Of a stretch of 64,000 nucleotides of DNA, positions 1 through 64,000 are shown one piece after another. The notes under the pieces are model-generated. The model saw only the letters and a list, made by a program, of their open reading frames with translations, had not been told where the DNA came from and made no database searches. The first letter of the stretch is position 1. The number at the start of each line of letters is the position of its first letter. Source of the stretch: Salinivirgaceae bacterium (GTDB lineage: Bacteria > Bacteroidota > Bacteroidia > Bacteroidales > SZUA-534); contig JAKSOL010000002.1 of assembly GCA_024405635.1 (NCBI GenBank), positions 153,458-217,457 on the forward strand, read 5' to 3'. Made by a program: the position numbers and the translations under genes.

Positions 1-2109
1 CATTGATTGTGCAGCAGCAAGGCGACCGTAGTCTTTACTCCAAGAGTTATAAAATTCGGCATCAATCAAAAGTTGTTGAGTTGGTTTCCAACGGTAACCA
101 AGTTCAATTCCGTGAATGCTAGCCAAATCAGACTCTGGAGTACCAAGTAATTGAATAATGTTAGGGTCGCTCATGCCTTCGCGAACCCATTTGAAGTTTG
201 ATTTTGTGTTGGCAAACACTGGCGCGCGGTTAGATTTGCCGTAAACAAAACGAACAAAGTTGTTTGTGTTGATTTGGTAGTTTGCTGCAAATTGCCACGA
301 TGGATTCCATTTGTCGGGAGCATCGGTTTTGTCAACATGGCCGCAACCAATTAAACGTAAACCTCCAATTTTATAGTCGAGGCGCAAACCTGCACCAAAT
401 ACCGACATTTTAGCGCTCGATGAGTTTAAGAAACCTGAGCTCAGGTATGTATCATCGTCGTTATCAACATCTTTATAGTGTAAGTATTGGTAGCTTAGGG
501 CTGGGGTAATGTCCAAACCTTTCCATGTGTGTGTGTATTCGGCTGAAGCATTTAAGTTGTTGTAGGTAACCGAAAAACTGGGGAAACCTACAATAAAGTC
601 TTGTGGACCACCTGTGTAGCTTACTGCAATGTTTGCTCCGTAAATGTTACTATTAAGATTTGCGTAGTAGTTATCAAAACGGCGATAGGTAAGAGCCAAT
701 GGCCAGTCGCTGATTGCGGTGTTGGCGTCGTATGCATGATGGTATCCGCCCGAAAGGTCAAAACGAACATCGTTGTTGGGGTTGTATGACAAATAAGCGT
801 TGAAACCTTCGGCTTCGCGCGAGCGCTCTGGATCTTCAAAAGCGTCGTCAATGTTTACTTGACCAAACAAGTTTTTGAATTGATAACTGTTGGCTAATGC
901 GCTAAAATCGTTTTTTATTGCAGGTGCGCTATATGCTGCGAATGAGTTCAACTCTTCGATGCTTGCATCACCAAGTCCAAATTTGTCAAGAAGTCCCATT
1001 TCTTTAAGTTGAGGAAGCATTGCTTGAACGGTTTTGGTAATTTCTGCATCGGACATGCTAGCGTTTATTTTGTTGGGGAACATAGATGCCAGAGTTTTAA
1101 TGCCCGAAAGGATGGTGTACATTGTGCTTAATCCGGCATCGTTATAAGCGTCGCGCATGTTTTTAATTTCAACTTTGGTAAATGCTCCACCATTTTTTAC
1201 GCTAATTAAACGGCCTGCGTTAATCATACTTTGAAGCGAGTCGGCCGAGAAAGGAACATTGTTTGCTGGGTTGTAGTAAGCCGAGCCTTCTGGTTGAATG
1301 TAATAGTCGTTGCCAGAATAGTCGTCTTGAGGGTAAAGGTGTATTTTGTTAGTAACACGATCGCGGCGTTGCATGTTTACCGACAAACCAACCGATAGTT
1401 TGTTGTTAATGGCTTTGCGAACGGCTACTTCGCCGTTCATTGTGTTGTAGTTGCCCATTTTGAATTGTCCCGAAACAATTTTAGAGTCAACGCTTGGTTT
1501 TTCGGTTACAATGTTGATTACGCCAGTAACAGCGCCCATGCCATATAAAGCGGAAACGGCACCGCGAACAACCTCAATTTGAGCAATATCTTCAATTGAA
1601 ACAGGAATCATGTCCATATTGGTAGAACCCATGCCTTGGTTTTGCAATGGGCGGCCATCAACCATTAAAATAGTGTTTGAGTTTTCGGTGTAAAGGCACC
1701 AGTGGTTGTCAGGAATGTTGTTCAAACCACGTAGTTGAACGTCGTATATACCATTGTATTTTTCAGAAACGATAACGCCAGGCACAAAACGTAGGGCCTC
1801 TTCAATGGTGCTTACACCATAAGAGCGCAACTCGTCGCGGGTAATAACGGTTGACGAAAGTGGAGAAGTAAAAGCGCTCTCCTCTTTTTTTGATGCTGAC
1901 GACACATTTTTATTCATAATCATGGCAAAAAGCTCGTCAACACTGCTAACTCCAAGTGTTTCGGCTGCGGCCATAAGTTGGTCAAAAGGAAGGTCTGACA
2001 ACTCCTCGAAACTCATGCTTAATATTTGGTCGCGAGTTAGTTGTTGTTCTTGTGCCGATACAGTTGTTGCTAAAGTAAGCGCAAGTATGGCAATTAGTAT
2101 TTTTTTCAT
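1..2109 (-). CDS. TonB-dependent receptor (5' part; runs off the window's left edge; not in the ORF track)
   Basis: Manual translation from ATG at 2109: signal peptide MKKILIAILALTLATTVSAQ, then plug-domain motifs (SSASKKEE..SPLSSTVITRDEL, EEALRFVPG, QLRG, MVDGRP, IEVVRGAVSALYG..AVTGVINIVT). Segments checked down to base 1 are open. Confidence 0.9.
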   Translation of the reverse strand, partial: MKKILIAILALTLATTVSAQEQQLTRDQILSMSFEELSDLPFDQLMAAAETLGVSSVDELFAMIMNKNVSSASKKEESAFTSPLSSTVITRDELRSYGVSTIEEALRFVPGVIVSEKYNGIYDVQLRGLNNIPDNHWCLYTENSNTILMVDGRPLQNQGMGSTNMDMIPVSIEDIAQIEVVRGAVSALYGMGAVTGVINIVTEKPSVDSKIVSGQFKMGNYNTMNGEVAVRKAINNKLSVGLSVNMQRRDRVTNKIHLYPQDDYSGNDYYIQPEGSAYYNPANNVPFSADSLQSMINAGRLISVKNGGAFTKVEIKNMRDAYNDAGLSTMYTILSGIKTLASMFPNKINASMSDAEITKTVQAMLPQLKEMGLLDKFGLGDASIEELNSFAAYSAPAIKNDFSALANSYQFKNLFGQVNIDDAFEDPERSREAEGFNAYLSYNPNNDVRFDLSGGYHHAYDANTAISDWPLALTYRRFDNYYANLNSNIYGANIAVSYTGGPQDFIVGFPSFSVTYNNLNASAEYTHTWKGLDITPALSYQYLHYKDVDNDDDTYLSSGFLNSSSAKMSVFGAGLRLDYKIGGLRLIGCGHVDKTDAPDKWNPSWQFAANYQINTNNFVRFVYGKSNRAPVFANTKSNFKWVREGMSDPNIIQLLGTPESDLASIHGIELGYRWKPTQQLLIDAEFYNSWSKDYGRLAAAQSM

Positions 2110-2137
2110 TGTTGATAGTAAGTTGCTTGTTTTTTTG

Positions 2138-2644
2138 TTAATCTACTGATTTTCCCAGTTGTAGGAGTTGCGATGAAACATCAAGTCCGCATTTTTCAAT
2201 GTTGGCTTTTGATATTTCGTACTTAAGTTTTTCGCCTTCGGTAACAAACGAAATACCAGCACCGTTAGCGCAATGTCCGCCTTTGTCGCTCACAATAAGC
2301 ACGCGGTTGCCTTTTTGCGAGTTTACTAACTGACCAATTTGACCAGCTTTTGAAGCGTCGAGGTAAATAATGTCGCTTTTTGCAACGTCGGCAAGAGTGG
2401 CCGCATCTTTAACAATCACGGTGCGGTTGCCAATTTTACGGGTTTGCGACAGTTTCTTCAACTCGCCTGATAGGGCAGTGTTTGAGATGATTGTGACCAC
2501 AAGGTCTTTTGAGTTGTCAATTTCGGGCCAACCAATGTTTTTGGCAAAGTTGTAAATGTAAAGCGCCTGAAACTGAGTTAGGCCTTGAGCATAAACTGTT
2601 GATGTCCCCAAAACCATGAATAGGACGAAAAGAATTTTTCGCAT
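2138..2644 (-). CDS. YfiR/HmsC-family (DUF4154) periplasmic protein
   Basis: Signal peptide; ALYIYNFAKNIGWP, GAGISFV..EKLKYEI and LDVSSQLLQL motifs typical of the YfiR family. Confidence 0.85.
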   Translation of the reverse strand: MRKILFVLFMVLGTSTVYAQGLTQFQALYIYNFAKNIGWPEIDNSKDLVVTIISNTALSGELKKLSQTRKIGNRTVIVKDAATLADVAKSDIIYLDASKAGQIGQLVNSQKGNRVLIVSDKGGHCANGAGISFVTEGEKLKYEISKANIEKCGLDVSSQLLQLGKSVD

Positions 2645-2688
2645 GTTTGTTAGTATTAGTGAATAATAATATTCGATTTTTCGGGATG

Positions 2689-2696
2689 CAAAATTA
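2689..2696 (-). promoter_or_regulatory. Bacteroidota sigma-70 -7 box (TAATTTTG) for the yfiR-TBDR unit
   Basis: Matches TAnnTTTG about 45 bp upstream of the YfiR start. Confidence 0.5.
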
Positions 2697-2980
2697 AATT
2701 ATTTATTTATAGTAATGTCTGCTGGTTTTATTGTGTTTATGCTGATATTATTCATTTTATTATCATTTTCAATTCATTGAAATATTGTATTTTATCTCAT
2801 TGGTTGATTGTTAAATGTCTGATATATAAGTATAAAGGCTTATTTGTGTTAATCGTTTTAATGTTTTGCCTATTTAAACAGGATAGAAGTGTATTTGTTT
2901 AGGTTTTTTGTCAAAATTTATTTGTATAAATATTTATTATTTATGAATAAATATGCAATACTTTTGCTGTGAAACAGACA

Positions 2981-3017
2981 AAAAAACGCCTATTCATTTT
3001 TATGAATAGGCGTTTTT
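2981..3017. terminator. Intrinsic terminator (bidirectional type)
   Basis: aaaaaacgcctattcat-loop-atgaataggcgttttt hairpin just downstream of the par/mltD/dtd gene run. Confidence 0.85.
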
Positions 3018-3035
3018 ATTGTGATGATTTTGTTT

Positions 3036-3434
3036 TTAGATGCGTTCCAGATTGTCAACTATCGAGTTTACAAATTTTGTAAGAGGCCCTTTTGCTACCG
3101 CACCCAAAAGCATGTTAAGTTCAGCGTCGAGTGTAACTTTTACGGCCGAGTCGGTTTCTTGAAATTCTTTCATTTGAATCCACATTGTAAATTTTATGGA
3201 GCTATCTTCGGTGGCCGCAATTTTTACGGTTTTAAAAGGCTCGCGGTCAATTACACGCATTCCAAAGTGCCCAGCGTTGTTAATGTCAAACGAGCAAGAG
3301 TCTTCGGTTACTTGTAGGTTGCTTATTTTGTCTTGGGGTAACATGTTAGTACTTAGTCGGTTAAAGTCCGACAATGCGGCATAAATTGTTTGTGGGGTTC
3401 GGCGAACGTGACCAATTCGGCTTTCTATTCTCAT
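3036..3434 (-). CDS. SRPBCC/CoxG-like protein
   Basis: Probable start at MRIESR (ATG 3434); START-like pattern (IYAALSDF...LDAELNMLL..VAKGPL) common in Bacteroidota. Confidence 0.7.
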   Translation of the reverse strand: MRIESRIGHVRRTPQTIYAALSDFNRLSTNMLPQDKISNLQVTEDSCSFDINNAGHFGMRVIDREPFKTVKIAATEDSSIKFTMWIQMKEFQETDSAVKVTLDAELNMLLGAVAKGPLTKFVNSIVDNLERI

Positions 3435-3462
3435 AATTAAAGTGTTTTGTGGTTGGAGTTTA

Positions 3463-3918
3463 TCAGTAGTCTTTTTGTTTACTATCAATAATAATGGTAA
3501 CGGGCCCATCGTTAATTAGTTCCACGTCCATCATGGCGCCAAAGCGGCCGGTACCAACTCTGCATCCGGAGGCTTTGCCTATTTCGGCAATAAATTGTTC
3601 GTATAAGGGTATTGCAATTTCGGGTCTAGCTGCGCGAATGTACGACGGACGGTTGCCTTTTGCGGTTTGAGCAAACAATGTAAACTGCGATACAACTAAA
3701 ATTTCGCCCCCTACGGTTGCAACATCAAGGTTCATTACTCCTTTTTCGTCGTCAAAGATGCGTAGTTTGCTAATTTTTCCCACAAGGTAATTTAGGTCGT
3801 CGGTTGTGTCATCTGGAGCAACTCCTAGCAGAATCATCATTCCGTGGTTTATTGACGAAACTATTTCTCCGTCAATAGTTACGCTTGATTGTTTTACTCG
3901 TTGAATTACAGCGCGCAT
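3463..3918 (-). CDS. dtd: D-aminoacyl-tRNA deacylase
   Basis: MRAVIQRV, SQFTL, GNRPS, FGAMMDVELINDGPVT motifs. Confidence 0.97.
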   Translation of the reverse strand: MRAVIQRVKQSSVTIDGEIVSSINHGMMILLGVAPDDTTDDLNYLVGKISKLRIFDDEKGVMNLDVATVGGEILVVSQFTLFAQTAKGNRPSYIRAARPEIAIPLYEQFIAEIGKASGCRVGTGRFGAMMDVELINDGPVTIIIDSKQKDY

Positions 3919-3935
3919 ATTTTTTGAGAGGTTAG

Positions 3936-5396
3936 TTATTTGCTTTGTTCGGCCATTATGGCATCGTATAATTTTTGTGCTACAATGTGTCCGCCTTTGC
4001 GGTTAAAGTGAGTGTAGTCTTTTTGTGCAAGTTTGGCGTTAACCCATTGAGGCATGCTATTGTGTCCGCCCATGGCTTCAAATAGATTCCAAAATGCGCA
4101 ACCTTCGGCAAAGGCTGCATTGCGTTGTGCTTCAATAACTTTTGCAACTTCGGGTTTTGTAACATATCCGTCGGCAGTTTTTTCTGACATGTCCGACGAG
4201 CTTACTACAAGAATCTTTGCCTCGGGCATAAGTTGTCTTAAATAGTGTAGTTGTCGGCGAAGGCTTTGCTCATAAAAACGGTAGTTTTTTGATTCGTATG
4301 CAACTGCGTTTACTCCAAACTCGTAAATAATCAGTCCCACGCTTAGGTGTTTAACCATTTGTGCCATTTGAGCAAAATTCAGTTTTACAAATTCGGTGCC
4401 TATGCTTCCTCTAAACGGTAGATTGTCAACTGCTACACCAGTTGGCGCATCAAGCGAAATGGCATATATGTTTGGACTATTTGTTGAAGTTAATTCAATG
4501 CGGAATTGGTTTGGCGCTTTGTCAAATTTCCACAACAGTTGTTCGGTTTGGTCAATTGGCTCCAAACTTTCGAACCAAGTAAGCGAATCGTTAACAAAGC
4601 CTTTTACGGTAAATGGTTTGGTTGCATAGCCGTAAAATATGCGGCAACGTGTAAAGTTTTGTACCGATTTGAAAGCCATTGTTGATGGACTAAACTCAAT
4701 CCATGCCGATTGTTCTTCGCTGCTGTTTTGGTTTGGAGTGAATCGGGCAAACCTGCCAAGTATTCCAAATCGGTTTTGCGTGCCTATGGTGTCTTTTTTG
4801 TTGTAGATGGAATATACTTGCCAATTTTTTGAAGCTTGGTGGTCAATTGCCGACGATTTTGCTATTCCCGGAATGGCGGTTATTAAACCTGGTCCGCTTC
4901 CGCCATATTTGGTTTGGAAAAGATTGCGCAAGTATCCAGTTATGCGGTCGCCTTCAATTTGGCTATCGCCATAATGTAGTATTCTTATTGTTTTGCTGTT
5001 GCTCTTTGCAAGTTTTGCAAAAAACTTGGTTAGATGTTCTTTGTCGGTTGTGGCGTATTCAATAGGTTGAATTTTGCTTGAATTGCTTTTGTGGTTTTGG
5101 GCAAGGGGCTGAACAACAGACGGTTCTTCTTTTTTAACTAAAGTGTCGTGTTTGGCTACGGTATCGGTGTTGGGCGTTTCAGTCAAAGACGGCTCATCGT
5201 CGTTCTGAACAATGGCAAGCATTGCCGAGTCGATTATTGAAGAGGTAGCAATAGTGTCGTGTGAAGGCGTATTTAGTCTGAAATTTAGAACAATGTTGTC
5301 GTCAATTTTGATGCCGTTGGGCGGAAAAACTAAAGCTATGGCGGCCATTGCAAGACCAACCATGGCCATAAACAAAAGTATTCCGCGCGGTTTCAT
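3936..5396 (-). CDS. Membrane-anchored SGNH/GDSL protein, PatB-like peptidoglycan O-acetyltransferase candidate
   Basis: N-terminal TM; HYGDSQ (block I), FGVN (block III), DYTH (block V) motifs. Confidence 0.7.
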   Translation of the reverse strand: MKPRGILLFMAMVGLAMAAIALVFPPNGIKIDDNIVLNFRLNTPSHDTIATSSIIDSAMLAIVQNDDEPSLTETPNTDTVAKHDTLVKKEEPSVVQPLAQNHKSNSSKIQPIEYATTDKEHLTKFFAKLAKSNSKTIRILHYGDSQIEGDRITGYLRNLFQTKYGGSGPGLITAIPGIAKSSAIDHQASKNWQVYSIYNKKDTIGTQNRFGILGRFARFTPNQNSSEEQSAWIEFSPSTMAFKSVQNFTRCRIFYGYATKPFTVKGFVNDSLTWFESLEPIDQTEQLLWKFDKAPNQFRIELTSTNSPNIYAISLDAPTGVAVDNLPFRGSIGTEFVKLNFAQMAQMVKHLSVGLIIYEFGVNAVAYESKNYRFYEQSLRRQLHYLRQLMPEAKILVVSSSDMSEKTADGYVTKPEVAKVIEAQRNAAFAEGCAFWNLFEAMGGHNSMPQWVNAKLAQKDYTHFNRKGGHIVAQKLYDAIMAEQSK

Positions 5397-5402
5397 TGCA
5401 AA

Positions 5403-7025
5403 CTATCGTTTTATTTTCAGTTTTTGGCCAACGTATATTTTAGATGCGCTGCTTAGGTTGTTCCAACTCATAATGTCAGCTTCTGAAACTCCGTTGTACA
5501 TTTTTGCAATTTCCCAAAGTGTGTCGCCACGTTTAACTGTGTAGGTTTCAAACTCGCCAGTGTTGTTGTTCGAACTTGAACTCTGTTGTTGAGTTGTAGT
5601 GGTGCTACTTTTTCCAACCGAAGCTTGTTTTTCGCTGAAATTCATTGTGTTAATGTTTTTGTATTTGCTCACTTTGCTTGTGGGCACATAAACTGTGAGT
5701 TTTTGTCCAGCGCGAATGGTGTTTCGTAGCAAACCATTCCAATATTTAATGTCGTCAACGCGAACATTATACCAACTTGAAATGTATCCCAAGTTATCGC
5801 CAGATTTAACTGTGTAAATCAATTTTGTATAGTTGCCCTTTGGAGGTAGTCCGGGTTTGCCAGTGGCGGCGGTGCGAACGGGCGTGCGTTCCATAGCCGA
5901 AGGGTTAAAGTATAACGAATCTTTGTAGTGCGAAATACTATCTTGTAAGTCGATGAATCTTAATATTTGGTTTGCAGGTAACCTTAGAGCGTATGGTTTT
6001 GTGGCTGCAGGAATAATGTCGTGTCTAAATTGAGGATTAAGGTTGCGAAGTTGGTCAACCGAAATGTTCATAAAGTGGCTAATTTGCTCAAAATGAATGT
6101 TTTGGTTTAGCATAACCGAATCGCAAAGAATAGGCATTGAACTTTTGTTAGCTTTTAAATTGTGTTCGGCATAATAGTTCATTACGTAAGTTGCTGCAAT
6201 AAAGGCAGGTACGTAACCTCGTGTTTCGCGTGGCAGATAGTAGTAAATGTCCCAATAGTTGCGTTTCCCACCGCTGCGGCGAATGGCTTTATTTACGTTT
6301 CCAGGACCGCAGTTGTATGCGGCTATCACCAAAATCCAATCGTGATAAGTTTTGTACATATCGTTTAAGAAATTGGCGGCTGCGTATGTGGCTTTAATTG
6401 GGTCGCGGCGTTCATCAATCAAACTGTTTATTTCCAATTTGTAAAGACGCCCAGTGCCGTACATAAACTGCCACAAGCCAGTTGCTCCAACTTTTGAAAC
6501 AGCATTAGGGTTAAGTGCCGATTCAATAACTGCAAGGTATTTTAGCTCAATGGGCATTTGTTTTGAATCGAATATCTCTTCAAAAATGGGGAAGTAATAA
6601 TCGGCAAGACCAAGCATGTTTTCAACCAAATCTCTACGCTTGTGAGTGTAAAGATGAATGTAGTTGCGAATCATTGAGTTGTACGACACTTCAACCATAA
6701 GTGGTAGTTGACGTAGGCGCTCGCGATATACCGAATCGGGAAATTCTGGAATGTTTGCCAAGCCTGCAGTGTCGGGTGTAATAAACGAAGTGTCATTGCC
6801 TAACGACACTTGTTTGTCGAACCACAATGCGCTCAAACTATCAACTTTTTCGTTTATTGAGTCAATTGGTTCGGTGTAAACTGCCCACAAAGTGTCAATT
6901 GCAGGTGCGGTGTCGGTAATGCTTGTTGTGTCGGTAATTTGTTGGTTTAGAGTGTTGTTTGCCGATGCAAAAAACGATGCCATGAGTATGACTAAAACCA
7001 AAATCGAGTTTCGGAAATATTTCAT
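5403..7025 (-). CDS. mltD: Lytic murein transglycosylase with LysM domains
   Basis: [36 protein letters not shown] motifs; LysM repeats YTVKSGDNL and YTVKRGDTL. Confidence 0.93.
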
Positions 7026-7028
7026 TAT

Positions 7029-7625
7029 CTAAAATTGTATTGTACAACGCACTCCAAGTGGAATGTCGTTTGCTTTGCATGCTGTTTCGGTTGGTACTAT
7101 TGGCGAAACAAGTGCCGGGTCAATGTTTATTGCTAGGTTTTTGTCTATTGTAAAGTTGAAAAAGTGAGCGTCAACGTTGGCATCAACAATTTGTAAGAAA
7201 TAAAGTGCACCAATGCCAATAATACACAAGTCGCGGTAGCGTTGCCACGAGTTTTTTAGTTTTTGCGCATTGGCTTGGTTGCTTACGTAAATTGGATTGG
7301 TGTTAGGGTCGTTGTCGGTTATATATTTAAAGTCGCGACGGTACTTCTGGTAAATGGTGTTGTTGTAACTTGTAAAGTATATTAGACCAGTAAAACCACC
7401 ATAAATGATAGGAACTTTCCAATATTTCTCGTTGTAAACCTGACCAAGTCCAGGAATCATGGCCGATAAAAAAGCAGCGCGTCGGGGCGAGTGCTTTTCT
7501 TGAAATGCACTATCGGGAATGTTGTAGCCGTCGGCATATTGCGCATGGGCGTTTGTAGTGCACAATAACGAGAGTGCAGCAATCGCCAATACACACAATA
7601 ATTGATGAGCTTTTTTCACTTGCAA
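7029..7625 (-). CDS. DUF5683 family membrane protein
   Basis: SAMIPGLGQVYNEKYWKVPIIY and IVDANVDAH motifs; usual position after parB in Bacteroidota. Confidence 0.85.
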   Translation of the reverse strand: MQVKKAHQLLCVLAIAALSLLCTTNAHAQYADGYNIPDSAFQEKHSPRRAAFLSAMIPGLGQVYNEKYWKVPIIYGGFTGLIYFTSYNNTIYQKYRRDFKYITDNDPNTNPIYVSNQANAQKLKNSWQRYRDLCIIGIGALYFLQIVDANVDAHFFNFTIDKNLAINIDPALVSPIVPTETACKANDIPLGVRCTIQF

Positions 7626-7635
7626 AGCAAAAATG

Positions 7636-8529
7636 TTATTTGTTCAATTGGTCAAACAAACCTATTATTTGTTGCAGTTCGTCGTCGTTTTTAAACGAAA
7701 TAACAAGTTTGCCAGCGCCTTTTTCGTTGCACGAAAGTTGCACTTTTGAGTTGAACATGCTACCCAATTTGCTTTCCAATTCAACAAAATCGTTGTTTTT
7801 GGGCTTATTCTTGTTTGGCTTTTTGGCTTTTGGTCCTGCTTTTAATTCGTTTGCAGCCTCCTCAAGTTGGCGCACCGACAGACCTTCGGTTAATATTCTT
7901 TCAAGAAGAAAAGTTTGGTCGTTGGCGTCTTCAACAGTGATAAGCGCTTTGGCATGTCCAGTAGTTATTTTGCTTTGACGCAATGCAACTTGAATAGCGT
8001 CGGGCAATTTAAGTAGGCGAACATAGTTTGCAATGGTTGAACGTTGCTTGCCAACTTTGTCGCTCAATGCTTCTTGTGTAAGGTTGCATTCGTTCATCAA
8101 TCGTTGGTAGCTTAACGCTATTTCAATTGGGTCCAAATCTTGGCGTTGAATGTTTTCAGTAAGGGCCAAGAACAGAACATCCTCATCGCCAGCGGTGCGT
8201 ACGTAGGCTGGAATGGTTTCTTTGTTTGCCAATTTTGAAGCTCTCCAACGACGCTCGCCTGAAATAATTTGGTAGCGTCCATTTGCTGTTTGGCGAACTG
8301 TAATTGGTTGAATAAGACCAAATTGAGCAATTGAAATTGATAGCTCGTTAAGGGCTTCTTCGTCAAAAGCTGTGCGAGGTTGGTCTGGGTTTGGGTCTAT
8401 TAGACTGATGCTTATTTCGTTAATCGATGGGTTGTTTTCGTTTATGTTTTTTGTAGCATCGCCTAGCAAGTCGGCCAAACCACCGTTGCCAATTTTGTCA
8501 AATCCTCTGCCTAATGCTTGCTTTTTCAT
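7636..8529 (-). CDS. parB: Chromosome partitioning protein ParB/Spo0J
   Basis: ALGRG, NPDQPR, GERRWRA, ENIQRQDL, HTH region. Confidence 0.96.
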   Translation of the reverse strand: MKKQALGRGFDKIGNGGLADLLGDATKNINENNPSINEISISLIDPNPDQPRTAFDEEALNELSISIAQFGLIQPITVRQTANGRYQIISGERRWRASKLANKETIPAYVRTAGDEDVLFLALTENIQRQDLDPIEIALSYQRLMNECNLTQEALSDKVGKQRSTIANYVRLLKLPDAIQVALRQSKITTGHAKALITVEDANDQTFLLERILTEGLSVRQLEEAANELKAGPKAKKPNKNKPKNNDFVELESKLGSMFNSKVQLSCNEKGAGKLVISFKNDDELQQIIGLFDQLNK

Positions 8530-8543
8530 ATTTTGAAATGATG

Positions 8544-9323
8544 TTATTCGTTAGAAATCATACCGTTGCGTTGCAAAAGTTCGCGCGCAAGGTTCATATA
8601 GTTGGTCGATCCTTTGTCGTCAATTGCGTAAAGCATAATAGGTTTGCCAAAACTTGGAGCCTCGCTTAAACGCACACTGCGTGAAATAAGTGTATCAAAA
8701 ACCATTGTGGTAAAGTGTGTGCGTACTTCTTCAACAATTTGGTTGGCAAGGCGCAAACGCGAGTCGTACATGGTGCAAAGGAATCCTTCAATTTTAAGTT
8801 CGGTATTTAAACCGCGGCGAATAATTTTAATAGTGTTGAGCAGTTTGCCTAAACCCTCAAGCGCGTAATACTCGCATTGTACAGGAATAATAACCGAATT
8901 TGATGCGGTGAGCGAGTTTACTGAAAGTAGACCTAATGATGGCGAGCAATCAATAAAAATGAAGTCGTAATCGGTGGTGATGTTGCTAATTGCATTTTTC
9001 ATCACTTTTTCGCGGTCGGGGCGTTGAATCAGTTTTATTTCGGCACCAACAAGGTTTATGTTCGATGGCAAAATGTCAAGAGTTGGCAATTCGGTGTGTT
9101 GAATGGCCAAGTTTGGATCGGCATCCTCGCACAAACACTCGTATAATCCAATTTTTATCTCGTCAAGGTCAATACCCAAGCCCGACGATGCGTTTCCTTG
9201 TGGGTCGGCATCAATCAATAGTACTTTATACTCAAGTGTGGCGAGGGCTGCAGCTAGGTTTACTGCCGACGTGGTTTTGCCTACGCCGCCTTTTTGGTTT
9301 GATAGTGCGATTATTTTTGCCAT
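8544..9323 (-). CDS. parA: Chromosome partitioning ATPase ParA/Soj
   Basis: [10 protein letters not shown] deviant Walker [19 protein letters not shown]. Confidence 0.96.
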
Positions 9324-9614
9324 ATATTTTTTGTATTATATTGTTATTCAGTGTGATGCTTGTTTGTGATTTCTCTCTTAAAGCGGCTTGCAAGTTAACT
9401 AAAAAATGGCACGGGACTAGTCAAGTTATTAACATGCGCAGAATGTCTAAATTTTTAATAATTGAGCCTATTCGCATTTGTGTGCACTGTAAATCAATTT
9501 GTTACATAACTACTGCGTTGAACTCATGGCTTGCTAATGAAAATCTTTTTTCTACAAAAATGAGTGATTGGCTACTGTGTTTTTTTTAAATGTGCTAACT
9601 GATTGATTTATTGC

Positions 9615-9644
9615 TTTGATGATAACATTATTTGGGTAACTTTG
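9615..9644 (+). promoter_or_regulatory. Bacteroidota promoter for tRNA-Ala (TTTG ... TAACTTTG)
   Basis: -33 TTTG at 9615 and -7 TAACTTTG at 9637, just upstream of the tRNA. Confidence 0.6.
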
Positions 9645-9653
9645 TTGCGTAAT

Positions 9654-9727
<74 letters not shown>

Positions 9728-9728
9728 C

Positions 9729-9767
9729 AAAAAAGCAACTATCCAATGCTGAATAGTTGCTTTTTTT
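9729..9767. terminator. Bidirectional terminator between tRNA-Ala and mnmA
   Basis: aaaaaagcaactat ... atagttgctttttt inverted repeat between convergent genes. Confidence 0.85.
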
Positions 9768-9788
9768 GTTATAGTTTGTATGTGTGGG

Positions 9789-10868
9789 TTAATCAATAAA
9801 ACCTCCGCCTAATAAAACTTCATTGTCGTAAAATACTGCTGATTGCCCAGGAGTTACCGAGTCGATTGGGTTGTCAAAGGTTATTTTTATTTTGTCGCCA
9901 ATGGGCTCAAGCGTGGCACTCCCACCGCTGCTACGATAACGTATTCGCACCATGGCTTTTATTGGTTTTGCATTGGGTTGCATTTTCATAAAGTTGCAAT
10001 TTGAAACAACAACGATGTTGCTTAGCAGGTCGTCTTTTGTTCCTAAAGTAACTTCGTTTGTTGCGGCATTGATGTGGGTAACGTACATGGGCTGACCAAG
10101 TGCTATTTGTAGCCCCTTGCGTTGCCCAATAGTGTAGTTCGGAAATCCTTTGTGCTGTCCAAGTACTTTTCCTTGCTTATCAATATAGTTGCCTGGCTTA
10201 ATGGTTAAATATTCTGGAGAGTTGTTGTTCAAAAAGTTCCGATAATCATTATCGGGGACAAAACATATTTCTTGCGATTCTCGTTTTTTCGACAATTTTA
10301 TGTAGCCACGGTCGGCTGCCATTTGGCGCACTTCAAGTTTAGTAAAATCGCCAAGCGGAAATAGTGTTCGTTTAAGGTTTTCTTGCGATAGTCTCCACAA
10401 GAAATATGATTGGTCTTTGGTTAAGTCTTTGCCTTTACGTATGAAGTAGCGCCCGTCTTCGCAACCTATTTTTGCATAGTGACCAGTTGCAATGTAGTTG
10501 CAACCTAGTTCATCGGCCTTGTCAATAAGTGCGCCCCACTTGATGAATTCGTTGCACACGACGCAAGGATTTGGAGTGCGCCCTTTTAAATATTCGCTTA
10601 CAAAATTGCTTATAACGGTTTCTTTAAACAATTCTCTGATGTCAAGAATCTGATGCTCAAAACCTAAGTCGGTTGCAATTTTTTTTGCTTCAAAAATTGA
10701 ATCTACTGAGCAGCAGCCAGTTTCGTGTTCCATGCATGCTTTTGATATGCTGTCCCATGAGCGAAAAGTAACACCCACCAATTCGTACCCTTGCTCAATA
10801 AGCAACATGGCGGCCACTGTGCTATCAATGCCACCACTCATAGCCATCAGTACTTTTCCTTTGCTCAT
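9789..10868 (-). CDS. mnmA: tRNA 2-thiouridine(34) synthase
   Basis: AMSGGIDS, TPNPCVVCN, ATGHYA, KDQSYFL, ESQEICF, TPGQSAVFY. Confidence 0.97.
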   Translation of the reverse strand: MSKGKVLMAMSGGIDSTVAAMLLIEQGYELVGVTFRSWDSISKACMEHETGCCSVDSIFEAKKIATDLGFEHQILDIRELFKETVISNFVSEYLKGRTPNPCVVCNEFIKWGALIDKADELGCNYIATGHYAKIGCEDGRYFIRKGKDLTKDQSYFLWRLSQENLKRTLFPLGDFTKLEVRQMAADRGYIKLSKKRESQEICFVPDNDYRNFLNNNSPEYLTIKPGNYIDKQGKVLGQHKGFPNYTIGQRKGLQIALGQPMYVTHINAATNEVTLGTKDDLLSNIVVVSNCNFMKMQPNAKPIKAMVRIRYRSSGGSATLEPIGDKIKITFDNPIDSVTPGQSAVFYDNEVLLGGGFID

Positions 10869-10995
10869 GTTTTATTAGTAAAAAAGAGAGGTTCAACGTA
10901 TGTTCGGTGCGCAAAAATATCAATTTCACAACAATTTATTCGTTTGGTATTAAAAATGGAAAAAGTGCAACTTGCTGTCAGTGAACTTAACGTTG

Positions 10996-11883
10996 TTAAC
11001 TCACGTTGCGCATTCTGAATTTGAGAGGAGTTGATCCCGTTTCTTTTTTAAAGCACTTGATAAAGTAGTTTGTGTCGGTAAATCCAATCTCGGTTGCAAT
11101 ATCAGCAATGGCCATGTTGGTTTCGCGCAAAAGTCTGCGGGCTGTTTGTATGCGTATTTGTATCAAGTATATTGACGGCGATGAGCCTACTGCCTTTTTG
11201 AAAATGCGCTGAAAGTTTCGCACCGACATGTTCGACATTTCGGCCAACTGTTCAAGGTATATTTTTGAATTGTGGTTGTATTCGAGGTAGCTTATAACTT
11301 TGCCGATGCGCATAAGGGCTTGAGCTTCAGTGGTTTCAAGCTGCGAGTAGTGGCGCGATAGTAGTACAATTAGTTCTTCAAGTCGGTTTGCTATTATTAT
11401 TTCGTAGCCTTCGTGCTTGCTGTTTTGTTCAAGAATCATGGTGTTAACCACATATTCAATTTTTGCCATATCGGCACGCTCAATGTGTAGTCGGTTTTTA
11501 AAGTGATGTTGTGTACGGTATTGTGGTTCAAGAAAAAAAAGAGCCTTGTAGCCTTCCATCTGTTTTACGTTTTGCGAAATGTTCACACGGTGACTGTCGT
11601 ACATAATATTCACAATCTCAAGGTTTCCCGCATCTTTAAAGTAATGGTGTTGGTTTCCTTGCAGAACAAACGCATCGCCGGCCGACACCATATACTCGTT
11701 ATTGTCAATAACTTGCATGCCTTGCCCTCTTATAATAAGCACAATTTCGGTAAAGTCGTGGTAGTGCTCAATTTCGGTTAGGTCGGCAACGTGCGTAATG
11801 TTTTGCATGCGCTCAACCTTGCAAATGTGAATCGGGTAATTGTTTATGCCGAAATAGTCCGATCCGAGTGCTTTGGTTGGCAT
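10996..11883 (-). CDS. AraC-family transcriptional regulator (RhaS/RhaR-like)
   Basis: Cupin HYHDFTEIV..G motif; C-terminal HTH (IATEIGFTDTNYFIKCFKKETG.TP). Confidence 0.9.
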   Translation of the reverse strand: MPTKALGSDYFGINNYPIHICKVERMQNITHVADLTEIEHYHDFTEIVLIIRGQGMQVIDNNEYMVSAGDAFVLQGNQHHYFKDAGNLEIVNIMYDSHRVNISQNVKQMEGYKALFFLEPQYRTQHHFKNRLHIERADMAKIEYVVNTMILEQNSKHEGYEIIIANRLEELIVLLSRHYSQLETTEAQALMRIGKVISYLEYNHNSKIYLEQLAEMSNMSVRNFQRIFKKAVGSSPSIYLIQIRIQTARRLLRETNMAIADIATEIGFTDTNYFIKCFKKETGSTPLKFRMRNVS

Positions 11884-11914
11884 GGTGGGAAAGTTGAACT
11901 AGTGGTTCTGCTTT

Positions 11915-13018
11915 TTACACGTTAAAGCGGAAGTGCATAATGTCGCCATCTTGTGGCTCGTAGTCTTTGCCTTCAACTCCAATTTTACCCGATTCGCGGC
12001 AAGCGGCCTCAGAACCAAGCTCAATGTAGTCGTCGTATTTAATAACCTCGGCGCGAATAAAGCCTTTCTCAAAATCGGTGTGAATAACGCCAGCGCATTG
12101 TGGTGCTTTCATTCCGTGGCGGAAAGTCCAAGCGCGAGTTTCGTCGGCTCCAGTTGTGAAGAAAGTGCGAAGGTTGAGTAGGTTGTAGGCTGATTTTATC
12201 AGTTTTGAAACGCCTGCTTCTTCAAGTCCAAGGTCGTTAAGGAACATTTGGCGTTCGTCGTAACTTTCAAGTTCGGCAATGTCGGCCTCAATGGCTGCAC
12301 CAATAATAAGCACTTCGGCGTGTTCGTCTTTCACTGCTTCTTTTAATGCTTCGGTGTATTTGTTTCCAGTTTTTACTGATGCCTCGTCAACGTTGCAAAC
12401 GTACATTACTGGTTTGTCGGTTAAAAGATTAAGGTCGCTTAGTAGTTCTTTTTTTACTGCAGCGTCAACGTCAACCACGCGGGCCGATTGTCCTTTAAGT
12501 AGCACGTCTTTATATTGAAGCAGCAATTCAAGTTGCTTTTGAGCTTTTTTGTCGTTGCCAACGCGAGCTATTTTTTCAACTTTGTTAATGCGGTTTTCAA
12601 TCGTTTCAAGGTCTTTTAGTTGTAGCTCAATGTCAATCACTTCTTTGTCGCGCACTGGGTCAATTGAGCCGTCAACGTGGGTAATGTTGTTGTCTTCAAA
12701 GCAACGCAACACGTGTATAATGGCATCGGTTTCGCGAATGTTTGCCAAGAATTTGTTGCCCAAGCCTTCGCCTTTGCTGGCACCTTTTACAAGTCCGGCA
12801 ATGTCCACAATTTCAATTGTGGTTGGAATGATGCGTTTTGGGTTGTCAATGGCAGCAAGTGCGTTTAGTCGTTCGTCGGGAACAGTTATCACTCCCAAGT
12901 TTGGCTCAATGGTGCAGAATGGAAAGTTTGCTGCTTGAGCTTTGGCGTTTGATAGACAATTGAAAAGTGTTGATTTGCCTACGTTTGGCAAACCTACTAT
13001 ACCGCATTGCAATGACAT
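11915..13018 (-). CDS. ychF: Ribosome-binding ATPase YchF
   Basis: GIVGLPNVGKSTLFN, NFPFCTIEPN, DIAGLVKGAS, IHTDFEKGFIRAEV. Confidence 0.98.
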   Translation of the reverse strand: MSLQCGIVGLPNVGKSTLFNCLSNAKAQAANFPFCTIEPNLGVITVPDERLNALAAIDNPKRIIPTTIEIVDIAGLVKGASKGEGLGNKFLANIRETDAIIHVLRCFEDNNITHVDGSIDPVRDKEVIDIELQLKDLETIENRINKVEKIARVGNDKKAQKQLELLLQYKDVLLKGQSARVVDVDAAVKKELLSDLNLLTDKPVMYVCNVDEASVKTGNKYTEALKEAVKDEHAEVLIIGAAIEADIAELESYDERQMFLNDLGLEEAGVSKLIKSAYNLLNLRTFFTTGADETRAWTFRHGMKAPQCAGVIHTDFEKGFIRAEVIKYDDYIELGSEAACRESGKIGVEGKDYEPQDGDIMHFRFNV

Positions 13019-13042
13019 ATTCTCAAAATTTTAGTTAGGCCG

Positions 13043-13050
13043 CAAAAGTA
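13043..13050 (-). promoter_or_regulatory. -7 box (TACTTTTG) for ychF
   Basis: TAnnTTTG consensus about 25 bp upstream of the start. Confidence 0.55.
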
Positions 13051-13141
13051 AACTTTTCGTAATAGCTTTCTCGTATTTAGTAGTTCGATTTTTTTTCGAT
13101 GCTTGTATGTGGCGAGTTATTTGTAAGGCTCATTTCTGAGC

Positions 13142-13786
13142 TTACATGGCTGGCTTAATGTTAAGGTTTACGCCAAGCGACTGCTCGCAGTCAATAATAG
13201 TCCAACTGCCGCTAGGGTAAATGTGCTCAACTCGTTTTGGGTATCCGCGGTCAATTAGTTCATTTACAACTGAGTCGCGGCGATTGCCAACAGCAAAGCC
13301 TAAGTGGTGAACTCCGTATCCGTGCTCGCGAATAAATTCGTTGTATGTGTTTGGATTGTTGTCAAGAACTTGGTGCAACTCTATAATGAATCCTTGTGGT
13401 GCCATTATTGATGCAAGTTTAAGTCCGTACTTGTAGTTTTTGCCGTAGTACATTAAGTTGGGGTCGGTTGTTTCAACTGTTTGGAGTATGCGTATTTCTG
13501 GTATGGGTACGTTAAGTAGTTGTGACCATTCTTTGGCGGCAACTTCAATGTCTTCAACTATAATGGCAATTTGAATAAATCCGTTCAAATCCAAAGGGTT
13601 TTGCATTACTCCGCGATTTGGGTTTAGTTGCAGTTTTTGGTTTTGTGCTGCCCAAAGTTCTGGATTGGTAATTTGTAATGAGTCTGCAACATTATTATTT
13701 GTTTGTTGGGTTTGTGGTGCTTTTGATGTGCACGATGCCAATAGTATTGCGGCAAACACTCCTGTGGCTAATAGTATCTTTTTCAT
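13142..13786 (-). CDS. VOC-family (methylmalonyl-CoA epimerase-like) lipoprotein
   Basis: Lipobox LLASC; QIAIIVEDIE, IELHQ, GYGVHHLGF motifs. Confidence 0.8.
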   Translation of the reverse strand: MKKILLATGVFAAILLASCTSKAPQTQQTNNNVADSLQITNPELWAAQNQKLQLNPNRGVMQNPLDLNGFIQIAIIVEDIEVAAKEWSQLLNVPIPEIRILQTVETTDPNLMYYGKNYKYGLKLASIMAPQGFIIELHQVLDNNPNTYNEFIREHGYGVHHLGFAVGNRRDSVVNELIDRGYPKRVEHIYPSGSWTIIDCEQSLGVNLNIKPAM

Positions 13787-13818
13787 TTTCAATAATTTAT
13801 TTGGAACTTAAAACTTAA

Positions 13819-14670
13819 TTATGCTTTTGCTTGTGGCGAATTTTGATCAATCATCATCAGTTCAACTTTGTTGCCATCTGGGTCGTGTATCCATGCTTGC
13901 CAGTTTAAATCTGCTGAAGTTTTTGGTTCTTGGTCAATTTCAACGCCAATTGATCGTAATCGTTCTACATCTTCAAGTAAGTTGTCGGTTTCGAGGCAAA
14001 TGTGTTGGAATCCGCGCGAATTCCAGCCTGTGTTTGGGTTTTCGCCTTTGCCGTTGGGTATGAGTTCCAAATATACACCGTCGGCCATTCGTACATAATG
14101 TAGCCAAGGTTCGCCTTTGTCGTTGTTTTGTATTCCAACGAGTTTCATTCCAAGTTTGTTGCAATAAAAGTCAAGCGATGCATCAATGTCTTTGCAAACA
14201 AAACAAGCGTGACCTATACCAACGTAGCCGTCGCGGCCGAATTGGTAAGGTTTTTCGTTGCTTTGCATTTGTACCGACTCGGGCGTGTATTCTTGCAGTT
14301 CAATTCCGTTGCCGTCGGGGTCGTAAAGCCATAGATTTTTACATCCGCTAGGTTCAAGTTGAGGTTCGGGCGATTTAATGTAGCCTTTGTCGTATATTTC
14401 TTGTAGTGTTTTGCGAATGTTGCCAACTGTAACGCATAAATGGTTGTATCCAGTTTTTTCAAAGTCGAAAGCATAGTCGCGGTCGTTTTGTCCGCCGTAA
14501 AAAAGTTCTAGAAAGTGACCTTTGCATATTTTTAGATAAATAATCCAAGGGTCGCCGTTTTCTTTGTGAAGTTCAAAAACTTTTTTCCATCCAAAAACGT
14601 TTTCAAAAAACGCTATGCTCTTGTCCATATCTAATGGGTTCAAGGCAATGTGAGCAATGTCTTTAATCAT
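13819..14670 (-). CDS. Tandem-domain VOC/glyoxalase family protein
   Basis: Two copies of the H...ELF/ELI...H.C...DPDGN.IEL/VEL pattern. Confidence 0.88.
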   Translation of the reverse strand: MIKDIAHIALNPLDMDKSIAFFENVFGWKKVFELHKENGDPWIIYLKICKGHFLELFYGGQNDRDYAFDFEKTGYNHLCVTVGNIRKTLQEIYDKGYIKSPEPQLEPSGCKNLWLYDPDGNGIELQEYTPESVQMQSNEKPYQFGRDGYVGIGHACFVCKDIDASLDFYCNKLGMKLVGIQNNDKGEPWLHYVRMADGVYLELIPNGKGENPNTGWNSRGFQHICLETDNLLEDVERLRSIGVEIDQEPKTSADLNWQAWIHDPDGNKVELMMIDQNSPQAKA

Positions 14671-14755
14671 GTTTGGTTATATTAATGTTTGGTGTTTGCT
14701 AAGTTAGTGTTTGTGGTAAAATATCAGCATTGTTTTATAGTGCGATTGTTTGACT

Positions 14756-15568
14756 TTATTCTTCCACTTTCAAATTGTTGATGGTTTGCAACATGGCAGC
14801 GTGCAATAGTCCGTTGCTAACAATGGTTTCTTTTCCGCTATAAAACAGGTCGCTTTCGTTTCCGCAAAAATCCGACACCAGTCCGCCTGCTTGTTTTAAA
14901 ATGATGCTTGCAGCGGCAACGTCCCAAGGTCCAATTAAAGCTTCTATCCGGGCCTCGAATCTGCCAGCAGCAACGTAGCAAATTTCAGCGGCAGCCGAGC
15001 CGAGCACTCGCAGTGTGGCAACGTTTCCGTATAGGCGATTTATGATTGGCACAATAAAATTGCGGTAGCGGTCGGCATCGTAGGTAAAGCCAAGTTCAAT
15101 GGCTGCATTGTTAAGCTCGCACACTCGACTTACATTTATTTCTTGCCCGTTTAGGTATGCTTTTGAGTATTTGTTTGCCCAAAAAAGTTCGTTTCGGCAG
15201 CATTCGTAAACCACACCAAGCAACATTTCTGTTTTGTTGCGCAAACCAATGCTAACGCAAAAAGGTGCGTTGTTGTGAATAAAATTTGTTGTCCCGTCAA
15301 GAGGATCTACCACCCAACAATAAGGCTCGCCGTTCATGTGAGTGCCACTCTCTTCGGCAATAAAACCTGCTTGTGGCAAAAGTTTGTGCAACTGCGCCAC
15401 AATCATCTTTTCCGATTCTTTGTCAACGTAACTCACGTAGTCGTGCGACCGTTTTTGTTCAACCTTATTTAGGTCAAATTTTTTGCGTTCGTTAGTTAAA
15501 AAACTTCCAGCCTCAAGTGCCAATTTTTTAACTTGTTCGGTTAGTGCGTTTAATTCTTGTTCGTTCAT
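14756..15568 (-). CDS. suhB: Inositol monophosphatase family protein
   Basis: WVVDPLDGTTNF, GSAA, PWDVAA motifs. Confidence 0.9.
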   Translation of the reverse strand: MNEQELNALTEQVKKLALEAGSFLTNERKKFDLNKVEQKRSHDYVSYVDKESEKMIVAQLHKLLPQAGFIAEESGTHMNGEPYCWVVDPLDGTTNFIHNNAPFCVSIGLRNKTEMLLGVVYECCRNELFWANKYSKAYLNGQEINVSRVCELNNAAIELGFTYDADRYRNFIVPIINRLYGNVATLRVLGSAAAEICYVAAGRFEARIEALIGPWDVAAASIILKQAGGLVSDFCGNESDLFYSGKETIVSNGLLHAAMLQTINNLKVEE

Positions 15569-15705
15569 CGGTAAGTTCTTTTTTGGGTTATGCTAATGCG
15601 GTTTTGCATTGGTGTAAAGGTATGTGCCGATTGGTATTTTGTGGCATGCAGTTTTCAATTCTTTTTAACGGTTTCAGGGTGTCGGTTTTCATTGCAGAAT
15701 TATTG

Positions 15706-15713
15706 TAAATTTG
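15706..15713 (+). promoter_or_regulatory. -7 box (TAAATTTG) for the tlpA-lpxH-...-lpxK gene run
   Basis: Consensus match in the divergent intergenic region. Confidence 0.5.
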
Positions 15714-15811
15714 CGTGATTTTTAGAAAAGAAAATCAAGAGATTGAGCAGTTGTATTACTGCGTAAAGTGTTGTTTTATAGATAAATAAACGATTGGTAG
15801 ATTTGCCGATT

Positions 15812-16996
15812 ATGAAAAACAGAAAAATATTGATTGGTGCCATAACAATGGCATTTGCGTGTAGCGCTTGTTCCGATTCAGTAACCGTGCCCGACAAAAT
15901 TTCGGTGTCGGGAACAATTAGTGGAGCTCAAGGTAAATACCTTAAGGTTATCGATATGACCAAAATGGGTTTTGCTCCCGATTCAATTCAACTTGATGCT
16001 AATGGCAGTTTTGCTTTTGAATTGCAAACATCAGAGCCCAAAGACTACGTTTTATACATTAATACCGACAACTGCTTGCGCATTGTGCCATGTGCAAACG
16101 ATACTTTGAAACTTACAGTTCAATATCCCGATTTGGTGCAAACATACAAAGTGTGGGGTAGTGCTGAGTCGGAGCGATTGAGCGGACTAATGAAGTTGCA
16201 CTATGCTGCAAATTACGCACTCGACACATTAAACGCCTTCTACATGGCTCATCAACTCGACCGTAAATTGCCGCAAATTGTTAGCGATATAACACGCAAG
16301 TCCGATTCAATTCTGAAAGCCGACCGTGCTGCTCACGAGAACTTTATTAAAACCCGACCAGGATCGTTGGCAAGTTATGTTGCATTGTCGTCAAAGTTGG
16401 GCGTGCGCACCAATCTGTTTAATATTCAAGACGATTTTGAATTGTTTGAAATGGTTGATACTGCGTTGTTTAACCGATTTGATACAACTGCAATCACCAT
16501 AATGTTGCGCCAATATGTGCAAAAAGCACGCGCGGCAATGCGTATGCAACCAAAAGCAAAAACTGCGGTTGCAGTAGGCGATACTTTGCCCGACATCGCA
16601 TTGTCAAACCCTTATGGCGATACCATTCGTCTTTCAAAATTTGCAGGCGATGTGGTGCTCGTTCATTTTTGGGGAAGTTGGTGCCGTCCTTGCCGTCAAG
16701 AGAATATTGAACTTCGTCGTGTTTTTGGTCGATACCGTTCACGTGGATTCCAAATTTATTCCATTGCACTTGAGCGTAGCCTCGACGATTGGAAAAACTG
16801 CATTCGCGAAGACCGTATGTATTGGATAAACCATGTTAGCGAACTGAATTACATGGACAGCAAAGTGGCTAAACAATTGGGTATTACATCAATTCCTGCC
16901 AATATTCTTATCGATGGAAATCGTGTAGTGCTTGCAACAAACCTTAATCCCGATCAGCTCCGTACAAAACTTGACGAGGTGATGCGCAAAAGATAA
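15812..16996 (+). CDS. TlpA/AhpC-TSA thioredoxin-like lipoprotein (DUF4369-type N-terminus)
   Basis: Lipoprotein-like signal; VHFWGSWCRPCR active site; SIP.NILID; ATG at 15812. Confidence 0.88.
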   Translation: MKNRKILIGAITMAFACSACSDSVTVPDKISVSGTISGAQGKYLKVIDMTKMGFAPDSIQLDANGSFAFELQTSEPKDYVLYINTDNCLRIVPCANDTLKLTVQYPDLVQTYKVWGSAESERLSGLMKLHYAANYALDTLNAFYMAHQLDRKLPQIVSDITRKSDSILKADRAAHENFIKTRPGSLASYVALSSKLGVRTNLFNIQDDFELFEMVDTALFNRFDTTAITIMLRQYVQKARAAMRMQPKAKTAVAVGDTLPDIALSNPYGDTIRLSKFAGDVVLVHFWGSWCRPCRQENIELRRVFGRYRSRGFQIYSIALERSLDDWKNCIREDRMYWINHVSELNYMDSKVAKQLGITSIPANILIDGNRVVLATNLNPDQLRTKLDEVMRKR

Positions 16997-17008
16997 AATC
17001 AAGCGTAA

Positions 17009-17809
17009 ATGCCAAATAGTCAGAAGAAAATATACTTTGCATCTGATGCACATTTGGGCTATCCAAATTTGCACGAAGCTCGATGGCGCGAGGATGTTTT
17101 TGTTGCGTGGCTCGATAGTATAAAGTCTGATGCCGCTGAACTTTATTTGGTTGGCGACATTTTCGATTTCTGGTTTGAATATAAGTCGGTGGTTCCAAAA
17201 GGCTTTGTTCGCTTGCTGGGTAAACTAGCCGAATTTGTCGATAGTGGTATTCCTGTTCACTTTTTTACTGGCAATCACGACGTTTGGGCATTTAGCTATT
17301 TGCACGATGAAATAGGTTGCACTTTGCACTTTGGTCCTGTTGAAGCCGAACTTATGGGTAAACGATTTTTAATTGCTCATGGCGATGGCTTAGGTCCCGA
17401 TACTTGGTCGTATAAACTGCTAAAACGATTGTTTACCAGTAAGTTTTTGCAATTTATGTTTGCGTGTTTGCATCCCAATTGGGCAATGTGGTTTGGGCAT
17501 AAATGGTCAAATCATAGCCGTGGCCGCAAAGGTTTAGCTCCATTCCCTTATAAAGGCGACGACCAAGAATATACCTACGTTTACTCAATGCAAGTGCTTG
17601 AACAAAAGTCAATTGACTATTTTGTGTACGGCCATCGACATTTAATGATTCAAAAAAACTTGCCAAACAAATCGAACTACATTGTGCTGGGCGATTGGGT
17701 TTACAACTTCTCGTATGGAGTGTTTGATGGACAAACCTTTGAGTTGAAAACTATTCAAAATGAAATGATTGAAAAATATAAAGCAAAACAAAAAACGGAA
17801 TTACTATGA
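17009..17809 (+). CDS. lpxH: UDP-2,3-diacylglucosamine diphosphatase
   Basis: SDAHLG, GDIFDFW, GNHD, HGDG, GHRH, LGDW metallophosphoesterase motifs. Confidence 0.92.
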   Translation: MPNSQKKIYFASDAHLGYPNLHEARWREDVFVAWLDSIKSDAAELYLVGDIFDFWFEYKSVVPKGFVRLLGKLAEFVDSGIPVHFFTGNHDVWAFSYLHDEIGCTLHFGPVEAELMGKRFLIAHGDGLGPDTWSYKLLKRLFTSKFLQFMFACLHPNWAMWFGHKWSNHSRGRKGLAPFPYKGDDQEYTYVYSMQVLEQKSIDYFVYGHRHLMIQKNLPNKSNYIVLGDWVYNFSYGVFDGQTFELKTIQNEMIEKYKAKQKTELL

Positions 17810-18645
17810 AAACAAAACAGGTTTTAAAAATGCTAGCTATTGTAGCTGTAGCCTCGTCGGTTATGGCATCGTGCACTAGCGATAGCAAAAAAAATCAAGC
17901 ATCGGCCGAAATGAAAATTGAAATGGCTGAAGCGCAATTGGGGGCGAATAAGGCATACAAAATTCCAACTCCAATTGATTTGTTTATACGCATGCAGAGC
18001 CTTAAGGTCAAATTCAATACCGATTTGCTAAACCCTGTTGCCAATGTTAATATTTACGAAACCCAACTTCAAAAATCGATGAATTTGGGTGTGTATGCAG
18101 CCGACCTTGCTTATGCTAGTTTGCTTGGCGACTCGCAAAACGCTGAACAATATATTGGTGTGGTAATGAAACTTGCTACATCGCTCAACCTTATGGAGGG
18201 AATGAACAAAACTCTTGTTGAACGCATAAACGCAAACATTAACGAAAGCGACTCTCTATTAGCCATTAGCAGCGATTCATATCAAGACGTAATCAATTTT
18301 ATTGAAGATAACGGACTTACCGACGTTCAGTGCATGGTGGTGGCTGGCGCGTGGATTGAGAGCCTTTATCTCTGCTTCCGTTCAGTAGGAAATATAGCTG
18401 TATCGCCTGAAATTGAAGAAGTGGTGGCCGACCAACAAGTTCTGCTCGAAAACTTATCGGAGTTGCTCGATGCAAACCAATCGGCTCCAAATGTTGCTAA
18501 AGTTGCCGAGTACATTGCACAAATTCAATCGGAGTACGATGTTCTTTACGACAACGATGGCCGCCCAATGACTCAACAGCAATTAGTTGCCATTGTGAAT
18601 GTTATTACCGATGTTAGAAACAATATCAGCACCTTAAAAGATTAG
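17806..18645 (+). CDS. Hypothetical helical lipoprotein; paralog of 40544-41467
   Basis: Lipobox MASC; motifs NLGVYAADLAY, GAWIESLYL and DQQVLL align with the 40544 protein. Confidence 0.8.
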   Translation: MKTKQVLKMLAIVAVASSVMASCTSDSKKNQASAEMKIEMAEAQLGANKAYKIPTPIDLFIRMQSLKVKFNTDLLNPVANVNIYETQLQKSMNLGVYAADLAYASLLGDSQNAEQYIGVVMKLATSLNLMEGMNKTLVERINANINESDSLLAISSDSYQDVINFIEDNGLTDVQCMVVAGAWIESLYLCFRSVGNIAVSPEIEEVVADQQVLLENLSELLDANQSAPNVAKVAEYIAQIQSEYDVLYDNDGRPMTQQQLVAIVNVITDVRNNISTLKD

Positions 18646-18649
18646 CAAA

Positions 18650-19222
18650 ATGAAAGTAGTTAAATTCATATACACAATTGCATTGTTAGCAACAACTCAA
18701 ATTGCTGTTGCTCAAGATTGTTCTACAAAAAAACTTGGTACAGTTGAGCGTCGTGGTCAATACGATTATCATGGTCAATCAACTTATTCGTCAATGGCAG
18801 CCGGCGATTCGGTTTCGTTAAGTGCAGTGCTTTACTCTCGCCAAAACTATCGCATTTTTGTTGCGGCCGAAGAGGCTGTTGGCGACATGTACTACAAAGT
18901 GTTTGTTACCAAAAAGAAATCGGTGCGAGTAGTTAAGGAAATTCGACAGAAAGACCTTTATGTGTACAAAACCGACACGCTTGGTTATTACGATTTCGAT
19001 CTCGATGGCCAACGTATTTTCATCGACCGCCAAGTTGTGCCCGATACTATTTGGACCCGACAAACTACTACTGTAGTTGAGCAAGTGTTTGATAGCCGCA
19101 ACACTTCAAAACAGTTCTACGAATTAACTCCAGATCGTACTCAAATTGTGTTGGTTAAGGTTTATTCGTTGTCGCGCGAAGGACGTGGTTGTGTGGGAGT
19201 ATTTGTAGGTCGCAAACAATAA
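18650..19222 (+). CDS. Hypothetical secreted protein
   Basis: Signal peptide ending AQDC; beta-rich; weak similarity to 41480-41914. Confidence 0.7.
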   Translation: MKVVKFIYTIALLATTQIAVAQDCSTKKLGTVERRGQYDYHGQSTYSSMAAGDSVSLSAVLYSRQNYRIFVAAEEAVGDMYYKVFVTKKKSVRVVKEIRQKDLYVYKTDTLGYYDFDLDGQRIFIDRQVVPDTIWTRQTTTVVEQVFDSRNTSKQFYELTPDRTQIVLVKVYSLSREGRGCVGVFVGRKQ

Positions 19223-19234
19223 TTATTTACTATC

Positions 19235-21010
19235 ATGAAAAACTTTATTTCAAGCCTTTTTGCAAACTTGTTGGCACTTATCATCTACACAACACTAATG
19301 TTTGTTGTGCTTGTTGGTTTTATTGGCGTTTTGGCATCAACTGCTCAAATCGAAAAATCAAAACCAATGGACATTAAGGCGCACTCGGTTCTTAAATTCG
19401 ATATAAATAGTGAGGTCTGCGACCGCGTTACCGACGATTTGCAATCAAGTTTAAACCAAATCTTAAACCAGTCGGACCCACAAGTTGGTTTGGTGCAAAT
19501 CACCCGTTCAATTGAGGCTGCAGCTTCCGACCCAAATATCGATGGAATAGTACTTGAATTGGGCGATGACTTTTATGCTGGAATATCAACCATCGACGAA
19601 ATTCGTAAAGCGTTACTGCGTTTTCGTGAGTCAGGAAAATTTGTTGTGTCAAACGCATTAAACTACACTCAAGGTACCTATTTTTTAGCCACCGCAGCCA
19701 ATCGCATCTATCTCAATCCAATGGGAGAACTAACATTCAAAGGCTTGTCGGTAAGAGTAATGATGTATAAAGACTTGCTCGATAAACTCGGAGTTGAGGC
19801 TACAGTGTTCAAGTGCGGTAAGTTTAAAAGTGCTACCGAACCATACGTGCAAAGTCACATAAGCAACGAAAACCGTTTGCAGTACCAAATGATGATATCC
19901 GATTTCTGGGCTTATATGCGCAATGTAATTGGCAAGTCGCGCAATATCGATGCTCAAGAATTGAATAGAATTGCCGATGGCCTTTTGGTTGAAGATGCTG
20001 CTACTGCTCAAAAAATAGGTTTGGTTGACCAAGTGTGCTACTCATCGGTTGTTGAAGATAGTTTGAAACAGAAAATTGGCGTTAGCGAAATAAATTATGT
20101 GTCGTTATTAGACTATATGCAAAACGTGCGAGTGGCAAATGGTAATCAAAAAGTTGCCATTATTTATGCTGAAGGTGAAATAGTTAGTAAAGCATCGTCA
20201 ACTGCAACTCAAAAGCAATTTGATTTCAACATGATGGCTAAGGCTATTGATGAGGTTGAGGCCGATAGCGCAATAAAAGCTGTGGTTTTGCGCGTAAACT
20301 CGCCTGGCGGCAACGCTATTACCAGCGAGTTTATTCACCGTAAAATCGAAAAATTGAAAAAAACTAAACCTGTAGTTGTGTCAATGGGCGATTATGCCGC
20401 ATCGGGTGGTTATTACATTGCGTGCCCAGGTTCGACCATAGTGGCAAACGAACTAACGCTAACAGGTTCTATTGGCGTGTTTGGACTAAGTTTGAACATG
20501 CAAAAACTGCTAAACGATAAATTGGGTGTAAACTGCGATGTGGTTAAAACCAACGAACATGCCGATTTTCCTAGCCCAGTGCGCAAATATTCGTCGCGCG
20601 AGAGTGCATACATGCAGCACTTGGTTGATAGCATATACACACTTTTCAAACATCGTGTGTCTTCGGGGCGTTCGCTCAATGTTGATTATATTGAGCAAAT
20701 TGCGCAAGGTCGTGTTTGGACTGGTGTTGCTGCAAAACAAAACGGCCTAATTGATTGCTTTGGCGACTTGGCTTCGGCTCTTAATATTGCCGCTCAAATG
20801 GCAAATATTCCTGTCTCAGAATTTGGTGTTGTCGATTATCCCAAAGAAAAAGATTTGGTGTCGCAATTAATGGAAATGATGGGGACCAAAATGCAAATGC
20901 GTTGCAAATCGCCAATTGCCGAAAAAATTCAAAGCACAATTGATTACATCAGCAATTTGCAACCTCGTAGTATTCAAGCGCGTCTTGAACAAGATATTTT
21001 GGTGTATTGA
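19235..21010 (+). CDS. sppA: Signal peptide peptidase SppA (67K type)
   Basis: GKFKSATEP, LRVNSPGG, SMGDYAASGGYY, TGSIGV, QGRVWTG. Confidence 0.95.
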   Translation: MKNFISSLFANLLALIIYTTLMFVVLVGFIGVLASTAQIEKSKPMDIKAHSVLKFDINSEVCDRVTDDLQSSLNQILNQSDPQVGLVQITRSIEAAASDPNIDGIVLELGDDFYAGISTIDEIRKALLRFRESGKFVVSNALNYTQGTYFLATAANRIYLNPMGELTFKGLSVRVMMYKDLLDKLGVEATVFKCGKFKSATEPYVQSHISNENRLQYQMMISDFWAYMRNVIGKSRNIDAQELNRIADGLLVEDAATAQKIGLVDQVCYSSVVEDSLKQKIGVSEINYVSLLDYMQNVRVANGNQKVAIIYAEGEIVSKASSTATQKQFDFNMMAKAIDEVEADSAIKAVVLRVNSPGGNAITSEFIHRKIEKLKKTKPVVVSMGDYAASGGYYIACPGSTIVANELTLTGSIGVFGLSLNMQKLLNDKLGVNCDVVKTNEHADFPSPVRKYSSRESAYMQHLVDSIYTLFKHRVSSGRSLNVDYIEQIAQGRVWTGVAAKQNGLIDCFGDLASALNIAAQMANIPVSEFGVVDYPKEKDLVSQLMEMMGTKMQMRCKSPIAEKIQSTIDYISNLQPRSIQARLEQDILVY

Positions 21011-22056
21011 AAATAGTAGCACAAATATTAAAAATAGCTTTGTGGCCATTGTCGCTTGTGTATGGCGCAGTGGCCACTTTTCGCAACATTTGTTTCAATT
21101 GTCATTTGCTTAAACAAACTGAATTTAAAACACCAACAATTTGCGTTGGCAATATCTCGGTTGGCGGAACTGGCAAAACCCCACACGTTGAGTATCTTGT
21201 ACGATTACTTAGCAAACACTTTGGCAATCAAATTGCAACGGTTAGCCGCGGCTATGGACGCTCAACATCGGGCTTTGTGTTGGCCAATTCAACATCAACA
21301 GCAGCTACCATTGGCGACGAACCAAATCAAATACGCTGCAATAATCCAAGCATAACCGTTTGTGTTGACGAAAACCGATGCCGTGCAATCAGCCATTTGC
21401 AACAAATGCCGCAACCGCCTAAGGCTATAATTCTCGACGATGCATACCAACACCGATACGTTAAGCCCAAAATAAACATCCTTCTGGTCGATTACAATCG
21501 CCCCATTTTTGCCGACACAATGATGCCATCGGGTAGGTTGCGAGAACCGCGTTGGGGAAAAAATCGGGCCAATGTGGTGGTGGTTACAAAATGCCCTGAA
21601 AATGTTGATAAACAATTGTTTGAGCGAAAGCTGAACTTAAAGCCTAACCAAAAATTGTTCTTTTCAACATTTAAATACGGCAACTTAAAATCGGAAAATG
21701 GAGCATACACATTGTCAAAAAACTGCAGTGTGTTAGCAGTTTCAGGCATAGCACATCCCGAAAATATGTTGCAGTATCTTCAGTCGCAAAGTGCCGATGT
21801 TAAAAGTGTGCGTTTTGCCGACCATCATAACTTTTCACAATCAGACATTGACCAAATTGTGGTTCAGTTTAATTCAATAACCAATCCAAATAAGCTGATA
21901 GTTACAACCGAAAAAGATTTTTCACGTTTGGTTGATTCGCCTTTGTATGAGCAAGTATCTAAACTTCCGCTATGTCGATTACCAATTCAGGTAGAGTTTG
22001 TTGGCTCACAATCAGCGGAATTTGATAATATTGTAATTGCTTGTTTAACCAAATAA
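21007..22056 (+). CDS. lpxK: Tetraacyldisaccharide 4'-kinase
   Basis: VGNISVGGTGKTP, SRGYGR, GDEP, LDDAYQH, GRLREP, TTEKD. Confidence 0.96.
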   Translation: MKIVAQILKIALWPLSLVYGAVATFRNICFNCHLLKQTEFKTPTICVGNISVGGTGKTPHVEYLVRLLSKHFGNQIATVSRGYGRSTSGFVLANSTSTAATIGDEPNQIRCNNPSITVCVDENRCRAISHLQQMPQPPKAIILDDAYQHRYVKPKINILLVDYNRPIFADTMMPSGRLREPRWGKNRANVVVVTKCPENVDKQLFERKLNLKPNQKLFFSTFKYGNLKSENGAYTLSKNCSVLAVSGIAHPENMLQYLQSQSADVKSVRFADHHNFSQSDIDQIVVQFNSITNPNKLIVTTEKDFSRLVDSPLYEQVSKLPLCRLPIQVEFVGSQSAEFDNIVIACLTK

Positions 22057-22064
22057 TAACTGAT

Positions 22065-22283
22065 ATGGTATTAATATTCATTTCTATCATTTTCTTTGTT
22101 TGCTTGGTGTTTGTGGTATATGTATTGCGCCAAGGCAAAAATCAAGATTCAGCACAACTTCAAACCGAGCGCGACATGCTACGTGGCCGCGTTGATGAAC
22201 TACAACGCGAAGTTGAAACTCTTCGACACGAATTATTGCAAAAAACCGAGGAGATTGCCGTACTGCGTAATCAAAAATCTTAA
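22065..22283 (+). CDS. Small TM plus coiled-coil protein (possible truncated RmuC-like N-terminus)
   Basis: 72 aa: N-terminal hydrophobic helix then a heptad-rich segment; followed by a small hairpin at 22310-22329. Confidence 0.45.
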   Translation: MVLIFISIIFFVCLVFVVYVLRQGKNQDSAQLQTERDMLRGRVDELQREVETLRHELLQKTEEIAVLRNQKS

Positions 22284-22429
22284 TCATTGTTGTCGCTATA
22301 AAGAGCAATAAAACTCAAATGTGAGTTTTTGTTATTGACAAACAACTCGATAAGTACAACTCCCACCAATTTTGCTATTTTTGACACCCAAATTGCGCAA
22401 TTATGCGCATTGAACGTGGAGCAACTTGG

Positions 22430-22437
22430 TATATTTG
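22430..22437 (+). promoter_or_regulatory. -7 box (TATATTTG) for tkt
   Basis: Consensus match about 50 bp upstream of the start. Confidence 0.55.
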
Positions 22438-22484
22438 CAATATTGAATAATTGAATTTTATAAACGTTATAAAACCAAAAATAA

Positions 22485-24506
22485 ATGAGCACAAACGTAA
22501 CAAAGCTTGCTGCTGACAACATTCGTATTTTGGCAGCATCAATGGTCGAGAAGGCCAAATCAGGTCACCCTGGCGGTGCTATGGGTGGAGCAGACTTCAT
22601 CAATGTACTTTACTCAGAGTTCTTGCAGTACGACCCCAAAAATCCAAAATGGGTTGGTCGTGACCGTTTCTTCCTTGACCCAGGCCACATGGCTCCAATG
22701 CTTTACGCACAGTTGGCATTGACTGGCAAGTACACTCTTGACGAACTTGCACAATTGCGCCAATGGGGTTCTCCAACAACTGGTCACCCTGAGTTCGAAA
22801 TTGAGCGTGGTGTAGAAAATACTTCTGGTCCTCTTGGTCAAGGTCACGTATTTGCTGTAGGTGCTGCTATTGCTGCTAAATTCTTGGCTGCTCACACTAG
22901 CAACCCAACTTTCGGTAAAGAAACTATCTACGCATACATCTCTGATGGTGGTATTCAAGAGGAAATTTCGCAAGGTGCTGCTCGTATTGCAGGTAACCTT
23001 GGTCTTGACAACCTTATCATGTTCTACGACTGCAACGATATCCAACTTTCAACCGAGACTAAAGAGGTTATGAACGAGGATACTGCTGCTAAGTATCGCG
23101 CTCAAGGTTGGGAAGTAATTGAAATTAACGGTAACGACGCTGACCAAATCCGCAAGGCTATTGCTCAAGCTAAAGCTGTTAAAGGCAAACCAACTCTTAT
23201 CATTGGTAAGTGCATCATGGGTAAAGGTGCTTTGAAAGAAGATGGTTCGTCATACGAACGCAACTGCAAAACTCACGGCGCTCCTCTTGGTGGCGATGCT
23301 TACAAAAACACCATCAAAAACCTTGGTGGCGACCCTGAAAACCCATTCGTAATTTTCCCAGAGGTTAAAGATCTTTACGCTAAACGTGCTGAAGAACTTT
23401 CTAAAATTGTTGCTGAGCGCTATGCTGAAGAAAAAGCTTGGGCTGCTGCAAATGCCGACAAAGCTGCTGCTCAAGACGAGTGGTTTAGCGGCAAAGCTCC
23501 AAAAATCGACTGGAGCAAATGCTCTCAAAAAGACAACGATGCTACACGTAACGCATCGGCAGCTTGCTTGAGCGTTTTGGCTGAGCAAGTTCCTAACATG
23601 ATTTGCGCTTCGGCCGACTTGTCAAACTCTGACAAAACCGACGGTTTCTTGAAAAAAACTAAAGCGCTTACTGCTAACGACTTCTCTGGCGCATTCTTCC
23701 AAGCTGGTGTTGCTGAGCTTACCATGGCTTGCTGCTGCATCGGTATGGCACTTCACGGTGGCGTTATCCCTGCTTGCGGTACATTCTTTGTATTCTCTGA
23801 CTATATGAAACCAGCTGTTCGTATGGCTGCTCTTATGCAACTTCCTGTTAAGTTCATCTGGACACACGACGCATTCCGTGTTGGTGAGGACGGTCCTACC
23901 CACGAGCCAGTTGAGCAAGAGGCTCAAATCCGCTTGATGGAGAAGTTGAAACGTCACGATGGCAAGAACTCATGCCTTGTTCTTCGTCCTGCTGATGCTA
24001 AAGAAACTACAGTTGCTTGGGCTATGGCAATGGACAACATGGAGAGCCCAACTGCGCTTATCTTCTCTCGCCAAAACATTAACAACCTTCCAGAGGGTAA
24101 CGACTACGAGCAAGCTCGCAAGGGTGGTTACATTGTAGCTGGTTCTGATGCAAATCCTGATGTGGTTTGCGTTGCAACTGGTTCTGAGGTTTCTACTCTT
24201 GTTGCAGGTGCTGAACTTCTTCGCAAAGATGGCATCAAAGTTCGCATCGTTTCTGTTCCATCTGAAGGCTTGTTCCGCACACAAAGCGCTGAGTACCAAC
24301 AAAGCGTAGTTCCTGCTGGAGCAAAAGTGTTTGGTATGACTGCTGGTCTTCCTGTAAACCTTCAAGGATTCCTAATTGGCGCCGATGCTAAATCAACCGT
24401 TTGGGGTCTTGAAACATTCGGTTTCTCAGCTCCTTACAAAGTGCTTGACGAGAAACTTGGATACACCGCTGAGAATGTATATGCACAAGTTAAGAAGATG
24501 TTCTAA
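22485..24506 (+). CDS. tkt: Transketolase
   Basis: SGHPGG, DRFFLDPGH, TSGPLGQG, GEDGPTHEPVEQ; strongly biased codon usage of a highly expressed gene. Confidence 0.97.
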   Translation: MSTNVTKLAADNIRILAASMVEKAKSGHPGGAMGGADFINVLYSEFLQYDPKNPKWVGRDRFFLDPGHMAPMLYAQLALTGKYTLDELAQLRQWGSPTTGHPEFEIERGVENTSGPLGQGHVFAVGAAIAAKFLAAHTSNPTFGKETIYAYISDGGIQEEISQGAARIAGNLGLDNLIMFYDCNDIQLSTETKEVMNEDTAAKYRAQGWEVIEINGNDADQIRKAIAQAKAVKGKPTLIIGKCIMGKGALKEDGSSYERNCKTHGAPLGGDAYKNTIKNLGGDPENPFVIFPEVKDLYAKRAEELSKIVAERYAEEKAWAAANADKAAAQDEWFSGKAPKIDWSKCSQKDNDATRNASAACLSVLAEQVPNMICASADLSNSDKTDGFLKKTKALTANDFSGAFFQAGVAELTMACCCIGMALHGGVIPACGTFFVFSDYMKPAVRMAALMQLPVKFIWTHDAFRVGEDGPTHEPVEQEAQIRLMEKLKRHDGKNSCLVLRPADAKETTVAWAMAMDNMESPTALIFSRQNINNLPEGNDYEQARKGGYIVAGSDANPDVVCVATGSEVSTLVAGAELLRKDGIKVRIVSVPSEGLFRTQSAEYQQSVVPAGAKVFGMTAGLPVNLQGFLIGADAKSTVWGLETFGFSAPYKVLDEKLGYTAENVYAQVKKMF

Positions 24507-24528
24507 TTAGAAATACTTAACTAATAAT

Positions 24529-24565
24529 AAACGCCCTGCTGGCTTTTGCTGGTAGGGCGTTTTTT
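24529..24565 (+). terminator. Intrinsic terminator after tkt
   Basis: aaacgccctgctggc-tttt-gctggtagggcgttttt hairpin with U tract. Confidence 0.85.
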
Positions 24566-24682
24566 GTTGATGCGTTGAATAATTTAATTGTGTAACGTGC
24601 TGCTTATAACTTAAAAATTAGAATCGTTTATCATAATTTCTTCTGCTTTTGACCTTCATAAATCTTTTTAAATATTTCTTTT

Positions 24683-25819
24683 ATGAAACACTTAATTACT
24701 CTAGTGTTGGTGTGCTTTGTGGCTACTATGGCCATGGCTGCCGCAGAAACTTTTCAGAGTGGTGATCTTAGTTACACCATTACAAGCGGAACCGAGCCCT
24801 ATACGGTAGAGGTTACAAAAGCCGATAGCTACAAATCCCTAAAAGATGTGGTTATTCCTGAGTCTGTAGAGAATAATGGCAAAACCTATTCGGTTACAAG
24901 CATTGGCCAGTATGCGTTTGCATATTGCAATAGCCTAACCTCAGTAACCATTCCAAATTCGGTTACAAGCATTGGCGACGAAGCATTCAAGTATGTAGGT
25001 AATATTGTGTACAATGGTACCAACGATTATGCCGCAAGAACATTAAATGGTACAATTGATGGCGACTTTATTTGTGCCGATGCTGAAAAAACTCAGTTAT
25101 CAGTGTACATTGGTAAAAGTGCTAACGTTGTTATTCCTGACAATGTAACAACCATTGAAAATCTGGCATTTTTAAATAACGAAAGTGTTGAAACCTTGGT
25201 TGTCCCTGCTTCAGTAACCGTAATTAAGGACAACGCAATAATCCAATGCTTTAATACTATATATTGCGAGGTTAGCGCTAAGCCAGACACTTGGAAAAAG
25301 AATGGTTTTAATACATCAGCCAAAGTAATCTGGGGTGCGGTTAAAAACATTACTCTAACTGCTAATAATGATGCATTTGGAACTGTGGAAGGTGCTGGTA
25401 AAGTAGGCCTAAACACTAAAGCAACCCTAACCGCAACCGCAGCCGAGGGCTATCACTTTGCAAAATGGAGCAACGGCGCAACCGATGCAACCATAACAAT
25501 AACCGTAGTTAGCGACACAACACTAACAGCAGAGTTTGCCGCAAACGAAAATCAAGGTGGCAACAACCAAGGAGATATCCAAGGTGATGTGAAACCTGCA
25601 GTTGCAGAAAATGCAGCCGATGCAATTTCAATCTACGCATACCAAAATATTATTGTAGTAGAAAATGCTGATGCAGAAATCTACGTATTTGATGTAATGG
25701 GCCGTTTGATTGCACGTGAAAACACTACAACCAACATTGCAGAAATACCAATGCCAAACGCAGGTATTTACATTGTAAAAGTTGGAGCTAAAGCACAACG
25801 CGTAAGCATTTCGCTTTAA
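24683..25819 (+). CDS. BspA-like leucine-rich repeat surface protein with InlB B-repeat-like domain and T9SS-type C-terminal domain
   Basis: VTSIGQYAFAYCNSLTSVTIPNSVTSIGDEAF (LRR_5); TLTATAAEGYHFAKWSNG; C-terminal VFDVMGR...GIYIVK. Confidence 0.85.
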   Translation: MKHLITLVLVCFVATMAMAAAETFQSGDLSYTITSGTEPYTVEVTKADSYKSLKDVVIPESVENNGKTYSVTSIGQYAFAYCNSLTSVTIPNSVTSIGDEAFKYVGNIVYNGTNDYAARTLNGTIDGDFICADAEKTQLSVYIGKSANVVIPDNVTTIENLAFLNNESVETLVVPASVTVIKDNAIIQCFNTIYCEVSAKPDTWKKNGFNTSAKVIWGAVKNITLTANNDAFGTVEGAGKVGLNTKATLTATAAEGYHFAKWSNGATDATITITVVSDTTLTAEFAANENQGGNNQGDIQGDVKPAVAENAADAISIYAYQNIIVVENADAEIYVFDVMGRLIARENTTTNIAEIPMPNAGIYIVKVGAKAQRVSISL

Positions 25820-25845
25820 TAGTTAATGGCCAAAAGCCAATAGTC

Positions 25846-25883
25846 AAAAAAAAGGCAATGGACCAAGGTCTGTTGCCTTTTTT
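25846..25883 (+). terminator. Intrinsic terminator
   Basis: aaaaaaggcaatggacc-aa-ggtctgttgcctttttt. Confidence 0.8.
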
Positions 25884-25968
25884 GTTTAATTAAACCGAGT
25901 ACTTTTCTGTTGTTGTGAAAATGCTGAAAACATTTCAAAACAATTACCTTCGCCGCAAATAATTCACT

Positions 25969-27057
25969 ATGCATCTCGATTTTGAAAACCGCCTACAAGC
26001 TCGGCTTGCGCAATTAGCAAATAAAGGTTTGTATCGCAATACAACAGTTGCCGATTCGTTGAAATTTGATCTTTGCAACCGCCCATATTTCATCCATGAC
26101 AATTTGCCTATTGGTAAAAGTGCAGATTTTAATGCCTCAGGGCTTTCTGTATGCAAGTCGTTGCAACGTAAGTTGGAACAAGAATTGGCAATTTTTCTAA
26201 AAACGAGCGATTGCTTGGTGTTGTCATCAAATTGCAATGTAGTTGAACAAATTGCAAATGTGCTACTCGATAAAGAAGACGCTTTGATTACTGCTACTCT
26301 TGAAACGGTTAATACCAAATCAACTTTACATCATTTTCATCAGTTCGATGTTGATGAATTGGAGAATAAACTTCAACTGTCGCAAGCTCAGCATTGTCGC
26401 ATTGTGGCAGTAGATGCAGTGTCGCCTATTACAGGTGCAATTGCTCCTATGGAACATATTTGCAATCTGGCCAATAGCTACAAAGCCACAGTGCTGATTG
26501 ACGAAACAAATTCGCTTGGCGTGTTAGGCGAAAATGGAGGAGGAGTATCTGAATTATTTGGAGTTGAGCAACAAGTTGATATTAAAGTTGGTTCGTTATA
26601 TAACTTGCTTGGCATTCAGGCATCGTTTGTGGCCGGTAGTCGGCTGATTATTGATGCATTGCGACAAGGTCTTTGCCCGTTAAACTTCTTTGGAGTGTCA
26701 GAGCAAACAGCTGAGAGTGCCTTGTCTGCGTTGCAACAACTAAAAACGGTTGATTTAACAATGCCTATTCAACTGACAAACTATTTGATTCGAAAATTAT
26801 ATCATTCTCATTTTGAGATTTTGCCAACGCAATCAGCAATATGTGCTATTGAATTTGATGGTGAACAAACCGCAAATCAGTTATCTATAGCACTTATTGA
26901 GCAAGGAATTGCAACAATAGCATTGAGTTATCCCTATGCGTCAAAAGGAAAATCGTATTTGAGAACCAAGTTATATAATGCTATGAATGAGCAAGATGTG
27001 GAACTTGTGGCTGAAATTGTAACTAATGCTGCCAAGCAACAAAAAGTGATTGAATAG
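25969..27057 (+). CDS. Degenerate alpha-oxoamine synthase (Kbl/BioF/SPT-like) lacking the PLP lysine
   Basis: Family layout present (RIVAVDAV..G.IAPM..IC.LA..Y.A.VLIDE..SLGVLG..G.GV.ELFG...VDI), but DETN replaces DExH and GSLYN replaces GT(L/F)xK. Confidence 0.7.
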   Translation: MHLDFENRLQARLAQLANKGLYRNTTVADSLKFDLCNRPYFIHDNLPIGKSADFNASGLSVCKSLQRKLEQELAIFLKTSDCLVLSSNCNVVEQIANVLLDKEDALITATLETVNTKSTLHHFHQFDVDELENKLQLSQAQHCRIVAVDAVSPITGAIAPMEHICNLANSYKATVLIDETNSLGVLGENGGGVSELFGVEQQVDIKVGSLYNLLGIQASFVAGSRLIIDALRQGLCPLNFFGVSEQTAESALSALQQLKTVDLTMPIQLTNYLIRKLYHSHFEILPTQSAICAIEFDGEQTANQLSIALIEQGIATIALSYPYASKGKSYLRTKLYNAMNEQDVELVAEIVTNAAKQQKVIE

Positions 27058-27142
27058 GCTTTTTTTTGAAAAAAATAAGAAAAAAAACATAATGAGTTGC
27101 ACATATTAAAACTTGTTATACATTTGCACCCGCATTCAGCAC

Positions 27143-27213
27143 TGTCGCATGGTGTAATGGTAACACTACAGGTTTTGGTTCTGTCATTCAAGGTTCGAAT
27201 CCTTGTGCGACAA
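27143..27213 (+). tRNA. tRNA-Gln(TTG)
   Basis: Acceptor TGTCGCA/TGCGACA, anticodon arm ACAGG-TTTTGGT-TCTGT, GGTTCGAATCC; TACATTTG promoter box at 27119. Confidence 0.95.
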
Positions 27214-27214
27214 C

Positions 27215-27244
27215 AAACCTCCAAAGAAATTTGGAGGTTTTTTT
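27215..27244 (+). terminator. Terminator after tRNA-Gln
   Basis: aaacctccaaa-gaaa-tttggaggttt followed by a T run. Confidence 0.85.
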
Positions 27245-27254
27245 ATTTCTACCA

Positions 27255-27824
27255 ATGAGAAAATTACTGCCAATATTATTGTTAGCCGCATTGTTTCAAT
27301 CTTGCACCTCGTGTCCTGAGTATATTAAAGCCTACGAGTTGAAGCGTTGTGTAAATGTGGTTAGGGTAGTTGAATTGGGGGCGATTGAACCGATGGTTGC
27401 TGCCGATAGTATAAGGTTGCTGCAACGTGAATACGAAACTCAATTGTGCAGTGCAATTGCCGAGCATAGGCATATTATTGATTCTCTTCAGGCAAAAATT
27501 CAAAAGACTGAGGCTGACATCAATAGCACATCGAGTGCTCAAATGGTTGAATTACTAAACAAGGGTATAAAATCAATGCGTTGGAAATGTAATGTTGCAC
27601 AGCAAGTTATTGATACATACCAAAACTCACCAGAGCAAACCAGATTGGCAGATATCTTGAATCAAATTTTGCATTTTCAGACAGATACGGCCGCAGTTGT
27701 GGCGTACAAACAAAAGTGTGTGTTTGTTGGTCGCCAAGGTTTGTTGCCAAAAGAAACCTATGTGCGAAATTATGTTCTGTCGTTTGATAGGGGCGAAATT
27801 GTTGGTGAACTTATTCAGCATTAA
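27255..27824 (+). CDS. Hypothetical lipoprotein with central coiled coil
   Basis: ATG at 27255; MRKLLPILLLAALFQSC lipobox. Confidence 0.65.
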   Translation: MRKLLPILLLAALFQSCTSCPEYIKAYELKRCVNVVRVVELGAIEPMVAADSIRLLQREYETQLCSAIAEHRHIIDSLQAKIQKTEADINSTSSAQMVELLNKGIKSMRWKCNVAQQVIDTYQNSPEQTRLADILNQILHFQTDTAAVVAYKQKCVFVGRQGLLPKETYVRNYVLSFDRGEIVGELIQH

Positions 27825-28956
27825 CAAATTGTCCCGCAAATAGCACCTCGTTTGTTGCTTTGTTTACAATGTAATAAACAAACGGGTGGTCGAACAATAC
27901 TGGAATGTCGCGCGATAGTGAACTCTTGGCAATCATTTCAATAGCAGTTGCGGCTGCAGCTTCGGTTCCTTTTTCATCTACGATTATTGTGGCATTGTGA
28001 AACACAGCACCTATTTTTAAATCGTTAGCTTGACTAATGCCCGAAAAGTTGGCAATGTTGCTGAACGCGTTTTTAAGACCTATATTTTTCAATGTTTCGC
28101 TAACATTTGTTGCTGTGTTGGTGTTGAATTTTGGCATCGATAATATAATGGAAGTTGGGCGCAGAACTTTGGCAATGTCGTTGAGTATGCCATTTTTGAA
28201 TCTCGAAAGCATTTCGGTAATAGTGCGGCCTTTGGGCATTATAATATACATTGATAATTGATTGCCGTTGTATGGGAGTTCAACTGCTTGAATGTTGCCA
28301 TCGGAGTAAAAGTTTAACATTTGCGTTTGTTGCATGAAAGATGCGCGTTGTGTTGTGTCGCCAAAAAAATCGCCATGCCAAGTGTTGCTGCTTTTGAATG
28401 GAGTAGCCCATTCGCCCGAAAAATCTATGGTGTTGGTTAGTAATAAACGAGTGTTCTTGTCAAGGGCGTTACTTGGTATAAGTTCCTTTATCTTGCCGTT
28501 AGTTTGTTGTTTTGCCCATTGGTTTATTGCATTGCGTGCTTTGGCTCGTTTTTTGTCCGATTTAAAGTCGCAAAGTTTTGCTTCTGCTTTAAAATTGTTT
28601 GCCATTTCTTTTTTGAACGAGGCATTTATAGGATAGTCATTTTGAACCCAAATAGCATTTGTAACGTTAACTTTGCATTTGCCGCTAATGGTTGAAACGC
28701 AAGGCTTTGAGTCGGTTGCAAGCAGCCTGTTAAACTCAACTTTTGTGTCGCCCTTTGCTCCCGTTGCTGCCATTTGCAATGCAGTGCTTATTGAAGCTGG
28801 CGAAAAAACAAAGTTTTGTTTTTCCATTTCTTTGGTCAGCTCCAGTTGTATTTTGTAGGGGAGTAATCCGGTGCTAAGCGCTTTGTTGGCGTTTTTTTGA
28901 GCTATTAAATTTGTGCTTGCAATAATGGCAAGAGTCAGGATTAGTATTTTTTTCAT
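27811..28956 (-). CDS. Secreted serpin (serine protease inhibitor)
   Basis: Signal peptide from ATG 28956; NFVFSPASI, INQWA...TNGKI, F.G.W.TPF, hinge EKGTEAAAAT, FDHPF, LFAGQ. Confidence 0.93.
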   Translation of the reverse strand: MKKILILTLAIIASTNLIAQKNANKALSTGLLPYKIQLELTKEMEKQNFVFSPASISTALQMAATGAKGDTKVEFNRLLATDSKPCVSTISGKCKVNVTNAIWVQNDYPINASFKKEMANNFKAEAKLCDFKSDKKRAKARNAINQWAKQQTNGKIKELIPSNALDKNTRLLLTNTIDFSGEWATPFKSSNTWHGDFFGDTTQRASFMQQTQMLNFYSDGNIQAVELPYNGNQLSMYIIMPKGRTITEMLSRFKNGILNDIAKVLRPTSIILSMPKFNTNTATNVSETLKNIGLKNAFSNIANFSGISQANDLKIGAVFHNATIIVDEKGTEAAAATAIEMIAKSSLSRDIPVLFDHPFVYYIVNKATNEVLFAGQFVNAE

Positions 28957-28960
28957 TTGG

Positions 28961-30355
28961 TTATCCGTTTTGTACTGTTTGTTCAACTTCGTCAATGGTT
29001 GATGGTACTTTTTTGCTACCCAAAACACGAGCTCCTGTTTCGGTAATAAGAAGGTCATCTTCAATTCTAACGCCACCAAAATCAATGTATTGCTCAACTT
29101 TGTTAAAATTAATGAACTCGGCATTTTTGCCAGACGCTTTCCATTGGTTAATAAGGTCGGGAATGAAGTATATGCCAGGTTCATCGCTCACAACAAAACC
29201 GGGTTGAAGAGTGCGGCCCATGCGTAACGATGATGTGCCAAATTGGTCAATTGGGCGTGTTATTTGGTCGTAACCAACATAAATCTGGCCTAAATTTTCC
29301 ATGTCGTGAACATCGAGTCCAATCATGTGCCCAAGTCCGTGCGGTAAAAACATTGCATGAGCACCAGCGGCTACGGCTTCGTCAATATCGCCCTTCATTA
29401 ATCCTAGGCTCTTAAGACCTTGTGCAATAATCTTGCAGCAAGCAAGGTGAACGCTCAAGTATGTTACTCCTGGTTTTGCAAGTTTAGCGGCAGCTTGGTT
29501 AGCATCAAGCACAATTTGGTAAATCTCTTTCTGTTTTTGTGTGAATTTGCCATTTACTGGAAATGTGCGAGTGTAGTCCGATGGGTATCCCATTGCAGTT
29601 TCGGCTCCAGCGTCAACCAACATAAGGCGCCCCGAGGTAATAGGATTGCCGTGATAGTGATTGTGTAGAGTTTGCCCATTTTGCGTTAATATGGTAGGAA
29701 ACGAAAAGTAACCTCCGTATTTGAGTGGAATACTATCTACGATGCTATGCAATTCGTACTCATTTTTTACACGAGTAACATTTTTCATTGCTGCTACATG
29801 CATTTCGTAACCAATAGCACAAGCAAATTCCATCTCTTCAATTTCTTCGGCCGATTTTACTGAGCGCAAATCTATTATGGCTTGTGTGAGTTTCATTGAA
29901 ATACCATTAGCAACCTCGTCAGTTGAGCGGTTCAGCATTTTAGATAGTTTTATTAAGGCATCAGCTCGATATTGTGGAGTGTACATTATGTCGCGGTCCA
30001 TTCTCATAGCAGTGTGCACATACTCAATGGCTTCAGAGGTTGGCTTTACTCTAGTGATTCCAGCAAGTAGCGCACGTTCGCGTATGGTTTGTTGTTTTCC
30101 CATCCATACAATGTCATCAATACTATATTCATCGGCAAAAATTATCTCTTCACCACTATCAAAATCAATGGCGGCCATAATGCCGGGTTGCCAAATGCCA
30201 AAAAAGTAAATAAATGTGCTGTCTTGACGAAAGCGATATGTATTGTCGGTGTAGTTCATAGGAGAATCGTTGTTTCCCATAAAAATTGCTACACCAGTTT
30301 TTACTTTGTCACGTAAAAGTCGGCGGCGAGTAGCGTAAGTGCTTGCGCCAAACAT
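28961..30355 (-). CDS. pepP: Xaa-Pro aminopeptidase (M24B)
   Basis: FRQDSTF.YFFG, LVDAG, DYTRT, HGLGHMIGLDVHD, EPGIYF, GVRIEDD; start 30355 or 30373; TACCTTTG promoter box at 30392-30399. Confidence 0.92.
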   Translation of the reverse strand: MFGASTYATRRRLLRDKVKTGVAIFMGNNDSPMNYTDNTYRFRQDSTFIYFFGIWQPGIMAAIDFDSGEEIIFADEYSIDDIVWMGKQQTIRERALLAGITRVKPTSEAIEYVHTAMRMDRDIMYTPQYRADALIKLSKMLNRSTDEVANGISMKLTQAIIDLRSVKSAEEIEEMEFACAIGYEMHVAAMKNVTRVKNEYELHSIVDSIPLKYGGYFSFPTILTQNGQTLHNHYHGNPITSGRLMLVDAGAETAMGYPSDYTRTFPVNGKFTQKQKEIYQIVLDANQAAAKLAKPGVTYLSVHLACCKIIAQGLKSLGLMKGDIDEAVAAGAHAMFLPHGLGHMIGLDVHDMENLGQIYVGYDQITRPIDQFGTSSLRMGRTLQPGFVVSDEPGIYFIPDLINQWKASGKNAEFINFNKVEQYIDFGGVRIEDDLLITETGARVLGSKKVPSTIDEVEQTVQNG

Positions 30356-30679
30356 GGTTCGTATTGTGTTCATTGTGTTTATGTTTTGAACCAAAGGTAG
30401 AAATAAGTTGTAAACTGATGAAATTGAAAAAAAGAGAGCGAAAATAAGAGTAGAGAGGCGTGCTTTTGGTAACTTTTTTCTGATTGTATCGTAAAAGTAT
30501 TTGTAGTGGTTATTAAAAAAAATCAGCAGTCTTTTAGTGGTTGATATTCAAATGATAAGAATAGAAATTGCTCAACAATGCATTAAAGAATAAAAAATAG
30601 GAGGCTTGGTTTAATGAAAAATACTACTTTTACAATTATCGGTTGCAAGACAATCGGTGTGGAATTATAGTTAATAGGT

Positions 30680-31534
30680 ATGATTAGTAACGACGATATT
30701 GCAAAGGTTCTGGCTGCTTTTAAAACGGCATCAACCTACGATTTTAGCGATTATTGCGACAGGTCGTTTGCGCGCCGAGTTGACAAGATTCTTACCGATA
30801 ATAAAATTTCTGCCGATTTGTTCGTGAAACAACTAATGAGTGATCGCGACTTCCTTGAAAAATCGGTGCGCGACATTACGGTAAACACAACCGAGCTTTT
30901 TCGCGATCCGCAAATGTGGCTCAACTTGCGCTATCAAGTGTTGCCTCGTTTTAAGGATAAACCTACAATTAAAATTTGGCATGCAGGCTGCTCATCGGGA
31001 CAAGAGATTTATTCAATGATGATTTTGCTTAACGAACTTGGCATGTTCGATAAAGCTCAAATCTTTGCTACCGATATAAATACCGCTGTTATTGAGGCCG
31101 CACAAACTGGTACTTACAAGTACATGTTCAACTTGAATTATTTGGACAACTTTGACAAGGTGATGCGCGAAAATCCGTACAACTTTGAGCAAAAGTACGA
31201 CGTCCCTTATGAAAAATACTTTGATATTGATAAGCGTAAGGACGTTATTCAAATGAATGATTTCTTGTGTAAGAAACCAGTGTTCCGTAAGCATGACTTG
31301 GTGAGCGGATGCAACCCATTCTATCACCAATTTGATTTAATATTGTGCCGCAACGTAATCATTTACTTTAATCCCAAATTGCAAAATAAGGTTATCAATA
31401 TGTTTGCAAATAACCTATCGGTAAATGGCTTTTTGATTTTGGGAGCTTCGGAAAGTATTTTGGGCTCGGCCAATAGTAGCTTTGAGCGAATGGTAGGTTT
31501 CTATCGTAAAAAACAAACAATTTCAATGTTTTAG
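30680..31534 (+). CDS. cheR: CheR-type protein-glutamate O-methyltransferase
   Basis: ITVNTTELFRD, IWHAGCSSGQEIYS, ATDIN, DLILCRNVIIYF, G.LILGASE. Confidence 0.93.
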   Translation: MISNDDIAKVLAAFKTASTYDFSDYCDRSFARRVDKILTDNKISADLFVKQLMSDRDFLEKSVRDITVNTTELFRDPQMWLNLRYQVLPRFKDKPTIKIWHAGCSSGQEIYSMMILLNELGMFDKAQIFATDINTAVIEAAQTGTYKYMFNLNYLDNFDKVMRENPYNFEQKYDVPYEKYFDIDKRKDVIQMNDFLCKKPVFRKHDLVSGCNPFYHQFDLILCRNVIIYFNPKLQNKVINMFANNLSVNGFLILGASESILGSANSSFERMVGFYRKKQTISMF

Positions 31535-31537
31535 CTT

Positions 31538-32365
31538 ATGATAGAAACTTTGGGTATAGTGGATATTAGAAAAATGAACGGATTTGTGTCCGAGGCATTT
31601 GGCATTAATTTGGCCGACTATGCGTCAACCATATTAAAACGCCGCTATGTGCACATGCTCAATACATATAATTGCGTGTCGGTAGATAATTTTGAGGATA
31701 GAATAAAAAAAGGAATAATTACCGCCGATGATGTGATGTATGAAGTGTCGCTAGAGACTACAGAATTGTTCCGCGATCCTTCGGCTTGGCGCGAAATGCG
31801 TGACAAATACTTGCCAGAAGTGTGCAAGTCGGGCAAGTGTAATATATTAATGCCCGGCGAGTCTTCAGGTGACGAACTTTACTCAATGATGATAGTGTTG
31901 TCTGAAGCAAATTTGTTAGATAAAGTTCAAGTAGATGCGTATTGCCCATCAAACCGAAACTTGAAACAAATAAAAGATGGTGGTTTGTATGATTCCAAAA
32001 AATTAGAGTTGGGTGATGCAAACTATACTAGATATTCGGGGCCTAAAACATTGTCCAACTATTATACATTGGTGGACAATAGAGCAAAAATGCAATCATC
32101 GTTGCTTAATGGGGTAAATCTTTCGGTGCGCGATGTACAGAAAAATGCCGACACAAAACGATATAAAATGATAGTGTATCGAAATGTGTTGCTGCAATAT
32201 TCGGTTCCATTGTATGAGCGAGTGGTGAAAACCTTAGTTGATAAACTTGACATAGGCGGTTACTTGATTATTGGCGATATGGAGACCCTTGAGTATTGCG
32301 ATTCAAACCGAAAATTGGTTTTGGTTGATAGCGCTGAACAGGTGTATCGTAAAAAGATGGATTAG
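31538..32365 (+). CDS. Second, degenerate CheR-like protein
   Basis: TELFRDP, SSGDELYS, RNVL and GGYLIIG.ME retained; AGC replaced by PGE and ATDI by AYCP. Confidence 0.8.
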   Translation: MIETLGIVDIRKMNGFVSEAFGINLADYASTILKRRYVHMLNTYNCVSVDNFEDRIKKGIITADDVMYEVSLETTELFRDPSAWREMRDKYLPEVCKSGKCNILMPGESSGDELYSMMIVLSEANLLDKVQVDAYCPSNRNLKQIKDGGLYDSKKLELGDANYTRYSGPKTLSNYYTLVDNRAKMQSSLLNGVNLSVRDVQKNADTKRYKMIVYRNVLLQYSVPLYERVVKTLVDKLDIGGYLIIGDMETLEYCDSNRKLVLVDSAEQVYRKKMD

Positions 32366-32368
32366 AGT

Positions 32369-32935
32369 ATGGAAAGCGAATATAAAGCCATAATGATTGG
32401 AGGTTCTGCCGGAAGTTTTCAGGTGGTGTGCAAAATAATAGCCGCATTGCCTGCCGACTATCCATTGCCAATTATTATGTGTTTGCATAGATTGAAACAT
32501 GTGCGTTCGGGCTTTGTTGAGGCTCTTTCAATTAAATCAAAGTTGCCTATAATTGAGCCCCACGACAAAGAACCTCTACGCAATGGTCGCATATATTTGG
32601 CTCCCGCAAACTATCACATGTATATAGAGTTGGGTAACCGTTTTTCACTATCTACTGAGGATGTGATTAATCACTCGCGCCCATCAATCGATTTGTCATT
32701 CTTTTCCGCCTCGTACAATTATAAGCGTAAGTTGGTGGGAATAATTCTTAGTGGAGCCAACAAAGATGGAGCTCTAGGATTGAAAAGTGTAGCAGACGGT
32801 GGAGGCTTGACTATAGTCCAAGATCCTAAAGAATGTCAAGTCCCAACAATGACTACAGCTTCAATGAATGCAACAAAAGTTGACCATATATTTACAACCA
32901 AACAAATTATTGACTTTTTGCTTAAACTAACATAA
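32369..32935 (+). CDS. cheB: Stand-alone CheB methylesterase (no receiver domain)
   Basis: GGSAG (Ser), CLHR (His), SRPSID, LSGANKDGA (Asp), IVQDP. Confidence 0.92.
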   Translation: MESEYKAIMIGGSAGSFQVVCKIIAALPADYPLPIIMCLHRLKHVRSGFVEALSIKSKLPIIEPHDKEPLRNGRIYLAPANYHMYIELGNRFSLSTEDVINHSRPSIDLSFFSASYNYKRKLVGIILSGANKDGALGLKSVADGGGLTIVQDPKECQVPTMTTASMNATKVDHIFTTKQIIDFLLKLT

Positions 32936-32945
32936 CCCTAATTGT

Positions 32946-33698
32946 ATGGATATTTTGAAACACAAAAGCAAAACGTACACTTGCGGCATCTTGATGATGC
33001 TACTTTGTGTAGTTTCAATTATAGTACTGCTTTGCGGTAGCCAAAATATGGGCAATATAGCATCGCTCACATTGTTGGCATTGCTAGTTCTAATGGCGTT
33101 TATGGCGTTCAGTATGATGCTTATGGGCATCAAAATGGTAGACACAGTTATCGAAACCGAAGAAGATCGAATGATTGAGACCGAAGACCAATACGAGCAA
33201 AAGGTTGATGATATTATAAGAGATATAGATCAACGAGATTTCGATTTGGAAAAGGTAGCATCTCTTGTAACTAAAAACGAAGGTTGGAAAATGTTTGCAG
33301 AATCTCTTTTATCTTCGTTGTCAAAGCAAGTTGATATGGCGATAGGAATTGTATATAAGGCCGAAAAAGATGATAATGGAGATGTGTTTAATCCAGTGGC
33401 AACATATGCATATTATAGCGATCAAGCTCCATCCAGTTTTAGAGTGGGAGAGGGTATATCGGGACAAGTGGTGTTAGATAAAAAATCAATGATGCTAAAC
33501 GAATTGTCAAACAAAAACATGACAATAGTGTCGGGGTTAGGCGAGTCGCAAGTCAATAATTTGGCAATTGTTCCAATTTTAAAGGACGATAATGTGGTCG
33601 GTTTAATAGAAATTGCTACATTTAAACCATTGGAAAAATGTGTAGCAAGCAAGATAGATGATTTGTCTAAAGTAATTGGTAATATTGCACCTTTATAA
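32946..33698 (+). CDS. Two-TM GAF-domain protein
   Basis: Two N-terminal hydrophobic helices; ATYAY, F.VGEGISGQ, IVSGLG, IVPI, GLIEIATF GAF signature. Confidence 0.85.
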   Translation: MDILKHKSKTYTCGILMMLLCVVSIIVLLCGSQNMGNIASLTLLALLVLMAFMAFSMMLMGIKMVDTVIETEEDRMIETEDQYEQKVDDIIRDIDQRDFDLEKVASLVTKNEGWKMFAESLLSSLSKQVDMAIGIVYKAEKDDNGDVFNPVATYAYYSDQAPSSFRVGEGISGQVVLDKKSMMLNELSNKNMTIVSGLGESQVNNLAIVPILKDDNVVGLIEIATFKPLEKCVASKIDDLSKVIGNIAPL

Positions 33699-33710
33699 AC
33701 TGAAAACCTA

Positions 33711-36338
33711 ATGGGAATTTTAGTTGATACCATAAAGAGTGTCCTAGTATATAGGGCAAACAACAAGGAGAACTACGTGCCAAGCATGGTATGTATAGGC
33801 ATACTTGTAGTTGTCGTGTCGTGGATTGTTGCGTTTATAAGCAACGATATCGAAGTGTCTATTGTAGGATTGACAGAAATACACGGCCAAAATGCAATTT
33901 TGTTTGTTGTTGATTTGCTCCCATTTATAATGGGAGGTATTGGTTATGTGTTTACAAAATCAACACGCCAAGCAATACATGAGTTGACTGCTGAAATAAA
34001 CGAGAAGAATCGTGTTATTACACAAAATGCTCAATTTGCAAAAAAAATAGGTGAAGGCGATTTTAATGCTCAAGATGGAGAGGTTGATGATAACGATGTG
34101 TTAGGCCACTCGTTGAAAATTATGAAGAACAACCTTGCCGAAACTAATGAAAAAGAGAAAGAACATAACTGGATTGCAAAAGGAAAGGATTCAATTGCTG
34201 ATATCTTGCGCAAACAGTCAGAACTTGATAAACTATCGTATGAGACTTTGGTTGAGGTAATTAAATACATTGATGTTATTCAAGGTGCGTTTTATATCTA
34301 CAACGAAGACGAAAAAGTGTTGGAAAATACAGCGACTTATGCATATAACCGCCGCAAATATCAAAACGCAAGTTTTGCTATAGGAGAGGGCTTGGTCGGT
34401 CAATGTGCATTTGAGATGGATGTGATTTTCCGTCGCGAGATTCCTGATGATTTTATCACAATTACTAGTGGCATATTAGGTGAGCAAAAACCAACGTCGT
34501 TATTGCTGGTGCCTTTAGTGTCTGACGAAAAATTGCAAGGAGTTCTTGAATTTGCGTCATTAAAAGACGATATCACTGATTTGAAAATCAGATTTGTGAA
34601 AGAGTTGAGTGATGTTATTGCCCGTACTATTTCAAACTTAAAAGTATCTGCAAATACATCACGACTATACGATGAGTCCCAAAAAATGACAAAGGAATTG
34701 AAGGAGAGCGAGATTGCGCTTCTTCAAGAAAAAGAGCAATTGCAAGAAACTCGTGAGGAGGTTGAGAAGAAAAATGCTGACCTTAATGCACAAAACGAGA
34801 AGATTGAAAATGCGCAAAAGCGTTTGAATTCATTGCTTGAAAATGCTTCGGAGATTATTTCAATCTATGACGAAAATAGAGTGCTTACATACATAAGTCC
34901 TTCAGTTGTAAATATATATGGCTACACTGGAGATGAAATGATTGCAGGTAAGGACCTTGATAGGTTGACAGCAAAAGGTATTAAAGAGTTTGCAGAGGCA
35001 TTTACAAAACTACTTGAAGATCCTGAAACTCCGCAAACAATTCAATATACTTATATGAGGAAAGATGGCCAAAAGATCTTTATAGAATCAATTGGTCGAA
35101 ATTTGTTGAACGACCCAGCAATTAAGGGTATCATTATCAACTCGCAAGATATAACTGAGCGTAAACGTGCAGAGAAAGAGGAGCGCATGAAGAGTAAAAT
35201 GCAGTCGTTGTCCGAAAACTCTCTTGATATGATTACTCGTGTTGGTACTACTGGTATATTTTTCTATGCAAACCCAGTGGTTAAAAAATATACAGACATT
35301 GAGCCCTCAGCGTTGATTAACAAGAATTTGAATGAAGTTGATTTCCATCCGCAAATCAAAGTGTCGCTTAACGAAGCAATACAAATTGTGAAAGAAACTC
35401 ATGAGAAACACGATACAGAGGTTACTTTCCCAACTAATTTTGGTGATCGTATAATGCAAGTAAATGCAATACCAGAGTTTAGCGACGATAACAAAGAATT
35501 GGAAACTATTTTGCTTGTTGCTCACGATATTACTGAGCAAAAGATGGCGGAAATGGAAATTCAAGAGAAGAATAAATCAATTACCGAGAGTATCAACTAT
35601 GCTAAACGAATTCAGAACTCAATTCTGCCAAATACCAAGTTTATACAAGAGTATTTGCCGAACTCGTTCATATTGTATCGCCCTCGTGAGGTTGTAAGTG
35701 GAGACTTCCCTTGGTTCTTTAAAAAAGGTGATGACTTGTTTATCGCAGCAGTTGATTGTACAGGTCATGGTGTGCCGGGAGCTTTGTTGTCGTTTATTGG
35801 TTATTTTACATTGAATAATGTTGTTGACCACTATGACAATATTAACGCAGGTCAAATCCTAGATAAGGTTCACGAAGGGGTTCGTACAACATTGAAGCAA
35901 GATCGTATTGATTCTGAGGCTCGAGATGGTATGGATATGGCACTTTGTAAAATAAACCTTAAGAAAAATATACTAGAATTTGCAGGTGCTCATCGTCCTT
36001 TGTATTTGACGAGAGGAAAAGAATTGATTCAATACAAAGGAAGCCATAAGGCAATTGGAGGTATACCATTGGGTAAGAAACAGGAGGAAGATTTTGAGAA
36101 TCATTTGATAAATCTTGAAGCTGGTGACCGCGTATTTTTCTTCTCTGATGGATTCCCTGACCAAGTAGGAGGAGATAGTGGAAGAAAATATCAAACAAAT
36201 AGAATGCGAGAAGTGCTTTTAAATAACACAGAAGCAACTATATTTGAGCACGAAAAAATATTGAATGATGATTTGGAAGCTTATAGAGGAAACTATAAGC
36301 AAGTTGATGATATATTATTAATAGGTATAGAGTTTTAA
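33711..36338 (+). CDS. Membrane sensor phosphatase: TM-HAMP-like-GAF-coiled coil-PAS-PAS-SpoIIE/PP2C (SiaA-like)
   Basis: GEGLVGQC GAF; two PAS domains ending DITERK and DITEQK; PP2C motifs VSGDF, DCTGHGVPGA, DGMD, FSDG..DQ, DDILLIG. Confidence 0.9.
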   Translation: MGILVDTIKSVLVYRANNKENYVPSMVCIGILVVVVSWIVAFISNDIEVSIVGLTEIHGQNAILFVVDLLPFIMGGIGYVFTKSTRQAIHELTAEINEKNRVITQNAQFAKKIGEGDFNAQDGEVDDNDVLGHSLKIMKNNLAETNEKEKEHNWIAKGKDSIADILRKQSELDKLSYETLVEVIKYIDVIQGAFYIYNEDEKVLENTATYAYNRRKYQNASFAIGEGLVGQCAFEMDVIFRREIPDDFITITSGILGEQKPTSLLLVPLVSDEKLQGVLEFASLKDDITDLKIRFVKELSDVIARTISNLKVSANTSRLYDESQKMTKELKESEIALLQEKEQLQETREEVEKKNADLNAQNEKIENAQKRLNSLLENASEIISIYDENRVLTYISPSVVNIYGYTGDEMIAGKDLDRLTAKGIKEFAEAFTKLLEDPETPQTIQYTYMRKDGQKIFIESIGRNLLNDPAIKGIIINSQDITERKRAEKEERMKSKMQSLSENSLDMITRVGTTGIFFYANPVVKKYTDIEPSALINKNLNEVDFHPQIKVSLNEAIQIVKETHEKHDTEVTFPTNFGDRIMQVNAIPEFSDDNKELETILLVAHDITEQKMAEMEIQEKNKSITESINYAKRIQNSILPNTKFIQEYLPNSFILYRPREVVSGDFPWFFKKGDDLFIAAVDCTGHGVPGALLSFIGYFTLNNVVDHYDNINAGQILDKVHEGVRTTLKQDRIDSEARDGMDMALCKINLKKNILEFAGAHRPLYLTRGKELIQYKGSHKAIGGIPLGKKQEEDFENHLINLEAGDRVFFFSDGFPDQVGGDSGRKYQTNRMREVLLNNTEATIFEHEKILNDDLEAYRGNYKQVDDILLIGIEF

Positions 36339-36357
36339 AACATAAAATATAATTGCT

Positions 36358-36933
36358 ATGGAAAATTCAGATTTCCTAGATTTTGTTTACAATTTCAGCG
36401 ACTCAATGGGCAAACGAAATGCCGAGTTGGTTTATAAAGGTGAGATATCGCACCAAGTAACCAAGGCGTTTACTTCGTTGACCGAAACAAGTATGTTGAT
36501 GGAGCAAGAACCTAATTCGGTGCAGAAAAAGGTTTTTCACGTTATTGTAGAGTTCTTGCAAAATATTAGCAAACACGCTGATAGCTTGGAAACTGGAGAA
36601 GACCGCCGTGAGGGTAGCGGAGTGTTCTTGCTTTGCAAAGACGAGGAAAATTATACCATAACAACAGGTAATGTGATGATGATTCACAAGAAAGACGCAA
36701 TAGCATCAATTCTTGAGAAAATCAACTCATTGGACCGAGAAGGGTTGAAAGCCTTGTATAAGCAGCAGATTAAGGACGGCCGTTTGAGCGAAAAAGGTGG
36801 CGCAGGCTTAGGCTTTATTGATATAGCAAAGAAAACAGGTAATAAACTTAATTATTCGTTTGTCCAATTGAATGACGAGTATACATTTTTTATTATATCA
36901 TCAACAATTTCGAGAACTCAATTATCAGATTAA
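36358..36933 (+). CDS. siaB: SiaB-family (DUF6272) GHKL-type Ser/Thr protein kinase
   Basis: YKGEI, VFHVIVEFLQNISKH (N box), TGN, GGAGLGFIDIAKK. Confidence 0.88.
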   Translation: MENSDFLDFVYNFSDSMGKRNAELVYKGEISHQVTKAFTSLTETSMLMEQEPNSVQKKVFHVIVEFLQNISKHADSLETGEDRREGSGVFLLCKDEENYTITTGNVMMIHKKDAIASILEKINSLDREGLKALYKQQIKDGRLSEKGGAGLGFIDIAKKTGNKLNYSFVQLNDEYTFFIISSTISRTQLSD

Positions 36934-36955
36934 CACTTAATAAATTATATAAATT

Positions 36956-37339
36956 ATGGAAGTAATTAAAATAGTTGGAACCGACGATACTCCAAGTGTA
37001 ACACTAGACGTTGCAAACGAAATTTTTGAAATTTCAGGACGTTCACTTCCTGAGGACGTTGCAATGTTTTATAAACCTATTTTGGATTGGTTGGACCGTT
37101 ATGCTGATGAGGCAACAGGTAGCACTGTGTTTAACTTCAAATTGGTTTACTTCAATACTGCATCTTCAAAAATGATTCTTGATATCCTTTTGAAATTAGA
37201 GGAAATACATGAGTCGGGAAAAGAAGTGCTCATTAAATGGTATTATCCTGATGACGACGAAGACATGGAAGAGGCAGGTGAAGAATACTCTGACATTGTT
37301 GATGTGCCATTTGAGCAAATTAGCTATTCATTGGATTAA
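36956..37339 (+). CDS. siaC: SiaC-family (DUF1987) phosphoprotein
   Basis: TP.V, ISGRSLPE, FYKPILDW, YFNT68ASSK, WYY..DDEDMEEAGEE. Confidence 0.92.
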   Translation: MEVIKIVGTDDTPSVTLDVANEIFEISGRSLPEDVAMFYKPILDWLDRYADEATGSTVFNFKLVYFNTASSKMILDILLKLEEIHESGKEVLIKWYYPDDDEDMEEAGEEYSDIVDVPFEQISYSLD

Positions 37340-37385
37340 TTTTTTTTCTATAGATATCTATAGTTCTATAAAGAAACACTTTTAG

Positions 37386-40300
37386 ATGAGTGAAGAGATC
37401 TTAAAGGCCTTAATGCAGCTCTTTGCGATTATTGCAAAGCAGGATGGTGGCGTAAAGGAAAGCGAGATAGACTTTGTAGAAAATTTCTTGACTTCTCAAT
37501 TGAGTTCAGACTTGGTTGAGGAGTTTTTGGCTTTATTCTACAAACACGCCCAAATTAGTGGCCGTGAGGATTTGCAAAAGGCAAAAGAAAACGAAGACGT
37601 TAAGTTAACTTCGGTAACCGACTCGGTTCGTATTCTTGGTATATGCAAAAAGATTAACAAGACACTGACCCAACAACAAAAGGTTGTTACGTTGGTGCGT
37701 TTGTTTGAGTTGGTTGCAGCTGACCGCCAATTTACAGAGCAGCGTATGGCCATTATCAATACAGTGGCCGAAGTATTTAATGTTTCGTCAGAGGAATTTT
37801 CAAATACTGAAACGTTTGTTGTTAAAGAATCGGTTGATGGTCTTGATGTCGCAAGCATGTTGATTATCAACGATAAACCTCTTGAATTAACAGCTGCTAA
37901 GCATATCCAAATTGAAGATCTTGACCAAGAATTGGTAATACTCCAAATAAAGAGTGTTGACCTTTACTTCTTGAAGTATATGGGTAGCCATGAGCTTTTG
38001 CTTAATGGTCTGCCAATCAAAGGAAATAAAATTTACTTGTTTGCTAATGGTAGTGCAATTCGCTTCCCTAAAGGTAAACCAGTATATTATAGCGACGTTG
38101 TTTCAAAATACTTGGCCGATGTAACTTCTGCCAAAATCACTTACAACGTTAATGATCTTGAGTATAAATTCCCAAATGGCGCAATAGGTTTGCGTAACAT
38201 CAACTTGTCGGAGGAGCAAGGCAAGTTAGTTGGAATTATGGGCGCTAGTGGTGCAGGAAAAACAACATTGTTAAATGTACTTACTGGCAACGAACGCCCA
38301 TCGCAAGGAAATGTTCTTATAAACGGCATTGACCTTCATAATGAGAAGGAAAAAATGGAAGGTGTTATTGGATATATTCCACAAGACGACCTTTTGATAG
38401 AGGAACTGACAGTGTATCAGAACCTTTATTTCAATGCTAAATTGTGCTTCAAAAATATGAGCGATGAGGAAATTCAGGAGCGAGTTGATAAAACATTGCT
38501 AAACTTGGGTTTGCTTGATCGTAAGGATTTGAAAGTAGGTTCGCCTCTACATAAAACCATTAGTGGTGGTCAGCGCAAGCGTTTGAATATCGCGCTTGAA
38601 TTGATAAGGGAACCCCCTGTATTGTTTGTTGATGAGCCTACATCTGGTTTGTCGTCGCGCGACTCGGAAAACGTAATGGACTTGTTACGTGAGTTGTCGT
38701 TGAAGGGAAAATTGATATTTGTTGTTATTCACCAACCATCGTCAGAAATCTACAAGATGTTTGACAAAATGGTGATACTTGATACTGGCGGTTATCTTAT
38801 TTATTATGGAAACCCAGTTGATGCAGTTACCTATTTCAAAAAGATTGATGGACAATTGAATTCAGACCAAGGTGAGTGCCCAACTTGTGGTAATGTTAAC
38901 CCGGAATTGATATTTAACATTATTGATGCTCAGGTGGTTGACGAGTTTGGTAGATATACTAACAAACGTAAAGTAACACCAGTTGAGTGGGAGGATAAAT
39001 TTGCAGAGGTTAACAAAAATGTGAAATTGCCCGACCAAAAGGAAACTCCACCTAAATCTTTGGATATTCCAAAATGGATAGATCAGGTAAAGATTTATTT
39101 CCGTCGCGATTTCTTGGCAAAGATTAGTAATAGGCAATATATTTTGATGAACATATTGGAGGCTCCAATTTTGGGACTTATCCTTTCATTTTTGATTCGC
39201 TATATTGCTGATCCTAATTCTAATGTGTATATCTTCCGCGAAAACGCAAATATTCCAATTTACGTTTTCATGAGTATGATTGTGGCAATGTTTTTAGGAT
39301 TGATGGTGAGTGGTGAGGAAATTTTTAAAGACCAAAAGATTTTGAACCGCGAAAAGTTTTTGAACTTGAGCCGATCGTCTTATTTGGTTGCAAAAATCGC
39401 CATACTATTCATTATTTCGGCCATTCAGTCAATTTTGTTTGTGCTTGTAGCCAACTCAATATTGGGAGTTAGAGGAATGTGGTTCGAATATTGGTGGGCA
39501 TTGTTCACCATTGCAACCTTCTCAAATATGACAGGCTTAATTCTGTCGTCAACATTTAACTCTGCCGTTACCATTTACATTATGATTCCATTGGTAATGA
39601 TTCCACAAATGGCGTTGGGTGGTGCAATGTTCAGTTTTAATAAATTGAACCGAGCAATTGGTAGTGTTAATGGAGTTCCTCCAATTTGTGAGTTTATTGC
39701 AACTCGTTGGGTTTACGAAGGAATGATTGTACGTCAATATAAGGATAATAAGTTTGAGCGTTATTTCTATGAATATGAAAGACAGGTTAGCGTTGGAGAC
39801 TTTAAAACTACGTTCTATCTTCCAGAATTGAGTGAACGAGTTGATCGTTGTGCTTTTGCTTGTGGTTCGGTTATGACCGATGCAGATGCAAATACCTATA
39901 AATGGGAATTGGCTACATTGAAAAATGAGCTTGGAAAAGAAAAGACTCGTGTTCCTGATAGTTTGTTAAACTATTCGTTTGAATATCTTGAAGATCTTAC
40001 TATTGAGAAGTTTACTCCAGAAGTTGGAGCATATACTCGTGAGTATATTGAGTTGCTAAAACAGTATTATAAAAAAATGGCCGACGACGCTACTCTTCGT
40101 ATAGAAACTATAAAGAATTATTGGGAAAGTAAAAGTCCTGGCCAGTTCCAAAGACTACGTCAAGCGTATCTGAATGAAGCTATACAAGATATTGTACTTA
40201 ATAAAATTGAAGCAAATAAAGTTTTGTCGTACAAAGATAGGCTAATACAACAAGTTGATCCAATATATGAAACACCATGGGTAAATAATATCTTTGATTA

Positions 40301-40493
40301 CAGAGCACAGTTCTTCTCTCCAACCAAATATTTCTTAGGCCACGAATTTGATACCTTTTGGTTTAATATGTGGGTGGTATGGTTAATGACAATCGCATTT
40401 TATTTTGTGTTGTATTACGATGGTTTGAAGAAACTTATGAATGTTTCAATAGGAGATTTTGTCAAGAAATTGACGAAAAAATTTCAAAAATGA
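37386..40493 (+). CDS. ABCG-type (NBD-TMD) half transporter with TerB-like N-terminal domain and a large extracytoplasmic loop
   Basis: GASGAGKT, ISGGQRKR, LFVDEPTSGL, VIHQP; ABC-2 membrane domain; N-terminal LMQLFAIIAKQDGGV..SE. Confidence 0.9.
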   Translation: MSEEILKALMQLFAIIAKQDGGVKESEIDFVENFLTSQLSSDLVEEFLALFYKHAQISGREDLQKAKENEDVKLTSVTDSVRILGICKKINKTLTQQQKVVTLVRLFELVAADRQFTEQRMAIINTVAEVFNVSSEEFSNTETFVVKESVDGLDVASMLIINDKPLELTAAKHIQIEDLDQELVILQIKSVDLYFLKYMGSHELLLNGLPIKGNKIYLFANGSAIRFPKGKPVYYSDVVSKYLADVTSAKITYNVNDLEYKFPNGAIGLRNINLSEEQGKLVGIMGASGAGKTTLLNVLTGNERPSQGNVLINGIDLHNEKEKMEGVIGYIPQDDLLIEELTVYQNLYFNAKLCFKNMSDEEIQERVDKTLLNLGLLDRKDLKVGSPLHKTISGGQRKRLNIALELIREPPVLFVDEPTSGLSSRDSENVMDLLRELSLKGKLIFVVIHQPSSEIYKMFDKMVILDTGGYLIYYGNPVDAVTYFKKIDGQLNSDQGECPTCGNVNPELIFNIIDAQVVDEFGRYTNKRKVTPVEWEDKFAEVNKNVKLPDQKETPPKSLDIPKWIDQVKIYFRRDFLAKISNRQYILMNILEAPILGLILSFLIRYIADPNSNVYIFRENANIPIYVFMSMIVAMFLGLMVSGEEIFKDQKILNREKFLNLSRSSYLVAKIAILFIISAIQSILFVLVANSILGVRGMWFEYWWALFTIATFSNMTGLILSSTFNSAVTIYIMIPLVMIPQMALGGAMFSFNKLNRAIGSVNGVPPICEFIATRWVYEGMIVRQYKDNKFERYFYEYERQVSVGDFKTTFYLPELSERVDRCAFACGSVMTDADANTYKWELATLKNELGKEKTRVPDSLLNYSFEYLEDLTIEKFTPEVGAYTREYIELLKQYYKKMADDATLRIETIKNYWESKSPGQFQRLRQAYLNEAIQDIVLNKIEANKVLSYKDRLIQQVDPIYETPWVNNIFDYRAQFFSPTKYFLGHEFDTFWFNMWVVWLMTIAFYFVLYYDGLKKLMNVSIGDFVKKLTKKFQK

Positions 40494-40543
40494 TAAAACA
40501 AAAAAATAATAGATAATTTTACAACCCTAAACGTAAGATTGAT

Positions 40544-41467
40544 ATGAACAGAAAGTTCCAATTTCTTTTTGGCACTCTATTAGCAGGCTCATTGTTATTG
40601 GTGGGTTGCCAAGGTGATGGTAATAAATCGAGTAAGTCAGACGATTTTTCTATACCGGATTCAATTTTTGACAACAAGCCTTTGATGATTTCAAAGGATG
40701 CAATGAATGATATTATTGAAAATCTTTCATCGCCAATTGAAATGGCTGCGTTATTAAAATCAGCAGGTGTGCCATTTCAACAAAAATATTTGGCTCCAAC
40801 TAACCGAGTTGACGGATTGACAACCAACTTTGAGCAAGCTTTAAATCTTGGTGTTTATGGTTGCGATCTTGGATACTTGAACATGTATGAAAAAACAGGT
40901 TCAATTATCAATAGCATGACAGCAATTAAAAATCTTGCAAATGCGTTGCGTATTGGCCAGTTCTTTGATTTTAATACAATTAAACGTTTGGCAACCAACA
41001 ATGAAAATATTGACTCGTTGATGTATATTTCGGTTTCGGCGTTCAATAATATGGACGAATATCTTCGCGAGAACAATCGTAGCAATATCAGTGCATTGCT
41101 TATGACAGGTATGTGGCTTGAAGGTATGTACCTTGCAGGTCAAGTTGCTAAAGAGTCGCCAAATGCTAGCGATATAATTGAACGTATTGGAGACCAAAAA
41201 CTAGTGCTTAACGACCTTATTTTGGTGCTTAAGAATTATAAATCAGACCCAAGTTTTGCCAAACTAATTAAAGAGATTGAGTTAATTAAAAAGGAGTATG
41301 AGAACGTGAGGATTACTTATGAAATGGGTGAACCTGAGGCAAAAGAGATTGACGGAATGCTTGTTATTATTCAAACAGACAAACAGAATGTTGAAATTTC
41401 AAATGAAACCTTGGGCAAAATTATTTCAGCAATTGAAAATGCTCGTTCGATGATTATCAATTTGTAG
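40544..41467 (+). CDS. Hypothetical helical lipoprotein; paralog of 17806-18645
   Basis: Lipobox LVGC; SPIE, ALNLGVYGCDLGY, GMWLEGMYL, DQKLVL. Confidence 0.85.
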   Translation: MNRKFQFLFGTLLAGSLLLVGCQGDGNKSSKSDDFSIPDSIFDNKPLMISKDAMNDIIENLSSPIEMAALLKSAGVPFQQKYLAPTNRVDGLTTNFEQALNLGVYGCDLGYLNMYEKTGSIINSMTAIKNLANALRIGQFFDFNTIKRLATNNENIDSLMYISVSAFNNMDEYLRENNRSNISALLMTGMWLEGMYLAGQVAKESPNASDIIERIGDQKLVLNDLILVLKNYKSDPSFAKLIKEIELIKKEYENVRITYEMGEPEAKEIDGMLVIIQTDKQNVEISNETLGKIISAIENARSMIINL

Positions 41468-41479
41468 AAATACTGACAT

Positions 41480-41914
41480 ATGAAAAGATTATCAATCTAC
41501 ATATTACTTTCTTTATTTTTGGTTGTATTTGCGACAAGCAAAACTAGTGCTCAAGACAACGAATTGGTTAATGTTTGTGCTTTGGGTATTGGTAACGCAA
41601 CATATCTAAAGGACTTTAAGGTTAAATTGCCAGCAAGTGCTGCAGCGGCACCGTCTACCAAATTCAATGTAATTTTGAATAAAGGTACTATGTACAAAAT
41701 TACTGTATGTAATGCCGAAGGATATGAAGGTAAGGCTGTTGTGAGTCTTTTGGAAGGCCCCAAAGCTCTTGGTTCTAATCTAAATGCTGATGGTTCGTTT
41801 CAACCTGCAATTGGTTTTATGTGCCAAAAAACAGGTATGTATAACATTGTAGTGTCGTTTAAAGGTGGAAAAGAAGGTGCGGCTGTTGCAATTTTGTCGT
41901 ACGTTAACAAATAA
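41480..41914 (+). CDS. Small secreted beta-rich hypothetical protein
   Basis: Signal peptide ending AQD; three Cys in the mature part; last gene before the terminator. Confidence 0.8.
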   Translation: MKRLSIYILLSLFLVVFATSKTSAQDNELVNVCALGIGNATYLKDFKVKLPASAAAAPSTKFNVILNKGTMYKITVCNAEGYEGKAVVSLLEGPKALGSNLNADGSFQPAIGFMCQKTGMYNIVVSFKGGKEGAAVAILSYVNK

Positions 41915-41938
41915 GCTATCAAACACTATTTAATATAT

Positions 41939-41972
41939 GAAAGAGAACTATTATAGTTCTCTTTCGTTTTTT
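41939..41972 (+). terminator. Terminator closing the cheR-sia-ABC operon
   Basis: gaaagagaacta-tta-tagttctctttc followed by gttttttt. Confidence 0.85.
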
Positions 41973-42042
41973 ATAGGCGTATGCTATTTTTTAAATAGTT
42001 AGTGCTAAATGTTAAATCACCTTAGATAAATAGTTTTATAAT

Positions 42043-42624
42043 ATGTTTATTCCCGACGAAAAAACTTTAACACTATTTCGTGATTATTGCACTTTGAATG
42101 AGGAGTTTGATGGGAAATCGATTTCTAATGCAATGATGTATGCGTATCAATGCCATGCTAATACATTGCAGAGCTATGATGATAAACCTTACACATATCA
42201 CCTTAAAATGACCTATGATTATGGTTGTAAATTTGCTCATTTGCTAACTGCTACAGAATGTGAGTTAGCATTGTCGGCTTGTTGGTGTCATGATGTGATT
42301 GAAGATACTCGTCAATCGTATAATGACGTAACAAAGGCTTGTGGAGTGGAATTGTCTGAGGTTGTTTATGCTCTAACAAACGAAAAAGGGCGCACACGTG
42401 AAGAAAGAGCAAACGATCAATATTATTTGGGTATTAGACAAAATGAGGTGGCTACTTTTGTGAAGTTATGCGATAGATTAGCCAATGTAACTTATTCATG
42501 TGAAAATAATCAGCGAATAAAGTTGGCATATAGGAATGAATACGCACATTTTAAGCAATCAATATGGAATCTGCGTTTTGCAGAAATGTTTAGCGCTATT
42601 GAGCAAATTTTAGGTTTGAATTAA
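42043..42624 (+). CDS. Single-domain HD hydrolase, small alarmone hydrolase/Mesh1-like
   Basis: PY.YHL, HDVIEDT, V.ALT, VKLCDRLAN motifs of the RelA/SpoT hydrolase domain. Confidence 0.8.
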   Translation: MFIPDEKTLTLFRDYCTLNEEFDGKSISNAMMYAYQCHANTLQSYDDKPYTYHLKMTYDYGCKFAHLLTATECELALSACWCHDVIEDTRQSYNDVTKACGVELSEVVYALTNEKGRTREERANDQYYLGIRQNEVATFVKLCDRLANVTYSCENNQRIKLAYRNEYAHFKQSIWNLRFAEMFSAIEQILGLN

Positions 42625-42647
42625 CGTGTTGAAACGTAAAATTTAAT

Positions 42648-42926
42648 CTAATCGATGCTTGTGGTGAGGTTGAGTGCTCCAAGTTGTTGGTGCAAAGGTT
42701 TTAATTCGTCGAAGGAACCGGTTTTAATTGCACACTTGTCGTTAAAATGAGCAATGGTTGCGCATTGTTCGGCTTGAATGGGGTCGTGATGGCAAACTTT
42801 TATAAGGCAGTCAATAACGTACTCAAACGAGTTGATATCATCGTTGTAAAGTATTAAATGAGAGTTGTCGATAGTTTCAGTGTCGAAGCTAAAGTTAACT
42901 TTTGGTGCTTTTTTGGTTAAGGCCAT
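42648..42926 (-). CDS. clpS: ClpS adaptor protein
   Basis: LILYNDDINSFEYVI..L..VC.H...QAEQC..IAH. Confidence 0.9.
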   Translation of the reverse strand: MALTKKAPKVNFSFDTETIDNSHLILYNDDINSFEYVIDCLIKVCHHDPIQAEQCATIAHFNDKCAIKTGSFDELKPLHQQLGALNLTTSID

Positions 42927-43105
42927 CTCAATAAAAATTTTTCAATTGCAAAATTAGAAAAAAAACATTGTTGGTTTTTGCTGTTATAATAAAGTTAGGT
43001 TTATCAAAAAGATATTGATAAAACGCTTAAAGAAATACAGCCAAGTGAGTGTTGATATTAACCGTTATGAACGCATATTTTTTAAGGATATTAAGTTCAA
43101 ATTGA

Positions 43106-43113
43106 TACTTTTG
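43106..43113 (+). promoter_or_regulatory. -7 box (TACTTTTG) for DUF1573-aminotransferase-TerC
   Basis: Consensus match; a divergent TAATTTTG box for clpS lies at 42949-42956 on the minus strand. Confidence 0.5.
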
Positions 43114-43179
43114 CAAATTGCTGAAAAATGTGTGCATGTGCACATTTCGATTGGAAAATCAAGGTAAACGAAAGAAGAT

Positions 43180-43584
43180 ATGAAACGTTTGTTGGTTGTT
43201 TTTTTCTGTTTGATGGCATTAGTACTTAATGCCCAAGACAAAGAACAATGGATTAAATTAAATGGAGCGCCATTGCAAGTAAATGAAAAAGTTCATGATT
43301 TTGGAACATTGACTGAGGGAGACAAAACGGTATTTGAGTTCCAAATTTTGAATGATAGTGCTGCACACTTTGTAATTACAAGTGTATCAACATCATGTGG
43401 TTGTACTACATCTAGTTACTCGCAACGCCCAGTAAAACAAGGTAAAACGGCAACAATAAAAGTTGGATACGACTCGTCGCGCATAGGAGTGTTTACCAAA
43501 ATGGTGTATGTGTATAGCAACTTCTGCAACGAGCCAATTGTGTTTGAGATAAAAGGAAAAATAAATAAGAAAGGCGAAGAGTAA
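43180..43584 (+). CDS. DUF1573 domain protein
   Basis: HDFG, V.TSCGCT, P..PG-like, GVFTK.V.VYSN. Confidence 0.9.
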   Translation: MKRLLVVFFCLMALVLNAQDKEQWIKLNGAPLQVNEKVHDFGTLTEGDKTVFEFQILNDSAAHFVITSVSTSCGCTTSSYSQRPVKQGKTATIKVGYDSSRIGVFTKMVYVYSNFCNEPIVFEIKGKINKKGEE

Positions 43585-43612
43585 TTTAGCCTAATAATTA
43601 AGAATTAGAAAA

Positions 43613-44812
43613 ATGCCAAAGATTTCGGAACGCGGAATTGAAATGCCATCGTCGCCAATTAGAAAACTGGTGCCATTGGCAAACGCTGCAAAACAACGCG
43701 GAACAAAGGTTTATCACCTTAATATCGGTCAGCCAGACTTGTTGACCCCACCAAATGCCATTGAGGCAATGAAGAATGTGGATCGTAAGATTTTGGAGTA
43801 TAGCCCAAGTGAGGGTATTTTAAGTCTGCGCCAAAAATTGGTTACCTATTATGCCAAATTCAACATTGATGTTGATGTTGATGATATAATTATAACCACA
43901 GGTGGTTCGGAGGCTGTGTTGTTCTCGTTTATGGCATGCCTTGATCCGGGCGATGAAATTATTGTTCCAGAGCCAGCTTATGCAAACTATATGGCATTTG
44001 CCATTTCTGCTGGAGCAGTAATAAAAACTATACCTTCAACTATTGATGAAGGATTTGCATTGCCTTCGGTTGAAAAATTCGAGGAGTTGATTACCCCTCG
44101 CACTAAAGGTATTTTGATTTGCAATCCTAACAATCCAACTGGTTATTTGTACACTCGTAAGGAGATGAATCAAATTCGCGATATGGTGAAAAAGTACGAT
44201 TTGTTCTTGTTCTCCGACGAGGTTTATCGCGAGTTTTGCTATACAGGAGCTCCATACATTTCGGCTTGCCACTTGGAAGATATTGAAGATCATGTTATTC
44301 TAATTGATTCTGTTTCAAAGCGATATAGCGAGTGCGGAATACGCGTTGGTGCTCTTATAACCAAAAACAAACAGGTGCGAGCAAATGTGATGAAATTCTG
44401 TCAAGCTCGCTTGAGCCCTCCTTTGATTGGTCAAATAATAGCAGAAGCTTCAATAGACACTCCAGAGGAATACTTGCTCGATATGTACGACGAATATGTT
44501 GAGCGTCGCAAGTATTTGATTGACGGCTTAAATAGAATACCCGGTTGTTACACACCGATTCCAATGGGTGCTTTCTACACAGTAGCAAAGTTGCCGGTTG
44601 ATGATTCGGATAAATTCTGCGAGTGGCTTTTGCGCGATTTTAGTTACGAGGGCCAAACTGTGATGCTTGCTCCAGCAAGTGGTTTTTATACAACTCCAGG
44701 TTTGGGTAAGAACGAGGTGCGTATTGCTTATGTGCTTAATAAAGAAGATTTGCACAAGGCAATAAGTGTGTTGGCTATTGCATTGGAACAGTATCCTGGA
44801 CGATCAATATAA
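43613..44812 (+). CDS. PLP-dependent class I/II aminotransferase (aspartate aminotransferase-like)
   Basis: LNIGQPD, CNPNNPTG, SDEVY, SVSKRYSECGIRVG. Confidence 0.93.
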   Translation: MPKISERGIEMPSSPIRKLVPLANAAKQRGTKVYHLNIGQPDLLTPPNAIEAMKNVDRKILEYSPSEGILSLRQKLVTYYAKFNIDVDVDDIIITTGGSEAVLFSFMACLDPGDEIIVPEPAYANYMAFAISAGAVIKTIPSTIDEGFALPSVEKFEELITPRTKGILICNPNNPTGYLYTRKEMNQIRDMVKKYDLFLFSDEVYREFCYTGAPYISACHLEDIEDHVILIDSVSKRYSECGIRVGALITKNKQVRANVMKFCQARLSPPLIGQIIAEASIDTPEEYLLDMYDEYVERRKYLIDGLNRIPGCYTPIPMGAFYTVAKLPVDDSDKFCEWLLRDFSYEGQTVMLAPASGFYTTPGLGKNEVRIAYVLNKEDLHKAISVLAIALEQYPGRSI

Positions 44813-44821
44813 TATTTGGTT

Positions 44822-45871
44822 ATGTTATCGCATGAGGTGATTTCGTTTGTGGCATTTTTGCTATTGGTAGCATTTATGCTTTTTATCGACCTTGGAGTTT
44901 TTCATAAAGACGATCATGTGGTGTCAGCAAAAGAGGCAGGCATTTGGAGTTGTGTTTGGATAGGAACTGCGCTTTTGTTTTCATTGGTATTGTATTTCTG
45001 GGGCGATTTGATTCACAATATCACTTCAATATCTGATTTACAAGCTATAAATCAGAAATATAGCCATGGTTTAAAAATAGATGAATCGGTTGGCTTGGCG
45101 GCCAATATTGCTAATTATAGGCATGCATTGTCGCTTGAGTATCTTTCGGGGTTGTTAATCGAAAAGTCACTATCGGTTGACAATATCTTTGTTATGATAT
45201 TGGTTTTCACTAGTTTCAATATCAATCGCATATATTATCATCGAGTTTTGTTTTGGGGCATAATAACGGCTGTTGTGTTGCGCTTTGTGTTCATTTTTAC
45301 ATGCTCGGCCATTATAGTTCGTTTTGAATGGGTTCTAGCATTGTTTGGCGTGGTGCTTATTATTTCGGGTGTTAAAATGTTCTTCAATAAAGACGATGAG
45401 CAAATGGATACCGATAATCACCCGATGGTGAAGTTTGCTTCAAAGCACTTTAGTTTATTGCCTGGCGAGCATGGCCATAACTTTTTCGTTCGTCAAGATG
45501 GTAAGTTGTACATAACAGCATTGTTTTTGGTGTTGTTGGTTATAGAGTTTACCGACATTGTTTTTGCTGTTGATTCAATTCCAGCCATATTTGCTGTTAC
45601 AAAAGATCCGTTTATTGTATTCTTTTCAAACATCTTTGCCATTTTGGGGCTAAGGTCGTTGTTCTTTTTGCTCGATAGCGTAATGAACAAATTTTGGTTT
45701 TTGCACTATGGATTGTCGGTATTGCTAACATTTATAGGTATTGAAATGCTTATTGATATTGTTCTTGGCATAAGTGTATCAACTTTCGTTTCGCTTATGG
45801 TGATAATAGGCATTTTGGTGTTGAGTGTGTCAATATCGTTGGCTTTTCCACAAAAAGAAAAGGGTAATTAG
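44822..45871 (+). CDS. TerC/Alx family membrane protein
   Basis: IEKSLSVDNIFV, RVLFWGI, IEFTDIVFAVDSIPAIFAVT, SNIFAILGLRSL. Confidence 0.93.
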   Translation: MLSHEVISFVAFLLLVAFMLFIDLGVFHKDDHVVSAKEAGIWSCVWIGTALLFSLVLYFWGDLIHNITSISDLQAINQKYSHGLKIDESVGLAANIANYRHALSLEYLSGLLIEKSLSVDNIFVMILVFTSFNINRIYYHRVLFWGIITAVVLRFVFIFTCSAIIVRFEWVLALFGVVLIISGVKMFFNKDDEQMDTDNHPMVKFASKHFSLLPGEHGHNFFVRQDGKLYITALFLVLLVIEFTDIVFAVDSIPAIFAVTKDPFIVFFSNIFAILGLRSLFFLLDSVMNKFWFLHYGLSVLLTFIGIEMLIDIVLGISVSTFVSLMVIIGILVLSVSISLAFPQKEKGN

Positions 45872-46159
45872 TTGGGGCTCACCTTTGAACCAAAAGAAAT
45901 CCAAGTCTGCCTTGTACCGGTGAACGGTGCAAGCCTGCTAAATACTCAAACTCTTGAGAAAGAGCTGAATAAGATTTTCAAACCTGCCGTGGCAAGTGTG
46001 AAGGTTAGCACTCACAGCGGCATAACCATTGACTACGCCAATGGCAGTGGCTTTGCGCACCAAATCCCCATTACACCCTTTCAAAACACCTATGCAACTG
46101 CCGCCACCTACGACAACTATATCCGCGACACTGCGTGTATGGAAGTTGAGTGCAACTGA
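45872..46159 (+). pseudogene. Probable remnant of a large secreted-protein gene at the island's left junction
   Basis: Begins directly after the TerC stop with no room for a translation start; protein-like segment VCLVPVNG..LEKELNKIF.PAV; composition changes here. Confidence 0.45.
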
Positions 46160-46221
46160 AACTTTATGCGGGTTTGCAAATCGCCAAACAAATAAATATT
46201 TTTGCACAAACGGTTTCAGAA

Positions 46222-47769
46222 ATGAAATATCCGATAGGCATACAGACATTTGAGGAAATAATTACAGACGGTTACGTATAAGTGGACAAGACCGAGCTGG
46301 TTTACAAACTAGTAGATTCAGGCAAATACTATTTTCTAAGTCGTCCGCGCAGGTTTGGCAAAAGTCTGCTAACCACTACATTAGAGGCATATTTCAACGG
46401 GCGCAAAGACCTTTTCCGCGGCCTCGCAATGGAACGATTGGAAAAGGATTGGACGCAGTTTCCGGTGTTTCATCTAGATTTTTCGGGAGAATCATACGTA
46501 AACGAAGGCACAACAGAAGCTGTTATAAACAAGTTTCTGACTGATAATGAATCAAAATACGGCACAGACAAAGATGAAACCACCTTTGGATTGCGATTGT
46601 TGGGATTGATAAACCGTGCCAAGGAACAAACAGGTCAAAAAGTTGTCTTGCTTATAGATGAATATGACAAACCGCTAACAGACGCCATAGGGCAACCCGA
46701 ACAACAAGACCGAAACCGCACCCAGTTACAAAGTATCTATAGTGTCATGAAACGCGCCGACAGCAGCATACGCTTCGCCTTTCTGACGGGCGTAACACGA
46801 TACGGCAAATTGGGAATATTCAGCGCGGCCAACAATCCGCAGGACATATCCATGAGCAACACCTATGCCACAATATGCGGAGTATCAGAATCAGAATTAC
46901 ACAAATATTTCGACAATGAGGTGCAGAATTTCGCCAATAAAATGAATGCAACAAAAGACGAAATGTACGAACTTCTGAAACGCAAGTACGATGGCTATCA
47001 CTTCAGTATCGAATCAACCGACATTTACAATCCGTTCAGTTTGCTCAACGCATTGTCTGACAAACGGATGGATAATTATTGGTTCAGCACCGGCACCCCC
47101 ACATATCTGGCAAAAATGCTGAAAGCAAGGAACTATGACCTTACAAAATTCAATGGCGGAATTAATTCCACAGAGGAAGGAATTGCATCGTTTGGAAATG
47201 GCGATGAGAACATCACTGCCGCACTCTACCAAGGCGGCTATCTGACTATTAAAGGATATGACGGACGAAGGTTTTACCAGTTGGGATTTCCCAACGAAGA
47301 AGTGGCCGACGGTTTTGTGCAATACTTAGTGACCGAGTATTCGGGCAAAGGCTTAGGTGCTCTTGACGATGACTTTGTGGCTTTGCGAGATGCCATTGAA
47401 ACTGACAATGTTGATGGCTTCATGCAACAAATACAAGTGATTATTAGCCAAATACCATTCGAAAGCCACGAACCAAAACTGATTGAGGCTAACTTCCGCA
47501 ATATGTTGTACTTAATGATGCGTTCCACAGGGCATCAGGCTAAAATCGAACTTCCTGTTTTAGGCGGTCGCATCGATGTCTTCTTTGAAACCAAAGTGTG
47601 CGCCTACATTATCGAGTGCAAGCGCGACCAATCGGCTGCCGAAGCCCTTGCACAGATTGATGAGAAGAAGTATGCCGTCAGAATCAGCGCCCCTGGCAAG
47701 CGCGTGGTGAAAATAGGCGCCAGCTTCAGCACCACCGAGCGCAACCTTACAGAATGGGTTGTCGGGTGA
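46222..47769 (+). pseudogene. AAA-ATPase-like plus PD-(D/E)XK nuclease gene with in-frame TAA at codon 20
   Basis: MKYPIGIQTFEEIITDGYV*VDKT...SRPRRFGKSL, IDEYDKP, KYDGYHF, GRID, IIECK, ALAQIDEKKYA; stop at 46279-46281. Confidence 0.85.
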
Positions 47770-47839
47770 GCCATTCCCACCAGAAAAATCCTTCCTAACG
47801 AAAATAATCGAAGACTATCGAAGATATTGTTTTAGTGAC

Positions 47840-47847
47840 TATATTTG
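47840..47847 (+). promoter_or_regulatory. -7 box (TATATTTG) upstream of the giant-protein cluster
   Basis: Consensus match about 230 bp before 48075. Confidence 0.4.
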
Positions 47848-48074
47848 AGAGTTATTTTTGCGATTCGCGATTGCTGTTGACATTTGCCGACATTGTCTGA
47901 TATTGTACGCATACGGTGTTTTAACAGCTGAAACATAAGAATTTGGCACTGACAAGCAAGTTGTGCATTGCTGGCACGGGACAAGATAACGGAGCCGGAT
48001 GGTGATGTAGGGAAAGCGATTTTTTCAAAAAAAAAGATTGTGAGCATTTTTATGCCACAGGTGCACTCTGGAAT

Positions 48075-51000
48075 ATGAAGTTTTGTGTGAAAACTCTGCT
48101 AACATTTGCAATGGCATGTTGCGTGTCGTTTTTGCCGCTGTGCGCAGGTACGGTCTGTGCGCAGGATGGCGCAAATGACACCGATGTTTTCGTATCTGAG
48201 GCGGCCGATGCCGTTTCTTCGCTGCTCGACTCGCTGAAGCTCACCGACGACCAGCAGCAGCGCCTTGATGCCGCCCGAAGTGTCTTTGAGACTGTCAAAT
48301 CGGCATCGAATACGGTAAAATCACTTGAAGACCTGTTCCGCAAGCGCGAGTTGAGCCTGCCTGTGGGCGTTGGCGACGGAGAAAAATACCTTATCTGCAT
48401 AAACGAGATTTACAGCGACAACGACGGCAATTCGCACATGAAGGTGTCGTGCATCATACCGCTGAACGAGAGCGGCAAGCAGCTCGCCTTCGACGGCGAA
48501 GCCATTGTTGAAGGACAGAACGGTGTGGGCACACGCGGCCGAATTGAGCTGGTGGCACCGCTTGAGCGACAGTTGGGCGGCGAAAGTTCGGTAATCTTCA
48601 AAGCCGGCACCGCTGTTGAGTTTGGTTGCAACGGATTCGAGAAACTGACGGCCAAACTGGCCTTTACGCTGAAAAGCAGCTCCATACAGACTATTGATGC
48701 CGCAGGGAAACGTACCGGACGGCTGCGGGCCGATTTGGAAGCTGACATCGACGACATCAACAACTTCACCGTATCGTTCGGCATCAACAATAGGTTTGTG
48801 ATGAAGGGGCTCGGCAACTATATTTTCAGCATCAGCGGAGCCACGCTCGACCAGAGCTACACCCAGACATCGGCCATGGTGAGCTTCCCCGACGGCTACT
48901 TTGAAGGCGGCACTGATGACGACCGCAACATGTGGCGTGGCCTTGCCATATCGCAGGCCGAAGTGCAGCTGCCCGACTTCATGAGCCGCCAGGACACAAC
49001 CAAAGCGCCAACACCGACCCGCTTGTCGCTTTCGGGCGTGATAATCGACGGTGAAGGTTTCAGCTGCCATGCCGCGGCGCAGAATGTTACATCGAACAGT
49101 GTCAAATCCGACTCGTGGGACCTGAGCGTGAGCGATTTTGAAATCAGCCTTCTGCGTAATCAGGTAAAAGGCGTAACCTTTGGCGGTAAAATCAACGTGC
49201 CGCCATTGGGCGAAAGTTCGAAACTCGACTACGCGGCCAGCCTGAACATCGAAACCAGCAATTACAGCATTGAAGCCGCCCTACCCGACAGCGCCGAGTT
49301 TCCGATGCTGAGCGGCGCGCTTGAGATTGCATCGAACTCAACAATAAGGGTTGAGATTGACGGCAACAAGATTAAGCCCGAACTCAACCTGAACGGAACA
49401 ATATCAATCAACGCGGCCATTGGCAACAGCCAGAACAACAACCGCCTGACTCTGCCCGACATCGAATTCCAGCAGATGCGCATCAGCCCAACTGATTTCA
49501 GTTTGGGGCATGTTGGACTCACCGGCAAGCTGCAGACGCCCAATGTGGCCGGATTCCAACTCACAGTGAGCGAGATAAGCAGCTTTGAGACCGACGACAG
49601 CACTTCGGCCGGGCTGGCAGTTACGGCAGGCGTGCATGTGGCCGAAAAATTCACCGGCGAAGCCGGGCTGCGGCTCTACGGCAACATACAGAAATGGAAA
49701 TTCAGCGATGTTGAGATTGGAAAAATACACATCGGATATGAACAGAACGCCTTCTCGCTTGCGGGCGGCATTGAGTTCCGTAGCGGCGACGAGATATACG
49801 GCCGTGGCTTCCGTGGCGATGTTAAGATGAAACTGCTGAACGGCCAGCTGCAGGTTGACGCCGTGGCGGTTTTCGGCAAAAAAGACAACTACCGATACTT
49901 CCTGACCGATGCTTTTCTTGAAACCACGCCAGCCAAAGGCGTTAAAGTATCGTTCCTGAACTTCTACGGCGTTGGCGGCGGCCTTTACAGCAAGATGCAA
50001 CAGCAACGCGGTGAGGCGACGTGCGATTTCGGCGAATCGCTGTCAAAAATAAACTATGTGCCCAACAAAGATGTGTCCATAGGTCTGATGGCGCGCACAA
50101 AATTCGGCTTCTCGGGCAGCGACAAGCTTATGGATGCCGATGTGGGGCTCGAAATACAGTTTAACAAAAATTGGGGCGTTAACTTCATACAGCTGCGCGG
50201 CGACGCCACCTTTGTGTGCAAGGATTTGGGCGCAGGCCTGGCTCAGAGCATAAAGAGCAATATGGATAAGATTGAAGGCGCTTCGAAAGGTGTTGTGGAA
50301 TTCAAGAAGGAGCAACTGGCCGAACCTAAAAACAACGGCGTTCTGCGCGCTTCGATGGGTATGATGTTCGATATTGAGAACGAGACGTTTACTTCTGACC
50401 TGAAGGCCTACCTGAACGTGGGCGACATACTGCGCGGCAGCGGCCCTAACGACCAGCTTGGCTTTGCCAACATTTACGTTTCGAAAGACAAATGGTACAC
50501 CCGCATTGGCACGCCCGATGAGCGCTGCGGAGTAAAATTGTTGGGCATTGCCGAAACCGACAGCTATTTTATGATGGGTGACGACATTCCCGGTCTGCCC
50601 GACTTGCCTGACGAGATTCTGAACAGCAGAGTAATAAGCGACGCACAACGCGGCAAACTGACGAACCGCCCCGATGCCAGACTGCTCGCCCAGGGCAAGG
50701 GCATTGCCATGGGCTCAAGTTTGAAAGTGGGATTCGATGCCACGCTGAAACCCTTCTACGCCACTTTCAATTTGGGCATGGGCACCGAGTTTCTGCTGAA
50801 AGACTACGGCCCCAATGTGCACTGCAAGGGCTCGAGCGACCCGGTGGGCATTAACGGCTGGTATGCGCAGGCGCAGGCTTGGGCATACGGCAACGCCAGC
50901 GTTGGAATGAAGGTGAATCTGTTTAAGAAATCGCGCGAATTCAACATTTTCAAAGGCGGAATGGTTTCGTACCTGACAGGCGCCGGCCCCAAGCCCTTCT

Positions 51001-52592
51001 ATTTCAACGGCATGGTTGGCGGCGATTTCAATGTGCTGAACGGACTGGTTAAAGGCCGTTTCACATTCGATTTCCAGATTGGCGACACCTGCCAGATGGT
51101 TGGAGGAAGCCCCTTTGGCGAGGATGTGATTGCACAGCTCACACCCGACGGCGGCAGCACCGATGTGAACGTGTTTGTTGCCCCGCAGCTTGTGCTGAAC
51201 GTGCCGGCAAACCAAAAAATGGACCTTGACGACGGCTGTACGTACCGCATTGATATTGACGAGTTTACAATAACCAATCTCGAAAGCAACGCTGCCGTTG
51301 AAGCCACCATGCAGACAAGCGACGACAACCGCACCTTCACCTACAAGCTGAAGAGCCCGCTTGAGAGCCGGCAGAAACACAAGGTGCAAGCCAAAGTATC
51401 GTTTAAGAAACTGAGCGGCGGCAAATGGGAAACCGTTAAGAACGAAGACGGCACAGCCTGCGTTGAGACCAAGACCGTAGAGTTCACTTCGGGCGACAGA
51501 CCTGACTACATTATGCCCGAGCATGTACTATACAGCTACCCTGCCGACCGCCAGTACAACTTCTACAGCAGCGAGCACTCTGAGGTTTACCTGCTTGTGG
51601 AGTACGACTACAGCTACCTTTTCACCACCCAAAAACCTAAGGACTGCGACCAACTGCTGCAACTCACACCCTTTGGCGGCAAGGCGCAGACCACCACTTT
51701 CAATTACACCACCAGCCCACGCCAAACCACCGACCCCAATGTGCGGTTTGAGGTTTACGCCAGCACAAGCAAACTCAGTTTCTCGCCCGATGTTATTTAT
51801 CACCTTGCCATTATAAACAAACCCACGGCAACAGCAGCCAAAACCGACGCCAACATTAAAGCCACCAGCGAAAAAATTGCCGACACCCGTTCCGATATGC
51901 AGAAGACCACACGCTCAGCCGAAGGCACAATTGAGATTAAGGATATTACAAATATTTATGAGCTTGATTTTAGAACGAGTGCTTATAGTACGTTTAGCGA
52001 GAAGATGGGGAAAATGGCAATTGGTAGTATTGTACCATGGCAAGAATACTCATTTGTTTATAATCTAAAAGCAAACATTGTTGACAAAAGCACCACCACA
52101 GAAAACCTTGATTTTACAGAATACGAAAACAACTCTGATGCTGGCAGCATTAAGATAAAACCAGACTATGCAAATACACCATGGTATGTTGACAATGTAG
52201 AGCCATTGATGTATGGAAACGAAGATTTACAAAAAGTAATAGGCAATATTGAGCCACCAACCAATAGAGATATTATGTATTGGTACAACGGTTCTGGCTT
52301 TACAAAACTTAGTGATAATGCTATTGAAACAGGTACTCGCAATAGCGTAGACGGATGGAACAATATAAACAACCACATGCAAAAATACATTGATGAAGAT
52401 TTGTGTAGCATAAGAACTACAGTAGCCAATAAAGTAGCAAAAGGAACAGCTAAAACCGAAGGTGTACAACAATTTTTAAATGCAGACAACATACCACCAA
52501 CCACCAAGGGGGCATATCCTATAATATTAGAATATACCTTGCCCGGCAAGAGCAAGACAACAAGCAAATATCAAATGAATTTAAATTTATAA
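48075..52592 (+). CDS. Large secreted beta-rich hypothetical protein (1505 aa)
   Basis: Signal peptide ending CAQD; long Gly/aromatic beta-strand region; Ig-like segments near the C-terminus. Confidence 0.85.
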   Translation: MKFCVKTLLTFAMACCVSFLPLCAGTVCAQDGANDTDVFVSEAADAVSSLLDSLKLTDDQQQRLDAARSVFETVKSASNTVKSLEDLFRKRELSLPVGVGDGEKYLICINEIYSDNDGNSHMKVSCIIPLNESGKQLAFDGEAIVEGQNGVGTRGRIELVAPLERQLGGESSVIFKAGTAVEFGCNGFEKLTAKLAFTLKSSSIQTIDAAGKRTGRLRADLEADIDDINNFTVSFGINNRFVMKGLGNYIFSISGATLDQSYTQTSAMVSFPDGYFEGGTDDDRNMWRGLAISQAEVQLPDFMSRQDTTKAPTPTRLSLSGVIIDGEGFSCHAAAQNVTSNSVKSDSWDLSVSDFEISLLRNQVKGVTFGGKINVPPLGESSKLDYAASLNIETSNYSIEAALPDSAEFPMLSGALEIASNSTIRVEIDGNKIKPELNLNGTISINAAIGNSQNNNRLTLPDIEFQQMRISPTDFSLGHVGLTGKLQTPNVAGFQLTVSEISSFETDDSTSAGLAVTAGVHVAEKFTGEAGLRLYGNIQKWKFSDVEIGKIHIGYEQNAFSLAGGIEFRSGDEIYGRGFRGDVKMKLLNGQLQVDAVAVFGKKDNYRYFLTDAFLETTPAKGVKVSFLNFYGVGGGLYSKMQQQRGEATCDFGESLSKINYVPNKDVSIGLMARTKFGFSGSDKLMDADVGLEIQFNKNWGVNFIQLRGDATFVCKDLGAGLAQSIKSNMDKIEGASKGVVEFKKEQLAEPKNNGVLRASMGMMFDIENETFTSDLKAYLNVGDILRGSGPNDQLGFANIYVSKDKWYTRIGTPDERCGVKLLGIAETDSYFMMGDDIPGLPDLPDEILNSRVISDAQRGKLTNRPDARLLAQGKGIAMGSSLKVGFDATLKPFYATFNLGMGTEFLLKDYGPNVHCKGSSDPVGINGWYAQAQAWAYGNASVGMKVNLFKKSREFNIFKGGMVSYLTGAGPKPFYFNGMVGGDFNVLNGLVKGRFTFDFQIGDTCQMVGGSPFGEDVIAQLTPDGGSTDVNVFVAPQLVLNVPANQKMDLDDGCTYRIDIDEFTITNLESNAAVEATMQTSDDNRTFTYKLKSPLESRQKHKVQAKVSFKKLSGGKWETVKNEDGTACVETKTVEFTSGDRPDYIMPEHVLYSYPADRQYNFYSSEHSEVYLLVEYDYSYLFTTQKPKDCDQLLQLTPFGGKAQTTTFNYTTSPRQTTDPNVRFEVYASTSKLSFSPDVIYHLAIINKPTATAAKTDANIKATSEKIADTRSDMQKTTRSAEGTIEIKDITNIYELDFRTSAYSTFSEKMGKMAIGSIVPWQEYSFVYNLKANIVDKSTTTENLDFTEYENNSDAGSIKIKPDYANTPWYVDNVEPLMYGNEDLQKVIGNIEPPTNRDIMYWYNGSGFTKLSDNAIETGTRNSVDGWNNINNHMQKYIDEDLCSIRTTVANKVAKGTAKTEGVQQFLNADNIPPTTKGAYPIILEYTLPGKSKTTSKYQMNLNL

Positions 52593-52604
52593 AAACAAAA
52601 AATT

Positions 52605-54080
52605 ATGAAAACAAAAAAACTATTAACCATTGCCGCAATGGCATGTGTGGCATTGAACTTTACAAGTTGCAAGGACGAGGAATTTGACTTGTCTTTTGAA
52701 AAATGCGTATCGGAAGTTGATGCTATAAAAATTAAAGATGGCGACACCATTTGCAAGAGAAGTATCAATTTGAAAATGCCTGTTTACACTAACTATGAAA
52801 GTGTGAAAGGCAGAAGCCTTATTAAAGTAGGCACATCAAAGGAAAATATGTCTGTTGTAGGAGCAACCAGCATAGAATTAGAGCCATTTGCCATTTATTA
52901 TGTAGAAGCCACACCATATATAGTTCACGGAAACGATACAACATTTGGCGATACTCAGGAAATTAAATTCTACTCCATACCAAAGCATGATTTAGCCCTG
53001 ACAGCTGATTATGGCAATGGTGATATTGCCGCCAATATCCATTGGAAACTGCAGTATTACTACGAAGAAGATGATAAAGTGGTGTATGAAGCAACAACTG
53101 ACAATCCCTTTGAAGCAGGTTATAGTTCAGCGACTAAACACATAATTCACAATTATTACGAATGCAACAATTTAGCATCAATGGTTAATGTCAATCTGAT
53201 TACTAGTTACGACACAGCATACAACAAGAGTGCAATGACGTTCCCTGTCAGTGTTGATTCATGTTACATTGCTCAAGGAGGAACACGTGAAAGACCCGAC
53301 TATCCAGCATACATTTACAGGTATTGGAAAGATGGCAAGACCATAATGCATTACGACCCTGTTATATACGATTTCTGCTTTGATGTTGCCGTTCCAGTTG
53401 GAGAAAGCACCATTAGTGTAAAAGACACCATTCGTGGCATATTGATGGACAAACAGAACTGTGTTTGTGATTATGAATTCAATATATACAGAATTGCAAA
53501 AATAGGTAATAAGGTTTGGACTCTTGATGACTATAGGGGGCCGACTAGAATGGAATACCCATTGGAAATAGTACACAAAAATTGGTTAATTGATTTTTAT
53601 GGGTATAATGAGTATTTATACAATTTTGTTAATAGCTATGGGTATGGAATAAACTATTTAAAAGGTTACCATGAGGCAAATGAAGAAGATTGGAATGACT
53701 TGTTGATGTATTTAGGAATAAATGAGAAAACAGATACATTATCCATGTATGACGAAAACGTTTTAATAAAATTAGGAAATACAGACACGACATTGAACCG
53801 TTATTTTGCAACTAACGGTGCAGTGCATGAATTATTCTCATCATACGGATGGACAGACAGTGTCGGCAATTTTACAGAAACATATCAAGGTGTTTTCAAC
53901 GCAGTTCCTAAAGGAGGAGTATATTCTTCGATAAAATACGATAATTTAATAAGAGGCAAATATGCTTTTTTTAGATCAAAAGGTCTTACTTGTTACATTA
54001 TATCAAAGAATTATGGCGGTATAGCAATTGGTGGTCATTCGTTTCTTTATTTGGGTAGTATTAGATTCGTAAAGGATTAA
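52605..54080 (+). CDS. Lipoprotein with FISUMP-like (Fibrobacter major paralogous) C-terminal domain
   Basis: Lipobox FTSC; NIYRIAKIGNKVWT, ..EEDWNDL, FNAVPKG, SIRFVKD terminus. Confidence 0.75.
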   Translation: MKTKKLLTIAAMACVALNFTSCKDEEFDLSFEKCVSEVDAIKIKDGDTICKRSINLKMPVYTNYESVKGRSLIKVGTSKENMSVVGATSIELEPFAIYYVEATPYIVHGNDTTFGDTQEIKFYSIPKHDLALTADYGNGDIAANIHWKLQYYYEEDDKVVYEATTDNPFEAGYSSATKHIIHNYYECNNLASMVNVNLITSYDTAYNKSAMTFPVSVDSCYIAQGGTRERPDYPAYIYRYWKDGKTIMHYDPVIYDFCFDVAVPVGESTISVKDTIRGILMDKQNCVCDYEFNIYRIAKIGNKVWTLDDYRGPTRMEYPLEIVHKNWLIDFYGYNEYLYNFVNSYGYGINYLKGYHEANEEDWNDLLMYLGINEKTDTLSMYDENVLIKLGNTDTTLNRYFATNGAVHELFSSYGWTDSVGNFTETYQGVFNAVPKGGVYSSIKYDNLIRGKYAFFRSKGLTCYIISKNYGGIAIGGHSFLYLGSIRFVKD

Positions 54081-54090
54081 CGTTATAATT

Positions 54091-57000
54091 ATGAAACAAC
54101 TACTATTGTTGATATGGTTTATATGTGCATTTCAGTACTCGTTTGCTGAAGTTGACGATTCGAATGTAGCACATGATTTAACAAGCATCGTTATACGTCA
54201 AAAATTCGAAGGCTCAGGCCTTTGCGAAAAAATGCCAGAATTCGATAGTAGTAAAGTATATTATGATTCAATAGTTAAAGGTAAAGAACAATTAATTATA
54301 GACGCCGCAAATGACGTCAACAATTATTTAGACAGTGTTACCTATGAATATGATTTTGGCAAAAAGGGAAAAACATTCAAGAAAGGGGATAGAACCATAC
54401 GTCAAATTGTGATTAAGTCTCATGTCAAAGAAATGAAGAATGACAAAGATCAGGAATTCATATTTGACATGAAACCAGGATTGAATTTAAAGACAAAAGG
54501 TGCTTCTGATCCATGTTACAATTTGTTTAACGATTTTGCAGGAGGTCATCGTAATTCATATTCTATCCAAACAACATTTATTTGTGACGTACCTATTCCC
54601 GTAAAAGTTCTTAATTCTGACAATAGTAGTCATTTGAATATTGACAAAAACGAATGCTTGGAATTGCAATTAGGTGAATATTACGAAAAGGGTAATACCC
54701 GAATTAGGTATAAAGTAAACGGAACCGATAAATGGGAAACTATTTATAAAAATGTTGAGATAGCCCAAAACAAAAGCATTGAACTTAGGTATCAAGACAT
54801 TGTTGGACCATACGGAAGTGCCGATTTTATTGCAAACATTGGTAAAATCATTACAATCAGGGTGGAAAAACAATTGCAGGATGGAACAGGACGATGGACA
54901 TACAATAAAGATGTGGAGTGTAGGTTTTACTCACAAGGCCCTGATTTTGACATTGTAGATATTCACAGAACCGCTTGCGATACAGAACCACTGTCAATAA
55001 AGATTAATATCGAAAATGTTGAATTATTTGACATATTCATTGGTGACGGCTCTATATATTGGAATTTAATACACGATCCTAATGCTAGAGATAAAGATTC
55101 GATAAATACAGGAGCTCCGGCTTTTCGTCTGGATAAATGTAAATCAACAGATGTATCAAATGAATTTATACTATATGGAACAGAAAAATCTATTAATACA
55201 TCTTTGTTGGATTATCTAAATGATACAACAAAAAAAGCAACTCAAGGTTGGTGGTGCATACAATTAGCTACATTAGAAACTTCTCTTCAAAGTTTTATTT
55301 CCACTAAAAAGCCTTTTAAGCTATCTCCGAAACCAGCTCCAATAACCGCCCAACAAGTACCGAATCCAGATTCGACGGCATCACCTACCGATCCAGTTAT
55401 ATATTTGGATATAAAAGATACCACGCCATATAGGTTGCCTTATAGCATATATGCGTATGATAAATTGGGGAGTATCCAGAATTCTGGCGAACCAATTTGT
55501 GAATTTTCACTGCACAAAGAAGGTTCAGAAGAAGGGTATGGCAATCTAAGAGAAAAATTTAATGAAGAAAAACCCAACTATTCATTTGCAATTACAAAGA
55601 GCGATTATTTAAAAACATACTTCAGTAGTTGGTATAATAATCAGACTGACACAATACGTTCTACCTTGCTTTTGGGGGAGCCAAATGGAAACGAATCAGC
55701 AGGAGATAACTGGGAACCAGAAACATACTCAGAAACAAATGTTGATTACATTTATATGCTAAAAAAATACGATGGAGAATACACCTATATAGTCAATTTT
55801 AAAATTTCGAAGAAAAATGGAACTTATTCTGGGGGTAAGTTCATAAAAATTAAAGGTGATGTAGCATCTTCATTGTCTAACACCTGTGCTGGTGCTAGTT
55901 CGAACGATACTTATACATTTTCTATTACCAAAAAAGACAATTATAATGTTGAACTTAAGTTAAGTCGTAAAAAAAGTAACTCAAGCGAAGAAGATAATTT
56001 AACAATATACTGTACAGATCCCACTGTTAAGTTTATAGCAGGAAACAACGGATATTATTTAACGGAAAAAATTGAAGCAGAAAATGATGGTTTGATATTG
56101 ATAGACATGAAAGACCTTTCGACAATATCCGTATGTAATGAACACGAAATCCCATTATCATTAAGCGATATAGGAGATATTAATAGCCGTTATTATGTAG
56201 CTAATAAAGATTTGATAGCTATTCAAGATGGAGGAGGCAGTATCAAAGTTTTGTATAATGGTATTTCTTATGAGGCATACAATAATGGAATCCAACGTCC
56301 AACTCTAACATCAGTTCAGGACTATGATGATGGCAAAGGTTTTACATATGTAATGGGAGGAAAGAAATATTGCCGATATTACAACCCATTGTCAGTTGAC
56401 GAAATGTATTCAATAAGCAATGACAAAAACTCTGACAAGGAAATAATAGGGTATGAAAAAGCGAAAGAGAAAATAGCGTGGGAAAAATTTGTGCAAGAAA
56501 GAAACAGCCGATGGGCAGAATTCCAAGATGATATATTCAAGAAATACTATAAGATAACAGGCATCCCAAAAAAAGATTTTTTGCCCAAATCAATAGGAAA
56601 TCAGAAAGCATATAGCGGATATATAAAAATAAAAGATTCAGATGGCTGCTATAGCGATACTATACCATATACATACAAATACAATGATTTCACAATTGAG
56701 TCGGAGGTTACTAAATATCCAGAAACGACAGTATCAGAAAATGGAGAAATTAAATTAACAAAAATCAAAGGCTCAGATACACCATATACATATAAGGAAG
56801 ATACAATTAAAGTCGGAATGGTTATTTCTGGTTTGAAGTATGGCGATAATCCATTAACATTTGCAAGCAAAACTGACAGTAATATTTTACGAACAATAAG
56901 AATAAATTTACCATTTGTATGTACGCCAAGTCCCCAAAAATGTAAAAATGGTTCTGGATCAATAACGGTTACTGATACAAGTAGAAATCCTATCGCAAAA

Positions 57001-60000
57001 TTCAATTCAATAATTATTGAAAATAGTGAAAATGAAAACATATCTAAAGATTATCGCTATAATGAAAATATTGGGAAAGCCATCGCTGTAGCTACAGGCA
57101 CTTATAATGTATTTGTAGGCGAAAATAACACGAGTAAGATTCTAATAGCCTCCGACATAAAAGTAGAAGATAAATCATTTGCTATTAATGTTGAAAATGA
57201 AGATGCAACAACAATTGGAGATAATGGCAGTCTGAAATTAAAAGCAACAAATGCCGATAAAGAAATAACACTTAAAATAGGAGAAAAAACGATTTCAGGT
57301 GTAACTTGGGATACAGATAAAACTAGTACTATCAGTTTGCGAGCCAACACATATACACTGACGGCTATACATGATGGATGCGCAGTTGATACAAATATAA
57401 CCATACTTGAGCCAACAATTAATTTCTTAAAGAGCGAGTCAAAATCAGGAGATCCAGAAGTTCCAGATGTTACTATTTCATATAACGAGAATAGTAACAA
57501 AGCTACCATTACAGCAGAAGGCAAAGGCGGTGGCAACATATCAGAATATGAATTAATTTTAAAAGGCGGTGATAAAGAAGTATTGAAAAGCAACAAAACT
57601 GCAGCAGGTACAACAAAATTAAATGGCACCTTTAAGTATTCATCAAGCACAAAATACAATCTGTATTTGCGATACAAAGCACTTCAAGCAAAAACATATT
57701 CAGAATACAATCTAACCCCCAATGGTATAATACCACTATCATTATCAAACTGCAAAGCCAAATCAGCAGAAAAGAATGCCACAAGGTGCTATGGAGAAAG
57801 AGGTGTAATTGAGTTAAATGGCAAATGTTCGTTTGAGATAAATGGAGAATCTCAAGAATCAGCAGTCACAACATTTGAGACAGAAGAGTCCTTCAATATT
57901 GTGAAATTGTTGAAAACAGAAGAGACAACCAATAACGATTGTAAGATAAGTCAAACAGTAACACGTACAGATACTATTCAAATAGTTGAAATTCCTAGAC
58001 CAGAAATAGATTTATGGGTAAAAGATGTAACATGTTTTGGAACAAACGATGGCACTATAGAAATAGAATCAGCATCAAATATTAAAAACAATACAGCCAA
58101 AGACCTGTTATTATCATTAGACAAAAATGACCAAGGGAAAAGTAAATTGGAAAATCTAAGTGCTAACACAGAAGGTAATTGTTACAAAGTATTAATAATA
58201 GACGGAAGTTGTACATATACACAGAATGCGTCAGTAAAAGGACCAAACTCAAAATTGGGCTTAGAAATAATTGGCAAGCAAGACCCTACTTGTACCAATG
58301 ACAATGGAAGCATTGTAGTATCACCTAACGGCGGATGGGGTAATTATATATTTTCAATTGACGATAATGGTCCAAATATCCCAGGTGAATTTGCAGAATT
58401 TGAAAAAGATAAAACATTTATTTCTGCAGACTCAGCAACCAAAATACATTTGTTTGATATGTTAGGCTATGGAGAGCACACACTATATGTATCAGACAAT
58501 AAAGGATGTACAGAAAAGGAAATAGTTAACCTTGAACAATACCAAAATCCACATGTAACAAAAGCTCTATTTGATTCAGTTAGTTGCAGTGGTTTAAGTG
58601 ACGGTAAGATAAAGCAAATAGAATACGAAACAGACTGCAAGGTAGAAGGAGCGCCAATAAGATTATATTATTCTAAAGAAGATACAATGCCAAGTGCTGC
58701 AAATTGGCAAGCATTTAATCCAACCATTTCAAATCTACAAGCAACACATTATCACATTTGGCTAAAAGATACAAACGAGTGCGTAAGCGATAACCCATTC
58801 TATATCAAAGTTGAGCAACCCGACAGCCTAATCCTTTCCATCACCGATGAGAATAACATTATCCGCGAGTATGGTAAGCCGGGCGGCTCGGTTAATGTGA
58901 ATGTTTCGGGTGGTAACAAGGGAACGTTCAACATTTTCCTTGATACGAAAAAAGATACTTTGGCGCAGGTGATATGGGGTAATCATGCTTTTAATGACAT
59001 TTTCAGGCCGGGCACACACAAACTATATGTAACCGACCATAAGGAGTGTATCGATTCCGCCACCACCAAGCAAATGCGCCAGCCCGATAGTCCGCTGAGC
59101 ATTGAAGCCACGCCGCACGATGCGTTGTGCAATGGTTCTTTTGGCAGCATAACAGTAAGGGGTTCAGGCGGTTGGAATGGCTACCAATACTCATGCAGCA
59201 GCAAAAGCAACCTTTATGGTGCCAACCAGAATGAATACACATTCCATGATATAAAGGGTGGCTATTACGAAGTGTCGGTAACAGATGCTGAAGGAGTGAC
59301 GGCCACACAAAAGGTGTATGTCAACACCCCGCCGAAGCTGATGGCTGTTCCGCTACTGCGCGCATCGTCGTGCAAAAACGACGGACTTATATCGGCCAAC
59401 ATAACGGGAGGCACAATGCCTTATTTGGTCAAACCCGACAGCAGTTCTGTCACCCCGTTCTACTTTGAGCCATACATCACCAATAGCAATTTAACCATAA
59501 TTCCAAAGCAGCTGGCGGCCGGCGACTACTCAATAGTAGTTGTCGATTCGAACAATTGCGAGATACTAATGTCGGCAACCATAGCCGACAGCAGCGTAAA
59601 GGCCACGGTGAAACCCGTTTACCCCACAGCGCACGAGTTTGCCAATGGGCGGCTCGAGGCTGTTGTGCAGCAGGGGCCCGCGCCTTATACCTATCTGTGG
59701 AAGAACCACAATACCAGTCAGACCTGCACCAATGCCGTTTGGGATAAGGTGGGCGCCGGAGTTTACAGTCTCGATGTTTCTGATGCCAACAACTGCTCGG
59801 TGTCGGTGCCCATAACCTATTTGGCCACCAATGGCGATTTGCCGCTAATCATCGACACCATAATTGGTGAGACGGCGGTTGGCGCCTGCAACGGCATGGC
59901 AAGGTTCACATCCGACACCACAGGGTTCAAAAGCATCACTCTGCATGGCAATTCGGGTGTGAAAAAAGATGTTACCAGCCTAGTTAACAATAAGCTGCAA

Positions 60001-62334
60001 TTCGAATTGACAGGCCTTGCGCCCGACAGCTATCTGCTTGAGTGCGTTCTGGCTGACACAACCGTGCGCTATGCAAAATTCACCATTGCCCGATACGAGC
60101 CAATGCATCTGATAGTCAGCAACATTGTTGATGTGTCGAAGCAAGACGCGGCCAACGGCTCTGCCAAACTGCGCATTGATGGAGGAAGGGCGCCGTTCAT
60201 TGTCCAGATGCTTCGCGGCGACGATTTCCTTGCCGACACCGTACTGAACGACAGAAATCTGCCGATGTCAGGTTTGACGGCCGCCAACTATACGGTTTCG
60301 GTTGTCGATGAGTCGGCCAATCGTGTCAACGCGCAGTTCATAATCCGTAAGCCAGAAAAACCGTTACAGTTGCAGGCGCAGACGGTTGAGAACCCATCGT
60401 GCAACGGCTACAACAATGGCCGCATTATTCTGAAAGCCACTGGCGGCTGGGGCGACTACGAGTATGCCGCAGCCGAAGGCGAGTTTGGGCGCGCAACAGC
60501 GTACGACGGTCGTGGTGCGGCGGTTCACACCTTTGTGGCTATCGACAGCAAAGGCATAACCGATACGCTGAAAGTCGAGCTTGTTGAACCGCTACCGCTG
60601 ACAGCCCGCGTGGTTCAAGTTGATTCGGTGTCGTGCTTCGGCCGGACCGACGGCAGCGTAACCTTCGACATTGCCGGTGGCACCGCACCCTACACCGTCC
60701 ATTACGATGACTTTTTCGACAAGAAAAGCAATTTTGTGGGCTCGCTCAATGCCGGCACGCACACATTCAGCATTACCGACAGCAACTTCTGCCAGACCGT
60801 TGAAGGCAGCTTGGCGGTCGATATTCCGCAACCCGACAGCCTGCAAGTGGCTCACGACAGTGTGATACACACCACCTGCAACACAGACAATGGTCGCATC
60901 TTTATAACAATTGCAGGCGGCACCGCACCGTATGCCAACAGCTGGCGCGAAGACGGTCTGATAAAAGAGCGTTTTGCAAACCTGACTGCCATCGACAGTC
61001 TTCAGGGGTATAGCCTGTACGAGGTTGAAGTGGCCGACGCCAAAGGCTGCAAAGCCGGAAAATCGTACCGCATCAATCCATCATCGGGACCGAAGATAGA
61101 GCGTGTACGCACGCTGCCGGTGCTGTGCTATGGCGATTCAACCGGAACAGCAGTCATCGACAGTGCCGATATTGTTCCTGCCACACCCTACTCACCATTC
61201 CGCATCGAGTGGCCGCATGGCGAGAACGCAATGAGTGTGGGCAATCTGCCAGCTGGGTGGAATGTGGTTTTTATCATCGATTCGAACAACTGCAAAAACA
61301 GCACAAGTTTCAATATTGATGCACCGTCGCCGATAGAAATCATAAAGGTTGGCAGTCGCGACGCTTCGTGCTATGGCTATGCCGATGGCCGTATCAGCAC
61401 ACTCACTTTGGGCGGTGTGGGCGGTTACCGCTACCTATGGAGCAACGGCGACACCCTGCCCGACATCGACAGCATTGCCAAAGGCGCCTACACCATTGTT
61501 GTTGCCGACCGCAACAACTGCCGCGACTCTGCAGTCTTTGCCATTGGTCAGCCCGACTCGCTGCACGTGGAGATTGGCGAGGAGAATGTGCTCATGTGCC
61601 CCGATAATACCTACGAGTTCATACCAACCGACGGCTTCAAAACATACCGTTGGATTCTGAACGACTCAACACTGTCAGACAAGCGCAACCTGATTGCTTC
61701 CGAACAGGGCGAGTACCACCTTGTGGCCACCTACGGAGCCAACTGCATCAGTCGCGACACCGTTACAATCACCATTGGCGACGATTTGCTCGAAGCCGAT
61801 TTCTACATGGCTTCCGACGCTTCGAAGGATAACACCATTGCCCTTGTCGAACTGTCGAACATGAAGACCGACAGCATCCGTTGGGATTTCAGCGCCGCAG
61901 ATTTCGAGGTTGTGGACAGCTCGCTCTACGAACTGCAGCTGAAGCCGAACACCATTGGCTTGTACAACATCACACTGTGGGCCTACTCGAGCGGCTGCGT
62001 AAGTTACATCACCAAGCAGGTTGAGATTTCGGATTTGCCCGACACTACCGACAACATCAAGTTGGGCTACGACCCGCTGATAAAATCGGTTACGGTGAAA
62101 CCCAACCCGACAAACGGATTGTTCAGAGTTGATGTGCAACTGCGTGAAAGCCACGATGCCGAAATGACTATTTCGAGCGTCAGCCACGGTACTCAGATAG
62201 AACAGCGCAAACTGGCCGGAGATGCCGAATACAGCGAGAGTTTCGATTTGAGCAACGCCAGCGACGGCGTGTACATCCTGCGCATAAGCGCCAGCGATGA
62301 GCATCGAGTTTTGAAGGTGCTGATTGCGAAGTAG
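54091..62334 (+). CDS. Giant SprB-repeat adhesin-like protein with T9SS type A sorting domain (2747 aa)
   Basis: Repeated (V/P)SC.G..DG.I...GG..PY.Y.W...L.AG.Y.V.V.D.N.C units; C-terminal PNPTNG...GVYILRI...KVLIAK. Confidence 0.9.
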   Translation: MKQLLLLIWFICAFQYSFAEVDDSNVAHDLTSIVIRQKFEGSGLCEKMPEFDSSKVYYDSIVKGKEQLIIDAANDVNNYLDSVTYEYDFGKKGKTFKKGDRTIRQIVIKSHVKEMKNDKDQEFIFDMKPGLNLKTKGASDPCYNLFNDFAGGHRNSYSIQTTFICDVPIPVKVLNSDNSSHLNIDKNECLELQLGEYYEKGNTRIRYKVNGTDKWETIYKNVEIAQNKSIELRYQDIVGPYGSADFIANIGKIITIRVEKQLQDGTGRWTYNKDVECRFYSQGPDFDIVDIHRTACDTEPLSIKINIENVELFDIFIGDGSIYWNLIHDPNARDKDSINTGAPAFRLDKCKSTDVSNEFILYGTEKSINTSLLDYLNDTTKKATQGWWCIQLATLETSLQSFISTKKPFKLSPKPAPITAQQVPNPDSTASPTDPVIYLDIKDTTPYRLPYSIYAYDKLGSIQNSGEPICEFSLHKEGSEEGYGNLREKFNEEKPNYSFAITKSDYLKTYFSSWYNNQTDTIRSTLLLGEPNGNESAGDNWEPETYSETNVDYIYMLKKYDGEYTYIVNFKISKKNGTYSGGKFIKIKGDVASSLSNTCAGASSNDTYTFSITKKDNYNVELKLSRKKSNSSEEDNLTIYCTDPTVKFIAGNNGYYLTEKIEAENDGLILIDMKDLSTISVCNEHEIPLSLSDIGDINSRYYVANKDLIAIQDGGGSIKVLYNGISYEAYNNGIQRPTLTSVQDYDDGKGFTYVMGGKKYCRYYNPLSVDEMYSISNDKNSDKEIIGYEKAKEKIAWEKFVQERNSRWAEFQDDIFKKYYKITGIPKKDFLPKSIGNQKAYSGYIKIKDSDGCYSDTIPYTYKYNDFTIESEVTKYPETTVSENGEIKLTKIKGSDTPYTYKEDTIKVGMVISGLKYGDNPLTFASKTDSNILRTIRINLPFVCTPSPQKCKNGSGSITVTDTSRNPIAKFNSIIIENSENENISKDYRYNENIGKAIAVATGTYNVFVGENNTSKILIASDIKVEDKSFAINVENEDATTIGDNGSLKLKATNADKEITLKIGEKTISGVTWDTDKTSTISLRANTYTLTAIHDGCAVDTNITILEPTINFLKSESKSGDPEVPDVTISYNENSNKATITAEGKGGGNISEYELILKGGDKEVLKSNKTAAGTTKLNGTFKYSSSTKYNLYLRYKALQAKTYSEYNLTPNGIIPLSLSNCKAKSAEKNATRCYGERGVIELNGKCSFEINGESQESAVTTFETEESFNIVKLLKTEETTNNDCKISQTVTRTDTIQIVEIPRPEIDLWVKDVTCFGTNDGTIEIESASNIKNNTAKDLLLSLDKNDQGKSKLENLSANTEGNCYKVLIIDGSCTYTQNASVKGPNSKLGLEIIGKQDPTCTNDNGSIVVSPNGGWGNYIFSIDDNGPNIPGEFAEFEKDKTFISADSATKIHLFDMLGYGEHTLYVSDNKGCTEKEIVNLEQYQNPHVTKALFDSVSCSGLSDGKIKQIEYETDCKVEGAPIRLYYSKEDTMPSAANWQAFNPTISNLQATHYHIWLKDTNECVSDNPFYIKVEQPDSLILSITDENNIIREYGKPGGSVNVNVSGGNKGTFNIFLDTKKDTLAQVIWGNHAFNDIFRPGTHKLYVTDHKECIDSATTKQMRQPDSPLSIEATPHDALCNGSFGSITVRGSGGWNGYQYSCSSKSNLYGANQNEYTFHDIKGGYYEVSVTDAEGVTATQKVYVNTPPKLMAVPLLRASSCKNDGLISANITGGTMPYLVKPDSSSVTPFYFEPYITNSNLTIIPKQLAAGDYSIVVVDSNNCEILMSATIADSSVKATVKPVYPTAHEFANGRLEAVVQQGPAPYTYLWKNHNTSQTCTNAVWDKVGAGVYSLDVSDANNCSVSVPITYLATNGDLPLIIDTIIGETAVGACNGMARFTSDTTGFKSITLHGNSGVKKDVTSLVNNKLQFELTGLAPDSYLLECVLADTTVRYAKFTIARYEPMHLIVSNIVDVSKQDAANGSAKLRIDGGRAPFIVQMLRGDDFLADTVLNDRNLPMSGLTAANYTVSVVDESANRVNAQFIIRKPEKPLQLQAQTVENPSCNGYNNGRIILKATGGWGDYEYAAAEGEFGRATAYDGRGAAVHTFVAIDSKGITDTLKVELVEPLPLTARVVQVDSVSCFGRTDGSVTFDIAGGTAPYTVHYDDFFDKKSNFVGSLNAGTHTFSITDSNFCQTVEGSLAVDIPQPDSLQVAHDSVIHTTCNTDNGRIFITIAGGTAPYANSWREDGLIKERFANLTAIDSLQGYSLYEVEVADAKGCKAGKSYRINPSSGPKIERVRTLPVLCYGDSTGTAVIDSADIVPATPYSPFRIEWPHGENAMSVGNLPAGWNVVFIIDSNNCKNSTSFNIDAPSPIEIIKVGSRDASCYGYADGRISTLTLGGVGGYRYLWSNGDTLPDIDSIAKGAYTIVVADRNNCRDSAVFAIGQPDSLHVEIGEENVLMCPDNTYEFIPTDGFKTYRWILNDSTLSDKRNLIASEQGEYHLVATYGANCISRDTVTITIGDDLLEADFYMASDASKDNTIALVELSNMKTDSIRWDFSAADFEVVDSSLYELQLKPNTIGLYNITLWAYSSGCVSYITKQVEISDLPDTTDNIKLGYDPLIKSVTVKPNPTNGLFRVDVQLRESHDAEMTISSVSHGTQIEQRKLAGDAEYSESFDLSNASDGVYILRISASDEHRVLKVLIAK

Positions 62335-62341
62335 AGGAACG

Positions 62342-62391
62342 CAAACTGAAACCAAAAACAATTAAAGGACAAAATGTTGAGAAAATTGAAA
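62342..62391 (+). repeat. Direct repeat, left copy (~50 bp)
   Basis: caaactgaaaccaaaaacaattaaaggacaaaatgttgagaaaattgaaa; two mismatches to 63781-63830. Confidence 0.9.
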
Positions 62392-62420
62392 ATTCTAAAC
62401 TTAAACGGAAACAATAAGAT

Positions 62421-63788
62421 ATGACAGAAACCAACCGCATCGAATTCAAACGGGAACTGACTGATAAACTTGATATAGAGAAAGAAGTTATCGCATTTCT
62501 CAACTATCGAGAAGGAGGAATAATATATATAGGAATCGAGAAAAATGGAACAGCTGTTGGTTTGAAAGATATTGACGGTGATATGCTAAAGATAAAAGAC
62601 CGTATTCGCAAAAACATATCACCATCGCCAATGGGGTTATTCGATGTTACTGCCACAACCATTGATAATAAACGTGTTATAAAGATTTTTATAGCCAGTG
62701 GTAACGAAAAACCATATTACAAAACAAAATACGGAATGTCGGAGCATGGCTGTTACATTAGAGTGGGAACCGCAGCTGAACCAATGACCACCGCAATGAT
62801 TGAAGATTTGTTCTCGCATCGTGTGCGCAATTCTCTTAAAAATATTCCATCACCGCGGCAAGATCTGACTTTCAGCCAGTTGCGTATATACTATCAGGAA
62901 AAAGGATTCTCGTTGAACAACAATTTTCTAAAGACTCTTGAATTGTTGACAGATAATGAGCAGATGAATTATGCGGCTTATCTTTTGGCCGATGAAAACG
63001 GAAACTCAATGAAATTTGCCGAATACGCAGGAACCGACAGATATGAACTTGTGGAAAATAACGAATACGGGTATTGCTGTTTGCTGACTGCGACTCGCAA
63101 AATTCTTGATAAATTGAATGTTGCTAATAAAGTACGTTCAACAATAACACCGACAAGCCGGATTGATACGCCCCTTTGGGATCCGATAGCACTACGTGAA
63201 GTTGTGGTAAATGCCATCGTACATAACGATTATAGCTATGGTGCACCGGCTAAAATCGAATTGTTTTCTGACCATATCGAAATAACATCGATAGGCCGCA
63301 TACCTGAGGGATTAAGTGAAACCGATTTTTTTAGTGGTATAAGCATGCCCCGAAACAAAGAGCTTATGCGTGTTTTCCGTGACGTTGATTTGGTGGAAGC
63401 GTTGGGGTCGGGCATGCTGCGAATAATGCATTCTTATAACAAAGAGAACTTTGAGTTTGGTGACAACTACATTAGGTTTAAAGTGTATTTCAATAAAGCA
63501 AGCGAAACAGTCAATGTCTTAGACAACAACAGAAATGTCTTAGACAATCATACCCTAAATATATTATCCGATAATAATATTACCAGACAAGAGAAATTGA
63601 TAGCGTTAATCCGTATAAATCCAAAATCAACAATAAAACTATTATCGCAACAATTGAATGTGTCACCAAAAACTATTCAACGCGATTTGGAAATCTTTAA
63701 ATCAGAAGGAAAAATTAAACACATTGGCTCTGATAATAGTGGCGAATGGGTAATAATGAGTGAGGATAGTAACGCAAACACAAACTGA
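62421..63788 (+). CDS. AlbA_2/Schlafen-like domain plus HATPase_c_4 plus C-terminal HTH protein
   Basis: ETNRIEFK, AFLN..GG.IYIG, ALREVVVNAIVHNDY, PRN..L..VF, VEALGSG, HTH SPKTIQRDL. Confidence 0.88.
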   Translation: MTETNRIEFKRELTDKLDIEKEVIAFLNYREGGIIYIGIEKNGTAVGLKDIDGDMLKIKDRIRKNISPSPMGLFDVTATTIDNKRVIKIFIASGNEKPYYKTKYGMSEHGCYIRVGTAAEPMTTAMIEDLFSHRVRNSLKNIPSPRQDLTFSQLRIYYQEKGFSLNNNFLKTLELLTDNEQMNYAAYLLADENGNSMKFAEYAGTDRYELVENNEYGYCCLLTATRKILDKLNVANKVRSTITPTSRIDTPLWDPIALREVVVNAIVHNDYSYGAPAKIELFSDHIEITSIGRIPEGLSETDFFSGISMPRNKELMRVFRDVDLVEALGSGMLRIMHSYNKENFEFGDNYIRFKVYFNKASETVNVLDNNRNVLDNHTLNILSDNNITRQEKLIALIRINPKSTIKLLSQQLNVSPKTIQRDLEIFKSEGKIKHIGSDNSGEWVIMSEDSNANTN

Positions 63789-63830
63789 AACCGAAAACAA
63801 TTAAAGGGCAAAATGTTGAGAAAATTGAAA
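63781..63830 (+). repeat. Direct repeat, right copy; contains the TGA stop of the AlbA_2 gene
   Basis: caaactgaaaccgaaaacaattaaagggcaaaatgttgagaaaattgaaa. Confidence 0.9.
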
Positions 63831-63864
63831 GTTGAAAATTCTAAACCTTCTAAATAGCGAAGCC

Positions 63865-63880
63865 CCCGATAGCTATCGGG
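63865..63880. repeat. Perfect 16-bp palindrome CCCGATAGCTATCGGG (REP-like)
   Basis: Self-complementary; recalled as a recurrent intergenic palindrome in Bacteroidota genomes. Confidence 0.65.
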
Positions 63881-63929
63881 ATAAACTTCTCAACTCTAAA
63901 CGATTCACCGATTCACCAGTTCACCAACC

Positions 63930-64000
63930 TTGCTCCGCCTACTATCCATATTGACCGCTATTCTGCTGAGCCTGACGGCTGCGGCACAGCGCTATCCGGT
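63930..64000 (+). CDS. Start of the next secreted protein (truncated by window edge)
   Basis: TTG start; MLRLLSILTAILLSLTAAAQRYP signal peptide. Confidence 0.6.
   Translation, partial: MLRLLSILTAILLSLTAAAQRYP

Follow-up and report, generated by a model that had tools for sequence, protein, structure and literature searches.

The window, a stretch of 64,000 nucleotides, contains a ten-gene operon that, on balance, probably encodes a sensory pathway lacking MCP and CheA and composed of three coupled modules for adaptation, partner switching and output. In the proposed mechanism, an adaptation module would consist of CheR1 and a degenerate CheR2, a CheB without receiver domain and the small TM-GAF protein, and would reversibly methylate Glu-Glu sites spaced by heptads along the signalling helix that comes after a GAF domain. 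Its targets would be membrane sensors of one family, which has eight members in this genome: the operon's receptor-phosphatase and seven proteins that lack an output domain. By homology to SiaABC of Pseudomonas aeruginosa, this PP2C phosphatase and a SiaB-family kinase would set the phosphorylation of SiaC at Thr68, and unphosphorylated SiaC is modelled to apply its Thr68 face to the TerB-like domain at the N-terminus of an ABCG-type transporter. A lipoprotein and a secreted protein are proposed as the transporter's partners, and the pathway would thereby gate the export of an envelope compound, possibly lipid-like, although the substrate is a guess. The analysis suggests that receptor-style adaptation tunes export, not swimming, in this bacterium. 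The operon is real and, as a variant of systems of known kinds, undescribed; it is less unprecedented than an earlier note on this DNA had stated.

Operon layout and transcription

The ORF listing placed ten plus-strand reading frames at 30680-41914, with coordinates identical to those of the earlier note and with gaps, in order, of 3, 3, 10, 12, 19, 22, 46, 50 and 12 bp. ORF listing and Pfam annotation thus confirmed the described series of ten co-oriented genes 3-50 bp apart, and the profiles that had been suggested for checking the genes (CheR, CheB_methylest, GAF, SpoIIE, DUF6272, SiaC alias DUF1987, TerB and ABC2_membrane) all matched. The features are as follows.

30395..30679, plus strand: upstream intergenic region of 285 bp, presumed promoter, between cheR1 and a divergent aminopeptidase P gene
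30680..31534, plus strand: cheR1, CheR-type protein-glutamate methyltransferase, 284 aa (Pfam CheR, 136.6 bits)
31538..32365, plus strand: cheR2, divergent CheR paralogue, 275 aa (Pfam CheR, weak at 56.7 bits)
32369..32935, plus strand: cheB, methylesterase domain only, 188 aa (Pfam CheB_methylest, 157.2 bits over 8-183)
32946..33698, plus strand: TM-GAF protein, 250 aa, two predicted TM segments (Pfam GAF_2, 41 bits)
33711..36338, plus strand: receptor-phosphatase, 875 aa, two TM segments, conserved linker, GAF (172-307), signalling helix, two PAS domains and PP2C/SpoIIE (673-874) (Pfam)
36358..36933, plus strand: siaB-family protein kinase, 191 aa (NCBIfam SiaB_fam_kinase, Pfam DUF6272, PDB)
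36956..37339, plus strand: siaC phosphoprotein, 127 aa (Pfam SiaC, PF09345, 144.5 bits)
37386..40493, plus strand: transporter, 1035 aa (Pfam TerB, ABC_tran and ABC2_membrane; AF2 model, pLDDT 85.1)
40544..41467, plus strand: lipoprotein, 307 aa, lipobox Cys22, helical bundle and small sheet
41480..41914, plus strand: small secreted protein, 144 aa, N-terminal hydrophobic signal-like segment
41937..41977, plus strand: terminator-like hairpin, 14-pair stem and T run (hairpin pattern at 41937-41967), 23 bp past the last stop

Sigma-70-like patterns barely exceeded shuffled sequence in the region (56 matches versus 44.3 +/- 5.7). A single closing terminator had also been described; the hairpin with its T run does lie behind the last gene, but the region shows no excess of such patterns, with 8 against the 8.3 expected from shuffled sequence. 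Metatranscriptome contigs from three studies, at least 99% identical, covered pieces from cheR1 through the last gene of the operon and spanned the PP2C/siaB, siaB/siaC and lipoprotein/secreted-protein junctions. These contigs are compatible with transcription and do not prove a single transcript. The host is a gut Bacteroidales bacterium (Salinivirgaceae).

Adaptation enzymes and the post-GAF helix

Alignment to CheR of known structure (PDB 5ftw) gave E values of 1.1e-25 for CheR1 and 4.5e-07 for CheR2. CheR1 keeps the usual CheR motifs (17 orthologues compared), whereas in the CheR2 consensus (20 orthologues) the AGCS and ATD(I/N) motifs of CheR1 are missing, the SAM-binding motifs of CheR2 are degenerate, and identity among its relatives is 22-50%; CheR2 is possibly non-catalytic. 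CheB aligned with Thermotoga maritima CheB (3sft, E 1.5e-22), with identical residues at the Ser of GGSAG, the His of CLHR and the Asp of NKDG, which we take to be the catalytic triad. Pfam and PDB alignments thus identify both halves of a chemotaxis-type adaptation pair, a CheR methyltransferase and a CheB methylesterase. The genome has no CheR or CheB genes besides the two cheR and the one cheB of this operon.

The candidate substrate segment lies in the receptor-phosphatase.

34635..34859, plus strand: post-GAF signalling helix, aa 309-383, candidate methyl-accepting segment (alignments, motif profile A1)

No other stretch is as well conserved among the PP2C orthologues as this helix. Across 32 aligned helices, a central Glu-Glu pair was found in 27, followed by x-x-Ala-Thr in 24, and further Glu-Glu pairs occurred seven residues before (21/32) and seven residues after (26/32). 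The full central site, Glu-Glu-x-x-Ala-Thr with flanking pairs, was present in 24 of the 32 helices and only in part in the window's own copy. All three pairs were kept in 13 of 14 aligned PP2C proteins. Judged from these alignments, the helix after the GAF domain is the likely methyl acceptor. A HAMP domain, which had been read into the PP2C protein, was not found there by Pfam at E<=0.01; two paralogous sensors encoded in the same genome did give a HAMP match.

The genome encodes eight GAF-helix sensors, of which only the receptor-phosphatase carries an output domain, and methylation probably acts on this whole family rather than on the phosphatase alone. The phosphatase has the most degenerate acceptor helix of the eight: its three sites read I-A, E-Q..E-T and E-E, and it scored 34.7 bits against profile A1, compared with about 85 bits for its orthologues. 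With its first and second sites altered in this way, the phosphatase in this genome may be a poor substrate. Where the earlier proposal had methylation tune the phosphatase, the target is probably the eight-sensor family, phosphatase included.

Distribution of the motif and co-conservation of the two blocks

We compared the occurrence of the motif with that of CheB in 60 relatives and in 200 genomes sampled evenly across the phylum (260 genomes). The motif followed orthologous CheB throughout, with one exception (G023), a genome just 65% complete in which the motif was present and no orthologous CheB was found. Among the 60 relatives, the profile was positive in 32/32 genomes of the same family, with 7-15 copies each. 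Outside the family, strong matches occurred in exactly 11 genomes, those with both orthologous CheB and orthologous transporter, while the 17 other-family genomes lacking orthologous CheB gave none in 16 cases and one weak match in the remaining case (G050). In the phylum sample, strong matches were confined to the sole genome with a 61%-identical CheB (G171); ten genomes with short CheB-like genes at 34-40% identity had no strong match. Motif-bearing sensors number 4-24 per genome for one enzyme set. Related genomes are not independent, and the phyletic match may therefore partly reflect a single clade; part of the co-occurrence is also trivial, because the motif is also part of the PP2C orthologue.

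To assess gene order, 20 loci were fetched around CheB relatives. Eleven of them, from at least five families, had all ten genes in identical order, two of these 11 with an extra sensor gene. Two loci held nine genes, three were cut by contig ends, three contained only cheR1-cheR2-cheB-TM-GAF (G040, G047 and G058), and one had cheR-cheB beside a GAF hybrid kinase; in the relative L060, a GAF-HisKA-HATPase-REC protein adjoins cheR-cheB. Flanking genes were common only to the closest genus. The six-gene block from PP2C through siaB, siaC, ABC and lipoprotein genes to the secreted-protein gene was complete in 17 loci overall, and the three genomes with a che-only locus carry it elsewhere. The che genes and the PP2C-sia-ABC genes thus form separable blocks that co-occur, and the neighbourhood check proposed for their co-conservation came out in its favour.

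This separability leaves room for a reading in which the two blocks are independent and their frequent proximity is fortuitous, with CheR, CheB and the TM-GAF protein serving output-less GAF sensors that signal elsewhere and PP2C-SiaB-SiaC-ABC forming a methylation-free switch. Such a reading would account for the three genomes in which the blocks lie apart and for the window's degenerate PP2C helix, given that six other sensors of the genome retain the exact site. We nevertheless regard it as unlikely: the blocks share presence and absence over the 60 relatives, 13 of 16 informative loci, drawn from several families, have them side by side, and nearly all aligned PP2C proteins keep the three Glu-Glu pairs intact.

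It is also improbable, in our estimate, that CheR and CheB act on the small TM-GAF protein (or another protein) instead of the post-GAF helix, the TM-GAF protein then being a minimal methyl-accepting transducer that relays its signal to the sensors. Its gene invariably follows cheB and is the one constant neighbour of cheR1-cheR2-cheB, even in loci where the PP2C-sia-ABC block lies elsewhere. An alignment of 20 relatives showed an acidic helical linker between TM segments and GAF, Glu-rich in 20/20, and a short GAF of the same subtype as that of the sensors; the protein ends without a post-GAF helix. The TM-GAF protein evolves fast, however (24-46% identity), whereas the post-GAF helix is near-invariant and matches the methylation-site consensus.

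Partner switch and transporter

NCBIfam, Pfam and PDB alignments supported the earlier assignment of SiaB and SiaC relatives and made a Sia-type PP2C probable. The PP2C domain matched Pfam SpoIIE with 62.3 bits (cut-off 25) and the NCBIfam SiaA equivalog with 192 bits over 603-873, i.e. the PP2C domain only and under the 700-bit cut-off. The kinase belongs to the SiaB family (NF038262, SiaB_fam_kinase, 157.2 bits, cut-off 85; Pfam DUF6272, 137.5 bits; PDB 6kko_A, E 6.4e-15), and the strict SiaB equivalog was not reached (83.6 bits, cut-off 225). SiaC aligned with P. aeruginosa SiaC (6kko_C/7e6g, E 5.1e-17), including the phospho-acceptor threonine. This Thr68 (codon 37157-37159) lies within an invariant YFNTASSK and is retained in 18/18 sequences; the SiaC equivalog score was 90.4 against a cut-off of 150. 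GGDEF gave 0 matches anywhere in the 99.78%-complete genome, so that SiaC has no SiaD-type diguanylate cyclase as target here.

The transporter comprises a TerB-like helical domain (aa 1-146), an FHA-like beta domain (158-230), an ABC ATPase (269-420) and an ABC-2 membrane domain (567-755), followed by a hydrophilic part of about 240 aa and a last predicted TM segment (991-1009). The order of ATPase before membrane domain, together with ABCG1, CDR1 and ABCG5 as best solved relatives, identifies an ABCG-type (type V) exporter; the ABCG1 alignment had an E value of 5.6e-43 over residues 19-505 of a query beginning at residue 251, and TIGR00955 gave 270.5 bits, under its cut-off. In Foldseek searches the TerB-like domain returned TerB-like matches. 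For residues 158-230 the model shows a beta sandwich; FHA domains make up nearly all of its best PDB matches, with weak E values (0.015-0.3), a probability of about 1 and TM scores by target of 0.42-0.58; Pfam gave no FHA match in the transporter. By its model, the transporter bears this second, FHA-like regulatory domain, which the first description had missed.

37605..37640, plus strand: predicted SiaC docking strip, transporter residues 74-85 (LTSVTDSVRILG) (complex-model interface)

Models of the SiaC-transporter complex scored ipSAE 0.79, 0.79 and 0.78, with 0.00 for the best of three controls; the ipSAE mark is met by 116/157 solved complexes and 2/215 mismatched pairs, counts that apply here only roughly because the models were built from own alignments. 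The partner had a pLDDT of 92, and contacts agreed to 100% between runs. The modelled interface involves SiaC residues 63, 65-72 (including T68), 75 and 103-114, and transporter residues 74-85, 88 and 119-130; D79, S80, V81 and G85 of the docking strip are at least 90% conserved (alignment A2). The model supports docking of the SiaC Thr68 face on the TerB domain, its score expressing model confidence and not a measurement, and it agrees with the suggestion that the transporter stands in SiaD's place.

Alternatively, the ABC genes could be co-transcribed cargo and SiaC could act elsewhere, which must be so for its ten paralogues; the genome contains 11 SiaC genes in varied neighbourhoods, and its two paralogous TerB-ABC transporters have no SiaC neighbour. 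We consider this quite unlikely, since siaC lies directly 5' of the transporter gene in 17/17 loci, the complex model with Thr68 inside the interface stands clear of its controls, and the docking strip differs in both paralogues without adjoining SiaC. For the preferred reading, in which SiaC would control the transporter, the two remaining gene products are the candidate partners. Cys22 of the lipoprotein is invariant (13/13 relatives); neither a Pfam match nor a known family or fold was found for this protein, and the small secreted protein likewise had no Pfam match or known family.

Relation to known systems

RsbM of Bacillus cereus is a methyltransferase of the CheR type. In PMC4574943, RsbK (CHASE3-HAMP-GAF-S-helix-kinase) is described as methylated by RsbM on the S-helix after its GAF domain and as driving a PP2C partner switch (RsbY; RsbV/RsbW/sigma-B), and RsbM appears without a paired esterase. 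The claim that no characterised system has such a layout overlooked this precedent of a methylated post-GAF helix joined to a PP2C partner switch. The systems share a membrane sensor with GAF and signalling helix, a neighbouring methyltransferase gene, and a PP2C with partner switch, methylation being a proposal in our case; HAMP was detected here in the two paralogous sensors and not in the PP2C protein. RsbK is a hybrid histidine kinase acting through a separate receiver-PP2C, whereas here Pfam finds PP2C as the output, fused to the sensor with no kinase or receiver step. Compared with RsbM alone, the present set adds CheB, a second CheR-like protein and the TM-GAF protein, and faces 4-24 motif-bearing sensors per genome; SiaB/SiaC and a transporter take the place of RsbW/RsbV and a sigma factor.

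Chemoreceptor adaptation (PMC1079850) likewise combines CheR and CheB, heptad-spaced Glu-Glu-X-X-Ala-Thr sites, one enzyme set for many receptors, and Gln at a site, seen here in some paralogues. The present system differs in having no MCP signalling domain, CheA, CheW or CheY, no receiver domain on CheB by Pfam, and an acceptor helix between GAF and PAS. Profile searches of the 2.66 Mb, 99.78%-complete genome returned 0 matches each for MCPsignal, CheW and the CheA dimerisation domain (H-kinase_dim), and the same searches were positive in 8 of 14 control genomes; the absence of MCP, CheA, CheW and GGDEF read from the operon thus holds genome-wide. The chance that CheR and CheB serve classical chemoreceptors encoded elsewhere is practically negligible, because the genome has no MCP on which they could act.

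More speculatively, and with limited credence on our part, the pathway may resemble a chemoreceptor array without chemoreceptors: 4-24 output-less, methyl-accepting HAMP-GAF-helix-PAS receptors per genome would share one CheR/CheR'/CheB/TM-GAF set and act in mixed oligomers on one receptor-phosphatase in the part of CheA, with SiaC-gated ABCG-type export as output and no motor. If true, non-flagellated Bacteroidota would have a native chemosensory pathway of a third kind.

The switch resembles SiaABCD of P. aeruginosa, as described in PMC8457831 and 10.1101/674879 and in PDB 6kko and 7e6g, in its membrane PP2C (there SiaA), kinase SiaB and phosphoprotein SiaC with Thr68, and in the binding of unphosphorylated SiaC to the product of the next gene, here modelled; SiaC phosphorylation precludes SiaD binding in that organism, according to PMC8457831. 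In contrast to SiaABCD, the gene after siaC encodes the TerB/FHA-like/ABCG transporter and not SiaD, the phosphatase carries GAF, helix and two PAS domains, CheR/CheB genes lie upstream, and SiaA and SiaC relatives stay below the NCBIfam equivalog cut-offs. The transporter shares with Mycobacterium tuberculosis Rv1747 (PMC3138270) an exporter order of NBD then TMD and, by prediction, N-terminal FHA-type regulation and control by Ser/Thr phosphorylation. In Rv1747 there are two FHA domains, and the regulator is a Hanks kinase whose gene lies next to it, whereas here one predicted FHA-like fold accompanies a TerB-like domain and the predicted contact is an unphosphorylated switch protein.

Composition and possible expression of the operon

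An ORF listing returned the ten forward-strand genes of the operon with exactly the coordinates that the earlier note had claimed, and Pfam bore out nearly all of the proposed domains. Pfam did not find HAMP in the 875-aa protein. The intergenic gaps measure 3, 3, 10, 12, 19, 22, 46, 50 and 12 bp.

Products of the ten-gene operon (window 30680–41914, + strand), in gene order
cheR1 product: CheR (Pfam, 136.6 bits)
cheR2 product: weak second CheR (Pfam, 56.7 bits)
cheB product: 188 aa, CheB methylesterase domain without receiver (Pfam)
TM-GAF protein: 250 aa, two TM segments and GAF (Pfam for GAF)
Receptor-phosphatase: 875 aa, two TM segments, GAF, two PAS, SpoIIE-type PP2C (Pfam for domains)
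siaB-family kinase gene product: DUF6272 (Pfam)
siaC product: SiaC (Pfam)
Transporter: 1035 aa, TerB, ABC_tran and ABC2_membrane (Pfam)
Lipoprotein: no Pfam family; lipobox cysteine invariant in 13/13 relatives
Small secreted protein: no Pfam family; signal-like N-terminus

A terminator-like hairpin lies 23 bp past the last stop codon; the region contains 8 such patterns where 8.3 are expected, hence no enrichment. A sigma-70 promoter scan gave matches near shuffle level and was uninformative for this phylum. Three metatranscriptome runs from three studies of animal gut contained contigs at least 99% identical to pieces of the operon anywhere between cheR1 and its final gene; the PP2C/siaB, siaB/siaC and lipoprotein/secreted-protein junctions were spanned by some of them. 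These contigs are compatible with transcription of the operon; parts of it were uncovered in every run, where holes prove nothing and ends are unreadable. Such libraries can contain DNA, and the contigs are not evidence of a single transcript.

Profile searches of the whole genome, which is 99.78% complete and comprises 2.66 Mb in 36 contigs, gave zero matches for GGDEF, MCPsignal, CheW and the dimerisation domain of CheA, and the CheR and CheB genes of the operon are the only ones present. The objection that the pair might act on MCPs encoded elsewhere therefore fails.

Two blocks with matching distribution

Close orthologues of the receiver-less CheB occur across the order. They were found in 31 of 32 same-family genomes, the exception being G023 (65% complete), and in 11 of the 28 genomes that belong to other families of the order, at 57–74% identity. 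When 20 loci around CheB orthologues were compared with the proteins of the window, all ten genes were present in identical order in 11, two of which carry an extra GAF-PAS sensor gene between cheR1 and cheR2. Two loci had nine genes, cheR1 being absent from the stretch fetched, and three were interrupted by contig ends. Three others (G040, G047, G058) contained cheR1-cheR2-cheB-TM-GAF alone, followed by unrelated genes; in these genomes the six-gene block of PP2C, siaB, siaC, ABC transporter, lipoprotein and secreted protein stands together elsewhere. In the last locus (G056), cheR-cheB adjoins a GAF-HisKA-HATPase-REC hybrid kinase. Overall, the six-gene block was complete in 17 loci.

The operon is thus real and conserved, and it is made of two separable, mostly adjacent blocks, as follows from the loci with a detached che block and from the flanking genes, which are common only to the closest genus. 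Presence and absence of the two blocks were identical over 60 relatives, which settles in favour of the proposed association the question of whether the blocks are co-conserved. As a side observation, locus L072 of G047 encodes a 114-aa protein (4213–4557, + strand) that has an output-less GAF-PAS sensor on one side and the receptor-phosphatase on the other; it weakly matches the chemoreceptor zinc-binding (CZB) domain, its 26.3 bits falling slightly short of the Pfam cut-off of 29.4.

Methylation enzymes and a candidate acceptor helix

CheR1 retained the usual CheR motifs in 17/17 orthologues. CheR2, fast-evolving at 22–50% identity, has lost motifs that CheR1 keeps and that we take to line the SAM site in CheR; judging from its sequence, it may be a non-catalytic adaptor. 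Ser, His and Asp residues of the window's CheB, presumably the catalytic triad, aligned opposite identical residues of a solved CheB. Classical CheB is restrained by its receiver domain, whereas the window's CheB has none.

An alignment of 14 full-length PP2C proteins revealed that their most conserved part directly follows the GAF domain. The consensus of this helix (profile A1), NLKVNxRTEKLLxESQxMTxELQENEEELRQNAEEMRATQEELEKxN, bears E-E pairs at positions 27-28, 34-35 and 41-42, with Leu or Met next each time. The same post-GAF helix is carried by output-less sensors adjoining these operons in other genomes. Among 32 profile-aligned helices, the central pair was E-E in 27, with x-x-A-T next in 24, and the flanking pairs were E-E in 21 (plus E-Q in 4) and in 26. 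Since the central site fits the chemoreceptor methylation-site consensus exactly, the helix is a likely methyl acceptor. An acidic C-terminal strip of SiaC (DEDMEEAGEEY) was also considered for this role and dropped, because it looks like part of the family domain: the SiaC Pfam match (residues 7–123) spans it, as judged on the window's SiaC alone.

Eight ORFs of the genome contain the helix. Seven show sensor architectures by Pfam, e.g. dCache or HAMP followed by GAF, helix and PAS, and Pfam found no output domain in any of them; the operon's protein alone has an enzyme domain at its end. Its helix is the most divergent of all, with the three sites reading I-A, E-Q..E-T and E-E and a profile score of 34.7 bits versus about 85 for its orthologues, while six other sensors of the genome retain the exact site. 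Given this degenerate helix and the six intact ones, methylation in this organism may fall mainly on the other sensors rather than on the window's phosphatase. One of the sensors with an exact E-E-x-x-A-T site is a 410-aa GAF-helix protein (contig C35, 22775–25184; locus L079, 2276–4685) whose divergent neighbour has a GldM N-terminal domain, which suggests a possible connection with gliding or type IX secretion.

The distribution of the helix followed that of the enzymes. In the set of 60 relatives, profile A1 matched in all 32 same-family genomes (7–15 copies each), and outside the family strong matches occurred in exactly the 11 genomes with orthologous CheB and transporter (4–24 copies each). 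The remaining 17 other-family genomes gave zero matches in 16 and one weak match in G050; where all CheB genes are of the receiver type (e.g. G033, G035, G041, G043), there was none. In a second sample of 200 genomes drawn evenly across the phylum, strong matches were confined to G171 (three, each with E of 2e-15 or better), which alone carried a CheB of 61% identity. No strong match came from ten genomes whose short CheB-like genes show 34–40% identity, and five weak matches (E about 1e-4) fell in ORFs of about 2000 aa (four) and 694 aa (one). These counts come from genomes that are kin, and the PP2C orthologue itself carries the helix motif. The result shows linkage of the sensor family with the enzyme set, not contact between enzyme and substrate.

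The Sia-type switch and the transporter

The operon kinase scored 157.2 bits against the SiaB-family model (cut-off 85), and the PP2C domain is SiaA-like (192 bits, under the equivalog cut-off). SiaC matched its Pseudomonas aeruginosa namesake with E 5.1e-17 and an aligned threonine, Thr68, which lies in a YFNTASSK motif invariant in 18/18 sequences. The module is related to SiaABC of P. aeruginosa, with SiaD missing here. Partner-switch parts are abundant in the genome (11 SiaC, 5 DUF6272 and 12 SpoIIE matches). The ten further SiaC paralogues lie on contigs C32, C2, C17, C5 (two), C8, C23, C25, C4 and C36 (loci L061–L069) and, like the 12 SpoIIE phosphatases, occur in a genome without any GGDEF domain. 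One is grouped with a DUF6272 kinase, DUF7935, DUF6057 and a PD40 protein; another adjoins a TPR-PP2C and a CNNM/CBS protein.

The AF2 model of the first 262 residues of the transporter (pLDDT 85.1) comprised a helical TerB-like domain (3–146) and a beta domain (158–230). For the beta domain, nearly all of the top PDB matches were FHA domains (weak E values of 0.015–0.3, probability about 1), and the TerB-like entries 2h5n and 2ou3 were also among the matches of the model. Complex prediction of SiaC with transporter residues 1–262 gave ipSAE values of 0.79, 0.79 and 0.78, compared with 0.00 for the best of three controls. Among solved complexes 116 of 157 attained this ipSAE mark, as did 2 of 215 mismatched pairs; both counts are rough because of the custom alignments. 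Contacts agreed 100% between runs, and the partner had a pLDDT of 92. The predicted interface comprises SiaC residues 63, 65–72, 75 and 103–114 and transporter residues 74–85, 88 and 119–130, with Thr68 touching Asp79 and Ser80. The predicted complex supports binding of SiaC to the N-terminal part of the transporter. In P. aeruginosa, SiaC no longer binds SiaD once it is phosphorylated (PMC8457831); by analogy, a phosphate on Thr68 beside Asp79 would plausibly block docking to the transporter.

The closest solved relatives of the transporter core are ABCG1, CDR1, ABCG5 and ABCA proteins, and about 240 hydrophilic residues separate its fifth and last predicted TM segments. Going by these relatives, we would guess at a lipid-like or envelope compound as substrate. 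Two transporter paralogues (43–44% identity) are present in the genome, both with a docking strip that differs from the operon's and neither with a SiaC neighbour. Relatives of the lipoprotein and of the small protein precede the first. The second (C18, 25984–34240; locus L076) stands back to back with two dCache-GAF-helix sensors, both bearing the acceptor motif, and is followed by GT4 and GT90 glycosyltransferases. The AF2 model of the lipoprotein (pLDDT 78.5) matched nothing in the PDB, with TM no higher than 0.25 and E no lower than 0.4. NCBIfam holds no family for the lipoprotein or the secreted protein, and in the ESM Atlas both fell only into unnamed Bacteroidota clusters.

Relation to known systems

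To our knowledge, reversible glutamate methylation is textbook matter for chemoreceptors only, and RsbK/RsbM is the one studied exception that we know of. This Bacillus cereus pair is the closest precedent for the operon. Its description (PMC4574943) presents RsbK as a CHASE3-HAMP-GAF-S-helix-kinase-receiver protein whose S-helix is methylated by RsbM, with a PP2C and a partner switch at the end of the pathway, and reports 127 RsbK-like kinases in 10 phyla. RsbM is described there as lacking a paired esterase, so that adaptation is not obvious. The G056 locus (L060, 32–4564), where the hybrid kinase immediately precedes cheR-cheB, has an RsbK-like arrangement; unlike RsbK/RsbM, it includes an esterase. 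The transporter, in turn, recalls Mycobacterium tuberculosis Rv1747, an FHA-bearing ABC transporter reported to be under Ser/Thr phosphorylation control (PMC3138270).

In the literature searched, which did not extend to subscription journals, we found among the papers listed no published description of the operon; the Sia papers there were from P. aeruginosa or used 'sia' for unrelated genes. What is new here is the combination of parts, and with it the complete writer/eraser pair, the sensor fused directly to PP2C, the layout of many receptors to one enzyme set, and a SiaC presumably aimed at a transporter. Gut and other Bacteroidales without chemoreceptor, CheA or c-di-GMP cyclase retain a complete CheR/CheB pair, accompanied by candidate acceptor sensors that form a family and by a defined output. 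The earlier reading of a methylation-tuned phosphoswitch with a transporter as output proved largely right, every functional link in it being one that we infer. If true, bacterial sensors would have methylation-based adaptation as a general device, SiaC proteins, which are widespread, would have a second kind of target, and a partner switch could gate ABC export. Concrete, testable residues are offered by the acceptor sites, by the Thr68 face of SiaC and by the docking strip.

Other features of the window

Three further genes were noted in the window:
27811–29184 (– strand): 457-aa serpin (Pfam Serpin, E 2.6e-89), just upstream of the operon's divergent neighbour
48075–52592 (+ strand): 1505-aa ORF without Pfam match, GC 0.52–0.54 versus 0.33–0.44 regionally
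54091–62334 (+ strand): 2747-aa protein with SprB repeats and a type IX secretion C-terminal sorting domain

Bacteria seldom encode serpins. GC-rich stretches at 48–52 kb and 60–62 kb were considered as rRNA and rejected, as Rfam matched no family across 45–64 kb. The 1505-aa ORF may be foreign DNA.

Follow-up and report, generated by a model that had tools for sequence, protein, structure and literature searches.

Lineage-specific decay of a methyl-acceptor-like motif in the signalling helix of a SiaA-like PP2C phosphatase from a Salinivirgaceae bacterium

We found that, in a Salinivirgaceae bacterium, the helix joining the GAF domain of a SiaA-like PP2C phosphatase to its first PAS domain has lost much of a methyl-acceptor-like motif that its relatives keep. 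The parts involved are known (a MAC2/RsbK-type helix and a SiaABC switch), and what is new here is the lineage-specific decay of the phosphatase motif. The reading that we favor, with a probability of about one half, is that an ancestral methyl-accepting S-helix now serves mainly as a rod, that CheR1 and CheB would adapt output-less receptors controlling the phosphatase in trans, and that the phosphatase and SiaB would together set the phosphorylation state of SiaC.

The window (the whole stretch of 64,000 nucleotides that was analysed) carries an operon in which cheR1, cheR2, a receiver-less cheB and a gene for a small membrane GAF protein precede the phosphatase gene, and siaB, siaC, a TerB-ABC transporter gene and two genes for further conserved proteins follow it. 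The sequence-only reading had placed CheR and CheB next to the phosphatase, and a cheR, a second cheR-like gene and a cheB do lie upstream of it. The features are as follows:

30680..31534, + strand: CheR1, a canonical-looking methyltransferase (1 of 62 conserved positions differs; fast on this branch)
31538..32365, + strand: CheR2, divergent and CheR-like (FRDP kept; the Asp of the ATDIN-type motif, present in CheR1, is absent)
32369..32935, + strand: CheB methylesterase lacking a receiver domain (63 of 63 conserved positions intact; sole CheB match in the genome)
32946..33698, + strand: small membrane GAF protein without a coil
33711..36338, + strand: SiaA-like PP2C phosphatase, 875 aa (ORF list, Pfam, AlphaFold2)
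34632..34841, + strand: GAF-to-PAS signalling helix of the phosphatase, aa 308–377, homologous to MAC2/RsbK-type S-helices
34692..34766, + strand: decayed methyl-acceptor-like motif, aa 328–352 (comparison with orthologues)
36358..36933, + strand: SiaB-family protein kinase (NF038262: 157 bits against an 85-bit cut-off; 1 of 58 conserved positions differs)
36956..37339, + strand: SiaC-family phosphoprotein, with Thr68 in YFNTASSK (0 of 57 conserved positions changed)
37386..40493, + strand: TerB-like plus ABC-2/ABCG-type transporter
40544..41467, + strand: conserved 307-aa protein, no Pfam or NCBIfam match
41480..41914, + strand: conserved 144-aa protein, no Pfam or NCBIfam match

Beyond the operon, at 42043–42624, comes an HD-domain gene, as it does in the sister genus (61% identical).

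The phosphatase starts with two N-terminal hydrophobic helices and a probable HAMP-like segment, followed by the GAF domain (aa 172–307 in Pfam), the coil, two PAS domains (the first from about aa 369) and the SpoIIE/PP2C domain (aa 673–874). The PP2C active-site set is kept (D665, D682, G685, D813, G814 and D866) and matches the residues listed for SiaA (10.1101/674879). Just before the catalytic Asp665, aa 660 (window 35688–35690) is Glu, and Asp is found here in 185 of the 186 orthologue rows with a residue. AlphaFold2, run as a monomer with 40 sequences, predicted helix at aa 290–349 and 360–377, with pLDDT below 50 for aa 343–379. A sequence search for a solved structure of the GAF-coil module found none (best E 0.36), and a pattern scan of GTDB gave no match. 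In the linker between the two PAS domains, an invariant EE at aa 490–491 (window 35178–35183) is kept in this copy, outside any consensus context, and is a possible alternative site.

The sequence-only reading had described a Glu/Gln-rich stretch between the GAF and first PAS domains (window 34659–34840, aa 317–377), and this description holds. The rich peptide spans aa 322–366 (window 34674–34808), and 14 of the genome's 1670 ORFs of at least 200 aa contain a 45-aa stretch that is as rich with as many pairs. That reading had also seen QE, EQ and EE pairs in a heptad arrangement. Four Glx-Glx pairs are indeed present, but their number does not exceed what the composition gives (95% of 10,000 shuffles equal it), and the heptad arrangement failed for this copy, as only two of the four pairs fall in one register (p = 0.85). 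Put through the same shuffle test, an orthologue showed four pairs in one register (p = 0.015).

Comparison with the orthologues indicates what has changed. The family motif, read from 119 homologues plus further genome and metagenome loci, consists of Glx pairs at aa 328–329, 335–336, 342–343 and 349–350, spaced seven residues apart, with E-E-M-R-A-T at aa 342–347. The four slots, mostly EE in the orthologues, are KE, IA, EQ and EE in this copy, which leaves Glx pairs in two of the four slots and in one of the first three; the consensus Ala346 is Glu. An E-E-X-X-A-S/T site was sought in the whole phosphatase and none was found. Of 25 positions, this copy has the consensus residue at 11, the minimum over 196 orthologue rows (116 genome loci and 80 metagenome loci). 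E335, E336, R338, N340, A341, E343 and A346 are replaced, including the near-invariant E343 (99%) and E335 (97%), while the core positions L330, L337, L344, V351, L358 and I365 are still hydrophobic. Highly conserved positions are changed at 10 of 20 sites within aa 328–352, compared with 13 of 329 elsewhere in the protein (Fisher p = 2e-8). The loose fit to the MCP consensus conceded in the sequence-only reading is thus borne out, no [EQ][EQ]xx[AS][ST] site being present; it reflects lineage-specific decay, as the motif is tight in the relatives.

On a tree built without the coil, this copy is sister to 16 rows that all have EEMRAT, within a 30-row clade that likewise has EEMRAT. This placement, surrounded by relatives whose motif is complete, makes the decay a loss. 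Between the sister genus and this genome, the phosphatase GAF domain is 81% identical and the motif 44–48%; relatives with 72% to 98% identity were sought, and none were found. An assembly error or a compensating frameshift was ruled out by a 98%-identical protein with the same coil. Contigs from two other studies are identical over 34659–34840 (two of the four runs compared covered it); one run with the coil stretch is an RNA library, and such contigs do not show transcription. In this copy, the coil probably functions chiefly as a signalling rod that links GAF to PAS.

Was the coil alone in changing? We counted changes in this genome and in one sister genome with the help of two outgroups. 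Window-only and sister-only changes numbered 28 and 0 in the coil (aa 308–372), 52 and 10 in CheR1, 8 and 0 in GAF, 11 and 2 in SiaB, and 8 and 1 in SiaC, and were closer to even in CheR2 (25 and 18), CheB (4 and 4) and the ABC protein (45 and 42). Among 44 branches, the window branch was the fastest for the coil and the second fastest for CheR1, yet it did not stand out for CheB, CheR2, GAF, PAS or PP2C. The changes in CheR1 include several from Lys or Arg to neutral residues, and its conserved core is kept. This shared acceleration hints that this coil had CheR1 as its partner, and it counts as much against our favored reading as in its favor. A family-wide covariation of coil and CheR1 rates was rejected: a first estimate with a shared denominator gave rho 0.41, but with a fairer background the value over the 44 branches was 0.24 (p = 0.11), and SiaC then scored higher (0.41).

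Could the coil have been a methylation target in the family? The chemoreceptor consensus is E-E-X-X-A-S/T, with the second Glu usually the methylated one (PMC1079850). The sequence-only reading had suggested looking for conserved Glx pairs in orthologues, and EE at aa 342–343 is found in 79 of 85 GTDB and 66 of 67 metagenome orthologues with an adjacent cheB. Three or four in-register pairs occur in 67 of these 85 and 65 of these 67 rows, and an E-E-X-X-A-S/T site in 64 of the 85 GTDB orthologues. Furthermore, the S-helix of RsbK (HAMP-GAF-S-helix-kinase) is reported to be methylated by RsbM, a CheR homologue (PMC4574943, PMC12848376); this is the only tested helix of the methyl-accepting S-helix type that we found. 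A profile of the GAF-coil module matched an RsbK-like protein with E 1.6e-43 and cheR-linked kinases with E 1e-32 to 1e-60, all in register. At one unannotated locus with an rsbK-rsbM-rsbY layout (L330), identified as rsbK-rsbM by gene order, the kinase coil aligns in register and the CheR shares 36% identity with CheR1.

A plasmid search with the same module matched 244 records, of which 15 were read (14 kinases and one receptor). All three first slots held Glx pairs in six of six kinases with an adjacent cheR, compared with one of eight without; these records were hand-picked, the cheR-less ones look related, and cheR was looked for in the flanks. The consensus is incomplete in cheR-linked kinases, whose A-T half is missing (EELRQTN, EELQTQA). 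The Bacillus thuringiensis plasmid NC_022876.1 (L329) encodes a cluster of an RsbK-like kinase with a receiver-phosphatase, STAS, RsbW and SigB; this cluster has no cheR-like gene, yet the EE repeats are kept. The claim that the coil is a CheR/CheB substrate therefore fares differently at two levels: for the family, the conserved pairs and the RsbK-type homology suggest that the coil is likely a CheR/CheB methylation helix in the relatives, but this copy is the most degenerate of all rows compared.

If not this coil, what would CheR1 and CheB modify? The genome is 99.78% complete and has two CheR matches and one CheB match, and a search across it for MCP, CheW and CheA-dimer domains gave no match. 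Seven further proteins share the GAF-coil module. Membrane helices are predicted for them, their sensor parts are of Cache or other type, most have PAS tails, and Pfam detected no catalytic domain in any of them. Six of the seven keep E-E-X-X-A-T, and each of these six has counterparts in three sister-genus genomes; the seventh lost the motif on this branch, as the phosphatase did. Of 25 EExxA[ST] sites in the 1670 ORFs, the five with Glx pairs both seven residues before and seven after are all in output-less receptors. Because their motif is intact, the six receptors are better candidate substrates than this coil, and it is likely that CheR1 and CheB act on them rather than on the phosphatase. 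One receptor (L041:5077-7755) ends in a weak hemerythrin-like domain (E 0.006) and is possibly an oxygen sensor. Elsewhere (L038:1970-10241, G000:C18), two output-less receptors, one of them motif-less, come right after a paralogue of the TerB-ABC protein (43% identical).

The phosphatase has an orthologue in 32 of 33 genomes of the family and, in a sample of 401 genomes from the order, in 125; judged by eye, all 125 are among the 241 of the 401 with a CheR match. The holders include animal gut metagenomes (13 rows from 7 studies). An identical ten-gene order was seen in four of five relatives examined, and the fifth (G111) has a single cheR. Many families have the operon in two parts, cheR-cheR-cheB(-small GAF) and receptor-phosphatase-siaB-siaC-ABC (L166-L185, L136-L159), some with a second CheR1 beside the phosphatase block.

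We also asked whether retention of the motif tracks cheB. In 116 genome loci taken from both ends of the hit lists, with one row dropped for its unknown residues, EE at aa 342–343 was kept in 7 of 25 rows without an adjacent cheB and 3 of 5 at contig edges, as against the 79 of 85 given above. This raw association is strong, but with only four independent pairs it does not reach significance once the tree is taken into account. Nor do the unlinked orthologues serve as CheB-less controls, as that label was mostly wrong: 22 of 27 genomes without an adjacent cheB (or with a contig edge) have the operon-type cheB elsewhere, as a cheR2-cheB block, and the cheR-cheR-cheB block is found apart from the phosphatase. 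Since operon-type cheB persists where the phosphatase motif is mostly lost, the enzymes are independent of the motif in the phosphatase itself. Operon-type CheB was absent in three congeneric genomes (two with other CheB types) and was not found in the fragmented assemblies G508 and G342. In a module survey for which 30 of 64 matches were retrieved, 0 of 12 modules in the three congeneric genomes kept the EE pair, which counts as one event, whereas seven other genomes kept it in 22 of the 45 modules scored; G508 kept pairs in 5 of 11.

A CheD next to the operon in G243 was rejected as support, as it is part of a canonical Che cluster with MCPs. That cluster, which the operon abuts (L045, L050), comprises MCP, STAS, CheY, Hpt, CheA, two CheW, CheR, a kinase, CheD and REC-CheB. 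MCPs are present in all 16 other family genomes outside g150 and in 3 of 16 within g150, and are absent from this genome.

In CheR-type enzymes, the Asp of the ATDIN-type motif has a role in SAM binding. It is missing from CheR2 in most of 54 orthologues, and CheR2 is therefore likely a pseudo-enzyme, to judge from its residues. It lies directly upstream of the receiver-less cheB even where the operon splits, both are missing together in genus g264, and CheR2 may be a CheB adaptor. The phosphatase scored 192 against a 700-bit cut-off for the SiaA equivalog, which is below it, and no GGDEF match was obtained among the 12 neighbouring proteins scanned. The Thr68 peptide of SiaC is known from 10.1101/674879. 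To judge from gene order, the ABC transporter is a candidate output. The genome encodes at least three more phosphatases of the SpoIIE type (L005, L006 and L044, on G000:C5, C3 and C2), and these could act on SiaC too.

In the mechanism that we favor, the receptors would sense ligands through their Cache-type or other domains, CheR1 would add and CheB remove methyl groups at the receptor E-E-X-X-A-T sites, and the receptors would control the single phosphatase in trans via the shared HAMP-GAF-coil module. The phosphatase and SiaB would then set the Thr68 state of SiaC, with the ABC transporter as a possible output. For this reading speak the confinement of the decay to the coil, the six intact receptors and the retained conserved residues of CheR1, CheB, SiaB and SiaC. 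Against it, many receptors elsewhere are without the pair despite CheB, the motif-cheB link is not significant, and one receptor of this genome has decayed as well. Furthermore, the residual E349-E350 and E342-Q343 could be usable, as in the cheR-linked kinases without the A-T half, and the fast CheR1 on the same branch fits an enzyme that tracks the phosphatase coil and not the receptors.

These last points lead to the alternative that the coil is still a substrate, with E350, and Q343 after deamidation by CheB, methylated by a co-diverged CheR1 and the phosphatase directly tuned by methylation. Two in-register pairs remain, MAC2/RsbK-type coils do not need the A-T half, cheR/cheB and the phosphatase gene are still adjacent, and the coil and CheR1, but not CheB, CheR2 or the other phosphatase domains, hold the top two speed ranks. 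On the other hand, the coil has the lowest consensus match, E343 and E335 are replaced, its pairs are at shuffle level and its rates show no significant family-wide covariation with those of CheR1, and we regard this alternative as rather unlikely. The joint acceleration also agrees with CheR1 having once been dedicated to the phosphatase coil, both now being under relaxed selection as methylation control fades in a small-genome gut lineage. The decayed receptor and the milder excess of change in SiaB and SiaC point in the same direction, but the near-complete conservation of key positions in CheR1 (1 of 62 changed) and CheB (0 of 63) and the site kept in six receptors make such fading the least probable of the explanations considered. 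It is also improbable that the Glx pairs are structural or partner-binding in S-helices and unmethylated in the phosphatase family, with CheR and CheB acting elsewhere. The PAS1-PAS2 linker is equally conserved, with its invariant EE outside the consensus, a cheR-less plasmid kinase keeps three pairs, and the tree-aware motif-cheB test was negative; yet against a structural role stand the exact consensus in a seven-residue register, the RsbK S-helix homology, the enrichment of three pairs in cheR-adjacent kinases and the loss of pairs in the genus without operon-type CheB, and the genome yielded no further candidate substrate.

Taking the favored reading further, we tentatively suggest a chemotaxis-like pathway built from non-chemotaxis parts, in which a pool of receptors adapts by CheR/CheB and controls one PP2C in trans, as MCPs control CheA, with SiaB and SiaC as the phospho-switch. 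This genome would then be a natural mutant whose phosphatase gave up its own sites. If true, such a phosphatase would show that adaptation can sit on the receptors alone.

How does this operon compare with known systems? Its order of PP2C, SiaB kinase and SiaC with Thr68 is identical to that of Pseudomonas aeruginosa SiaABCD (10.1101/674879), and the active-site residues are kept; unlike SiaABCD, it has an ABC transporter in place of a diguanylate cyclase, a different sensor part and an attached methylation module. The orthologues and receptors share with the MCP helices of E. coli Tsr (PMC1079850) the E-E-X-X-A-S/T sites seven residues apart, but they have no MCP signalling domain, CheA or CheW, and this copy has no consensus site. 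The likeness to Bacillus cereus RsbK-RsbM-RsbY (PMC4574943, PMC12848376) extends to HAMP-GAF-S-helix, heptad-spaced EE pairs, an adjacent CheR-type methyltransferase and, downstream, a PP2C with a partner switch. The RsbK helix, however, drives a histidine kinase in its own chain, and RsbY, the PP2C, is a protein apart that carries a receiver. Here, two PAS domains connect the helix to the PP2C in a single chain, and the system additionally includes CheB, a further CheR-like protein and numerous receptors that lack an output. Full-text literature, with subscription papers outside its coverage, yielded no description of this combination.

The closest general class is MAC2 (Wuichet and Zhulin 2010, via 10.1101/2022.05.07.491037, which calls methyl-accepting coiled-coil systems experimentally uncharacterised), in which a separate CheR and a receiver-less CheB accompany a non-MCP coiled-coil sensor and, likewise, no CheA, CheW or MCP is needed. 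A MAC protein is described as a single chain that unites receptor and kinase. In the present system a PP2C provides the output, seven receptors with no output of their own share the sensing, and the motif of the phosphatase itself has decayed. The operon thus places a methyl-accepting-type helix on a phosphatase, and this genome and the sister genus are a ready pair for identifying the protein that CheR methylates and for finding out whether receptors that lack an output can signal in trans.
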